A stretch of DNA of 64,000 bases from Octopus bimaculoides (lineage: Eukaryota): NCBI RefSeq assembly GCF_001194135.2, contig NC_068998.1, positions 15,612,142 through 15,676,141 of the forward strand. The letters are read 5' to 3'. A program made the position numbers and the translations under genes. The notes below the pieces were generated by a model, which was given only the letters and a program-made list of their open reading frames with translations, did not search any database and was not told the origin of the DNA. Below, one piece after another: positions 1-64,000 of this stretch. How positions within the stretch are numbered: position 1 is the stretch's first letter; the number at the start of each line of letters is the position of its first letter.

Positions 1-612
1 CTCTTTTGCCCAAACTGACTCATTTTTGATATCATTGAAAAATGATATCAGAAAGGTAAAAAAATAAAAGAGAAGTCATCGTTTTAAGTAAGATAGAAAG
101 AAAGATGTAGAATGATGATGATGTATACAGGTCTGTATTATTTGGACAAATATGTTTTCTTCTTTTTTTTAAGACAGTAAATTGTGATTTGAGGGCGATT
201 TGGTTGTTATTTCTAGCTGGTTGACCACATAGAAGTTCCCTTGTTGGCTTTAGGATTAAAGTTGTTGCTGGGAAATGGAATGAATGTCACTGAACTTATT
301 TAACTTCTGCCCATTCCTGCTGAAGTTGAAAGGGTTAATACTCTATTGCAGTACATACTTCTGCTAATGAAAGGTAAATTAATTCTAATTAACACATCTG
401 TGATGATCATCATCTTCATTTAGCATCCACTCTTCTATGCTTGTATAGGTCAGACAGAATTTGTTGAGGCAGATTTTCGACAACTGGTTGCCATTCCAGT
501 TGTCAACAGTCATCACCTGTTTTCAGGTAAGGCAAGATTTTCCCACACGTTTTTTGCAGAAGACTGGAAACGAACAACATTGGTTGTATGATGGCAATGT
601 TTGTTTATGACC

Positions 613-651
613 ATGATGTCAAGACATGGGTATGCACAAACATACACACAT

Positions 652-685
<34 letters not shown>

Positions 686-1160
686 ATACACATACACACA
701 TGCATACACATGTATACACATACACACATGCATACACAGACTCATTTACACAAACACATGCATACATATGCACATGCGTATACACACTCACATGGACACA
801 TGCACACAAATACACTCATATGCTTACACATGCACACACACACATGCATACATACATGCACACATGAATACACACACATGCATATACACACTCACATGCA
901 CACACACACACACACACATGTATACACATACACACATGCATACACATACACACTTGCATACACAGACTCATATACACACACAAACACATGCACATGCATA
1001 CACACACTAACATGGACACATGCACACAAATACACTCATATGCTTACACACATGCATACATACATGCACACATGAACACACACACATGTATATACACACT
1101 CACATGCACACACACACACATATGCATACATACGCACATGGATACCCACATTCATTCGCA
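613..1160. repeat. CA-rich compound minisatellite with ~220-bp higher-order period
   Basis: CATGGACACATGCACACAAATACACTCATATGCTTACACA occurs at 791 and 1011. The His/Thr and Cys/Val ORFs here are its translations. Confidence 0.85.
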
Positions 1161-1551
1161 CACACATTCATTTAATCACAACTGTACCTTAGATATAAAT
1201 AAACAAAATAATTAATGATATAAAATCAATGCTTCTCAACCATTTTTTACCTATTGACCCCTTTAATTCCCATTTTACTCAGATGGATCCTCTTAGCCAT
1301 TTAATGTTTAAAAAATCCTATTATATTTTTATAATTAAATATTATTTGGAAGTGTATAAAAAAATTTCCAAAAAAAATTTCCAAAATAATTTGTGTATCA
1401 TAGAAATATAAGCAATTTATAGCACATAAATTTTAACACCAAAATCTTATATGAAACCCCAAGTGCCATATGGAACCTGGTTGAGAATCACTGATATAAA
1501 TAATTGTCGACTGATTGATTGATTGATTGATTGGTTGATTTTTCTGTTTAC

Positions 1552-1885
1552 CTTCAAAAAAGTTATGTCCATGATATTGAGGCTCATAAGACTTGTGTTG
1601 AGCTGCATATTCAGGCTGCTTCCATAATCTAAAATAGCCCCACTCACCATTTAAAGAGAAATCTCCAAAGAATGAACCCTGTCGTGGAAAACTGGGATAT
1701 TGCCGGAAAGATTTCTGATGTGCAACCATAGGAGAATAAGAGTTATTTCTGCGACCATAATTCCACAAACCATTGTCATTCCAGCCATCATATTGGGGGT
1801 CTTGATTTCCATAGCCCAAATAATCTTCACCAACAGATAGCGTGTGTGAGATGAGTGTTATTGTAATAATTCCCAGAGTCCACAT
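1552..1885 (-). CDS. Coding exon of an uncharacterised, probably secreted aromatic/Gly/Asn-rich protein; further exon(s) not located
   Basis: Acceptor TGTTCTTTTTGTTCCAG| (exon starts 1899), ATG at 1885 with A at -3, 111 open codons MWTLGIITITLISHTLSVG-EDYLGYGNQ...HGHNFFE, donor GAAG|GTAAAC at 1552/1551. Not a microsatellite; visibly more GC-rich than its flanks. Confidence 0.7.
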
Positions 1886-1940
1886 TATGTTAGAATTATC
1901 TGGAACAAAAAGAACATATATATATATATATATATATATA

Positions 1941-2708
1941 GCTAGTAATTATAGACCAATCATGTGCTTACCATTGGTGTGGAAGCTGTTAAGAGGAATG
2001 CTCTCAGAAAGTATTTATGAGCACTTTGACAGCCAGAATTTGCTGCCAGAAGAACAAAAAGAATGTAGGAAGAAGGCACGATCTTTTATACAGAGACAAA
2101 GTAGTCCTAAAAGAAGTGAAATCTAGAATGAAAAATTTAGCAATAGCATGGATAGATTATGAGAAGGCCTATGACATAATTCTACACTCATGAATAAGTG
2201 GATGATTGAATATATTCAGTATTGCAGACAACATAAGAGAGTTAATTAGCTATAGCCTGAGGAAATGGAAAGTAGATCTCTACTCAGGTGACACAAGTCA
2301 TAAAAAAGAGACAGGTAATCAGCAGTGATTACACAGCCTGATTTAGTAGCAGTAGGCAAAAAGAAGAGAAAGTGCCAGGTAATTGACTTTACAGTCCCAA
2401 ATGATGAAAAAGTTAATATGAAAGGTGTAGAGAAAATAACAAAGTACCAGGACCGAGCCATTAAATTATAGAGGCTGTGGAAAGTGCGGGTAAAATGTAT
2501 CCCTGTAATTATAAGTGCATTAGGAACTATTCCTAAACAAATGGATTGAGGAAACAGGCATAAAACCTAGTTTAGTGCAGCTCCAAAAAAACAGTATTAT
2601 TAGGGACAGCTAGGATACTTGACATCTAAGGTTACTAGTTGTAACCCAATGGTAGGAATTTTTTCCCAACATTCTCATCTGTTGTGCAAATATGGAATAA
2701 TAATAATG
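1941..2708 (+). mobile_element. R4/Dong-like RLE non-LTR retrotransposon, 5'-truncated and internally deleted
   Basis: ASNYRPIMCLPLVWKLL..LLPEEQK and LAIAWIDYEKAYD (RT motifs) joined to PDLV..IDFTVP..K..KYQD..IPVII.ALGTIPK..LQKTVLLGTARIL (RLE endonuclease C-terminus). Has stops and frameshifts. (TA)n at 5' side, (TAA)n at 3' side. Confidence 0.8.
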
Positions 2709-5700
2709 ACGACGATGATGACAGCGATGACAACAACAAGGCCAGCAATTTTAGTGGGAAGGGTTCCATTGGTTATATCAACCCAGTACTTGATTGGTAC
2801 TTTATTTTATTGATCTTGAAAGGATAAAAACTAAGTCGACCTCCATCATTATCATCATCACCTCTCTTACTGATATCCTTGTCATCTTCGGATATCATTG
2901 TTCTCATCATTGATATCATCTTACTGTTTCCATCATCATTTGATTGTATTATTGTTATCACTACCATCAGCACTGTCATCATTTAACTGCCATTTTTGTC
3001 CAAAGTTGGATCTTGCAATATAATATCTTGTTCTAAGGTGGTGAGCTGGCAGAATTGTTAATATGCTTAGTGGCATTTCATTCATTTTCATGTACTGAGT
3101 TCAAATTCCACTGAGGTCGACTTTACCTTTCTTCTTTTGGGGGTTAATAAAATAAGTACCAGCTGAACTCTGGAGTTGATGTAATCGACTTACCCACTTC
3201 CCTGAAATTGCTGGCCTTGTGCCAAAATTCAACATCAGTATAGTATCTTGTTCTATCTATTTTCCAAATTTCTAGTAATATAACCTAAACTACTTCTTTA
3301 CCATGTTTTTCATTTATATTAGTTAATAAAATTGTAAATTAATTAAAATGGTATCAAACTACCTTTATACTATATATAAAATTTAAGAACTAGAATCACA
3401 ATGATTTATTTTCTAAATTCCATATAATTTCTTTAAAAAATCTTTGGAAATATAAAATAAAAATTTTAAAATACAAAACAAATGAGAAAATAGTCTCTTC
3501 AAGANNNNNNNNNNNNNNNNNNNNNNNNNNNNNNNNNNNNNNNNNNNNNNNNNNNNNNNNNNNNNNNNNNNNNNNNNNNNNNNNNNNNNNNNNNNNNNNN
3601 NNNNNNNNNNNNNNNNNNNNNNNNNNNNNNNNNNNNNNNNNNNNNNNNNNNNNNNNNNNNNNNNNNNNNNNNNNNNNNNNNNNNNNNNNNNNNNNNNNNN
3701 NNNNNNNNNNNNNNNNNNNNNNNNNNNNNNNNNNNNNNNNNNNNNNNNNTTTGGTAAATCTGCCTCAAGTGGTTTGCTAAAGATTTATTTATTTATTATG
3801 TTTACTTATTTATTTTTTATTTTATCTCTTTATTTTTAATTTAGCAAAAAAAAAAAAAAAAAGGCCAGAGTGCTTTTCTCTCCTTCTTTAAACAGTAGAA
3901 GTTAACTATGGAAGACAGACAAAATAATAATTTTAGCTTTCAAAGTATTTAATGTGTGTGTGTGTGTGTGTGCATGCACGCATATGTGTATGTACTGGTG
4001 TTCTTCCTACCACTAGCCACTCAGTTGTGGGGTAGGAGCAGAATAAGTAATTAGTCACACGAACCAATAGGCGCAGATGTGACAGTGTAGTAAGAAGCTT
4101 GCTTCCCAACCATATGGTTCCAGGTTCAGTCCCACTGTCGCACCTTAGGTAAGAGTCTTCTACTATAACCTTGGGCTGACAAAAGCCTTGTGAGTAGATT
4201 TGGTAAACAGAAACTGAAAGAAGCCCATTGTGTATGTAGATATTACCTGTGATGTGATCAGCCTGGTGTGCTTTTGATTAGGTGTCAGATGTGGCACCCA
4301 CCAAGAAGAAACCTTTGTCATGCTAAATTCATTGTGCAGAATATTCTCAACTCAATTATGGGATATGCTAAGAAAATTGGTTATTTGATTTATAGTCAAT
4401 CACCTAACATCCATCATCATGTGGTGAACATGGTCAATGTTTTCCTTGATGGTGACAGCTGCAGGGTGTCCAAACTTTGGGTCATATTCAAGGCTCTCCC
4501 TTTCCCTCCTAAATTCAGCTGTCCACTTTTAAAAGAATAGTTGAAATTAATGTATGCAAGATTCCACAGCTCAAGCATCACTCTGTCATTGTCGGCCTAC
4601 AAACTTTTCAGCCCACCCTTGTAAATACCAGGCTCAAAAAAATAAGCACTGGGGTTGACTTGTTCAACTAAAACCCCTCAAAGAGGTGCACCAGCATGGC
4701 CACAGTCCAATAACTGAAACGAGTAAGAAATAAAAGATAAATGACAAATAAATTGTAGTGCTGAAATTCTAGTTTGTAGATAAGATTTCATTTTAAAATC
4801 CTTATAACTACAATTTCATATCAATAAAACTTATGCTGTTGATGCTCTAAGTAAAAGCCATAACATTACAACTTTCTATTTCTGTTTCCTAATCTCCAAA
4901 AAGCTATTCAAGCTTCTTGATATTTTTCATAAATAATTAAACTATACAGCCATATCACAACTTAATAAATAAAATAAATAAGTTATACAAGAATACCTCA
5001 TCTTACATCAGTAATTGATTCCAAAATATGTGACTTAACTCGAGAAATGATGTAACATTAGAAATTCATTGAAATTTATTAAAAAAAGACTATTTTATTT
5101 AGAACAAGTAGAAAGATAAATTTTATTCAATGCATAGATACTGAACAGTATAGATATAAAGAATAAAATCCTTTTTTCTTCCTAAAAGCAGAAAAATTTG
5201 TTGGCAGCCTGATTTTCCTCTTCCACATCAGTTTCCAGATTTTTTTTTAATATTATACGCCTTTAAATTTGTTTGCTGAGACTGATATAAAGTCAGATAA
5301 ATCAACTGAAGTTGAGTTTTGTTTTCTCCTGGAAAAGACAATAGTTGAAACGACATAATTCAAGGTATATTTGTATTTCACTTATTCATAATGCTCATAA
5401 TGGTTATATTTATAAGTTTGTACCGAGGAAGTAGATAAAATCACCCGACTGAGCAAGTCAGTTGCAAATAACACCAACAAACCTGCATAAAGAATCTAAA
5501 TTTGCTGGCTCTGGAACTGAAAAAAACAGATAAAAATAATTTTTTTCGGCAGCTATGATGAACCATAGATAAAAATTGTCAAACTGAAGCTTGATAATAT
5601 TTCAAAAGTCTTCTTAGCTACATGTTTGCTCAATTAGATCAAGAAACCCAAGTGTCATTTCTACATTGACATTAGTAAGGAACCAGCTTGGAATAACTGG

Positions 5701-6629
5701 TCCTCTGTTGACAATGCTCTCAAGTATAAGTAGTTTCAAATACACCTTACATGCTCAGATATGTTCAAGTGTGTACATAGTCAATATATCATGTGTTGAA
5801 GAAATGAAGTTAAGAGTTTATTTTTGTCGGGGAAAGCAAGAGAAGATGTTAATTGTGTTTGTGTATTTTAGTTATTTTTTTTTGTTTAAATTATAAATAC
5901 ATGTCTGTTGCAGCTGGCTGAGATGATGATATGGTGCCATTATTTTCTAGCCAAATGGTGAACTGTCCTTATCCTGTGACCAGCACTGTGATCTTTTCAT
6001 AGCAGAGATATTTTTTACTCTTAATAGTTGGGTATAGTTCTTTGGAAAGGAAACTTTAGAGAAGGTCGAATAATTGAGGTTAGTGGAATCAATTTGCAGA
6101 TTGAAGACATAGAGCATGTTTACACACATCTGCTTATGTACAGAGACACCAATATATACATACATAAAACACACAAATACGAATACACTGACCACAAGCT
6201 TATCAGTTCAAATCTTGTCATAACTGTCATTTATATTTTTGGTTTGCTTTGCTTAAATTCTTTCTAATTCCCTGTTATGGCACTGGATAATGGAAATTAA
6301 TCCAGCAGAAAGAGAAAAGCCAAGCCTTATCATCATCATCATTGTTTTATTATTCTTATCATTGTTGTTGTCATCATCATTGGTGTTGGCCTTGTCAGCA
6401 TTTCGTCATCATCGTCATTGTTGTTGTCATCATTATCATTATCAGTTTCGTTGTTGTCATCATCACTGTAGTTATGATCATTGTCTATCTCTCACTCTTC
6501 ATCATTGGCATTGACGCTGGTGTCAGCATTGTCATTGTTGTGGTCACTGTCATCATCACTGCCACTGCCGCCACCACTGTCACTTTTACTGCCGTCACCA
6601 TCAATGTTGTCTCCAGATTTACTCTGATT

Positions 6630-7080
6630 CAAAGGAGTAGCATCTATCAGGGTCCCAGCTGACAGATGCTACTATAGCACAGAAACTTCAAGAAACCCCC
6701 AGTGCAAACCCTGAGTACCTTGCGAAAGGAAAAGGCCAGGAGAGTCAGCCTTGGCCACAAATCAATGAGTGGAGTTTTTCAGGTGGTCTGGTGCCCTCTT
6801 TGATACTCTTCCAGCAACCCCAAGGCAGGTGGATCTCTCCAGCCTTGTAAGGTAATTCACCTAGGAGAAGGCCACCCAATGTGAAACCTACAGCTTGTTG
6901 GTAATTGAAGCTGTCTTAGCTCACTGAGCCACTGTAATTAGACCTCCAAGTCTAAAGAGTGGGATCAGATTGTGAAAACTGACTCACACTTTAAAACTAC
7001 CATCCACAGGTAGGAAGAAATGCTTTGCAGCATCAACGGTCAGTTTCCATAGTGACTTGAGGGTATGCCTCTCTTCATCA
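6630..7080 (+). mobile_element. Probable 5' region of an RTE-type LINE
   Basis: GC-richer island containing CCAGCCTTG..CACCTAGGAGAAGG, which I recall as typical of RTE 5' UTRs. No RT peptide recovered. Confidence 0.35.
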
Positions 7081-7747
7081 TGGTCTTTGTATACAAAGAA
7101 ACTGTCACCATCATCACTTAGTTATATTAATCTTGAATTAATACAGTCTTGTATTAAAAACTTCATAGCAAAGACTAGCCTTCTTATTCAGAGACAGAAA
7201 ATACTCCAGCTCCCAAAATTACTAATCATCTTCAAAGCTCAAGTGAGACTCACAATGTAATATTGATTCCAAATTTTGGCACAAGGCCAGCTAGTTTGGG
7301 GGAGGGGTTAAGTTGATTACATCAACCCCAGTGCTCAACTGGCACTTATTTTAATGACCCCGAAAGGGATGAAAGACAAAATTGACCTCAGCAGAATTGG
7401 AACTTAGAACATAAAGATGGACTAAAGGGATAGTGCTGCTACTGCACATATAGACATCTTTGACTACACACACACACACACAAAAAAAGCTCTACCAGGT
7501 GATTGGCTTGAAGTCACACACCAAAATCAAACTTGTAGACTTCAATATCTGACCCACTAATGTACTGTTTCTACATTTTTTTTATTGCTTCGAGGATCAG
7601 AGTTCTCTACAGAAGCCTCTGATTAGGTGTGGCTGTTGGACACTGGCAATTTGGTATGGCTGACTGGATATTGAATCTGTCTTGACCACAGAAATGTTTA
7701 GCACTGGAGTCAAACAGTCACAAAAACCCATACAGAGATATGCACAT

Positions 7748-7823
<76 letters not shown>

Positions 7824-10800
7824 TGTCACTCCTCTGGAAATTAACCTCTGCCTGTTTTTTTTTCAAGAGAAACATCAGCTATGTTGGTCACTCTGGTTTC
7901 TGAGAGTCTATAAAGGTCATGGTCACAACTCCTTCATCCTGAACCAAACCTTTAAAAGAAACAGTTCTTCTCTTGTACCAAGAACTGTTCTTGTATTAAA
8001 TACACTCTAAATAACCTCTTTTGTAATAAATATACCTCTCTAGTGCTAAGTATCTTTTGCACAACATACTCCTTTTGTACTAAATCCTGATGTGTGGTAT
8101 TCAAAACAAACTTCATATCCAAATACAAAACTTTGCTCTTATCAATGTTGGTAACTTGAAATGCTATATTTTGATCACATTTACTGCTGATTCACATCCG
8201 TCCTCAACTTTTCATATGAACACATGAATAACTGCTTTATATTAATTTAAACTACTGTTTTATATGGCACAAAAGTTGTTTATATTACTTTAAAGTGCTG
8301 TGTAATAGTCTTTCCTATCAATGTTTTTTTTTTACTGTATTTTGTAATTGTCATAACTTGGACTGAATAGGTCTCCACTACAAGTAGAAAGTATAAAATA
8401 AAGATCATCATTGTTGTTGTCACCATTGTTTTAATGTTCATTTTTACATGGCTTTCTATGGCTTGATACTTTTCCTGTCATGAAACTTCATTTGTTTCTG
8501 AGTAAGGTAATGTTTCCGCTTTTCATGAAAAATTGGAAATGAACGACACTGCTTGAATGATGGTGACATTCGCTTACAACTATCACATGATGTCAAAACA
8601 AGGACACACACACACACAAACACAGCATACAAAACAACCTTCTTTCAATTTCCATCTACCAAATTTACTCACAAGGCCTTAATTGACCCAAGGTTGTGGT
8701 AGAAGACACTTTGATGAAAGTGCCACACAGTGGGACTGAACCTGAAACCATATGTCTGGGAAGCAAACTTCTTAACCATGCAGCTATATATTATAACAGA
8801 GAATAGTAGTAGACACTTGCTGAAGGTGCCACACAGTGGGACTGAACCCAGAACCATGTTGGAAAACAAGCTTCTTACCACAGCCACACCTGCACCTATC
8901 ACTTGTGTTTTTTTTTTTTTTAACTATTAGAAGTATCAAAGAGCTCAGTATTTTTGATTTCAGAGGAATGGGTAACTGGAGTAATGGCATTGAGGTGTTT
9001 TCCAATAGTATTTGTAAAGCAAGTGAAACAGCAACAATAAGATGCTTTGAGTATATTTTGAGAAATAAACAGGTTCTTCTGTCAGGCTATAAAATATTTA
9101 ATTAGAGAGCTTTTTGCATGTTTACACAAACTAATCAAACAAAATTCTTGTTTTATTGATGATGCACACAGAGAAATACCAATTGAATAGAATTCTTGTT
9201 TTATTGTCAGACAAACAGAAAAAAGTACAAAAAAAAAAAAAAGGAAAGAGAAATTGAAGAAACTTTTAAAGTTTCATCTTTATTAATGCATCCAATGTCT
9301 CTCAATATTACCAGATGAAAAATAGATACAGAAATGAGCCGCAACACAAACTTAGAGAAAAAATATATATTTATTAACGGCAAGAGATTTTTAATGCCAT
9401 GATGTGAAAAATGTCCATTTACAGATGACTTAAAGAAAGAGAATTGTATGTAAGTGTATGTGTGTTTAAGGTTCCTCTCACTCACCAAAAGTGGTGTCAA
9501 AATATAAACAGAAATGAAGGAGACAGTCCTTTATGTTAAATACAAACAACAAAGAACACACCTTGAATATCAATTCTCTAATTTAATGTAGATGGAAGAT
9601 TTAACTTTGTTGCTAAATAATAAATTCATCAACTTATATGAAGTGCTGCTTGAGTTAATTTAGCTGGTTTAAAGCAAAATCTGCAAATCTTTATGGTTGA
9701 GTTACAAATCGGATCTGTAGGCATTGCATAAATCTTTATAGAGTTATATAGGAAAATGCTATCCATACACAGTACAGAATTAAAGCAGACTGATTCATCA
9801 AATATTCAAACTGCAGAAGACCTTAGATGATCACATATTCAGAAGATTTTGTTGGAAAATGTATTTGAAGCTACAAAGGATAATGTATACTACATTCATT
9901 AAGCAAAGTAAACTGAAGAATTTATCCAATTAACTAATTGCTCAATGAATTCAATGAAAGGAAAAAAAAAAAAAAAGAATGGTTTTCAAAACTAACTATT
10001 TGTATAGGTAATTACATTTCTTTAAAATGTTGATTTACCCTAACGAGTAACATCAACTTTTCACTAATGACCTCATTTGTTTAGTGAATATTTTAAGTTA
10101 AGGAGATCTTTTTCAATCTTGGAAAATTTCCTTGAAAATAACAAGATCTAATCCCAAATCAGATCTGACTATGGTTGAATGGTTAAGATCTATTCGAGAT
10201 CTTATGTCATTAATGCCTGTTTTGAGATGCAAATATTGAATATCTATTTTGATATAATAATAAATACTACGCATTCCAAAACAGTCAAGTCTATAAAGAA
10301 CGAAAAATATGAATAAAAACAATCTTACAAAATAATCCATATAATCAGATTTCTTTCATTTAAAGATAAACAGTGAGTGTAAAATAAATCATTATAGTTT
10401 ATAACTGTAAACCAAAAATTAAGGGGTTACAATGACCATTTGCCAAATACTAGTTAACTTTTAAAATGGAAGTGACGTCTCAAAGTTTTAAATAGAGGTA
10501 AAAATCATTAAAATGAGAAATTTAAGACTTGGGGAAACAAATCTTTCAGACACATGCATGCCATTTCAGTTTACTTTGTTTATATAAGCTTAATTAAATC
10601 AAAGATGATTATTTAATTTATTTGAAGCATTAGAAACCCTAAAATAACACTGACATTGCTAATAGAAACTAATTCCTTCTTAGACTATAGTTCTATGAGG
10701 GCCTTGCTTTGCACCAAATCTAGTGAGAAAAGGAGGAAAAATAAAGTATGTTTTCAAAGTAATGGACGATATGTGTGACTTTAAACATAGTGTAGTAATG

Positions 10801-10834
10801 AAGACGTTCCTCCAATATTTAAGTCAGATTTTTA

Positions 10835-10974
10835 TCAACCATCTTGCTGTATAAAAGGATTTGGAATAGCTTCCATTCCATCAGCTGGACAAATAGATAC
10901 TACTGAGGTTCCTCGGCAAACTACTAAACCAAGCGTCCGAGTATCTTCAGTTAATTTGTATGGATCATCAGGGT
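10835..10974 (-). CDS. LSM7: LSm7, last coding exon
   Basis: DPDDPYKLTEDTRTLGLVVCRGTSVVSICPADGMEAIPNPFIQQDG*, near-identical to the metazoan LSm7 C-terminus. Acceptor TTTTTCCAG, phase 1. Confidence 0.97.
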
Positions 10975-11610
10975 CTGGAAAAAAGACAAAGAAATGAAAA
11001 AAATAAAGTAGGAATGGAAACCAAAAATGGAGATTTTTTTTGTCACTGGGAATTAATGGAACAGAACAATGAAAAGAACAATGGCTAGGTTTCCACAACA
11101 CAACACTGAATCTATAAATACTTCAAATGTATATCTACTTAAAGTCACCACCACCACCGTCATTGCCATCATCATTTAACATTTACTTTTCCATGCCTGC
11201 ATGGTTTGAATGGAATTTGTTCAGACAGATTTTTCTATAGCTGGATACCCTTCCTATTGTCAACCTTCATTTATTTCTAAACAAGGTAACATTTTTCTAT
11301 GGCCAGACATGATTTTCACAGGAAACAAACACCACAACTTGTGTGACTGATACTCGTTTACAACCATCACATGACGTCAAGACAAGGGTACACACAATAC
11401 CCACACATGTATATGACAGGCTTCTTTCAGTTTCCTTCTACTAAATCCACTCACAAGGGTTTGGTTGGCCTGGAGCTAAGACAGCTGCATTAGGTAGAGC
11501 ATCCAACTGTAGAAATCATGTCATATGACAATTGGGGTCTGGACAGCTCCTAGCTCCATGTCAAACTGTCCAACCCATGCCAGCATGGAAAGAAGGTGAT
11601 GATGATGACT

Positions 11611-12054
11611 TGCAAATTAGTTACAGTTCAGTTCAGTCTATTATCATTGAAGATTTGGGTATGAGGCATGCGTCTGCCAAGTTTGTGCCAAAACTGCTTT
11701 CAGCTGACCAAAAAGACATTCGGGTTTTAGTTGCACAAGATCCCTTCGAATGACACAAGAAGGATGAAAACTCTTCGAAAACTTTGTGTAAGCCCCTGAG
11801 CAGGTATCGCCAAGCTTTTGGCAAAATTTGATGCAGATTCTCTTCTCAAGTTTCTGTCAAGGTCAATGCAATGATCCCACACTACACACATTCCTTCAAA
11901 GCACTGCTGTAAACAGTGGAAGTGAGCTAGAATGTTAAAACTTAGTGCAGATACACAGCAGAATTCAAGGTCAATCCATGCCAAGCGGCATCACTCTGTG
12001 TGCTTTAGCTTCATGACTATGGAAACAGTCTGGATACTTGTCAATCAGACCATG
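11611..12054. mobile_element. Foldback mariner derivative, partial copy (LSM7 intron)
   Basis: Plus strand EDLGMRHASAKFVPKLLSADQK fused to an inverted mariner 5' end. TIR ..GATACTTGTCAATCAGACCATG followed by TA. Confidence 0.85.
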
Positions 12055-12351
12055 TATGTATATACTTGAGCTTCCACACAGTTTCTATCAATCAAATTCA
12101 CTTGAAAAAATTGGTTGACCCAGAGCTATAGTAGAAGGCACTTTCCCAAGGTGCTGCCCAGTAGGACAATGCGAAAGCATGAGGTTGTAAAGCTAGTTTC
12201 TTAACCACAAAACCAAACACATTTGCATCAGTGCAAAAATAATTAAGAGCGCAATCTTTTATCAGATGTTAAAATAAGTCAGTTTTATGTAAAAACAAAA
12301 GTTTCATGAACAATAAAAAAAATGAAAAATAAAAACAACAAACAAGCTTAC

Positions 12352-12423
12352 CTCTAAGATATTCAATTGTCCCATCTAACACAAGATTCAGTAAAGGATC
12401 ATGACCTTTAAGAATACCACTTA
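12352..12423 (-). CDS. LSM7: LSm7 internal exon
   Basis: (V)SGILKGHDPLLNLVLDGTIEYLR. ATTTCAG acceptor, GTAAGC donor, 72 nt, phase 1-1. Confidence 0.97.
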
Positions 12424-12561
12424 CTGAAATAAATAAATAGAAATATTTATTAAAAGAAAAGTTTATAGAAAGTAATAGCTCAAGGACAAGAGATAATAGC
12501 TCCAAGGTGACCAAAGCCTTGTGAGAGAATGTAGTAGAGAACCCAGGTTTGAAATTTCCCC

Positions 12562-12611
12562 AAAAGACCTGATGAAGGCTGGAGGGTATATCAACCGAAA
12601 CGTTGTGTTAA
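12562..12611 (+). ncRNA. Minimal type-I hammerhead ribozyme motif (Penelope-type), slightly degenerate
   Basis: CUGAUGA-A-GGCUG(10 nt)CAACC-GAAA-CGUU, with stem I AAGAC/GUGUU (one mismatch). Confidence 0.6.
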
Positions 12612-13019
12612 CAAACAAGATGAGGGCAAATATCTGTCAAATGTAAATAATGAAGAAAATGTTATAGTGATTAAATAAAAATAAGAATGAATGATTAATG
12701 TCAAGTTCAATAATAAGTTTATACATTAAAAACTACTTTTAATAATTCATATAAAAATGGGGAACTTCAGTGAGGTGAGTTGAAAATGTTGGATTAGTAG
12801 CTAGGTTAGTGGTTCACAGCTTGTCACTAATAGCAAAGTGTGTCCACAAACATATCCATCTCTTTATAGTCCAGCCAGTTGTAAATACATGAGACAGTTT
12901 ACTGATGAAAGCTGCAAGAACATCATAAAATAGGCATTGAATTTAAATATTTTCTCTTAGAAGTAAGTATTGTCAGGTTGATACACTACATGATGAGATC
13001 AATGGTCCACTAATCAGTC

Positions 13020-13210
13020 ATCATCATTTAATGTCAGTTTTCTATGCTGGGTTGGATGGTTTGGCCAGAGATGGCAAGACCAGGGGCTGCACCATGCTCC
13101 ATTGTTCAGGTATGATTTCTATGCCTGGATGCCCCTCCTAATGCCAACCGCTCCACAGAGTGTATTGGGTACTTTTTATGTGATACCAGTACCAGTGCTT
13201 TTAACATGGC
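13020..13210. mobile_element. Dispersed short repeat family C (CATCAT..TTTAAC..CCATGC..GGATGCCC..); orientation unresolved
   Basis: Related copies at ~410-640, 8420-8620, 11160-11400, 27240-27500 and inverted at 11500-11610 and 14260-14570. Confidence 0.7.
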
Positions 13211-13284
13211 AATAATTTGGCATCAGATTAATAACATGGTGTAAAAGAAAACAGAACAATATTTAGTAAGAAATAAAACATTAC

Positions 13285-13390
13285 CTTCTCTGCCGCCACT
13301 GAACTTTACGCGAATTCCTTTGTCTAAGTATTTAGACAAATCTAAGATAGTCTCCTTTCTTTTCCGTTCTTTGTTCTTGTCAGTAACAGA
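13285..13390 (-). CDS. LSM7: LSm7 exon 2
   Basis: SVTDKNKERKRKETILDLSKYLDKGIRVKFSGGRE. TTCCAACAG acceptor (phase 0), GTAATG donor (phase 1). Confidence 0.97.
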
Positions 13391-13481
13391 CTGTTGGAAT
13401 AGAATTGACAAACTGGTGAAATAAAAAGTTATCAAAGCCAGATATGTTAAGGATAAAAAAAAAAATTAAAAAAAAAAAAAG

Positions 13482-13822
13482 GCGTAGGAGTGGCTGTGTG
13501 GTAAGTAGCTTGCTTACCAACCACATGGTTTCGGGTTCAGTCCCACTGCGTGGCACCTTGGGCAAGTGTCTTCTACTATAGCCTTGGGCTGACCAAAGAC
13601 TTGTGAGTGGATTTGGTAGATGGAAACTGAAAGAAGCCCGTCGTATGTATGTATATATATACATATATGTATATATATGTGTGTGTGTGTGTTTGTACCC
13701 CCAACATCGCTTGACAACTGATGCTGGTGTGTTTACGTCCCCGTAACTTAGCGGTTCGGCAAAAGAGACCGATAGAATAAGTACTAAGCTTACAAAAGAA
13801 TAAGTCCTGGGGTCGATTTGCT
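13482..13822 (+). mobile_element. tRNA-derived CORE-like SINE family A with internal (TA/TG)n; best-preserved copy
   Basis: Head GGCGTAGGAGTGGCTGTGTGGTAAG..GGTTCAGTCCC, CORE-like GGCACCTTGGGCAAGTGTCTTC. About 20 copies on both strands, e.g. 4072, 8620-8900, 12060-12215, 15000, 17285, 22730, 23338, 24870, 25050, 28540-28815, 30525, 30700-31010, 42228, 52925, 60928, 62700-63265. Confidence 0.9.
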
Positions 13823-16034
13823 CTGTTGCTTTTATTTAACTAGTCTCTCTTCCCTAAGAATATATTTCACTGGAATTTCATTTGCAACCAATTTTTTTAT
13901 TTTTACATTTTGATCATTAACAATCATCAATTACTGAATTGCCCTTTAGTTTGACCCCAGTTCTTTCTTCTTTGCGACAACATTGAGATAAGTTAGAACC
14001 TGAACATCATAAATAAGACTTACTAAGAATCTGCCTGAGTTCTAAGTAAGACTTTTAAAAAATGCTGCTTTTCAATACTTTGCATTAGATGTCATCTTTT
14101 TTTCATTTCTTGTACCTCTTTCTGGCTGCGTAATCATGTACCTCCTCTATAGCAATACCCGTGTTTCTGTCTCCCTGTCACACTCTAACCTATTATCATC
14201 TGACACAAGGTTTCCTCCTCCAATGCCCCCTCCCCTCTCAAAATTCCTTGTCTGGCAATTTACTTGGGTGACCCTGCCAGTGTTGGTGCCATGTAAAAAG
14301 CATACAGTCTACACTGTAAAATGGTTGGCATTTGGAAGGGCAGCCAGCTGTAAAGATCATGCTAAAACTGACCTCGTCTATGCTGGTACCACATAAAAAG
14401 CACTCAATCCACTCTGCAGATAGGTTGCTGCTAGGAAAGGCATCCGGCCGTAAAAACCCTGCCAAAACAGACACAGTAGCTTGGAGTAGTCTTCTACCTG
14501 GCCAGCTCCTGTCAACCGTCCTACCCATGTATGCAGGGAAGACAGATGTTAAATGTCGATAATGACGATGTCTCTTCTGACATAAACTAAATATGCTTTT
14601 GAATGCACTTCATTGCAAATATAGGTGGTGGTGGTTGGAGGGGGGATGTAAAGAGAAAATATACAACACAGTATGTGTGAAACTACTATTGTTGAACATC
14701 GAACTGGATGTTTTATCAGTAACTAGATCTAAGCACTGTTCCAAGTTCAAGTCTCACCAGGCAAAATCCAGATATTACTGTTCGTCTTTTTTGGATAATT
14801 TTAACAACACTACTTTCTTACTTAAAGAAATTTGGTATTCTTTCAGCAATGGTATTTTAATTGGGTTTCAGATTCAATGAATTAGTTTTGAATTCTGTAC
14901 TGCAATTTAAGTTTCAGATTCACTACTTCTACCCCTGGTCTCTTTAGTGTCGTTATTTTGTTACTAATACTAACAATAGGGGCATTTCAGGTTCAATCCC
15001 ACAACACAGTACCTTGGGCAAGTATCTTCTAGCACAGTACTGAGCTTAATAATAAGTTGTGAGTTTGGTAAACAGAAACTGAATGAAGCCCATTATATAT
15101 ATGTGTGTGTGTGTGTGTGTTCCCTGCGCCAACTGACAACTGGTGTTGGTTTGTTTACAGTTCGACAAAAGAATTCGATAACAATAAGAAACATACTTAA
15201 AAAACAAAGAACTACTGATTTGTTTTGTCCTACTACACCCTTTAAGGTGGTGCCACAACATGAACATGGTCCAGGTATAATTTATAGAGCAATATGAGGT
15301 ATTCTAGACGATTCCTTCGCTACATATTGGCAAGAGTTTCTGGTGGAGTTTTGGAATGGCTGTCTCTCGGAGTACCATATTTCATGTGGAAGGAAAGAAT
15401 ATGGAAGTGAGGATTAAAAATCTAAAAATTTGAAAGACTATAAGATATGCGACTTTAAAGTACAAATATTCCAAAATTCTGCTGAGCTTCTTTGGTGACC
15501 ATTGCACAAATACGCTCTCTCTTTGGTTTCATTTTCTCGATAAGACATTATTACAGTCACGGGCAAATTGCGACCCGCGGGACTTGCTCAATGGCACACC
15601 TGAGCCGTGCCGTACTCTGAAACTTATGTTGTAAAACACGACTAATTAATTGTACCAATAGCAAATAATTAATGCACCAATACCGAAAGAAAATGAGAAA
15701 TTTTACATAGAGTCTTGTTTCAAAGTAACCAACAAAGCAGATTATGGAAAATGAGCTAGTTTTATGAAAACGAATAACCAACAAATCCATTAGAAATTAT
15801 AATTCTATCTCCTAAATTGAATCCCGTTTTAACAATGTACATTCATTATATTAAAACATTAAGCTTAGTGTGTGTATATATATATTATATACGTGACCAT
15901 TTTCAGAGAAAGAAAACACATTTCCATTTTGTATGTTAAACGACATGTGCGTGTTTGTAAGTTAAATTCTCTAAAAATAAAAGGGTATTACAATAGTGAA
16001 GACTAAATGGAAAGGATATTTAATTTATAATGAC

Positions 16035-16139
16035 CTGTTGTTGCTGCTGCTGCTGTTGTTGTTGTTGCTGTTGCTGTGGTTGTTGTTGAGGTTGCAATTC
16101 CGCAGGAGCGGCGCGTTTTTGTTGTTGTTGAAGCGACAT
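16035..16139 (-). CDS. LSM7: Candidate LSm7 first coding exon encoding a poly-Gln N-terminal extension
   Basis: CCAAAATGTCG start; MSLQQQQKRAAPAELQPQQQP(Q)14; 105 nt, phase 0 matching exon 2; mixed CAA/CAG codons; CpG-rich surroundings. Donor CAG|GTCATT is weak. Confidence 0.6.
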
Positions 16140-16468
16140 TTTGGATATGAAGGACCCTTCTACCAACGAACTAGCCGCTTATGATGCTCAGAAAAAAAAA
16201 AAGCTTGTTAACACGGACTGCTGTCAGTTATTTCATGAAGAATGGCAACAATTTTGTTAATTATATCTGCAATAACTAAATGAAATCAGATAATATTTTA
16301 TGAGAATAAATATCGCTTCATCAACAGTCACTGGAATTTAAAATGTTAACTAATATTAATAAGTAGTAAGGAGTTATCTCCCATTAATTATATTTTACAC
16401 TAATTTATTCATGAAATTTATTCAAACGGAGTTTCAGCGTTGGAATTGGAGACGGGTCTCTCTCTCTT

Positions 16469-16472
<4 letters not shown>

Positions 16473-16552
<80 letters not shown>
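16473..16552. repeat. (TA)n microsatellite
   Basis: About 40 perfect TA units. Confidence 0.95.
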
Positions 16553-16560
<8 letters not shown>

Positions 16561-17147
16561 AATAATAAGGTACTCAGATATCTGGATGGTTGTACATTTA
16601 CAGATTTTTATTAATATGTCACATGTTTTTATAAATTAGCGCTTGCATCTATTCTTGTAGATTCTCCATAATCTGGAGAATCCTGTACATCACCTCCAAA
16701 CCTTCTAATATATATATATACGTGTGTCATCTAAGAGATCATAAGTCAGGGAATAGATGCACTAGTATATCTGTCAGTAGAGTGGGTAGTATTAAATATT
16801 CATCATGGCTGATCAAACCAATCAGTTTCCCCGTATCTTTTACAGAAAGAAAACAGACCAACGAACACAGCTATATATAACTACACACCCGGAAAAAAAA
16901 TTATGCATATGACACCACTACACATATCACACACCCCACCCCACAGGAGCACTACGTCAATAGTACACACCTTCCCCACTTCAAGATAACACTTCCCGGT
17001 TGCACAGCATACCCAACCAAGGGACATAACTCCTAACCCAATCCCCTGGCCCTTTTCGTTTCATCACCTTTTTTCACAGCAGCCGCTGAACGGTCGTGTT
17101 AATTCACCCTCGACAATAGAGAGCAGGCGCCATATTCCCTTCCAAAT

Positions 17148-17241
17148 CCGCTAACTCTGATGAGCGTAAAGTTATATAATCAGATTGTTACCTACCACTC
17201 CATTGTATTCTTTACGTGAAACTAATTGGTAAGATCAGCCG
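17148..17241 (+). ncRNA. Type-I hammerhead ribozyme motif within a dispersed repeat
   Basis: CUGAUGA 17157-63; stem II GCGUAAAG/CUUUACGU; GAAA 17218-21; near-palindromic stem III ACUAAUUGGU; GUA site; stem I partly paired. A second copy at 36366-36426 is cut by a gap. Confidence 0.6.
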
Positions 17242-19579
17242 TGATGAATATTTACTGCTATACATTTCGGATAATATATACATATACGGCTGTGTGGTAA
17301 ATAGTTTGCTTACCAACCACATGGTTCCGGATTCAGTCCCATTGCGTGGTACCTTGGGCAAATGTCTTCTACTATTGTCTCGGGCCGACCAAAGCCTTGC
17401 AAGTGGATTTGGTAGACAGAAACTGAAAGAAGCCCGTCGTATGTGTGTGTATCTTTTTTATCTGTGTTTGTCCCCACCACCGATTAACAATCAATGTTGG
17501 TGTGTTTACGTCTCCGTAAGTAATCGGTTTGGCAAAAGCTACCGATACCATCTGAACAGTCTGTGGTCATCAGTGCTTCATTGTTTGCGTAGATGACATA
17601 TAGTACACCTAAAGTTTCGCTACATCTTAAAGCATTTGTCTACTCAATATTTATACAAACTGCACATCGTGTTTGCTAAAGATCAGAATATACTTCCCCA
17701 CACCACCACCAATCTCCAATTTTAATTGTAATTTCTTATGTGTCAACTCATTCCAAAGAAATATTTTGTTTTGAGTTGTCTCTTTTACCTTTGCTTTGTT
17801 TATTTAGACATTGTTCAACGATGTTTACCTCTCCACAAATATCGGTATCGCCTTATTTAATCAAAGTTATCGTATTTGCCCCATTAGGTTAGTTAGTATT
17901 TAATTCACAATGCCATTTCAAAAAATCGCTTAGTCAAGAGAGAAAGGCTGTACCCTTGACCTTTTACAACACTTCCATGACCAGTGGGTGGAAGGTGTTC
18001 TCAAATTGATAAATTGCCCAAATATTTGTAACTAAAGCACTCCGCCAAAAGCACCTTTAGTTGAATACGTTGTGGAGCCATATCATGTGACTCTACTCAG
18101 AAGGTTTTAATCTCATCTGACAGGAGACCCTGTATAAAGAATATATAAAACAAGGCTGTGACTTTAAATACCTTTGATGTGGTCACAAACATATATAAGC
18201 TGAATGACTATGGGGAAAGACTTGAACTCTTTGCTTTTGGGTTAGATGCTGATGCCTAATTAGGAACGTCACCGTTAGAATCTCTTTTGGTCTATTACAC
18301 GTTCTTAATGCGGCAGTGGAGGCACAAAGTTACTGCGTCCATAACTGAACGGAATAAGACACTGAAATATCTCAGTAAATTACATTTTTCAGGCGTGTAA
18401 CTTTTCAGTTATGCGGAGTTAGTCAAGGAAGTTTTTGATTTCGTCAGTGTTCCACTTCACTGAAGTATCATGATGCTAGGGAGTGTACTAGGCTGGTCCA
18501 ACGTTTCAGCCGCGCAGTCACCCACGATTATGCCATGCAAGTTTTGGGTCATCTCAATTTATTTTAGAAGGAAATGTTAATGTCTCATTGAACGATACAT
18601 AACTGACAGTGTCCATAACTTTTTATAGTTTTTTTTTATTAAAAAAATCCTTGTTTTCTTTACACGTTTTTTTTCTATATTCATACTTTTTACTTTTACA
18701 AATTGTATTAATTTTCACTGAATTGTTATTTTTGGGATTTTTATTGTAATAGTATTCTCAATACNNNNNNNNNNNNNNNNNNNNNNNNNNNNNNNNNNNN
18801 NNNNNNNNNNNNNNNNNNNNNNNNNNNNNNNNNNNNNNNNNNNNNNNNNNNNNNNNNNNNNNNNNNNNNNNNNNNNNNNNNNNNNNNNNNNNNNNNNNNN
18901 NNNNNNNNNNNNNNNNNNNNNNNNNNNNNNNNNNNNNNNNNNNNNNNNNNNNNNNNCAGTTAAACACTGGGATCGATTTAATCGACTCAGCAGCACCCTA
19001 AAACACGTTGACCATGTGCTAAAATTTGAAACCAATATTCGCAATACGGACAATTTGGAAACACTTCAATTCGCATTCCTTGACTCTTGGGAAAAGCATG
19101 AAAGTCAAGCAATCTCTTATTGCTTGCAACATAGATCTGAGTTCTTAAGTTTAAATAAAAAGATAAAATCCTTAATTAGGATTAGATATATACTTTTTAA
19201 AATCTAAAATCTAAAACTTAGTACTAGTCTAAAATTAAACACCCACCACAACCTTCGCATAAAGTTTATTCTGAATTATCTCCCTTAATAACAAGCGTCA
19301 ATCGATTTGTACGAAAATAATAACCGAATAACTATCTTAATCTTTTACTTGTTTTAGTAGAAATTAAATTTAAAGATAACAATTCAATTTTCCAATAGAG
19401 ATCATAAAAATTTATGACTCAACTAGTTTTGTAATTATTACAGGTTACTGGCGTTAATATTTACAGATATATATATTGTTTAAACCGATGAGATACTACG
19501 AAACTATCAAAAGTAATAAATCTGTCTGGACCATCCATTTCCTTACGAGACGAGATTGGCAAAATATTCGACCCCGGTT

Positions 19580-19607
19580 ATGCTGGCAGTAAGGACTTTA
19601 AGATCTG
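19580..19607 (+). CDS. ATP5PB: ATP synthase peripheral stalk subunit b, exon 1 (start of presequence)
   Basis: ATG CTG GCA GTA AGG ACT TTA AGA TCT G|GTGAGT. Phase fits exon 2; CpG-richer promoter-like context. Confidence 0.8.
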
Positions 19608-22003
19608 GTGAGTATGTGAACACAATGACTCGTACATGCATCTAACTTTAATTTATCAAATGGTTCTACTGTATAAGATTTGCGATATAAACCTGGTGAG
19701 AAAGACATCAGTTGTTCTTAAGTAACGTTATTGACCTTGACAGCTAATTTCTCTTTGCTCGTCCTCCCTCATGTGCACCAATATATATTATACTGTATAG
19801 TTATTTATACATCTCAATGTTATATCGTATTTAGTATTATATATATATATATTTATTCTACCAGCCATTATATCAGAATGTCCTTGTTTGCTTGCTTTTG
19901 TAACTAGTTTGATTTACTAAAAATTTTCACACAGACCGTTTTATTTTGTGATTTCTGATACCCTTCTACATGTCTCAAAATGAATAGAGCAATCACCTTC
20001 TATCATAACACTATAGTCTAGCAGTTATGTAAGACGGGTTTTTAAAAAAATGCCCTTAGATGCTGTCTTTCCTCTTTTGCACATTTAAAGTGCACTGAAA
20101 TATATAAACGCACCGTATGCATATCCACACACACACACACACACACACACGCACGCACATACATGACGTGTGTCATACATATGTAAAGCTGAAAGAATGC
20201 CTATGTTTATAATTAGTTATTTTATCAGAATACCCTTGTTGATATGGACCTCATAGTATGTTTTGTTGTAATCAAAAGTTACACGTATGGACTTTTTCAT
20301 TCTGTGATTTGTGTTCCTTTATCCTCTTCAATGTCAACCACAGTTCTCTTAATACGTTTGAACTCTACGTTCAGGACATTGTTATTCTGATAGTAAAAAT
20401 AATTTAATATGCAGGACGGGATTTTCATCCGTCAATTTTCATTGAAGCTGAGGTTTCATACCGATGTATATTTTTATAAAAATTGTTTATATTGATAGAT
20501 CAAAAAAAAAAAATTTAAAAAATTCCTGTGTGTAGAGTTATTTTGTATTTTTATTTCTGTGTCGGCTTTCTTTATGCTAGAATGAACTTTCTGTTCCATC
20601 CGCTCATCACCTTCGAAGTTACGTCCTACTTATTGCTAACGAATGTGTATGAGAGAGAGGATGAGGGTAAAGAAACTCCCCTCACCTCTACTGTTTTAAT
20701 CTACAGGTCACATTAGACAATTCATTTCAGAGTGTGCGTTTAATGATATGAAGGGTTATCGCATTAAATTCATGAAATATTACGGTTTGTGTCAGAAAGC
20801 AGCCCCAAAATTATATTTTGCACTTGTTAATTACATATTTACATACATACATGCATGCATACGTACATACATACATACGTACGCACGTACAATGATTGCT
20901 TGTAGGTCGGTTCAAATGATAATTTAATATGATATTCAATTGGATTTTTGCCTTTTAAAAATGAAAAATTATAAGTAGCAAATAGTCCAAATTAAATTAG
21001 AAAAAAAAAAATAGCGTGCAACACTGAAATGTAGCTTAAATTGGCAATTGTAGCTCAGTCTAGCAACGTTCATGATATTTATGCACCTCTTTATTTTATT
21101 GAACTATATCTTCCTACATATGCTTAAAACCTTTAATTTATCAACACCAGCAATGAGTTTATGTGATGGTCATGCCTTTATTATTTTCTCAAGGACATTA
21201 GGTGACGTGAAGTGAAACGGTTGGCAGCAAGAGTTTTTACTTTCTGTGACCCTTCACTTTTAATACACAAATGGAGGATCGCCAATGGTCGTAAGCGTTC
21301 CAGCCACGACCACTTTATCATTGTTACATCAAAGACAGGTCACATTATCCGAAGTGTACTATATATATATATGGTCGATAAGATTTTACACCGGTACATT
21401 GGAGGCTAAAACGTATTTAATGAATCCTGGACTGCTGATATAAGGCTAAATCGAACTCGGTGATTCAATTCACTATACTCATCTCTTAGAGTTGTTCCTC
21501 ATGCCAGGATGACCATTTTAGAATAGAGTCAGTGAGCTTGTTGTTTTATCCTGATTTAGCAGATCTTTGATCAAAGACATTCCAAATTTGACCTCCACCA
21601 TTTTGCCTATGTGCAGGTAACTCAGAATCACATTCAAAGTACCCTTTTCTCAAACAATTCTTTCTACTACAGGCACAAGCTTTGGCCCTTTTCTGAAGTA
21701 ATGAAAAGTGATTTCAATGGAGGTTTGTCTTCTAAGTTTAGCAAGTTAACTGACCATATAGAGGCTTTCACTGTGAGTGAATACTGACCTGTTTAGTCAC
21801 ATAGTCTTTTTTTTTTCTAATGTGTGTGTGTGTATATGTATAATAGCCAGACTAACCTGTATCTGTATATACAAATAGTACTTGTATCTTGTAGAGTCAG
21901 CAACTGTTTAGAAATGAAGTAGTTTCTAGCACTTGTTGGCAGGCAAGGCATTCAACAAACATTACAGTTGAGTTTCTATAAATGTTATTTCTATCTTTTG
22001 CAG

Positions 22004-22043
22004 GCCATTTTGGCTGTGTGTTGAAGCAGCTGAATGGAAAACA
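22004..22043 (+). CDS. ATP5PB: ATP synthase subunit b, exon 2 (40 nt)
   Basis: CTTTTGCAG|GC CAT TTT..GGA AAA CA|GTAAGT; bridges phase 1 to phase 2 (GHFGCVLKQLNGK). Confidence 0.8.
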
Positions 22044-22245
22044 GTAAGTAATGTTCAATACACAAACTCTTTATATAGTCTGTCACTTACATATTGACTT
22101 TTAGCTTATCAAGAATTTTAGTCTACTACTTTGTCTAAAGTAAGATATCTCACTCAATCTGGTTGATATAGGCACCTATTTCAATGTTAGGAACAATATT
22201 AGAATCGACAATTGTAGCATAATAGTAAGTCAGGTCTGAGATGTA

Positions 22246-22456
22246 CAGGGTGTCCACAAAGTCTGGGTACATGGAGTAAATATAATCATGACATAAACAA
22301 TTAAATATAAGAAATGATAATTTCTGAAAGTATGTGTTAGTCCCCATGTGGGTACATGGAGTAAATAAAATCGTAACATAAACAATTAGATATAAGAAAT
22401 AAATAATTTCTTAAAGTATGTTAATCCCCATGTATCCAGACTTTGTGGACACCCTG
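22246..22456. mobile_element. Tc1/mariner-type MITE with internal ~85-bp tandem duplication
   Basis: TIRs CAGGGTGTCCACAAAGTCTGG(G/A)TACATGG with TA flanking both ends. Confidence 0.9.
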
Positions 22457-23287
22457 TATAATGAAAAAGTTAATATATTATGTGATTACTAAATAAAATA
22501 AAAGTTAATATAATAATTTCGTTTTCTTAGGTAGTGAGCTGGCAGAATCATTAGCATGCCAGGCAAAATGTTTAGTGACATTTCGTCTGTCTTTCTGTCC
22601 TGAGTTCAAACTCAGCCAAGGTTGACTTTGACTTTCTTCCTTTTCAGGTTGATGAAGTAAGTTCCAGTTGCCCCTCCCCCAAAAATTGCTGGCCTTGTGC
22701 CAAAATTTGAAATCAATATAATACTCTTTTACTTGTTTCAGTCATTTGACTGTGGCCATGCTGGAGCACCACCTTTATAGTCGAACAAATCGACCCCAGA
22801 GCTTATTCTTTGTAAGCCTAGTACTTATTCTATCGGTGTCTTTTGCCGAACCACTAAGTTATGGGGACAAAAACATACCAGCATTGGTTATCAAGCAATG
22901 CTGGGGGGACAAACAGACACACACACACATACATACATATATGTTAAAGTCTGTCATACCGGCCATGATGAAATACCACAAGGTATAGAAAATACGTATT
23001 CGCCTTTATATATTTAATCCTTTATATTGAACACTCAATATTTCATCTATTCAATAAGACATATTCCATATATTCAATAAGACATTCAATACTTTATTTT
23101 ATTGTACCATCCATTTTTATATTATATATTGTATATTCCATATTCTATATCCCACATTAATTTTACAAGAATATAAATAAAACATAAAAAACAGACAGAG
23201 TTGGAACTCTTTTAAACAAAATAATATATTCCTCTATACACAATCATACAAAACCCCTTTTTTTGTATTTATTTTTACTCACATATG

Positions 23288-23325
<38 letters not shown>

Positions 23326-24529
23326 CACATATACGACGGGCTTCTTCCAGTTTCGGCCCAAGGCTGTAGTAGACACTTGCCCAAAGTGCCACGCAGTGGG
23401 ACTAAACCCGGGACCATGTGGCTGGTAAGCAAGTTACTTACCACACAGCCACTCCTGCACCTATAACTTTGCCATTCATCCTTTCGGGGTCGAGAAAATA
23501 AGTACCAGTTGAGCACTGGGAGTGATGTAATTGTTTTACCCCTCCCACCAAATTCCTGGACTTGTGCCAAAATTTTAAACAGTAATTATTATTATTGAGT
23601 GAGAGAGCAGTGCATGCCATGAAAGTGACACTGGAGTACAAATAATATGAAGCTTAGTTTACCCATCTTGACTTCCCGTCTGATAAGGATACACCAGGTA
23701 CATGCATCACAACCTTATGTGCGCGACATGGTGATCTCTTATCAAGATAAACTGCGCATGACCTTGCAGGTGGGGCCCAGTTAGAATTCTCTTCAGGTTG
23801 AGTAGCCCATCCTGTTCAAAAGGTCCCTGAATAAAGGTTGTTTATGAACGAAACACCCATGTTTCCATAAGTGAATTATCCAAACCCCAGAGAATTCCTC
23901 TCAACACATGGCTATGATGCTCCTCCACTACTTCTGCTCGTGATCAGAGATGCACATATCATCAGCCACCAAGGGGCATGCTCAACTGGTTAAGGTCAAA
24001 CAACTGACAAGCAAATCTGTGGTATTGAGCAGAATATTTGCTGTAGTCCATCTTTTATACCAAGACAAAACAATGAACATGATAACACTTCCAATCAATT
24101 AAGATCAGAAGCCATGAGAGCCACTGTATGGTACAGCTATTATTTTTAAGGCAGTGAACTAGCAGAATTGTTAGCACACTGGACAAAATTCTTAACATTT
24201 CATCCGACTTTACATTGAGTTCAAATCCTGCCAAGGTTGACTTTGCCTTTCATTTTTTCATGATTGATAAATTAAGTACCAGTCAAACACTAGGGTCAAT
24301 GTAAACAACTAACTCCCCCCCCCCTCCCAAATTTCTTCTTCTTCTTTTTCTTCTTAGGAGGAGGAGGAGGTCAGTTTTGCTATTTATCCTTTCAGATTCA
24401 ATTAAATAAGTAACAACTCATCCTGGGGATTAATGAAGTTGATTAGCACCCCCCCTCCCACAACATTTCAGGCCTTTTACCTCCAGTAGAAAGGAATTTT
24501 ACTTATTTATTCATTTAATTATTTTTCAG

Positions 24530-24732
24530 CATTTCAGTTCCCGCCAGACAGTCTTCATCTGTTGTTGAACAGGTGAAAAGCTGGGAGACAGCCAATGAAA
24601 GATATTTTGGCCCCGGGAGAGATCTCAAGAATTTTCCTCATCCAGCCATGTTGGACCAACCGAAGGCTGTCAAATTTGGCTTTGTTCCAGGTTCATGGTT
24701 TGATTTCCTTTATCCGAAAACTGGTTTCACAG
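24530..24732 (+). CDS. ATP5PB: ATP synthase subunit b, exon 3
   Basis: ISVPARQSSSVVEQVKSWETANERYFGPGRDLKNFPHPAMLDQPKAVKFGFVPGSWFDFLYPKTGFT; the WF.F.YPKTG.TG motif is typical of the family. Confidence 0.95.
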
Positions 24733-25734
24733 GTTAGTACTGCGTGAGTGCATCATGTGTTTATGTGTACATCTGCTGATGTTTCTTTGTTTCATTCTAC
24801 TGCCTGTTGTTGTCTTTGATCTTTGATTTTGTTTTGTACCCCTTTACCTCAAAGCTGGTATTTCAGGCCAGCGTGGCTAAACAGTCAAGAAGTTTGCTTC
24901 ACAGTTATGAGATATTCAGTTCAATCTCACTGCATGACATCTTGGGCAGATGTTCTTCCATTTTTTTATGATAGCCTCAGGCTAACCCCAGGCTTGTGAA
25001 TGAGATTGGGTTTATGGGAACTGTTTTGGGAGCCTATCTGAACATATTGGATCCATCATCCAAATCCACTCATAAGGCGTGGTCAGTCCAGGGTTATAGT
25101 AGTAGACTTTTGCTCAAGGTGCTGCATAGTGGGACCCAAGACTACATGGTTGAGAAGCAAGCTTCTTAACCAAACAACCCCATCTGCGCACGCACATGTG
25201 CACTGACATGCACACACACTCACCCACTCACACACTCAGTTCATGAGAGAGTGATGAAAGATGCACATGTGCACAAATGTGTGTGGCTTTGTGTTTGCCC
25301 CCCCCCCCATCACTTGACAACTAGTGTTGGTGTGTTTCTGTCCCCATAACTAAGTGGTTCAGCAAAAAGTGGCTGACAGGATAAGAACCAGACTTAAAAA
25401 TAAGTACTTGGGTCGATGCATTCAGTTAAAATTCTTCAAGATGTTGTCCCAGCATGGCTGCAGTCTCATGGCAGAAACAAGTGGAAAAATAAAAGAATTG
25501 TCTTCTCTCATCATTTCTCTCTCTCCCCCCTCTTCCTGCACCTCCTTTCTCTCTTCCTTCATCTTTCTCTCTTTTCCTCCCACCTTTATTCCTCTGTCTG
25601 TTTAAAGTTACTGCCTCTTCTATTGAAACTCCATATGAAGTATTCTGGCTAAACTTCCTTCTCTTCTTTCTCTTTTCCTGACACACTAAGTGAAACCTTA
25701 AACTCTATCTTATTTCTTCATTGTTCTATTCCAG

Positions 25735-25898
25735 GTCCATATGTCCTTGGGACTGGTTTGTTGGCCACTGCATTGTCCAAGGAAATTTGGGTTATAGACC
25801 ACGGTTTTGCTGATGTAATAGGATTTACTGGCGCTTTCCTCTTCCTCATTTACAAAGTTGGTCCTGGTATGGCGAAGTTTTTAGAAGGCAAGCAACAG
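25735..25898 (+). CDS. ATP5PB: ATP synthase subunit b, exon 4 (membrane segments)
   Basis: GPYVLGTGLLATALSKEIWVIDHGFADVIGFTGAFLFLIYKVGPGMAKFLEGKQQ; CCAG acceptor, GTAAAG donor. Confidence 0.97.
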
Positions 25899-26828
25899 GT
25901 AAAGTTAACAACTTGTCAATGTTGAATAGTCTACACTGACTTCTGTCTCTTTGTCTCATGAGAATATGGACATAACTTTATTTCTCACTTAGTTTTTAGT
26001 CTTTTGGTTGGATGAGGCAAGGGCATAGTGATAGTTTGCACTCACTTAACCCACTCTTGTGACTAGAGTTAAATAAAGTAGAATAGACTGTGAGCATAAA
26101 TATTTTGATGATCTACGGAGCAAGTATGCTGGGAATATGGCAAACTTGCTGACAGCTATTACATTCTGTTATTTTGTATGAAAGTTCCATGATGAGTGTT
26201 CAGTTATATCTAATACTCATTTACTGTTGTAGAGAAAATATTCGTATATAATATATATGTGTGTGTGTGTATGGTGCAGAATCATATTATTTGTCTGCCT
26301 TAATCCTTTAGCATTTGGATTACGCTGTCAAATGTTGTGCTTTTGATTATGAGTATTAACAGAACTTAAGTTATAGCACTCAAGCACATTGAACTAGATT
26401 GAGGGCTGCCATTCACTAGTCAAAAAGAAAAAAAAAACAACAAAATACAGGATAAGTTTTGTGAATGGATGGAAATACCAAGTGTTTAAGGGACCCTGAC
26501 ATCTAGGGTAAGTGTCAGATTTCGAATAAAACTATATAAGAACAAAGTTCACATCCAGAACTTTCAAATGATATATAATTCTCCAAGGAAAATAGGTATT
26601 TTGTCATGCAAATGATGTACTAAAAATTAGGTTTTTGCGTTGTCAAACTGTGTGTTAGTTGTTCCACAGAGATCTCCAAGGATACTTATTAAATTTATTG
26701 CAAAACTCCAAACTTAGAGAAGATTCAATTTTATACCCCTTCACCATTGTATCAAAACTGAGCCCCTGAGTGTCAAATGATTTTAATAAATGATCTGAAC
26801 TATTGCTGCTATTTCCGTTGTATTGCAG

Positions 26829-26957
26829 AGAATCTATGAGGAGACCTACACCAAACCAATAGCGAAAGCTAAAGAGACCTTCCATAATGAAATAAAAGAG
26901 TGTAATGATGCCATCTGGAGTCTTGAAGGACAGAAACATTTGTTTGAAGCTAAAAAG
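26829..26957 (+). CDS. ATP5PB: ATP synthase subunit b, exon 5
   Basis: RIYEETYTKPIAKAKETFHNEIKECNDAIWSLEGQKHLFEAKK; phase 0-0. Confidence 0.95.
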
Positions 26958-27777
26958 GTATGAATTCTTCGGCAAGAATCTTAACATTTTGACTCTTTGT
27001 TCTGTTGCTTCCATTAAGAGTTGTAAATTCTTCCATGTCTCATATCCATTGGAAGCTACTTGCTAAGCATGCACTTCTAACTTTTACTTCACACCCCGTT
27101 ATCTATCTGTCTAATGCATGAGCAGATAAACATAAACACTATTTCTCATTGTCCCTCTCTCTTTGTTTTCTCTGTCTGTCTCACTCTCAAAAAAAAAAAT
27201 ATATATATATATATTGTTGATGTCCTATCATCTTTGTTATCAACACTTAATATCCATTTTCCATGCTGGCATGGGTTGGATGGCTGGACAAGAGGCTGCA
27301 CCAGGTTTCGTTGTCTGTTCTGGCATGGTTTCTATTGCTGGATGCCCTTTCTAACACCAACCACTTTTCAGAGTGTACTGGGTGTTTTTTACATGGCACC
27401 ATCACCAGTGGCACCAGTGTTTTTTTTACCTCCCACCAGCACCCACACCAATGCCTTTTATGGCACATTGGTTTTAGGATCTCAATTCTGTTATGGTGGG
27501 CGGGTCTTCTCTTATAAACCTTCAAGATAATGTGAACTAATAATTTTTGGAACTGTGGACCTTGAAGTACACATAAAGCCACAAATAATCCTTTTTATAT
27601 AATCTTTATCTAAACACAGCAAAGGCCAGTTAATTTAATAATTCCTTCTATATACCTATCTTATCAGAGATCTGATATTATTTCTTAAATATTTATTCCA
27701 CCCTGCCTTTTTGTTTTTTTAAATTTCTTCAAAATTGGTGACATGTTTTGTTAACATTTTCTTCTTTGTGTCTACAG

Positions 27778-27855
27778 GAAAATGTTGGTCTTCAGCTTGA
27801 ATCAGCTTATCGCCAAAGACTAAACAAAGTCTACACAGATGTGAAGAGTCGATTG
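27778..27855 (+). CDS. ATP5PB: ATP synthase subunit b, exon 6
   Basis: ENVGLQLESAYRQRLNKVYTDVKSRL; phase 0-0. Confidence 0.96.
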
Positions 27856-28292
27856 GTAATGTAGAAATTACTCTACAGGCATACATTTCCATTTCCATAC
27901 ATATGCTTGTATGTGTGCACACACAAAGTAAAACACACTCATATGTTGCATAATTGTAATATATCATGTATCCATGCTCAAACATGGATACATAAGTCTC
28001 TCTCCCTCTTATACACACTCAGACACACACACACACACACATGGACATACTCGCACACACATTTGCAGACATATACAAGCACATGCATATGGACACATAC
28101 ACTCATGCAGGCACACAGCACACATATATACATACACACGACAAACACATGCTCATATGCAGATGTACACACATACAGTTATATACACATGCACACGGGA
28201 ACATACATGCGCACATACACTTACACACACAGACATATACACCTTATTCATGATTTCTGATATCTGCGCAAAATTATAATAGTTTACTACTT

Positions 28293-28325
<33 letters not shown>

Positions 28326-28448
28326 GTAGTGTACTGTGGTAATGTAATCTTCTCCCCAAAATTTCTAGCTTTGTGCATTCCTCACACACCCTCCTTTTAT
28401 CTCACTCTCTTTCTCACTCTCTCTCTCTCTCCTTTTATCTCACTCTCT

Positions 28449-28530
<82 letters not shown>

Positions 28531-28846
28531 TGCACAGACAAACCAACACCATTTGTCAAGCAGTGGTAGGACACACACTCACACTCACACACACACACAC
28601 ACACACACACACATGCACAGACAAACCAACACCATTTGTCAAGCAGTGGTAGGACACACACACACACACACAATGAACTTCTTCCAGTTTCTGTCTACCA
28701 AATCCACTCACAAAACATTGATTGGCCCAAGACTATGTTGTAAAAGACACTTGCCCAACATGTCCTCGAACCATGTAGTTAAGAAGCAAGTTTCTGACCA
28801 CACAGCCATGCCTGCATCTATTATTTATTTTATTTTGTTTTTTCAG

Positions 28847-28948
28847 GATTATCATGTAGCTGTTGAGAATACTAAGCGCAAGTTTGAACAAGAACACATG
28901 GTGAACTGGATTGTTAGCAGTGTAGTGAAGAGCATAACCCCTCAACAG
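28847..28948 (+). CDS. ATP5PB: ATP synthase subunit b, exon 7
   Basis: DYHVAVENTKRKFEQEHMVNWIVSSVVKSITPQQ; TTTCAG acceptor, GTATGT donor. Confidence 0.97.
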
Positions 28949-31693
28949 GTATGTTGTCTATCTAGCTGTCTTGTCTTATTTACCACTTAACTCAAATGAC
29001 CATATTTGTTCATGTATGTATCACATTTTATACTTAATATTTCAACTGCAAAAACCAAGGTGCTCCTTATACACAGAGCGAAGCTCAAATTATGAAAGGA
29101 AAATTTTTGTAACCACATTTAATAATATGAGGTGTGTTCCAGAAGTATCAATCTTTATTTTTTTCCTCATCAAAACTAGTGCCATTTGGGCACAATCTGT
29201 TTGGTGGAAGGTGATGCCATCCTCTCCTGCACATGTGTAAAAGTTTTCTCTGCTTTATGTGTTTGGTGAAAACGAAAATCCAATGAGCATACACTACACA
29301 TCTGTACTCTAGGCATAACAGCTGGGAACTGAATGGTCCCACTGGTGTGAAAATTTTTTCATGCACGTGTAGGAAGAGTGGTACCACATTCCACCCAAAG
29401 GATTTTGCCCATGTAACATTAGTCAGATAATTTTTGAATGTATCTCGTATATTAGGGGTCTAACATATGCACAATTGAACTTAATACTAGTAATATGGTA
29501 CTTAACCCTTAAATGGCAGGAAAGGGTCATATGAATCTGTGCCAAACGGGCAAAACCAAAGCATATTTCTTTTTCTTATGGGTAATTTTTATACTTATTT
29601 TCACTTTAGATAAGTACAAGAACTATGGTGTGAGCATAAATTTGTTTGAGTTTTCCTGCATTGTTGTTATACAAATATACGATTGGAGAAAAATTGTTGC
29701 ACTTTTTCCATCCAAAGCTAGTTGCACTTTCTTATGAGCTACCTGGAGCATCACGATCATCATTATCTACCTTGTCTGATGGTGATGAAACGTTAGGCAA
29801 AATAGATTTCATTGTTGTATAAGTTTTTCATTTACTGCTTGATGTCTCCTATCAATAAGGGCCACTTATGTTTAGGTGCATTCGACGAAGTTGACACTTT
29901 GGCGTTGATTGGTGATGACCGTATCCATGTAGAGTTTTTTGAAGCATCATGTAACACTGTCTGCTGTTATCTAATGAAACATCAGTTGATGCTGTCTGCT
30001 GTTTAAGAGATTAAGAACGTTTATTCTTCACTCACTCATACACATATAACTTTGTTCCTATTTAACAGTGGTTCTCAGCCCTTGTAGGTCCATATATATG
30101 ATTTTGTTAAAATTTATCTGCAATAAATTGGTTATACTGCTACATTTTCTTTTAAAAGAAAAAGAAATCGTAGAACGATGCACAAAAATATTTTAATAAT
30201 TATTATTATACAATTCCTAATAATGTTTAATTATAAGAATATAAGATTTTTTAAACATCGAACGTCCAGGAGAGTCCACTTGAGTAGAAATAGGAATCAA
30301 AAGGGTCCATAGGTAAAGAATGATTGCGAAATACTCGATTTAAATCTACAGCAAGAATTATTAGTTATTGTCCTTGACACCGTGAATCAAAAGTTGTAAT
30401 TGTTGAAGCATAATCACATACAGAACAACACCTTAATGTGTCAGATATTATTTTGATGAGGGATTGTCTTTTTAGTGATTTAGTAATTTGGAAGAATTCT
30501 GATAAATTAATAAAGGTATGGGCATGGCTATGTGGTTAAGAAATTTACAACTAAGTAGTTTTTGAATTAGTGGCATTACAAGTTTTTTTGGGTAAGTGTC
30601 TTCTTAGCTTGACCAATGCCTTCTGAGTAAATTTTGGCAGCCAGAAACTGTGTAGAGGCCTGTCGTGTGTGTGTGTACATATATCTTTTATGTTTTACTT
30701 ATTTCAGTCATTAGACTGGCCATGCTGGAGCACTGACCCCCAGTACTTATTCTATTGGTCTGTTATGCCAAACCACTAAGTTATGGGGACATAAACCATC
30801 ACCAGTTGTTAAGTGGCAGAGACACAGACACACACACACACACACACACACACGATGGACTTCTTTCAGTTTCCGGCTTCCAAATCTACTCACAAGGCTT
30901 TGGTTGGCCTGAGGCTATTGTAGTGGGCACTTGCCCAATGTGTCATGTAATGGGACTGAACCCAGAACCATGTGGTTGGGGAGCTAACTTCTTACCACAC
31001 AGCCACGCCTATATGTGTGTGTGTGTGTGTGTGTGTGCATGTCTGTGTAAGTGCAGGTGTGGCAATGTGGCTAAGAAGTTTACTTTCCAACCACTTGGTG
31101 TTGGGTTCAGTCCCACTGTATGGCACTTTGTTGTATTGTTGGTGATAATATATATGTAATAGAACAAGATTAGAATGTACAGTTTGAACCATGGAGCTTG
31201 CCTTTCATCTTTGAGAGTCAGTAAAATAAAGTACCAGTCAAGTACTGGGGTTGATGTAATTGACTGTCCTCTCTCGTCAAAATTGCTGACCTTGTACCAG
31301 ATGGTTTTTTAAAATTTATTTTTAAATATATAATTATAAATTAAAAAAAAAAATTACTTTCTTAGACTTATTCCAAAATTACACACTCTCACTTCTGTAT
31401 AAGAGTTAGAGTAAAATTTAATAATGTATGATGAGCAAATAATAATATAACAATAAAAACTAATTTTTTTTGTTCACTGGTGGTGTGTTGGTGGATACCT
31501 GTACATAAATTCATATAAGAAATACGCAGAATTAAATATATATAAAAAAAAATGAACATGTATGAAAGAGTTCTCTCCCTTGGACGCAGCATATTACTTT
31601 ATCTCATATGCCTGCGACTATTCATATTGTGTGTGTTCGTTTCCGTCTTGATTTTATATTTATTTATTATGATTATCTTTTTTGTTATTTTAG

Positions 31694-31750
31694 GAAAAAG
31701 AGAGCATCAAGAAATGTATTGCAGAGCTGAAGACTTTAGCTGCTGCTTAA
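31694..31750 (+). CDS. ATP5PB: ATP synthase subunit b, exon 8 (stop)
   Basis: EKESIKKCIAELKTLAAA*. Exon lengths sum to 801 nt, i.e. 266 aa plus stop. Confidence 0.96.
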   Translation, partial: EKESIKKCIAELKTLAAA

Positions 31751-31904
31751 AATTATCAATTAGTGGATGTTACCAGCGAAGTTGCTGCAGCTGTTGGTGA
31801 TAGGGGTGGGTGGGGGTGATTAGGTTAAGTAGATTCTCTGGTCACCTGACTTGTCTGTCTACGGAAGATTTTCTATCAAAAAACGAAATTAGAGATGTAA
31901 TGAT

Positions 31905-31910
31905 AATAAA
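31905..31910 (+). terminator. Probable ATP5PB polyadenylation signal
   Basis: AATAAA about 155 nt after the stop codon, followed by a GT/T-rich downstream element at ~31931-31965. Confidence 0.55.
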
Positions 31911-32495
31911 TATACAAAAAAAAAAATCTTGATTTGTTTGTTTTTATTTTTGTTGTTTCCTTTATTTGTAATTATTTTTTCATATTTTGGATTAATGAAA
32001 AAAATTTTATGAGTAAGTTGGGAGGAAGGTGGATCAACTTACTCAGAACTAAGGCCAGTTGTGAATTCATGCAACTGAGTGGATTTTACTAATGGTAGTG
32101 AAGGGTGAAGTGGTAAAGGAGGTTGTGGTTGTTGTGGAGCTGTGTGGGCAAGTGAGTCGATAGAAATAGTTAACATCATGTTAGAATCATGACAGCCATT
32201 CAAAACACATATCATTTTATATCTTGGTACAGTTATGACAGCAATTTAAAAAATACATACACTTCCATTTTGTAATGGCCAGGGTTGTGGAGTCCAAACA
32301 AAAAACTGACTCTGACTCCTGTACTATTGGCACCTCCAACTCTGACTCCTCTTCAATTAAGTGATTGTGGTCTACATATCTCATAAGGCATATGCATACA
32401 CTTGTACTCTGAGTAGGCCTATATGTTATAACTGGTTTATATTAAAGAATAAAGGCTCTGTAGTGACGACCATGACTCTGAGACTCAATCTCAAC

Positions 32496-32796
32496 TCATG
32501 GCTCGCCACTTCATCCTACGTGGATATCCCCTCACTACTATCCACACCACCCTTGCCAGAGCACGTTCCGTGGACCGTCCATCTGCTTTCTTCCCCCCGC
32601 TCCTGCCCCACCGTCTTCTGTCTCCCGTTTCCCCTCACCTACCACCCTACCTCTCCAACGCACCATTCTCCGAGCCTTCCGGCGACTCCAGTCCGACCCC
32701 TCCACTTCCCACATCTTCCCTAACTGACCGCTCCCCTCTTTCAAACGAGCCCACAACCTACGAGACCTCTTGGTCCACAGTTTCTTCCTTAACCCA
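32496..32796 (+). mobile_element. Penelope-like element (Neptune-like) RT C-terminal/linker fragment
   Basis: RHFILRGYPLTTIHTTLARARSVDRPSA..PFPLTYHPTS..ILRAFRRLQSDPSTSHIFPN*PLPSFKRAHNLRDLLVHS across frameshifts; runs into a gap. Confidence 0.8.
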
Positions 32797-35040
32797 NNNN
32801 NNNNNNNNNNNNNNNNNNNNNNNNNNNNNNNNNNNNNNNNNNNNNNNNNNNNNNNNNNNNNNNNNNNNNNNNNNNNNNNNNNNNNNNNNNNNNNNNNNNN
32901 NNNNNNNNNNNNNNNNNNNNNNNNNNNNNNNNNNNNNNNNNNNNNNNNNNNNNNNNNNNNNNNNNNNNNNNNNNNNNNNNNNNNNNNNNNNNNNNNNNNN
33001 NNNNNNNNNNNNNNNNNNNNNNNNNNNNNNNNNNNNNNNNNNNNNNNNNNNNNNNNNNNNNNNNNNNNNNNNNNNNNNNNNNNNNNNNNNNNNNNNNNNN
33101 NNNNNNNNNNNNNNNNNNNNNNNNNNNNNNNNNNNNNNNNNNNNNNNNNNNNNNNNNNNNNNNNNNNNNNNNNNNNNNNNNNNNNNNNNNNNNNNNNNNN
33201 NNNNNNNNNNNNNNNNNNNNNNNNNNNNNNNNNNNNNNNNNNNNNNNNNNNNNNNNNNNNNNNNNNNNNNNNNNNNNNNNNNNNNNNNNNNNNNNNNNNN
33301 NNNNNNNNNNNNNNNNNNNNNNNNNNNNNNNNNNNNNNNNNNNNNNNNNNNNNNNNNNNNNNNNNNNNNNNNNNNNNNNNNNNNNNNNNNNNNNNNNNNN
33401 NNNNNNNNNNNNNNNNNNNNNNNNNNNNNNNNNNNNNNNNNNNNNNNNNNNNNNNNNNNNNNNNNNNNNNNNNNNNNNNNNNNNNNNNNNNNNNNNNNNN
33501 NNNNNNNNNNNNNNNNNNNNNNNNNNNNNNNNNNNNNNNNNNNNNNNNNNNNNNNNNNNNNNNNNNNNNNNNNNNNNNNNNNNNNNNNNNNNNNNNNNNN
33601 NNNNNNNNNNNNNNNNNNNNNNNNNNNNNNNNNNNNNNNNNNNNNNNNNNNNNNNNNNNNNNNNNNNNNNNNNNNNNNNNNNNNNNNNNATCCCAACACA
33701 ATTACACCACCACACCATACAACACCATACCATAAACACCACATCACATCACACCAGCACTGACCACTTACCAGCCCCACACCATCATCCACACGCCTAC
33801 ACATAACACATACGCACACGTCAAGGTCACCAGCCCTCTTCCACACGCACACACATGCTCTCTTATACACACGCACGCGCACCTTCGTTTTGGGATCACC
33901 GCTACTTTATTATCTCCCCTTCTTCTTAGCTCTCCTGTGTGACCCCTCTGTCTGACATTCGCCATGATAGATCGCTAGTCACTACACATTCTTTATTTTC
34001 TCAGAAGATACTTGCCTAAGTTGCTTCGCAGTGGGATTGAATCTAGAGTCGCATGGTATTGAAGCTAACGTCATAACATTATGACCACGCTTGCAACCTT
34101 ATAAAAATTCTATCAAAGACTTTTAATTGATGCTTTCTGTGACAATATTGATGTATTTCAATTCTGTTTAAATAACTAGAAAAAGAAGACCCTTACATTT
34201 CAACGAAAGAGGCATTAGAAAATATGCTTCTCTTCATTTGTGCATCTCCTTAAAATTTTAGGAGAGTGAGTAAGATGAATTGGTTTTGGCTTAAATCTGA
34301 AGTTGTAGCGAAGAGCCTTTTATGTGGTCACTCGATTTGCTTAAAGTGGTTGCAAAATCTCCCACAAATTATATATTTTATCGTCTTAAAAAAATAGAAC
34401 ACATTGGATAATGTGGTCCTGGTTCCAATCACAAGAATACCTTTGAGGATAAGCCTGCCTGCTTGAGCAGAGCTAAACCAGGGCTTAACAAAAATAGCTA
34501 AAAGAAACAAGGAAAGACAGGCGTGTCATCCGAGAAAGTAGGTCATCGTTATGTTTATATATTCAATGAAGTTTGTGAATACAGAGATTATTGTTAGTGG
34601 TTAGTGGGGGAAGAAAAAAAAGTAAAACAACAAAGAAACGAATCTTAAGTTCGTATACTACAGAACCTTGTGAAGAAAACATCTGGAAATGATATGTCAA
34701 CAAAACCATTTATGAAATACGAAACTCTGGCGATAAACCATTCTCAGTCGAAGCTATGTTCAAGGCATGCTCGTTGAGGTGATTCTGGAAAAAAAAAATA
34801 GCCACATCGAAGGTGTGTGAATTATATATATATATATATATGTAAGAAGTTAAAGGGATAAGTAAATCCAGAGAGATATCTATAAAGCACACGCAGTGTT
34901 AAACGAATTTGGTTAACTATATTCAACAATCAGATCCCAATAAATGGAAGTAGAATAAGCATCTAATGTAATTCTTCACGTATGACAAGTAAATCCAAAT
35001 ATCACTAAGAAGAATTTTAAGAAATTCTGAATATAAGACA

Positions 35041-35165
35041 ACAAGAATAAGAATGGAGAAAATCACATCTTTAATTGGTGATTTACACCATATATTACCG
35101 TAGATACGTTAATGTATAGTGTAATCACCAATTAAAGATGTAGTTTTCTCCATTATTATTCTTGT
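35041..35165. repeat. 125-nt foldback (~47-bp arms, ~30-nt loop)
   Basis: 35041-35088 is the near-perfect reverse complement of 35119-35165. Confidence 0.85.
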
Positions 35166-35797
35166 ATCTCATGTGTGTGTGTGTGTGTGCATGAATCATT
35201 TTAAAGCTTAATTTCAATTTCCGCCCCAAACAATATGTCTGTAGAGATTGTAACCACATCTTGTAGAATTGAAGTAGACGCCGGTGGTGTCGACGAATGA
35301 AGAAGCTCTTGAGTATATTTTACATGCAATAATACTCGAGTGTTTACTTCTTTATGACTATAATGGAATTCCGCTACATGTACGGTCTTCACTACTCCAT
35401 GGTTGCACTTTGCCATGTACTAAATACACTATTACATTCTGCTGAGCACTTCTGCCAAGCATGAAAGAGTTACTCCACAAATCATTCTTTATTCTCGTTT
35501 GTTTTGAGGAACTTCCACTGGGTTGGTCGCTTTCAGTTTGTGTTGTCTCATCGAATTTTGTTGAGTTTTATTCTTGTGTTCCTGTAGTAGTATGACGACT
35601 TTCTGTTGTATCTTTGTTGCTTACGTTTGAGTATCTGTCTGTTACAAAAATGGATGTCACTTGCACCTTGTAGCTAACTGTTTCAATACTTTCACTAAAA
35701 GGAAACTCTCCAAAAAGATAGAAGATAGCAAATGCAGACTGAACCTGGAACGGAACTATGTTGTTGGGAAGCAAGCTTCTTACCACGCAGACACGCT

Positions 35798-35837
<40 letters not shown>

Positions 35838-36238
35838 AATAAAAGGATAAAGGATTATTAATTTATTCATAAATTAATAATTTTTACCAAGTACTGAATT
35901 TTGGTATGTGGTGAAGCAACTGTTGCTGATCCCTTAGTTATATATATGTATATATATATACTCTCACACATCATTTTGTATAAACATATATCCCTTTAAC
36001 TGGTAAACATTCTCCTCTCTCTCTTGCTATCCAATCAGCGCTTGTGACGATATATTGAAATATCACTACTGCATGTCTAGTAACACCAAATATTATGTTC
36101 CAGCTTTCATAATCGTTCCAGGATTGGAATCGTAAAACTCAGAATAACGATTTGTGAAATTACAGTTCTCTAAGAAGTATATGACTCTACTTTACGTATA
36201 AAGTAAGATCTTTTCTTTCTCTGTTCACATTGAAATCC

Positions 36239-36275
<37 letters not shown>

Positions 36276-36314
36276 TGCACAAATAACATGTATAAATGCG
36301 TACACACACACACG

Positions 36315-36357
<43 letters not shown>

Positions 36358-37260
36358 CTGGCAGTGGAGAGCAATCGCCATATTCCCTTCCATGTCGGAT
36401 ACCTCTGATGAGCGTATTTATATAATNNNNNNNNNNNNNNNNNNNNNNNNNNNNNNNNNNNNNNNNNNNNNNNNNNNNNNNNNNNNNNNNNNNNNNNNNN
36501 NNNNNNNNNNNNNNNNNNNNNNNNNNNNNNNNNNNNNNNNNNNNNNNATATATATATATATATATATATATATGTGCATATATACATATATGCACACACA
36601 CACATATATATGCACATGCATGAACATGTACATGCATGAACATGTACATGCATACATTATATACGTAAATATACATATACGATGTGTACATACGTACACA
36701 CAAACACACGCGCTCGCACACACATAATCAAACTAATTCCATTAATATGAAACACATTTCTTACTATTTTTTCCTTGTCTGATACAGGATTTCCTGCTTT
36801 TCTCTCACACTCTACTCACTGAACAATTCTCTCTCTCCCTCTCTCTCTGTCCTCTCACTTTCTCACCTCTTTCTTTTCTTCTTTTCTTTTTCTTCCTTCT
36901 TCTGCAGAGAAAATCGTAACAAATTAAATTATCGTTGGTTGTGTAAAACATTAATGAGGAAATCTAGATTCTCGTGTCTCTAACCAGAGGCGCTAACAAG
37001 AATAATATTATCAATAAATAGCAATAACAACACGCAACAGTAGAATACACAACAACAACAACAACAACAACAACTCCGACAGTAGCGATAACAGAAACGA
37101 CCACAAGAACAGCAGCAACAACTCTTATTACAGCGTTTGCAACTGCTATAGCTGCAATGATAACAACAACACCAGCAACAACAACTCCAACAATAGCAAC
37201 AACAATAACAACTTCAGTAATAGCAAAAACAACATCGACTAGCGTTTGCAACAGTGATAA

Positions 37261-37668
37261 CTGCGCTCGCTAAACCGCGGGTTCAAATTCTTGATTGCGC
37301 TCGCTTAATCGCGGTTTGAAACTGTTAACTGCACTCGCTAAACCGCGGGTTCAAACAGTTAACTGTGCTCGCTTAACCGCGGTTTCAAACTCTTAATTGC
37401 GCTCGCTAGACCGCGAGTTCAAACGGGTAACAGCGGTCGCTTAACCGCGGTTTCAATCTCTTAATTGCGCTCGCTAAACTGCAGGTTCAAACGGTTAACC
37501 GCGGTCGCTAAACCGTTGGTTGAAACGGTTAACTGCTCTCGTTAAATCGCAGGCTGAAACGGTTAACTGCGTTCGCTTAACCACGGTTTCAAACTCTTAA
37601 TTGCGCTCGCTTAACCACGGTTTCAAACTCTTAATTGCGCTCGCTTAACCACGGGTGCAAACGGTTAA
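37261..37668. repeat. 34-bp CpG-rich tandem minisatellite, 12 units
   Basis: Unit YTGCGCTCGCT(A/T)AACCGCGG(G/T)TTCAAAC(GG/TC)TTAA starting at 37261, 37295, 37329 ... 37635. Confidence 0.95.
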
Positions 37669-38164
37669 GGGCTACTTCCATGCATGTCAAGAGTAAAAGA
37701 ACCTCCATTATGAAATAGAATCTTGCATTAGCTTCGACGGCGAGTACTCTATTCGTTCGACAAACCAAAGTACGTACTCATCCTATTACAGTATGTTTAG
37801 CTGTATAATATAGATTCGTCTTATGCTCTAATCAGCTTTTTCCCTTACGAAAGAAGTAGGCCACCTGACAGGCACCCTTACGGTTTTTGTCTACCCGAAA
37901 TAGCCATATGTGGTCGCTTGATTCGTTAGAAATAACTGTTAAATCTTCTCTAGATTATAGCTTACTATATTAAAAAAGAAGGAGACGCTAGATAATGTGT
38001 CCTTAAAAAGTAAGGACACACTGGATAATGTGTTCCTGAATACATACCATTCTTCAAAAAAAAAAAAAAAAGGATGGTCGTGGCTGGAACACCTTTGAAT
38101 AAGTCGGGCCTGAGATGAACAACAACCTTGGACAGTCATTACGCCAAGGAATATAAACACATAC

Positions 38165-38428
38165 ACTATAAATAATAAATGCGCCCTTTTAAAGCCTAGC
38201 CAGGCTCATGGGCCCGGTTTCTCGGTTTCAATGGCGTATGTGTTCCCCAGCTGGACGGGACGCCAGTCCATCGAAGCGTTACTCATTTTTGCCAGCTGAG
38301 TGGACTGGAGCAACGTGAAATGAAGTGTTTTGCTCAAGAACACAACGCGTCGCCCGGTCCAGGAATCGAAACCACAATCTTACGATCATGATGCTGACAC
38401 CCTAACCACTAAGCCACGCACCTCCACA
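38165..38428 (-). mobile_element. Young tRNA-derived SINE family D
   Basis: A/B-box head TGGCTTAGTGG..GTTTCGATTCC and central GATGGACTGGCGTCCCGTCCAG (reminiscent of V/Meta-type SINE domains). Near-identical copy at 50868-51122, older copy at 56085-56305. Confidence 0.85.
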
Positions 38429-38928
38429 AACACACACACACTGGTTCCATATAATTTGTTCTTTGTTAGTCAATCGGTTAAATATCTAACCAGGTAACTA
38501 ATCGATCGTTTGTTTAACGTGTTGGTTAAACAATCATATATATTAAACAATCAATCGGTTGTTTGTTTGTTAAAATCCTTTCGTCGTTATTCGCGACCTC
38601 ACCAATGACAATTCCTCCTCTCTTCAAGATCTGTCTTCGAGAGAAGACGCATGGAGATAAGCTGAAGCCAAGCTAGCAAGGCGCTGAAAAACATTGCTCT
38701 GCTGTCTAAAAATCAGAATAACCATCCGACAGCTCCACTTCATTAAGGAATACATTACTTCCAGGCTGTTCACTAATTCCATTAATTCGACTGTAAGACG
38801 GCTTACGTAGTGCCAGGCAGGAAAATTAAAATGCACGACGTTGTTGAACATCAAAAAGAGAATATGCACGGAAATCAGCCCAGTACCCCGTCACCCCGTC
38901 CCTCATTAAAAAAAAAAAGACTTAAGGC

Positions 38929-38970
<42 letters not shown>

Positions 38971-39059
38971 TCTTTCAAACGCCGGCAATTCTAGTAGAGT
39001 AGAAAGGGCTGTGTGTGTGTGTGTTTGTGTGCACGAGTGTATGTAGAAGTTATGTTTTT

Positions 39060-39330
39060 GCTAGTGATGATGATAAGGATAATGATGACGGTGACGATGA
39101 TGACAATAATGATGATGATGATGATGATGATGAGGAGGAGGAGGAGGAGGAGAAAAGGGAGAGGAGGAGGAGGAGATGAAGAAGGCGGGGAGAAACAACA
39201 CGAGGAAGTAGAAGACGTCGATGATCATGTAGATGATGATGACGATGATGATGATGATGACGATGATGATGATGATGATGATGACGATGATGATGATGAT
39301 GATGACGGTGATGATGATGATGATGATGAC

Positions 39331-39375
<45 letters not shown>

Positions 39376-39401
39376 GGTGGTGTGGTGATGATGATGATGA
39401 C

Positions 39402-39461
<60 letters not shown>

Positions 39462-39730
39462 GGTGTGNNNNNNNNNNNNNNNNNNNNNNNNNNNNNNNNN
39501 NNNNNNNNNNNNNNNNNNNNNNNNNNNNNNNNNNNNNNNNNNNNNNNNNNNNNNNNNNNNNNNNNNNNNNNNNNNNNNNNNNNNNNNNNNNNNNNNNNNN
39601 NNNNNNNNNNNNNNNNNNNNNNNNNNNNNNNNNNNNNNNNNNNNNNNNNNNNNNNNGACGATGATGATGATGGTGGTGGTGGTGGTGGTGTGGTGATGAT
39701 GATGATGATGACGATGATGATGACGACGAC

Positions 39731-39763
<33 letters not shown>

Positions 39764-39789
39764 GGTGGTGTGGTGATGATGATGATGAC

Positions 39790-39849
<60 letters not shown>

Positions 39850-39858
39850 GGTGTGGTG
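39060..39858. repeat. Compound (GAT)n/(GGT)n/(GAG)n array spanning a gap
   Basis: Recurring (GGT)nGT(GGT)(GAT)n blocks. Confidence 0.9.
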
Positions 39859-40048
39859 ACGATATTTTTCGCGAGCGTATTGAATTATTGCAGAAACCAA
39901 GCTGAAAATACCAACAATAACAAGTTCCACAATAGACAAAAGGAAAAAAAATGGAGATAACAAAAGCAACGGCAGCAGCAGCAGCAGCAACACATTAAAA
40001 GCAACTGTAACAGCAATATTATCGTTACCGACATCAGCAACAATCATA

Positions 40049-40925
40049 CGAAGTGGTATCAAAAGTTTCCCGGACTTGTTATGTTTAGTCAAAACATAAC
40101 TCATTTACCTAAGCTTTAACATGATCTTCTTCGAAATAGTCACCTTGCGCAGCACTACACCGATCCCAGCGTCCCTGTCACTTTTGGAATCCGGCCTGGA
40201 AGTCGTTTTCCGTAAGCGGGTCGAGGACATTCTGCGATTCACTCTGGTTCTCGACAACAGTGTTAGAACGGTGATCTTTGAGCTGCGTTTTCATCTTGGG
40301 GAAGAGATGGAAGCCTACAGGTACTAAATCTGGTGACTAGGGTGGGTGTGGAAGCGATACCATGTTTTTGGCGAGAAACCCACAAGTGAAGAGAGCTGGT
40401 GCTCCACAGATCCGGTCACTTTCGCCGAATATCATCCCTCAAACGCTTCAAAACGTTACAGTAGAACTCTCGATTGACGGTCTGGCCCTTAGGGACGAAT
40501 TCACATTGCACAATACCACGTTTACGTGGGTGACTCACTTGGCAGGTCTTCCAGATTGCTCATCGTCTCTCAGGGACGTTCTTCCGCTTTTGAAGCGCCC
40601 GTGCCACTCGAAACATTGCGTTCGACTCATTGCCCCGTCACCGTAAGCTTGCCGAAACATGCTTTATGTTTCTGTAGCAGACTTCCCAAGTATAACGCAA
40701 AATTTCACGATGGTTCTTTGTTCCTGTCCATGACAGAATCGCAGACCACAGCGTATACATGACCTCAAAAACACGAATTCCACAAGTTGCGAAGTAAACA
40801 CAGCAATGTCACTCGGAATATTGTCTCATGAAGGTCACTGCTAGCTCTCACTGCGCACGCAACCGTGTGCTGCCATCTGTTGGCGCATCGCAGAACTAGT
40901 CTGGGAACTTTTTGATACTACCTCG
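40049..40925 (-). mobile_element. Internally deleted mariner element with both TIRs
   Basis: TA-flanked TIRs CGA(A/G)GT(G/A)GTATCAAAA..; minus-strand peptides AYGDGAMSRTQCFEWHGRFKSGR, EFVPKGQTVNREFY and HPP*SPDLVP..HLFPKMK. Confidence 0.9.
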
Positions 40926-41034
40926 TAACATCATAATCAACAACATCGTTGACAACAATAACAAAAACAAGCATAACAGTTTCAAATGAAAATCATAGCA
41001 TCACCAACAACCATAGCGACAGTAAGAACAACGA

Positions 41035-41475
41035 CATCATCATCATTATCACCGTCATCGTCATCGACATCGTCTTCGTCGTCGTAGTCGTCGTGGTCGT
41101 CGTCCTCGTCCTCCTCGTCCTCGTCCTCGTCGTCCTCGTCCTCCTCGTCCTCGTCCTCCTCCTCCTCGTCCTCCTCGTCCTCGTCCTCCTTCTCGTCCTC
41201 GTCCTCCTCCTCGTCCTCCTCGTCCTCCTCCTTCTCGTCCTCCTCGTCCTCCTCCTCCTCATCGTCATCGTCATCCTCGTCATTGGTCGTCGTCGGTGTC
41301 GTTGTCGTCGTCATTGTCGTCGTCATCATGGTCNNNNNNNNNNNNNNNNNNNNNNNNNNNNNNNNNNNNNNNNNNNNNNNNNNNNNNNNNNNNNNNNNNN
41401 NNNNNNNNNNNNNNNNNNNNNNNNNNNNNNNNNNNCACCACCACCACCAACAACAACAACAACAACAACAACAAC
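41035..41475. repeat. (CGT/CCT)n and (CAA)n trinucleotide arrays spanning a gap
   Basis: Source of the apparent poly-Asp/Glu and poly-Leu/Val ORFs. Confidence 0.9.
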
Positions 41476-41636
41476 GTTCATGGCAACAAAAGAAACGAAA
41501 TATTTCCACATGAAAATCCAATATATATCCTGGAGACATCATATGGAAATATAATTGGTTATGTTGATATATCATGTGATAATGGTATTGTTGTTATTGT
41601 TGATGTTGCTGTTGCTGCTGCTGCTGTTGCTGATGG

Positions 41637-41668
<32 letters not shown>

Positions 41669-41904
41669 ATGAGGCTGACAAGGACGTCATATCTACATAT
41701 ATGTATATACGTATGCACACACACAAACACACACACACACACACACACGTTTATACACACGCATGCATATATGTATATATTTACATACAAGCATAATATA
41801 GCACGGGGATGGAGGATATCGGGCTTTAAATAGATCACATTTGTTTCTTTATAGTTACTATATATTTGTTTCTGTCATTTGACTACGGCCATGCTGGAGC
41901 ACTG

Positions 41905-41946
<42 letters not shown>

Positions 41947-42463
41947 TAATAAAGGAGTTACGACGCAAAAACGTATAAATTCAAAAGAACATATTTATCT
42001 TCTTCAATATATATTTCAGTATAAAGAATTCATTAAGATGCTTAAATCAAAATTTCTTTATACATCATTCAGGAACAGATATAACATCAGAAAAAATACA
42101 TTCCGTTTAAAAACACAAACCGTTCATGGCGAAAACATGATGATTTTTTAAGTTAGCTTACCAATTATTGTTGGTAGTTAATTTATAATATATTGTTATA
42201 TATATATATATATATATATATTCTTGTACTTGTTTCAGTCATTTGATTGCTTCCATGCTGGAGTACCGTCTTCAGTCGAACAAATCGACACCAGGACTTA
42301 CTCCTTGTAAGCCTAGGACTTATTCTATCGGTTTGTTATTACCGAATTGCTAGTTACGGGAACGTAAACAAACCAGCATCGGTTGTCAAGCGATGGTGGT
42401 GGTGGTGGTGGGGGAAACACACACACACTCATATACATATACACACACATATATATATATATA

Positions 42464-43640
42464 CATGGTCTGATCAATAAATATCCGAACTGTTGCCATA
42501 GTAACGAAGCTAAAGCACGCAGAGTGAAGTCGCTTGGCACAGTTTAACCCTGAACCTTGCTGAGCATGTGCACTAAATTTTAATTTTCTAGCTCACTTCC
42601 TCTGTTTACAGCAGCCCTTGGAAGGAACTTGTGTAGCATGTCATCGTTGCATTGACCATGACAGGGAAAGTTGAGCAGAGAATCTGCATCAAATTTTGTC
42701 AAAAGTTGGGCGATACTTGCTCAGAGGCCTACGCAATGTTTTCAGTAAGTTTTCATAGTTCTCGATACAATCAAGGGGATTTTGTGCATGTTGTATAGTG
42801 AAGCTGTATACCCCCCCCCCCCCGGTAAAAAGTGGTAGTAAGCAGCCATTATAAATAGACCAGTAGCCGGTCGTCAAGAGAGGGTCAGGAATCGACAGTT
42901 CTAGTCGGTGTCTTGTGGAGCGGTAGTAAGACACAAGAAATTAGTGTATCATTATTCCGGTACGAAGAGATACAACGGTATCCGATAACTAGTAAGTATT
43001 GTGGCTACTGGCGTAAAACAGCAACTACAGTACAACGGCAGTCATACTTCACATTAGTGAGAGGAACCCTCTTTATAACAGTGCAACTGAAACCCGAGTG
43101 TCATTTTGGTCGGCTGAAAGCAGTTTTGGCACGCGTCTCATACCCAAATCTTCAGTGATAATGGACTGAACTGAACCGTAACTAATCTGCACATCCTGTC
43201 ATAACTCACGAATGATGATTCGACGATTTCCTCTCACAGTTGCTCACACATCTGCGATGTTTTTCTCAGTTCTGCTGGTTGTGGGTCTCCCAGAACGTTC
43301 GTCAATAACGATATTTTTTCAGCCATCTTGGAAACGTCTAAACTACTCGTACACTTGTGTGTGGTTCATACACTCCTCTCCATACACTTTCTGCAACTTT
43401 GTGCAGGCCTCTGGGCAGGTATCGCTATGACAACTTTCTGTGTCATGGTCAATACAACGATCAAACGCTATACACGTTCCTTCCAAGCACTGCTGTAAAC
43501 AGCGGAAGTGAGGTAGAACATTAAAACTTAGTGCGCATGCACAGCAGAGGTCAAAGTCAATCTTTGTCAAGCGGCCTCACTCTGCGTGCTTTAGCTTCGT
43601 TATTATGGCAACAGTCCGGATACTTATTGATCAGACCTCG
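42464..43640. mobile_element. Complete foldback mariner derivative made of two left ends
   Basis: TA-flanked. 42464-~42740 (+; TIR and MTGKVEQRICIKFCQKLGDTCSEAYAM) is inverted relative to 43640-~42740 (-; TIR and DNA-binding region). Confidence 0.88.
42789..43080. mobile_element. Solo LTR (292 bp) nested in the foldback mariner
   Basis: TGTTGTATA...TTATAACA termini, 5-bp TSD GTGCA (42784-88 and 43081-85), TATAAATA at 42850. Confidence 0.8.
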
Positions 43641-44761
43641 TACATTCATATATATGTGCGTATGAGTCTGTGTGTGTCTGCGTGTGTTTGCATATAGATC
43701 TAAATGTGTGATTGTTCGTTAGTCTAACAATCCACTATTTATTGTGGGTTCTCTGTTTCATAACAATCATTTCTCCCAGGGAAAGAATATTTCACGTGAG
43801 ATCACACGAAGTAAGCTAAAACCAGCAGTCACAACAGATACCATTCCATTATCAGTTAAGACTTGGAAGCAATGTAATAAATTAACAATACGTTCTTTTG
43901 TCATAGCTTCACCATTTCTACAGACGTCTGAGCTGGATCGACACTTCTGGCGATGCTGAGAACAACCGCTTATATTCTTATTTTTTCATACACCAGTTGT
44001 ACAAATATTTGCTGTTTTCACAGCTGATCATACATTTCCATATATACACGCACGCACGCACGCACGCACGCACGCATGTCTGTATATATCTATAAGCATA
44101 TATACATATGTTTATAAGTATGCGTGCGTGCGTGCACATGTGTGCATATATAATTACACTTACTGACACAGTCATATTACATACGTGTGAGTGTATGTAT
44201 GTATGTATGTATGTATGTATGGATGGATGGATGTATGTTTGCATGCATGTACGTATAGCCTTGTTTATCATCAATTCATTCATCACTGATCCGGTGTAAC
44301 ACAGTACGCTCAAATGTGAAACATGTTGCGCTTATCACGGATTGACTTGTGATAACACGGATCAACGATTAGTTGAAAATTCTGTTTGTATCGCACCCCA
44401 GCAACTATCCATAATGTACAGCATCTCTGAACGCATTGAGCATTGCTTGCGTTTACATGAGCATGCTGATAAAATTTTTTTTATGTATTCAAGCCCATCA
44501 TAACGGACCAATGAAAAGAAAAATTACGAAGGAACCTGATCCTAAACAAACGTCGCAGGTAAGTGTATTCTCTACAGTAAAAAGTAGAAATGATCAAGAA
44601 AATACGTGAATGGAAGCTTCGTTGCTGTTGGGCCGCAGGTTTGGTGTCGTTGAATCTACCATTCAATCCATTTACAACGTGTTGAGTTAATTCATTTATC
44701 ACTGTTTTTTTTCGAACCATCGCTTCATGTTACACACACGCGCGAGTGCACTCACACACAT

Positions 44762-44811
<50 letters not shown>

Positions 44812-44833
44812 ACACGCACGCGCACACACACAC

Positions 44834-45048
44834 ACGAGGGGGTGTTGAAAAGTTCTTGGCTACGAGTAAAAGAAACTACAAGAGGATTAGTTAATTATGA
44901 TTTTATTCAACATACTTCCCTCATACTCACACACTTATTGCAGCTATCCTTCATATTTTTTTATGCCCTATAAAAGAAGTCGGAAGATTGGGCCTCCAGC
45001 CAGGCGTTTCGCGTCATCCCTAAAACCAGGAACTTTTCAAGCACACTC
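44834..45048. mobile_element. Mariner-type MITE
   Basis: Imperfect TIRs CGAGGGGGTGTTGAAAAGTTCTTGG / CCAGGAACTTTTCAAGCACACTCA. Confidence 0.7.
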
Positions 45049-45149
45049 ATATATATATATATTGTTCCTTGTTAATACATACATGCATACATACATACAT
45101 ACATACATACATACGTACGTATGTATGTGTGTATGTATGTATGTATGTG

Positions 45150-45815
45150 TCATTATTCAGTTTTATTTCAAAATTTCTTCCCAATAGAGAAAGAGTCGGT
45201 TTCTAACCTATATCCAAGGCTTCTTCATTGGAATTTGAGCAACATTAACAGGGTATTTTTGTATGTAAGTATGCATGCAGGCATGTATGTATGTATGTAT
45301 GTATGTATGTATGCATGTATGTATGTATCTTCTATTTTTTTAATTATTATAAATCTTCCACTGAGGAGGGAGCCGGTTTCCAACAAAGCTACAAGGCTCC
45401 ATCTTTGGGATGTAGTTAACAGACAAATTCACATTTGGAACTTGAGAAAGTCTTGCATATTTTTACTGTTCCACTCACAAATTGCACTTGTAATGTACGA
45501 ATTAGCCAGTCGATTTCTCTTTCTGAAAATCCCAGTTCATCCAGATTCTCCTTTAAGCATTTACTAACAAAGCCTATTGCTCCAATGATTATCGGTTTGA
45601 ATACGAATTCGTGGTCTGGATATACAAGCTGGAGGTTTTGAAGTTGTTGTCCATAAATATCCTCTTTTTCTTTGATTTTCAAAGAGGCATTTATATCTGT
45701 TGGGCAACTGACCTCTATGATGGTACATACCTTTGCCCCTCTGTTCCAAACAACAATATCCGGCCTATGTTTACATTTGACAGAAGTTTTGATGGGAATA
45801 TTCCACCAGTATTCC
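45150..45815 (-). mobile_element. RLE non-LTR retrotransposon 3' fragment plus a second 3'-terminal copy
   Basis: YWWNIPIKTSVKCKHRPDIVVWNR..CTIIEVSCPTDINASLKIKEKEDIYG..PIIIGAIGFVSKCL..SGTVKICKTF (PD..E..P..K RLE motif, with frameshifts). Related 3' ends at ~45345-45415 and ~45150-45255. Confidence 0.8.
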
Positions 45816-48129
45816 TTGAGTTGGTGTTTTTGTCTGTCTGTCTGTATGTATGAATGACTGTATGCATGTATGTGCGTGTGTGTTGTTTGTTGTGTAGTGA
45901 TTTTGGTGGTGGTGTGTATGTGTGTGACTCCATTGCTGCAATCTAAGTTAAGAAACAGCGATGTATTGTTTTATGTTTGTATTAAGCGTAGATTTTCCAC
46001 TTGGTGGTGGGGAAAAGCTTTCTAAAGAATAAAAAGGCTAGAAGGAAAAAGATGGGTGAAGAGGTAGAGTTTGTAATAGATCTAAAGGATAAGGTATTCC
46101 TATATATAGGTTTCTTCTTACAAGGCTCCGATGTTAAAGAAAGGAATACAGTTGTTACAATCAGCTCTAATGTATTAATAGTATTTGTACGATCTAACGA
46201 GTTAACCATTATGCACTCCCTCGATCTGATAAAAATAGTTGCTAAGTCAGTCTTGAAATTAAACAAAAAAATGACAAAAAGAACCAAAGATAAAAAAAAA
46301 ACAGATCAATTTTCGTCATGAGGTCTTAGATATACTATGTATGTAAAAAAAAGACGAAACGTTCACGAAGGGCCGAGATTAAGACCCTAAGTATTTAAAA
46401 GATTTTGGTTCCTCCAAATATATATAAGATTGAAGGTATAAACAATAATAAACAATAAAATAAATTTTTATTTCTCAAAATGGAACAGAAAGATGGAAAA
46501 AATGATTTTTAAAATTTTTACACCATGAACACTTCGAAATTATATTTTCAATCATTTAAACAACTTCGAATATAATTTTAGCAAGTTTAAAGTGATTTCT
46601 TTTGTGCCGTAAATCATTTACCATTTCTGTGGTTCCTCCTTCGCTTGATGCCCTAACCGCGTACTTATTTTGGTTAATGGTTAATCAAGCGCTGATCTAA
46701 ACTTGTATACGCATACCTAGTCATGACTTTTTTGAAGAAAACTGTCCATGCATGCAAGCTTATTCTCTCCATTCTAACGATGTTTATCCAAGAGGAAGGT
46801 CACAAACGTAACAGTAATAATGCCTGGTACAAGAACGTCACAAGCATTATTACTGTCACAACGCAAAGACATTTCGTCCAACCATTGAACGGTTCCACCA
46901 ATTCTGGCTTGATTTTTTTTTTTTATATCGACCGCGAAAGAACGAAAAGCAAAGTTGACCTCGGAGAGGTTTGAACTCAACGCAGAGAATCGGATCAAAT
47001 ACCGAGAAGCCTGGTTTGATACCTTTTTTACCGACCGCAAAAGAATGAAAGGCAAAGCTGATCTAGATGAGATTTGAAATCGGAATGCAAGAGACTCGGA
47101 ACAAATACCGGGAGGTAGTCATTCCAATGCTACTGCTGCAAATACGCCGCTGCAGTAACTGCAAGGCCATAAATCTAAGTGACGGGAAGAGTATTGTCGA
47201 CTGGTTCTACTCTTCCTATTACTCCCAAACTGATACTATTAGCAAAAACAAAAAAAAAAAATTGATCAATTGTTTCTGTACCAACTCTTCTCCCAACACC
47301 ATTCACGCGAAAGTTCAAACTGAAAATTTACGTAATATTTGCAGTTTTAAAGCTGAGAGTGGAACTTCCTCAGACCTGCATCAAAGGTGCGGCTCTTATA
47401 TTATGCGTCTGCCAGAATTTGTGTTTTGCTTATTTCGGGAGGAAATAAAGATGAAAATGTAAATAGATTGTGAGAAAATGGACAGGGCAACTAAAGTGTC
47501 AATACCAAAGTAGATAAAAGTATGGTTAGGGGATTAAAATGCAGTAGAAAAGGAAGAAAATGAGAGAAGAAAAAGGATGAATAAGTAGGAGGAGGAGGTG
47601 GAGGAGGAGGAGGAGAATAAAAAGAAGAATAAAAAGGAGAACAAGAACAAGAAGTAGAAGAAAAAGGGGGAAGAAGAGGGAGAAAAGGAAAGAAGGAAGA
47701 AGGAAAAGAAGAAAGAGGAAGCGAACGCGAAAGCGAAAGCAAAGAGTTGGAAGGAAGAAGAGGGGGTAATGTGGACAATAACGAGTGAACCCACAGTCGC
47801 CAGTTTGAAATTACAATGGACAAATGAAAAGTTATTTTGGTATAAGACTAGTGATAAAAAGAAAGAAAATAAAGAGAAAAGGGAGATAGTAGAGAAGAAA
47901 ATGATAAGAAGAAAATGATAACAATTCTACTTCTATTAATAATAGTAATAAAGATAATAATACTAATAATAAAAATGATAACAACAACAACAATAATAAT
48001 GTTTTCTTTATTAATCACTAAAGGTTCACAAAGAAAAATACGAACATTGGAGACGGTACAATATAATACAATGTGCGGTAACATAAAATGGAGCGTGTAA
48101 ACAGTGAAAATGATAAAGTAAATTTTAAC

Positions 48130-48725
48130 AATGATAAATTCCCAAAGAGGGAGACTTCCCGGGGTTGCTTGCGGAAACTCCTCAAAACCACAGAGGCTCT
48201 GACTACTAGGGCGAGTGTCTTCTCCTAATCGTCGATAGATGCATGCTTAGAGTAGGCCCGATCACTCGGGCCATTCTGCTACATTCACCCACCTTTAAAC
48301 AAAATTGCTGGGAGGCAACATTTCCCTCTCTACCTTCTCATTCCTTTTCAAGTGAAACTTGAAAAATTTGATGAGAGCTTGGCCAGTGTGGAAATTATCT
48401 GCCTCCAGACCCCTCAATCTGGTCCTCCACATAACCTCTTTCGCTAAGGCCATCAGACAAAGAAACACTGCCTGCCCTTCCTGGCCAAAGGCAAGTGGCG
48501 GGACGATTTTCACAAATCCGTCCTACACATGATCTGGATCCGTCCTGCACATGACAGCATAAACCAACAGGTCGGCAATGCTCGGGCACTGGACGAGAGT
48601 GGACAGAACAGTTTCGTCGCTCTGAACAGTACAGTTTTCATCAGCCCGGCTGACAGCACTTCCATGCTTGTAGAGTTTATCCCGAATTTGAGACTTGCGC
48701 AATGTGATTGTATAAAGCATGCATG
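48130..48725 (-). mobile_element. L1/Tx1-clade LINE ORF2 C-terminal fragment
   Basis: IRDKLYKHGSAVSRA..QSDETVLSTLVQCPSI (degenerate zf-RVT) then KIVPP..LMALAKEVMWRTRLRG..FFKFHLKR..VER. Confidence 0.65.
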
Positions 48726-48984
48726 AGCAATGTGCGACCCTCGACATGTTGTTGTGCGGCCCTCGATGAGTTTCTAGGTTACTAATTTCATACTAAAACA
48801 AATAAAATTTCAAACTAAGACAAATAAACTTTCATACTAAGACAAATAAAATTAAGAACTGCAAAAAATTCAGTGTAAAGGGGTTAAGTCATATTTCATG
48901 CATATGTATTCTATCATGCGGCCCTCTCCCACTTGGAAATGGTACGATGCGTCCACCAGTTGAGGAAAAGTTGCCCATCCCTGG
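48725..48984. mobile_element. hAT-type MITE, right end
   Basis: Subterminal GCGGCCCTC motifs and terminal AAGTTGCCCATCCCTG. Confidence 0.5.
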
Positions 48985-51929
48985 GCTTTATACAATAAAG
49001 CAAATACACGAAGTTTGTCTAACTTGTGCTAAATGCATGGAATTTGTCTGACTTGTGTTGTCGAGTAGAAATACCGCATCAACGTCTTGCATAGTGATAC
49101 AGTTTAAGTAAATAAACAGTGCCTGCTTTGAAGCGGTTGACGTAAATATATGCTGAATGTTATCTCGCACTAAGATTTGACCTCAATCGACGCGATTGCT
49201 GTGGCCGCGCGCAGGCTACCCAATGCACCACAACCGTGAAGTGGTTAAAAGGGACACAATGTCAATAAGTTATGTTAAAACTACACATTGACAGTGAAGC
49301 CTGGCTAAGAGTCACATTCTATTGGTAGAATATATTTAAAAATAGAACATAAATCTGGTAATTTTAAAGTAAAAATACAGCAAAATCAAATAAATCTCAT
49401 TCTTAGAAGTAGTAGTAGTAGTAGTAGAAGTAGTAGTAGTAGTAGTAGTAGTGATGGTAGTGGTAGTAGCAGTTGAGTGGAATTTTATTGAGATTTAGCT
49501 TCTATTTCCAGCAGGTCGAAATGACTGTTTACAACAGTGGTGCTCAACCTCTTTTGTTTTGTGGTGCCCCCTTTTAACTAGTTGTTATGCCTCGCACCCA
49601 CCTAAGAGGCGAGCGAAGCATCACGATTAAACTAACTTAACATGGATGAAAATTTATAAATTTTACTAAAATGGAGATCACGATATACGAAGGAAACAAG
49701 AAAGACTGCGCGCCCATATTGAGAAATTTTAGCTTACAGGGTCATTCATTCTCGATTTCCAATGTAGGCTATGGTTTTTTTAATTTTGAGGGAGAGAAGG
49801 ATAGAGGGGAAAGAGAAATGTATGCGTGTGTAAGAAAGGAAGAGAAAGAACGAAAGAGAGAGAGAGAGAGAGAGAAGGAGAGAGAGAGAAGGAGAGAGAG
49901 AGATGTGGAGTAAAAGAGATGGGATGATACACAAACTCCGCAAATTAAGACTCGAGAAAAAAAAATTAGCGTTAAAAGAATGCATATCGTTTATCTAAAG
50001 GTATTTATGACTTCACTTAAGCATCGTTTTTGAATTTCGTATTTGGCTCTCACTAATGAGACAGCAGAATGGAGTATTAATAGTAATTCAATGCGTTCTA
50101 TGAAGAAAAGAAAAGAAAAACAATATTACCATCATCATGAAGTTCTTTGATTTCATATTAAAGTGGTCGGAGGCAATTTATGAATCAAATGAAATATAAG
50201 AATATAAAAAAAAATAATGATCTTTTCTGCTGAAATTTATCAAATAGATACGCAATTAGGTGTGATTAGTTGGTTTAGTCGTCCTTTAAAAGGAAGTTAT
50301 TTTGTTAAATCTGCAAACTATTTCCTCAAGAATTTTAAAGATTTTTTCCATATTAGCTCATTAACTGGATTCAATGATTTGTGAAAGACTGATGCAAAAA
50401 TTTTATTTCTTTTTTTTTGTTTCACATGAAAACATAATGAAAAAAAAGAAAAAAAGAAAATCAATTTATGCGTAATAAATCGCTTTGGCATGGCAAGATG
50501 AATTCAAAAGCAGAATTTAGAAGATGGCTTCGTAGACAAGTTCGTGATATTTTCTAATATGCTCTCAAAAGAAGAAAATATCATACGTGATATGAAGTGT
50601 CTTTGTTATTCGGCTGATTAACAGTCTCGCATTACACACGATTACCATTGGCCTCACAGATATATGGTGTGTCTTTTCTTTGCTTCTTCTATTACTACTC
50701 CAACTGTCTCTTCCTTTCTGAACTAACAAACCCATTACACACACAAACACACACACACACACACACAATTAAGGATAAAATCAATTAATTATCTTATCAG
50801 TGGCCAGCTTGTAATGAAAACCATATAGGTAAAAATTAATATAGATATATAATTATATAATAATGAAAAAATAAATGCGCCCTTGTAAAGCCTAGCCAGA
50901 CTCATGGGCCCGGTTTCCCGGTTTCAATGGCGTATGTGTTCCCCAGCTGGAGAGGACGCCAGTCCATAGCAGCGTTACTCATTTTTGCCAGCTGAGTGGA
51001 CTGGAGCAACGTGAAATGAAGTGTTTTGCTCAAGAACACAACGCGTCGCCCGGTCCAGGAATCGAAACCACAATCTTACGATCATGATGCTGACACACTA
51101 ACCACTAAACCACGCGCCTTCACTATAATTATATAATTATAATTAAGGGTACTGTGATTTTTAGAGTCTTTTGACGTCTATCTCTAGCTGTTTCTCAGTT
51201 CTCTTATATATATANNNNNNNNNNNNNNNNNNNNNNNNNNNNNNNNNNNNNNNNNNNNNNNNNNNNNNNNNNNNNNNNNNNNNNNNNNNNNNNNNNNNNN
51301 NNNNNNNNNNNNNNNNNNNNNNNNNNNNNNNNNNNNNNNNNNNNNNNNNNNNNNNNNNNNNNNNNNNNNNNNNNNNNNNNNNNNNNNNNNNNNNNNNNNN
51401 NNNNNNNNNATATATATGTATATATATATATATTCGTGTAACGCGATATTTAGAACGTTCCAAGCAGGAAAATCTTTCATTGCGATAAATGTCTCAAAAA
51501 AAAAAAAAAAAAAACTTTCCTTCTAGACGACAAGGTGTACGCACACATTGGGCTGTGAACAAATCGTTCTTTTTGAGTTGGGAAATGTAGATTTGCTATT
51601 CGTTGCTGGTGAAGCATAACAACGCAGAAACGTATGCATTCTACAATCCAATGACGTCATTCAAAGCTCAATGTGTTTTTATACATGTCGTCTAGGAGAA
51701 GAATTTTTAGGAGAAGAATATTTCTTTAGCGGAAGGCCTTCGCATGTCCGAGTGTACTCGAACGTATTAAATATGCTTTTTACCCGAACATATTTTATTC
51801 AACAAGGAAGAGGAAAAAGTGAGAATCTTGTAAGTATGTCGGATACGTTACGTAACTGGTCGAGGACTGGGATGGTATTCTCAATCTAGTCTCCTCAGGA
51901 ACGACTCGTATCTATCTTCTATTTTATCA

Positions 51930-52260
51930 ACATCCACCGTCACAAAAAAGCAGAGTCCCAGTCAGATACCACCCACTTGTTTTTGACACTGGAGGGGGAA
52001 AAAGCCTAGGTGCCACATATGTGATGTCGCCAACTTCTTAAGTGCTTTCTGTCCATAACATAAAGCGAAAGAAGGAACCCCACACTAAATGCTGCAAACC
52101 TCACATACTGCACCGGTAAAAACAGCATAACAACAAGCTGCTACAAAAGCTGCAGCACTAAGAGCAGCTGCACCAAAAAGAGCAACAGAAACCGCTCCCC
52201 ACCAAAAATAAATAAAATATCAGCGACAGAAACCGACTTCACAATCGAGAAGACGTTTCA
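51930..52260 (+). mobile_element. Possible decayed LINE ORF1 with zinc-knuckle remnant
   Basis: LFLTLEGEKPRCHICDVANFLSAFCP (C-x2-C-x4-[H>F]-x4-C, one frameshift) followed by an Ala/Thr/Lys-rich tract with stops. Confidence 0.3.
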
Positions 52261-53559
52261 CCACCGCTTTCACTAACAAAAGAAACCCTCCCTATTCCGA
52301 AAGTTCACCAAAACACAAGCGTACACAAATCGTAGGAACTCAAGTACATATATCTGAAGCCTTTCCTTGATTCTGTTAAATAAAAAGAATTAAGTTTTTT
52401 GCAATCGACGTAACATGTTCATTTGATACATTTGATACCAGATTCAAGAGAAAGGAAGTGCCTTGTAATTAGCGTGGCATACATATTTGATACCGGAATC
52501 AAGAAGAAATAAAGAAATTAAAAAAGTAAAGAATAAGCGGAATATCTTGAAGCGTGACATTCTGTAATGCAAGAACAAAGAATCTTATTATATATTTGGC
52601 AGCGTTCTTAGAGTGTCTGAAAAATGCCTTGCGGTATTTTTTTCCGGCTGTTTACGTTCTGAATTCAAATACCACCGAGGTCCACTTTGTCTTTCATCTC
52701 TCTGGGTCCGTTAAAATAAAGTACCAGTCTAATGTCTTGTACTTGGGCTGATAGTGTCGATTAACTAGCTCCCTTCAAAAATTGCTGGCATTGAAATTGA
52801 GCCAAAATTTGAAGCCGTTATATAGGCACCGAACCGGTAGAATCGTTAAATGCGTCGGAAAAAGATGCTTAGCGGCATTTCTTTCGACTTTTTAGATTTT
52901 GAGTTCACATCCCGTCGAGGTCAGTTCAAGGTGCTACACGCTGGGACTGAATCCGGAATCATGTGGTTGGGAAGGAAACTTCTTACCACATAGCCACGCC
53001 TGCGCCTATTGTAAGGAACTGTATTAAAATTTAAAATTCTTAAAATATTTTGTGCATTGAAGAAGTTTAACCGATTTATTACACACAAATTTTAATAACA
53101 AAATCTTATATGGACCACAGTTGAGAAGCGCCGGGCCAAATCCTTCAAGGCAGTGCCCCAGTATGGCCACAACTCAATGACTGTAACTAGTGAATGACTT
53201 TAAAAGAAAAGTTAAAAGATAAAAGTGTCCGCTATATCAACTTCCCTATCCTTGAAATGTATGATGTATGTATGTATGATTCAATATGAAACATTGCACC
53301 TATGTTACGTTAAATCATTATTGGCAATTAACGTTTTATTTTTAATCTGACATGTAATGTTTCCTGTGTGTCGAGACGTAAAGGATATGGTTTCAAGAGG
53401 TAGTCGAGACGTGAATGAGTAGGAGGTGATGGCGTGAATGGGTAGGAGGTGACGGTATGGACAATAGTGAGGGTGAAAGGAAGAGGTGTGTGTGTGAGAG
53501 AGAGATTGTGTGTGAGCGTGTGTGTGTATGTATGTATGGGAAGGTACCCGTTTGGCTCA

Positions 53560-53695
53560 ATGTGTGTGTGTCTATGTGTGTCTCTATATTGGGCTGAATG
53601 TGTATGCGCATATGCATGTGTATCTACATGTTGGGCTGAATATATGTGTGTGTGTGTATGTATGTGTGTCTATGTGAATCACTATATTTGGCTGA

Positions 53696-53736
<41 letters not shown>

Positions 53737-54040
53737 TATGTGAGTCTCTATATTTGGCTGTATGTGTGTGTGTGTGTATGTGCATATGAATGTGTGTATA
53801 TATGTTTGACTGAATATGTGTATATGCGTATGTGAATGTGTGAATGTGTGTGTGTGTGTGTGTGTGTGTGTGGTGTGAATGAACCGGCTGTGTGTGTGTG
53901 TGTGGTATGAATGAACCAGCTGTGTGTGTGTATGGGCATGCGCGCGTATGTGTGTGAGTGTGCGTGTGTGTGAGTGTGCGTGTGTGCGTGTGTGTGTGTG
54001 TGTGTGTGTTTGTGGTGGGAATGAACCAGCTAATGTGTGT
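53560..54040. repeat. TG-rich array punctuated by recurring non-microsatellite motifs
   Basis: CTATAT(T/G)TGGCTGAATG-like motif about 5 times, then AATGAACC(A/G)GCT 3 times. Confidence 0.75.
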
Positions 54041-54627
54041 TACGTGTGTGAAAGGTGAAAGAGACAGGGAGGCCAACAAGGGGAAAGAGTAAGAGAGGAA
54101 TAGAGAGAACATTGTACGTGGGTATATGTGAGTGTATGTGGGTAGTGCTGTGTGCGCGTGCATATGCTTTTTTAAGTGTAAGCGTATATGAAATGAGTCA
54201 AGCATCCCTGTTGAGGTTTCCTGGTTGGCTTTGATGGTGCTAACAAGCCATGACGAAATTCTGAAATACGTTGCCGGTGGTAAGTGGCTGGGGTGGCTTA
54301 ACTAAACTAAATAAACAAATATAAAAAAATAAATCTCTTGGTGGAATTCTTAAATCTCAACTCGAAAATGATGGAAACTTCTCTCCTCCTCATCAAATCG
54401 TCAAACAATTTACTTACCTCAGTCCTACTGATTTACAGATGCCGATTAAGCCAGAAACTAATTACTTCCCCATTTTCAGCACGACAACATACAACGTACA
54501 CATATCCGCCCGTGCACATACAATATATGTGTGTGTGTGTGTATATATACACACACACACACACACTATACCGTGGGCATCGGTGCCATTTTCCTCTTCC
54601 TCCGTTTTTCCATTCTCCGAACTTTCT

Positions 54628-54666
54628 GTCTTTCCGATGAAGGGCTCCGCCCGAAACGTCATACAC
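54628..54666 (+). ncRNA. Minimal hammerhead-like motif in a Penelope-type terminal repeat
   Basis: CCGAUGA-A-GGGC UCC GCCC-GAAA-CGUC; U4 is replaced by C and stem I pairs only 4 of 6. Confidence 0.5.
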
Positions 54667-55189
54667 TCTCTCCTTCCTTTCTCGAGCGTCCAATAACACT
54701 ATCCGTATCACGTCCTCACTTTGTTGTTTTTTTGTTATTGTTTTTTGTGTTTTTTTGAACTTATATATATCTATATANNNNNNNNNNNNNNNNNNNNNNN
54801 NNNNNNNNNNNNNNNNNNNNNNNNNNNNNNNNNNNNNNNNNNNNNNNNNNNNNNNNNNNNNNNNNNNNNNNNNNNNNNNNNNNNNNNNNNNNNNNNNNNN
54901 NNNNNNNNNNNNNNNNNNNNNNNNNNNNNNNNNNNNNNNNNNNNNNNNNNNNNNNNNNNNNNNNNNNNNNNNNNNNNNNNNNNNNNNNNNNNNNNNNNNN
55001 NNNNNNNNNNNNNNNNNNNNNNNNNNNNNNNNNNNNNNNNNNNNNNNATATATAGTAACAGAGAAAGAGGAATTTCGATTATCACCACGTGGTAAGTTGT
55101 AATATATATATAAGAAATTTTAAAAAAAGGAAAATACACACACTTTACATAGTTTTAATATAAGTTTTGATATATCGATTCTCCTTGGC

Positions 55190-55500
55190 CTTGGCTGTCA
55201 GAACTTGTCTCTTTGCACCTCCAGGACGAGTGGCAGCAAAGGTCTTCATTCAAGGCCAGCGAATCCAACACCCATCTCTCTCACCAAAGCCCGGATTCCG
55301 TTGCTCGGATCTTCCATCACTTTGTCCTGCAGTTGTTGGATAAACTCCAGCATGCGGACGCAGTCAGAACGCCTGCCATGTCCCTGCAGGCCATGGCCTC
55401 GTAGCCTCCTTTGCAGCTGTCCATGTCAAGTCATACATCCTTTACAGTGCTAACAGATCATTGAGCAGCAGTCATGTTGTCAGCATCATGACACTGGTAA
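55190..55500 (-). mobile_element. Tc1/maT-like transposase N-terminal (HTH) fragment
   Basis: RRSDCVRMLEFIQQLQDKVMEDPSNGIRALVREMGV..LNEDL..QVLTAKAKEN with frameshifts. Confidence 0.6.
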
Positions 55501-56866
55501 CTTTTTTCTAATATTTAGATATCTGCCAGTCTTCCACGTCAGCTAACTTCTTTTCAACTACAGCTTTAATCTTTATGCTCTTCAACGCCGTCGACTGTTC
55601 CCCAATACATCACGCCGTTCCTGAAAAATAAAACAGAGACATAGAAGATAGTCAAATTTAGCCCGAACTCCCTGTATATGATTGATTTTAACGTTGTTAG
55701 GAGTGAATTTTATGTGAACATCACACTTTGAGACATTCCACATCTTGTCTCCAGTCCTTGTTGTGGTGTGGAGGCGTGTATGCCTCACTGGACCTGAGAA
55801 CTATGCCAGTGGAGCGCAAGTTCTGTAGGGCCTTCCATGCTAGATAGATCAAAGGATAGAGGCTAGACAATTATGGACCACCGGAGATTAAAATGGGTTT
55901 GTGTAGGGCCAACGTTACAGCAAGGTTACAGAAAAGCAATTTTACAGAAACATCGACGAGAAGTCAAAACCAACAAGATCTGGGAGAGTTTAAATACAGT
56001 CCAGAGTTAAGGACAGTAGAGATAAGTCTACAAGGAGCGGAGGGCGTAAGTGAAATAAGTAAACTTTGAGACATTAAGATAGGATAAAGATCCTTCCTGG
56101 GTCATATGAACTCATAGGATCGGTTTCCTGATTTCCGTAGCGTGTATATTTCCCACATGGATTGCACTCCAGTCCGTCTCAGGACTACTAATTTTTACCA
56201 GCTGAGTAGACTGGAGCAACGTGAAATGAAGTGTTTTGCTCAAGAACACAATGTGTCGTTGGGTCCAGGAATCGAAACGTCCTAACCACTAAGTCACGCA
56301 CCTCTACATTGAGACACTAATGGGCAATAATTTACGACCTAAAATAAAGTTGCCGACACGATTCTCGCATAAAAGTGCCCAGCTAACTAACCATTTGTTT
56401 TCCATAGTTTCTCGTACCCAGGGCCCGTGTTACGCAGTTGTGAAACTGTGCGATCGCTTGGGGGCACTTAAATCGTTGGGCGTCACATAGTTTACGTACA
56501 ATTTTGCCATCCAATTAAAAACACAAAAACTAGAAATAGAGAGAGCAGATAAATGTCATTTCCGGAACAAAGTAGGAAGGAGAACATGAATGGATATGGA
56601 AGAGGTGTGAGAGGCTCATGTAGTGTAATGACCTGGCGTGGAACATTTCAAATTACTGAAAACCCTCTTTTTTTTTTCCGCGAGGGCTTATATGCTGCAA
56701 TATCAGAATATTTTCTTTAGTCAATACATGGTGATCGCTTATATGCTTTAAGCTTGTAAAACATTTTTATTCAAAATTACGTCCTATAATAGATTTACTC
56801 AGTGATATACATGATCATAAAACTATATGTACACGGTCATAAAAACAGATTTCTTGATGGTAACGT

Positions 56867-57236
56867 GGAGGCGCAATGGCCCAGTGGTTAGGGCAGCGGA
56901 CTCGCGGTCGTAGGATTGCGGTTTCAATTCCCAGACCGGGCGTTGTGAATGTTTATTGAGCGAACACACCTAAAGCTCCACGATGCTCCGGCAGGGGATG
57001 GTGGCGAACCCTGCTGTACTTTTCCACCACAACTTTCTCTCACTCTTACTTCCTGTTTCTGTTGTGCCTGTAATTCAAACGGTCAGCCTTGTCACGCTGA
57101 ATATCCCCGAGAACTACGTTAAGGGTACACGTGTCTGTGGAGTGCTCAGCCACTTGCACGTTAATTTTACGAGCAGGCTGTTCCGTTGATCGGATCAACT
57201 GGAACCCTCGACGTCGTAAGCGACGGAGTGCCAACG
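56867..57236 (+). mobile_element. tRNA-derived SINE family E (head resembles tRNA-Arg)
   Basis: A box TGGCCCAGTGG, B box GGTTTCAATTCC, about 290-nt body, CpGs intact. Confidence 0.8.
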
Positions 57237-58569
57237 ACTTGTTGGTAAAATTAAAAATTTTCGACTACGTTTTCTTGCTGCTGTAAGGAGATTGATGGCT
57301 GGTAAGCTTAAAATAAGTTGGAAAAGGAAACTCTCTTTGTAAGACTGGAAGTGGGAGTATTTTTTAGGGCTGGCCTGGGACGCTGAAAATCCCTATATCA
57401 GCCAAGGCTGTTTTAGCAGCATTGTAAGCTTCCTGGTAAATCAATGCACTGGGCCTCGTAGTATTTATTAATTGACAGTAGCCACAGCATCCCTGGATCA
57501 GAACTGGTTCCTTAGACTCGTGAGGACCCTCGGCAACTACCCAGTGTGCCTCTGCTTAAAACGGCACTGGCACCAGCCCTACGCATACACTATTTCCCTT
57601 ACTTAAGTTTTATTCAAATGTTTTTCTGAACACTTGTACTATTTTGTATTTTTTCAAACGAATTGATAAAACCCCAAAATATTACAATTAAGGATAATCG
57701 ACATGTGACAATTCAGACAGAATTTAGATGTTGGTCAATTTACAATCTGAGCAAGCAGGAAAAGATATGATGCAACCGTTGCACTGCGGTATTGTTAATG
57801 TGAATAGTGCATGTCATTTTACAACTATCATACAGATAGAACACCCCCCCCCCAAAATCACTTAACGTCTTCGGATCCTTTTAAGTTTCATAAATATAAT
57901 CAGAAAAGAACCGGTGAGGATAAATGGAATTTGTTTCCGTGGTAAAAAAATAAAAATAAAAAAGTGATTGCATCATGCATATAGAACATTAGAAGGAAAC
58001 ATCTTTAAAAACAAATATCCAATCTTACAATCGATTAATAAGAAAATGTGTGCGAAATGCTAAGCATAACCAATACGCTACTCGATTATCTCAACACACA
58101 CACACACACACGCGCGCGTGCATGACGTGATGAACTATCAACGAAGTTCTCAATAGAAAATCGAAACCAAATATTCCTACTGATTAATTTTATTGGTGAT
58201 GATTGAGAGAGTGAAGATCGAAATCAAATTACCAAATTGCCGAACACTTTAACAGATATTTTCTTGTATAAAACACACTTTTGCAAACGTGCTCAATTTC
58301 TCCTCAAATGTCTCTCGCAAATCTTTTTTTTAGACAAAGAGCTTTCTATTTCTGTAGAAGAAAATACAAAAAGATAATGATTCGAAAGTGAAACGCAGTT
58401 TTGGCTCTGATGCTACCCCTATATGTTTATGTTTTCTCCAGTCCTTAAAGATACACCAACTGAGGCTCCGTGTTTACTCGCTAACCAATCTATCCAAATT
58501 TGTGTTTTCGTGATCCATCAAAACTCGTTAAAGTTATTCCCACTGAAAAAAAAAAAAAATCCTTTTTGA

Positions 58570-59140
58570 ACTATCAACCAATTTCTTTACTGCCAAGCGA
58601 ATCTAAATTATTTGAAACACTATATTTATTTCTAAACGAGAACAACATAATTCACAGAAGCTAGTATTATTTTCAGAGAATTCATTCCACAAAATATACA
58701 ACCATAGAATTGATAGAACCAATTTTATAGGAAATAAGTGAAAAAAAACAAAACAAAACAAAACAAAAAACACCTTTCAGAATATACTTGGACTTTTCAA
58801 AAGCTTTCGACAAAAAGCTATCAACCAGAGAGTTGATAGAACCAATTTTATCTGAGAAAATTGAAAAAAAGTACCCTTCAAAATATTCTTTTGACCTTTC
58901 AAAAGCTTTCGAAACATTTGATCATGATAGTCTGTTCTTTAAAATACATCATTATGGAATTAAAAACGTTTCAAAGTTACTTTAGTAATTGGTATCAATT
59001 ATTTAGCTGCATTCTTCCATTGGTGTTCCTCAAGACTCTATTCTAGAACTCTTTCTATTTGTTACTTATTTGAACGACATATCTACAGTCTCAAAATTGT
59101 TTTATTTCAGTCAAATATACAGATGGCACATCACTGATTT
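58570..59140 (+). mobile_element. CR1/L2-type LINE reverse transcriptase relic
   Basis: NYQPISLLPSESKLFE, duplicated DFSKAFD/DLSKAFE, IGVPQDSIL..LNDI and a degenerate YADD-like motif. Confidence 0.8.
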
Positions 59141-59186
59141 CCTCTTCTGCACTTTTAGTTCTGGTTCATATGCATATAGTATAAAC

Positions 59187-60239
59187 CAGATGTTCCCAAA
59201 CTTTTTCGCATTACGAACCAGTTTCATTCAAGACAATTTTTCCACCAACTGGGGTATTATGCGCATAACATCTCGCATTAAGGTGCATCATACATAATTT
59301 AATTATTACATATATAATGCAAATGTAATTATTATATTGTGTATTATGCCTTTTATTTATACTATTATTTATAATACAACTAAGACGGTGAGCTGGCAGA
59401 ATCGCTAGCTCGCCGGGAATAATGCTCTGCGACATCTCGTCTGTCATTAGGTTCCGAGTTCAAATCCACTGAGGTCGACTTTGCCTTTCATTCTTTTGGG
59501 GTTGATAAAATAAGTACCAGCTGAATAGCACTAGGGTCAATGTAATCGATTTACCCCTCCCCACAAATTACTGACCTTGTGCTATAATTTGAAACCAATA
59601 TATATAATCTTTTTTACTCTAGGCACAAGGCCCAAAATTTTGGGGGAGGGGGCCAGTCGATTAGATCGATCCAGTACGCAACTGGTACTTAATTTATCGA
59701 CCCCGAAAGGATGAAAGGCAAAGTCGACCTCGGCGGAATTTGAACTCAGAACGTAACGGTAGACGAAATACCGCTAAGCATTTCGGCCGGCGTGCTAACG
59801 TTTCTGCCAGCTCGCCACCTTNNNNNNNNNNCGTAAAGACAGACGAAATACCTCTAAGCATTTCGCCCGACGTGCTAACGTTTCTTATTTCTTTATTGTC
59901 CTCAAGGGGCTAAACATAGAAGGGACAAACAAGGACAGACAAAGGGATTAAGTCGATTACATCGACCCCAGTGCGTAACTGGTACTTAATTTATCGACCC
60001 CGAAAGGATGAAAGGCAAAGTCGACCTCGGCGGAATTTGAACTCAGAACGTAACGGTAGACGAAATACCGCTAAGCATTTCGGCCGGCGTGCTAACGTTT
60101 CTGCCAGCTCGCCACCTTAAACCAATATATATATATATAACACAACTCAAAATCTAAAATGTTATTCTCTCTGTGCGGCCCGGTACTAAATGATTCACAA
60201 CCTGGTACTGGACTGCGGCCCGGTGGTCGGAGACCCTTG
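59187..60239. mobile_element. hAT (Charlie-like) non-autonomous element containing nested family-B SINEs
   Basis: 8-bp TSD GTATAAAC (59179-86 and 60240-47); imperfect termini CAGATGTTCCCAAAC / GTCGGAGACCCTTG. Confidence 0.75.
59615..60118 (-). mobile_element. SINE family B (GGTGAGCTGGCAGAA..GTTCAAATTCCGCCGAGGTCGAC), young copies
   Basis: Older copies at 3037-3240, 7260-7420, 22530-22715, 24150-24330, 52590-52930 and 59385-59600. Confidence 0.85.
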
Positions 60240-60873
60240 GTATAAACTATGAACTTTTAAATATATCAACAGAAGATAAGCTTTCACTCAGCGTCTCAAA
60301 AATATAATACATGCTCTTTCATCACCACGAACAAAGATTTTTCGGAATCAATTCTGCTACTTGTGTTTCATGTCAATAACAAGAATAAATTCATTCTTTT
60401 AAATTTCAAGAACTCATCATTGCTAAGAATCTTGAATTGAAACTGTACATCTATCTAACCTACAGACAAATACTAATGTATCTGGTGGTAGACATTATTA
60501 ACTTCTGGTGATAGTGTGTAATAGGGTTTCTCTGGATGATTAGCGAAGACAGCAGTAGTAAAAGCCATTTGTTGCTGTGGAGATACGAGTAGTAGTGAAA
60601 CTGGTTTTGTTTCTCATTTCGTTTTGTTATGTCTTGAGATGGCTCCCCTACCCATCCACTCCCAGACTACCGTTAATACCACCGCCATCTCTACTACTAC
60701 CAGCAGCACCGCCGAAGCCCTTCTCGCAACCACCGCCTCCCTCATTGTTTCTATTACTCTACCCATCCCCTCCAAACGTCTAGTTTTCCATGAAAAGCGA
60801 GACAATCTTATAAGTGTGTTTGTGTGCGTGTGTGTGTGTGGTGTGTGTATCTGTCTTGTCTTTCTCTCTTTCT

Positions 60874-60907
<34 letters not shown>

Positions 60908-61080
60908 ATCTATCTATTTATAAATATGGTTGTGTGGTTAAGAAGTTCACTTTGCAATGGCATGTGTTCAGGTTCAGTCCCACTGTGTGACACCCTGGGC
61001 TAGTATCTTCTACTATAGCCTCGGGCCAACAAATGTCTTGAGCGTGCATTTAGTAGGTGATAACTGTGAGAGGCCTGTCT

Positions 61081-61136
<56 letters not shown>

Positions 61137-62060
61137 CGTACGTGCTTGTATCTGTGTTTGTCCCCCACCATATTACATGACACTATGGAAACAATTCTTC
61201 GCAATCAGCTATGGAACACGTGGTGCTTCTTTGCTTACTATGCTAACAGAACTTCACGGTGATGTGTAAAATACTCGCTTCTGATTGGCTAAAATGTCCA
61301 AATTTTGCAAATTTTAAAGGCTAATTACTTTAAAAGCTAATAAATCTGTGAACCATAGCATTGAATTCATTAACTCAAATGATGGGACCCACATTCAACA
61401 AAAAGAGAGTACATGGGCATCTTTAAAGCGTAGAGACTCTTATCTTTAAAGCGTGGAAACTCTTTTCATGGTTGATTCTTATCTTTGTGAATTTATGTGA
61501 AGGAGATATAAGAAAAATGATTTATTTTATAAAATCCTAGAGCGTATTGCAAACTTTCGTTCTTGAATGTTTTAAACTAATAAATGTCTGTTCTAAGCAA
61601 TGTTTTGACTGTTATTTCTAGCAACTCCTGTTGGTTTGCTCGTAGCTTTTAAATATTTAATTTGCTCGCGAATGTTTTAATGTTTTCCACTGTTTACTGT
61701 AGCTATTTTGACATGCCGGTGCCACCCGCTTTCTCGCTACTGTGACAGATGATGGATGAGGCAGCGAACGCACTGTTTTCTGATTGGTTGAAAATTCTGA
61801 AAATTATCAAACTTCGAACACCTGTAACATTTTCGCAAATTCAATTTTTGTTTTTGTTTATAATATATGAATAACAAATTTGGTTTCAGCATAAAAAATT
61901 ACGTCTATGTGATANNNNNNNNNNNNNNNNNNNNNNNNNNNNNNNNNNNNNNNNNNNNNNNNNNNNNNNNNNNNNNNNNNNNNNNNNNNNNNNNNNNNNN
62001 NNNNNNNNNNNNNNNNNNNNNNNNNNNNNNNNNNNNNNNNNNNNNNNNNNNNNNNNNNNN

Positions 62061-62092
<32 letters not shown>

Positions 62093-62930
62093 ACACACAC
62101 CACACACACAGAGTGAAAGAGTTTGTATTACGTGACGTTCGCTTCTTTGGTTAGTAACTGGAGATCATTAACAGTTCAGCATCTTCTGAGAGCATCACAC
62201 ATACTCTCTCTCTTTCTCTCTCTGTCTCTGTGTTTCTCTGTCTGTCTGTCTGTCTCTCCCCAGTAGTGCCGGAAAGCATTGATACAATCAAGGAATACCC
62301 AAGTTCTTTTGGCCCGCATTGTAACGCATTTTTATTATTCATGCATGTCACAGTCTTCGGCTACCTCCATTTTTCAGACCTTGTCATCTGTGTGAGAAGT
62401 CTAACATCTTATTACATTTTCGTAACAGCAGTAAACCATCAGTAGCCAGCCGTTCCTTCATTTTCTTCTCGCCAGTCTCAGAAGCCGTGAATAAATCATG
62501 GGCGCTGCCAATCCTTCTTTGATTAAGTCATGAAATGTGGGAGAATATATTTGCGGCTTGTGAAATACAAAAAACAAAAAACAAAACAAACCAACCAACA
62601 AACAAACAAATCAAAAGCAAAAAAAAAACAAAAAACCCCCAAACCATTTGAGGATGTTGAAGAATTTACTGGCTTGAAGAATATATCTTCCAGGTAAGAA
62701 TAGGCCGTGTGGTTAAGAAGCTCGTTTTGGAACCACGGTGTTTCAGGTTCAATCCCACGTCATAGCACCTTAGTCAAGTGTCTTCTACTATAACACCGGG
62801 TCGACCAATAACCTTGTGAGTGAATTCGGTTGATGGAAGCTGAGTGGAAAACCGTCGCGCGCTCGCGCATGTGTTTGTTTGTATGCGTATATAAGTATAT
62901 TACATGAGCTTATGTGTGTATGTATGTATG

Positions 62931-62987
<57 letters not shown>

Positions 62988-63669
62988 GTGGATGTATGTA
63001 AATATATATATATATGTGTGTGTGTGTTTGTATGTGTGTGTGTGTATGTGTGTGTGTGTATGCGTGTGTGAGTCTGTGTTTGTTCTCAAACACTGCTTGA
63101 CAACCGGTATTGGTTTGCTTATGCTCCCATAAGCTTGCGGTTCGGCAAACAGACCGACAGAATAAGAACCAGACTTACGAGTAAAACCAAATACTGAATA
63201 GATTCCTTCGACTAACACTCTTCACGTTGATGCTCCAGCATTGCCGCAGTGCAAAGACTGAAACAAGTGCAGCCTAAATGTCAACTGGACATCTTCGACA
63301 AGATAAAACTTCAAGTGAAATGATAAACCAAGTCTAATCACCAACCTTTCAAGTGCAAGCAGCGAGGATTCTTTAAGCGCCCTTTATCTTCTGTTCGTAA
63401 TAGTAGAAGTTGCTTCTTGTTGATAACATCGTACCCTTCATTATTTCCCGGCCAGATTTTGGTAATGAGAACTTGGCTCGAGATGGACGACTATGGCATT
63501 CCTCTTTCATTATTCAAACTGGGTTTTAGCATGAGAGCCTTTCCTTCGAACTTCCGAACTAATATCTACGTCTCTTATCATTGCTTGCACTCTCATGCAT
63601 TGGCATTCTCCAGCAGTGTCAATCTTATTCTTTGTGCGGTGATCAGGTGATTTTGTTAATGCTTTAGAG

Positions 63670-63948
63670 CTGGGGTTTTCAAACTTTTTGACTTGCGGAC
63701 CCCTTTATATTTCAGGCTTTACCTTAGGGACCCCCTTATAAACGCTTATGAAATTTATACATAAATATTTGCTTAAAATAACATATATCTTTACATTTAT
63801 TTATTTAACAGTATTTTACAAATAAGTTCATTGTCAATTAAAAGATTTCGATTAAAAAATATATATAAAATCAAATTGCCCATAAAAAGTATTTGCTGTC
63901 CACGGACCCCCTGTCTTGTCCTTGCGGATCACAGTTTGAAAACCCCTG
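63670..63948. mobile_element. hAT MITE
   Basis: TIRs C(T/A)GGGGTTTTCAAACT; 8-bp TSD CTTTAGAG at 63662-69 and 63949-56. Confidence 0.92.
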
Positions 63949-64000
63949 CTTTAGAGGAAGAAGAGTGTGCTTCCAAGAACACATTTAGCGCAAGCGCTTT

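What the first reader, a model, noticed from the sequence alone, without database searches (positions are those of the whole stretch)
1552..1899. Unrecognised secreted protein with mussel-foot-protein-3-like composition
Seen: a cleanly bounded minus-strand exon encoding a 19-aa hydrophobic leader ending SVG (fits the -3/-1 signal-peptidase rule), then 92 Cys-free residues with 10 Tyr, 8 Phe, 4 Trp and 10 Gly: EDYLGYGNQDPQYDGWNDNGLWNYGRRNNSY... Known: mussel Mfp-3 adhesives carry GWNNG and YGRR motifs; squid beak and sucker proteins are also aromatic/Gly-rich coacervating proteins; G-R-R is also an amidation/dibasic site of neuropeptide precursors. Inference: a lineage-specific structural or adhesive (possibly DOPA-modified) protein, or a precursor releasing an ...LWNY-amide peptide. 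The Mfp-3 likeness may be only compositional. The exon is also open from its first base, so the Met could be internal.
Basis: partly seen in the sequence, partly recalled or inferred. Interest (0 to 1): 0.75.

Follow-up and report, generated by a model that had tools for sequence, protein, structure and literature searches.

The report
First exon of octopus secreted VWA protein
The flagged stretch is the real first coding exon of an already annotated but unstudied Octopus bimaculoides gene: it encodes a secretion signal and a fast-evolving, aromatic-rich tail in front of a von Willebrand-A domain, and it is neither a mussel-glue relative nor a neuropeptide precursor.

Summary
Window 1899..1552 (minus strand) is an exon with ATG at 1885. 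It encodes a 19-aa leader ending SVG, then 92 Cys-free residues (10 Y, 8 F, 4 W, 10 G).

It is aa 1-111 (100% identity) of XP_052830463.1, "uncharacterized protein LOC106881823 [Octopus bimaculoides]", 342 aa. Exons 2-4 lie just past window position 1 and encode a conserved Cys-Cys helix and a divergent VWA domain (Pfam PF00092, E 3.5e-10).

The same four-exon gene exists in O. sinensis and Argonauta hians. An mRNA homologue is assembled from Sepia esculenta larval RNA-seq. Nothing else matched among 5.8 billion proteins, so on present data the family is known only from coleoid cephalopods.

The GRR site is GGR in O. sinensis and absent in Argonauta and Sepia, which rules out a conserved amidated peptide. 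The Mfp-3 likeness is one weak local match in O. bimaculoides only (E 0.045). The tail's net charge is -2, against +11 for Mfp-3.

What is conserved in the tail is the leader, the "ED" start, an N-x-S/T sequon at N47, a GSFFGDFSLNGEWGYFRLW core (Octopus and Argonauta only) and the NFFE|DF junction.

Best reading: a secreted matrix or adhesion-type VWA protein with a rapidly evolving disordered N-terminal tail. Tissue and binding partners are unknown. Interest is modest.

The parts
1552..1899 (-). First coding exon of Octopus bimaculoides LOC106881823 (XP_052830463.1): 14 nt of 5' leader plus codons 1-111 and the first base of codon 112.
   Evidence: 100% match to aa 1-111 of P0001. Exon-intron structure reconstructed to give exactly the annotated protein.
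1900..1915 (-). Pyrimidine tract plus AG (gttctttttgttccAG): probable 3' splice site joining an unlocated 5'-UTR exon.
   Evidence: Identical in O. sinensis. Conserved as ttattctgttctAG in Argonauta, with the same 14-nt spacing to the ATG, while sequence further upstream does not align. Inferred; no transcript seen.
1883..1885 (-). Start codon (A at -3).
   Evidence: Start of the gene models for O. bimaculoides (two: XP_052830463.1 and the older truncated P0006), O. sinensis and Argonauta. In Sepia mRNAs the orthologous Met is the first in-frame ATG after in-frame stops.
1829..1885 (-). Signal peptide, aa 1-19 (MWTLGIITITLISHTLSVG), with predicted cleavage before E20-D21.
   Evidence: The hydrophobic core has a 9-residue Kyte-Doolittle mean of 2.6. 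Small residues sit at -3 and -1. An equivalent leader followed by 'ED' occurs in Argonauta and Sepia. This is a heuristic; no SignalP was run.
1553..1828 (-). 92-aa Cys-free, aromatic-rich (24% Y+F+W), N/Q/G/P-rich, slightly acidic N-terminal tail (aa 20-111).
   Evidence: Composition. It evolves about 2.4 times faster than the rest of the protein and carries indels.
1739..1747 (-). N47-N-S sequon, a candidate N-glycosylation site.
   Evidence: N47 is invariant and is followed by x-S/T in all four species: NNS, NNS, NLT, NFT (sequon scan).
1748..1756 (-).
   Evidence: Not conserved: GGR in O. sinensis, replaced in Argonauta and Sepia.
1646..1647 (-). GT of an internal alternative 5' splice site (AAT G|GTGAGT, same phase as the main donor).
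   Evidence: O. sinensis isoform X2 (P0007) joins ...FSLN directly to DFAKAF, skipping 32 aa. The same nucleotides are present here. Use in O. bimaculoides was not shown.
1550..1551 (-). GT of the exon-1 donor (GAAG|GTAAAC), phase 1.
   Evidence: Required to reproduce the annotated protein. Conserved in O. sinensis and Argonauta.
1..1549 (-). First part of intron 1 (1870 nt in all), including a (TGAT)n and a long degenerate (CA)n array. Exons 2-4 lie 319 to about 3100 nt beyond window position 1.
   Evidence: L001 position x corresponds to window 11886-x. Exons lie at L001 12205-12335, 13844-14120 and 14714-15000. Repeats.
1916..2650 (+). (TA)12 followed by a degraded non-LTR reverse-transcriptase fragment, directly upstream of the exon.
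   Evidence: RVT_1 E 1e-4, 22.5 bits, below Pfam's cut-off. The fragment is shared with O. sinensis, which has a further insertion of about 1.7 kb at the (TA)n. The right-hand limit of about 2650 is read by eye.

Best explanation
SHOWN: Window 1899..1552 (minus strand) is the first coding exon of a four-coding-exon gene, Octopus bimaculoides LOC106881823. The exon supplies the start codon, a cleavable secretion signal (aa 1-19) and a 92-residue Cys-free, aromatic-, Asn/Gln/Gly/Pro-rich tail. The other three exons lie just outside the window. [quoted passage not shown] All eight cysteines are there, along with an invariant but imperfect metal-site motif (D151-x-S153-x-Q155 with T233 and D263).

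INFERRED mechanism: the product enters the secretory pathway and loses its leader before E20. It is N-glycosylated at the conserved N47 sequon and disulfide-bonded in the C-terminal part. Outside the cell it acts as a matrix or adhesion-type protein. The VWA domain is the specific, possibly cation-assisted, protein-binding module. The fast-evolving, probably disordered tail adds weak multivalent aromatic contacts or serves as a glycosylated spacer. An internal donor (window 1648|1647), used in O. sinensis, can remove the last 32 tail residues. The family is known only from coleoid cephalopods (Octopus, Argonauta, Sepia).
For: Identity: an exhaustive HMMER search gave one true hit, P0001, 342 aa, 100% over aa 1-111. 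It is named XP_052830463.1/LOC106881823 and located on GCA_001194135.2 CM046618.1.

Gene structure: canonical GT-AG introns reproduce the annotated proteins in three genomes.

Domain: Pfam VWA 40.8 bits against a cut-off of 23.8, aa 148-322.

Conservation: O. sinensis 95%, Argonauta 70-75%, Sepia about 50%. There are 120+ invariant columns, nearly all C-terminal.

Purifying selection: dN/dS is 0.23-0.56 between the two Octopus species. Against Argonauta, dN is 0.27 in the tail and 0.12 in the rest, with dS saturated.

Transcription: the cuttlefish homologue sits on about 1.45-kb intronless Logan contigs; the index lists it in 37 blocks, 24 contigs were read and six are held. Three of the six SRR accessions checked are named in Sepia esculenta papers, and the one I read used hatched larvae.

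Start codon and leader: confirmed by in-frame stops upstream in those mRNAs.

Metal-site alignment: the profile alignment to complement C2a pairs LLLDLSSQMS with LLLDCSQSVS, and LLITDG with ILLTDG.

Sequon and Cys positions.

Alternative donor.
Against: No expression, tissue or protein-level data for the octopus gene were obtainable. The extracellular matrix/adhesion role rests only on the domain type and the signal peptide. Both AlphaFold models were unusable (mean pLDDT 31.6 and 37.7), so the VWA fold is supported by the Pfam HMM alone. PDB sequence and profile searches gave nothing significant (best E 0.55). The third MIDAS serine is replaced by Gln, so metal dependence is uncertain. The 5'-UTR exon implied by the conserved acceptor was not found. 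Signal-peptide cleavage is a rule-based call.
Confidence: 0.85

Rival explanations
1. The tail is a functional analogue of mussel foot protein 3. Its tyrosines are converted to DOPA, or otherwise cross-linked, and it serves as the adhesive/cohesive or coacervating part of an octopod cement or structural material, with the VWA domain anchoring it to the matrix.
For: The tail is 24% aromatic, Cys-free and secreted. There is a local GWN(D)NG(L)WN.GR match to Mfp-3 in O. bimaculoides. VWA proteins do occur in molluscan secreted matrices such as Pif/BMSP shell proteins. From my own knowledge, mussel byssal PTMP1 is another example.
Against: The match is 9/21 identities, E 0.045 for a single comparison. 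The shuffle fraction is 0.016 in O. bimaculoides, 0.10 in O. sinensis and about 0.5 in Argonauta and Sepia. Net charge is -2 against +11. Gly is 11% against 26%, Tyr 11% against 22%, and Arg+Lys 9% against 26%. The motif is not conserved (SWANNDRWN in Argonauta). The Sepia tail has only 3 Tyr in 64 residues. Aromatic spacing is no more even than in shuffles.
Confidence: 0.08
2. The exon encodes a neuropeptide or peptide-hormone precursor that is cleaved at G-R-R to release an ...LWNY-amide peptide.
For: A signal peptide followed by ...NGLWNY-G-R-R in O. bimaculoides.
Against: R45 is Gly in O. sinensis (YGGR). The whole site is absent in Argonauta (WNPADV) and Sepia. The residue just after it is instead a conserved N-glycosylation sequon. 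The precursor would carry a 230-aa disulfide-rich VWA domain, which is unlike known neuropeptide precursors. There are no other flanked repeats.
Confidence: 0.02
3. The ORF is a chance open frame, a pseudo-exon, or derived from the adjacent retrotransposon rather than a functional coding exon.
For: Open frames of 150 aa or more are not rare in this repeat-rich window. A degraded RT fragment and microsatellites abut both ends. No paralogue in the window, and no Pfam hit for the exon alone.
Against: Orthologous exons of the same length and phase, with conserved splice sites, occur in three genomes. dN is well below dS. An orthologous mRNA exists in cuttlefish. Exon identity between the Octopus species is 97%, against 91-94% in the flanks.
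Confidence: 0.01
4. It is a biomineral or chitin-matrix protein of the Pif/BMSP kind, acting in the stylet, cuttlebone or eggcase matrix.
For: A secreted single-VWA protein in a mollusc. A published survey reports that the O. bimaculoides BMSP-subfamily member has a single VWA domain. Expressed in cuttlefish hatchlings, which are building a cuttlebone.
Against: No chitin-binding or laminin-G domain was found by Pfam. Neither the protein nor its profile retrieved any Pif/BMSP or other molluscan VWA protein at E<=0.01. Pif and BMSP homologues were reported absent from the argonaut eggcase matrix, yet Argonauta keeps this gene.
Confidence: 0.07

Closest known systems
[quoted passage not shown]
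   Same: Residues 148-322 match the VWA model above Pfam's cut-off. The hallmark LLLD.S... and LLITDG strands are present, as are the Thr and second Asp of the metal site. There is a signal peptide and disulfide-forming cysteines.
   Different: Very divergent: 40.8 bits, and no PDB relative by sequence or profile (best E 0.55, complement C2). The third MIDAS residue is an invariant Gln instead of Ser. It has a unique conserved Cys-Cys helix and a low-complexity aromatic tail in front. Only four 90%-identity clusters exist among 5.8 billion proteins.
Mussel foot protein 3 (Mfp-3; sequence Q9GUX8 as printed in PMC9287526)
   Same: Secreted, Cys-free, rich in Tyr, Trp, Gly and Asn. One local match, Y.GWN(D)NG(L)W..GR, in the O. 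bimaculoides sequence.
   Different: Mfp-3 is a stand-alone 46-aa mature protein of net charge +11, with 26% Gly, 22% Tyr and 26% Arg+Lys. The tail here is 92 aa fused to a VWA domain, with net charge -2, 11% Gly, 11% Tyr, plus 9% Phe and 9% Gln, both of which Mfp-3 lacks. The similarity is not significant in the orthologues, so there is no homology.
Molluscan VWA matrix proteins (Pif/BMSP shell proteins; byssal PTMP1, the latter from my own knowledge)
   Same: Molluscan secreted proteins in which VWA domains organise an extracellular material. They suggest a working analogy for a matrix-binding role.
   Different: Those proteins carry chitin-binding or laminin-G domains, or tandem VWA domains. 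This one has a single VWA and no such domains. No sequence link to them was retrieved.
Neuropeptide precursors with Gly-dibasic amidation sites
   Same: Signal peptide followed by a G-R-R site in one species.
   Different: The site is not conserved. The precursor is a folded VWA protein, and no repeated flanked peptides are present.

Membership tests
VWA domain superfamily (PF00092) | Sequence matches the family HMM above the curated threshold | tested here: met
   PF00092 E 3.5e-10, 40.8 bits against a cut-off of 23.8, aa 148-322 covering profile positions 4-166 of 174. Precomputed VWA hits exist for all four orthologue clusters.
VWA domain superfamily (PF00092) | MIDAS metal site DxSxS ... 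T ... D | tested here: inconclusive
   D151, S153, T233 and D263 are invariant, but the fifth residue is an invariant Gln155, giving DxSxQ. Metal binding cannot be decided from sequence.
VWA domain superfamily (PF00092) | Alternating beta-alpha Rossmann-like fold | tested here: inconclusive
   The AlphaFold models had mean pLDDT 31.6 and 37.7. The order of secondary-structure elements is compatible, but the models are too poor for a fold search.
Mussel foot protein 3 | Detectable sequence homology conserved across orthologues | tested here: not met
   BLASTP E 0.045 for a single comparison. The fraction of shuffles reaching the score is 0.016, 0.10, 0.53 and 0.55 for O. bimaculoides, O. sinensis, Argonauta and Sepia.
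Mussel foot protein 3 | Small (about 5-7 kDa), strongly basic, Gly/Tyr/Arg/Asn-dominated stand-alone protein | tested here: not met
   The mature protein is 323 aa and 37.6 kDa. The tail has pI 6.1 and net charge -2, against +11 for Mfp-3.
Mussel foot protein 3 | Tyr to DOPA (and Arg hydroxylation) in the native protein | not testable with these tools
   Requires mass spectrometry of native material.
Amidated neuropeptide precursor | Conserved Gly-(Lys/Arg)2 processing site flanking a conserved peptide | tested here: not met
   GRR in O. bimaculoides; GGR in O. sinensis; absent in Argonauta and Sepia.
Pif/BMSP shell-matrix family | VWA combined with chitin-binding (and RLCD/LamG) domains, or tandem VWA domains | tested here: not met
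   Only one VWA domain was found and no other Pfam domain. Family definition taken from PMC11291548 and bioRxiv 10.1101/2021.07.10.451900.
Pif/BMSP shell-matrix family | VWA domain groups with the Pif/BMSP clade in a phylogeny | not tested
   No Pif/BMSP sequences were fetched. Neither the protein nor its profile retrieved any at E<=0.01.
Suckerins and squid beak His-rich proteins | Modular Gly/Tyr/His- and Ala/His-rich repeats | tested here: not met
   The tail has 3% Ala and 4% His, and no GGY-type tandem modules. Only three dispersed P-x-Y motifs are present. No direct sequence comparison with a suckerin was run.

The most novel reading that the evidence does not exclude
The aromatic tail could be a post-translationally modified module (DOPA, or sulfotyrosine at the acidic EDY, PQYD and PEY sites). 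It would give a coleoid-specific VWA protein adhesive or phase-separating behaviour, for example in egg-stalk cement, sucker lining or another octopod secretion. That would be an independent cephalopod solution combining, in one chain, what mussels split between Mfps and VWA matrix proteins. The unusual DxSxQ metal site might provide a new binding mode.
Probability: 0.08. Interest if true: 0.6.

Novelty: new member of a known kind. Interest (0 to 1): 0.25.

Why it matters
It turns an intriguing-looking orphan peptide into a definite annotation: exon 1 of a secreted VWA-domain protein known only from coleoid cephalopods. Two attractive but wrong readings, a mussel-glue homologue and an amidated neuropeptide, are removed. 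The remaining points of interest are limited:

- The family is very narrow (Octopus, Argonauta, Sepia) and highly divergent. It has an invariant non-canonical metal-site motif and a rapidly evolving aromatic tail.
- It could be one of the lineage-specific extracellular proteins behind cephalopod-specific tissues.
- Nothing here shows an unusual mechanism, and octopus has over a hundred VWA-domain proteins (PMC11291548).

Tried and rejected
- **Word-indexed protein search with the exon alone.** No candidates. The exhaustive HMMER search was needed to find the gene model.
- **P0002 and P0003 from that search.** These are artefacts. One weak match of about 28 bits and 31% identity to a tandem-repeat unit was counted many times over.
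- **Pfam on the exon alone.** Nothing.
- **Exact look-ups.** The read-through 150-aa ORF is not on record, and neither is isoform X2.
- **Paralogues in the window.** None.
- **Literature.** Searches for peptide substrings and for the LOC, XP and UniProt identifiers gave no papers. [quoted passage not shown]
- **Structure.** Two AlphaFold runs, on the full protein and on the VWA part, had alignments too shallow (4-5 sequences) and gave pLDDT 31.6 and 37.7. No fold search was run, because matches to such models are meaningless.
- **PDB sequence and profile searches.** Nothing significant.
- **Locating the 5'-UTR exon.** blastn of the Argonauta upstream region and the Sepia mRNA 5' UTR against the octopus upstream region found only the neighbouring LSM gene's last exon and a block carrying a conserved AATAAA, which I read as its 3'-UTR end.
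- **Aromatic 'sticker' spacing.** Not significantly more even than in shuffles.
- **Rfam on the window.** No family reached its threshold.

Full report
**1. The observation**

The minus strand of window 1552..1899 reads ttgttccag|ATAATTCTAACATAATG...TTTGAAG|gtaaac. From the ATG at 1885 it encodes MWTLGIITITLISHTLSVG followed by 92 residues.

The frame stays open through the first exon base, back to a stop near 1950. Without splicing it would run on through a (TGAT)n microsatellite to a stop at 1433. ORF length alone proves little, because stop-to-stop frames of 150 aa or more are common in this microsatellite-rich window. The decision had to come from relatives.

**2. What it is**

The word-indexed protein search found nothing, and Pfam found nothing in the exon. 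The exhaustive HMMER scan of 1.84 billion representatives gave one real hit: P0001, 342 aa, 100% identical over residues 1-111. The other two hits, P0002 and P0003, are tandem-repeat artefacts in which one match of about 28 bits is counted many times.

P0001 is XP_052830463.1, "uncharacterized protein LOC106881823 [Octopus bimaculoides]". Its 90% cluster also holds:
- O. sinensis LOC118766263 isoform X1;
- an O. vulgaris model that UniProt labels "VWFA domain-containing protein";
- an older, truncated O. bimaculoides model.

The gene lies on GCA_001194135.2 CM046618.1, and the window overlaps that locus: L001 position x equals window 11886-x.

I reconstructed the exon-intron structure so that the translation equals the annotated protein. 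There are four coding exons at L001 10001-10334, 12205-12335, 13844-14120 and 14714-15000, with canonical GT-AG introns. Exon 1 is the flagged stretch. Its donor is window 1552|1551, in phase 1, giving FFE|D. Intron 1 is 1870 nt, so exons 2-4 lie 319 to about 3100 nt beyond window position 1.

Residues 148-322 match Pfam VWA at 40.8 bits against a cut-off of 23.8.

**3. Relatives and conservation**

Searching with the whole protein, and then with a family profile, retrieved only four clusters among 5.8 billion proteins:
- the Octopus cluster;
- O. sinensis isoform X2;
- Argonauta hians Ahia01_000862400 (343 aa, 70-75% identity);
- P0009, 306 aa as called.

P0009 is found on intronless contigs of about 1.45 kb; the index lists it in 37 Logan blocks, 24 contigs were read, and six are held as L002-L007. 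Three of the six run accessions I checked are named in Sepia esculenta papers. The one I read, PMC10141105, used hatched larvae. The family therefore spans octopods and a cuttlefish, and it is transcribed.

The O. sinensis and Argonauta genes have the same four exons and the same intron phases.

In the Sepia mRNAs the gene caller chose a second Met. The first in-frame ATG after upstream stops gives MLWKISTGLVTMLVLQQAVC|EDEN..., which is an orthologous leader followed by the same "ED".

Upstream of the exon, the pyrimidine tract, the AG and the 14-nt distance to the ATG are conserved in Argonauta, while everything further upstream is unalignable. The Octopus species also carry a degraded RT fragment at that point, and O. 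sinensis has an extra insertion of about 1.7 kb. I infer a real acceptor and an upstream non-coding exon, which I could not locate.

**4. The tail**

Between the two Octopus species the tail has 5 replacements in 92 residues, with dN/dS 0.56 against 0.23 for the rest of the protein. Against Argonauta, dN is 0.27 in the tail and 0.12 in the rest, synonymous sites are saturated, and there are several indels. So the tail is coding and under constraint, but it evolves about 2.4 times faster than the VWA part.

What is conserved in the tail:
- the leader and the ED start;
- P-x-Y motifs;
- N47, which is followed by x-S/T in all four species (NNS, NNS, NLT, NFT), making a probable N-glycosylation site;
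- the core GS(F/L)FGDFS(L/M)NGEWG(Y/F)FRLW, in Octopus and Argonauta only;
- the NFFE|DF junction.

The Sepia tail is shorter (64 aa) and has only 3 Tyr, 1 Trp and 2 Gly, although it is still 20% aromatic and Cys-free. The Tyr/Trp/Gly-rich look is therefore an octopod elaboration of a variable region.

O. sinensis isoform X2 removes the last 32 tail residues through an internal donor AAT G|GTGAGT. That donor is present unchanged in this window at 1648|1647.

**5.

*Amidated peptide.* R45 is Gly in O. sinensis, and the site is absent in Argonauta and Sepia. The hypothesis is rejected.

*Mfp-3 likeness.* I used the Mfp-3 sequence printed in PMC9287526 (Q9GUX8). BLASTP gives one 21-residue match with 9 identities, at E 0.045 for that single comparison. 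The local alignment score beats all but 1.6% of shuffles for O. bimaculoides. For the orthologues the figures are 10%, 53% and 55%.

Composition also differs:

| Property | Tail | Mfp-3 |
|---|---|---|
| Net charge | -2 | +11 |
| Gly | 11% | 26% |
| Tyr | 11% | 22% |
| Arg+Lys | 9% | 26% |

The tail also has abundant Phe and Gln, which Mfp-3 lacks. The resemblance is partial, compositional and species-specific; it is not homology. A functional analogy (sticky aromatic tail) is not excluded, but nothing specific supports it. Aromatic spacing is not more regular than chance.

**6. The rest of the protein and the likely mechanism**

All eight cysteines (121, 122, 176, 231, 268, 321, 336, 339) lie in residues 112-342, and seven of the eight are invariant; position 121 is Ser in O. 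sinensis.

The profile alignment to complement C2a pairs LLLDLSSQMS with LLLDCSQSVS, and LLITDG with ILLTDG. The metal site is therefore D151-x-S153-x-Q155, with T233 and D263 all invariant. That is four of the five canonical MIDAS residues.

Both AlphaFold models were unusable, and no PDB relative was detectable by sequence. The fold assignment therefore rests on the Pfam HMM.

My inference is as follows. This is a secreted, N-glycosylated, disulfide-bonded extracellular protein. Its VWA domain binds a matrix or cell-surface partner, possibly with cation assistance. Its disordered aromatic tail adds weak multivalent contacts or acts as a spacer that can be shortened by alternative splicing. 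Tissue, partner and modifications are unknown. The gene was not listed in an O. vulgaris skin-mucus proteome.

**7. Verdict**

- Observation: confirmed.
- Interpretation: partly supported. The protein is secreted, lineage-specific and uncharacterised. It is not unrecognised, not Mfp-3-like in any testable sense, and not a neuropeptide precursor.
- Classification: a new, very divergent and taxonomically narrow member of a known kind, the secreted VWA-domain proteins, of which O. bimaculoides has over a hundred (PMC11291548).
- Interest: modest.

Noticed in passing
window 10838-16139, minus strand (exons about 16139-16077, 13390-13283, 12424-12347, 10978-10838): The upstream neighbour is an LSM-domain gene, LSm7-like by my reading, with a Gln-rich N-terminal extension. 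The Pfam LSM hit is E 7e-15. Synteny with the VWA gene is conserved in Argonauta (L009 2830-4294).
   Followed up: partly
window about 9355-9442 (L001 2444-2531): A roughly 100-nt block is 76% identical between Octopus and Argonauta. It contains a conserved AATAAA and is most likely the polyadenylation region of the LSM gene's 3' UTR. It is not the missing 5' exon of the VWA gene.
   Followed up: partly
window 1916-2650 (+) and L008 8284-9961: A (TA)12 run and a degraded non-LTR RT fragment (RVT_1 22.5 bits, below threshold) lie 17 nt upstream of the exon. The fragment is shared with O. sinensis, which has a further insertion of about 1.7 kb at the (TA)n. This suggests the region is intronic rather than a promoter.
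   Followed up: partly
window 632-1139: A long degenerate (CA)n/ACACACAT array with higher-order periods of 40-208 nt inside intron 1. It generates several spurious ORFs of 140-150 aa.
   Followed up: no
window about 3040-3230 and about 410-560: Elements that I recognise from memory as the abundant octopus SINE (gttcaaattccactgaggtcgactttacctttc...; ...tggatgctaaatgaagatgatgat). They fit the cephalopod origin later confirmed by the database hit.
   Followed up: no
window 3505-3749, 18765-18956, 32797-33689, 36427-36547, 39468-39656, 41334-41435, 51215-51409, 54778-55047, 59822-59831, 61915-62060: Ten assembly gaps (runs of N). Many of the longest 'ORFs' in the window are artefacts of these gaps or of microsatellites.
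   Followed up: yes
P0005 (O. vulgaris CAI9736132.1): The O. vulgaris gene model starts at the residue equivalent to M53 (MVARQ...). It lacks the signal peptide and the first third of the tail, so it is probably a mis-annotated start.
   Followed up: no
L002-L007 (Sepia esculenta mRNA contigs), e.g. L002 195-227: The gene caller's start for P0009 is the second in-frame Met. The upstream Met adds 11 residues (MLWKISTGLVT) and restores a full signal peptide, so the true product is probably 317 aa.
   Followed up: yes
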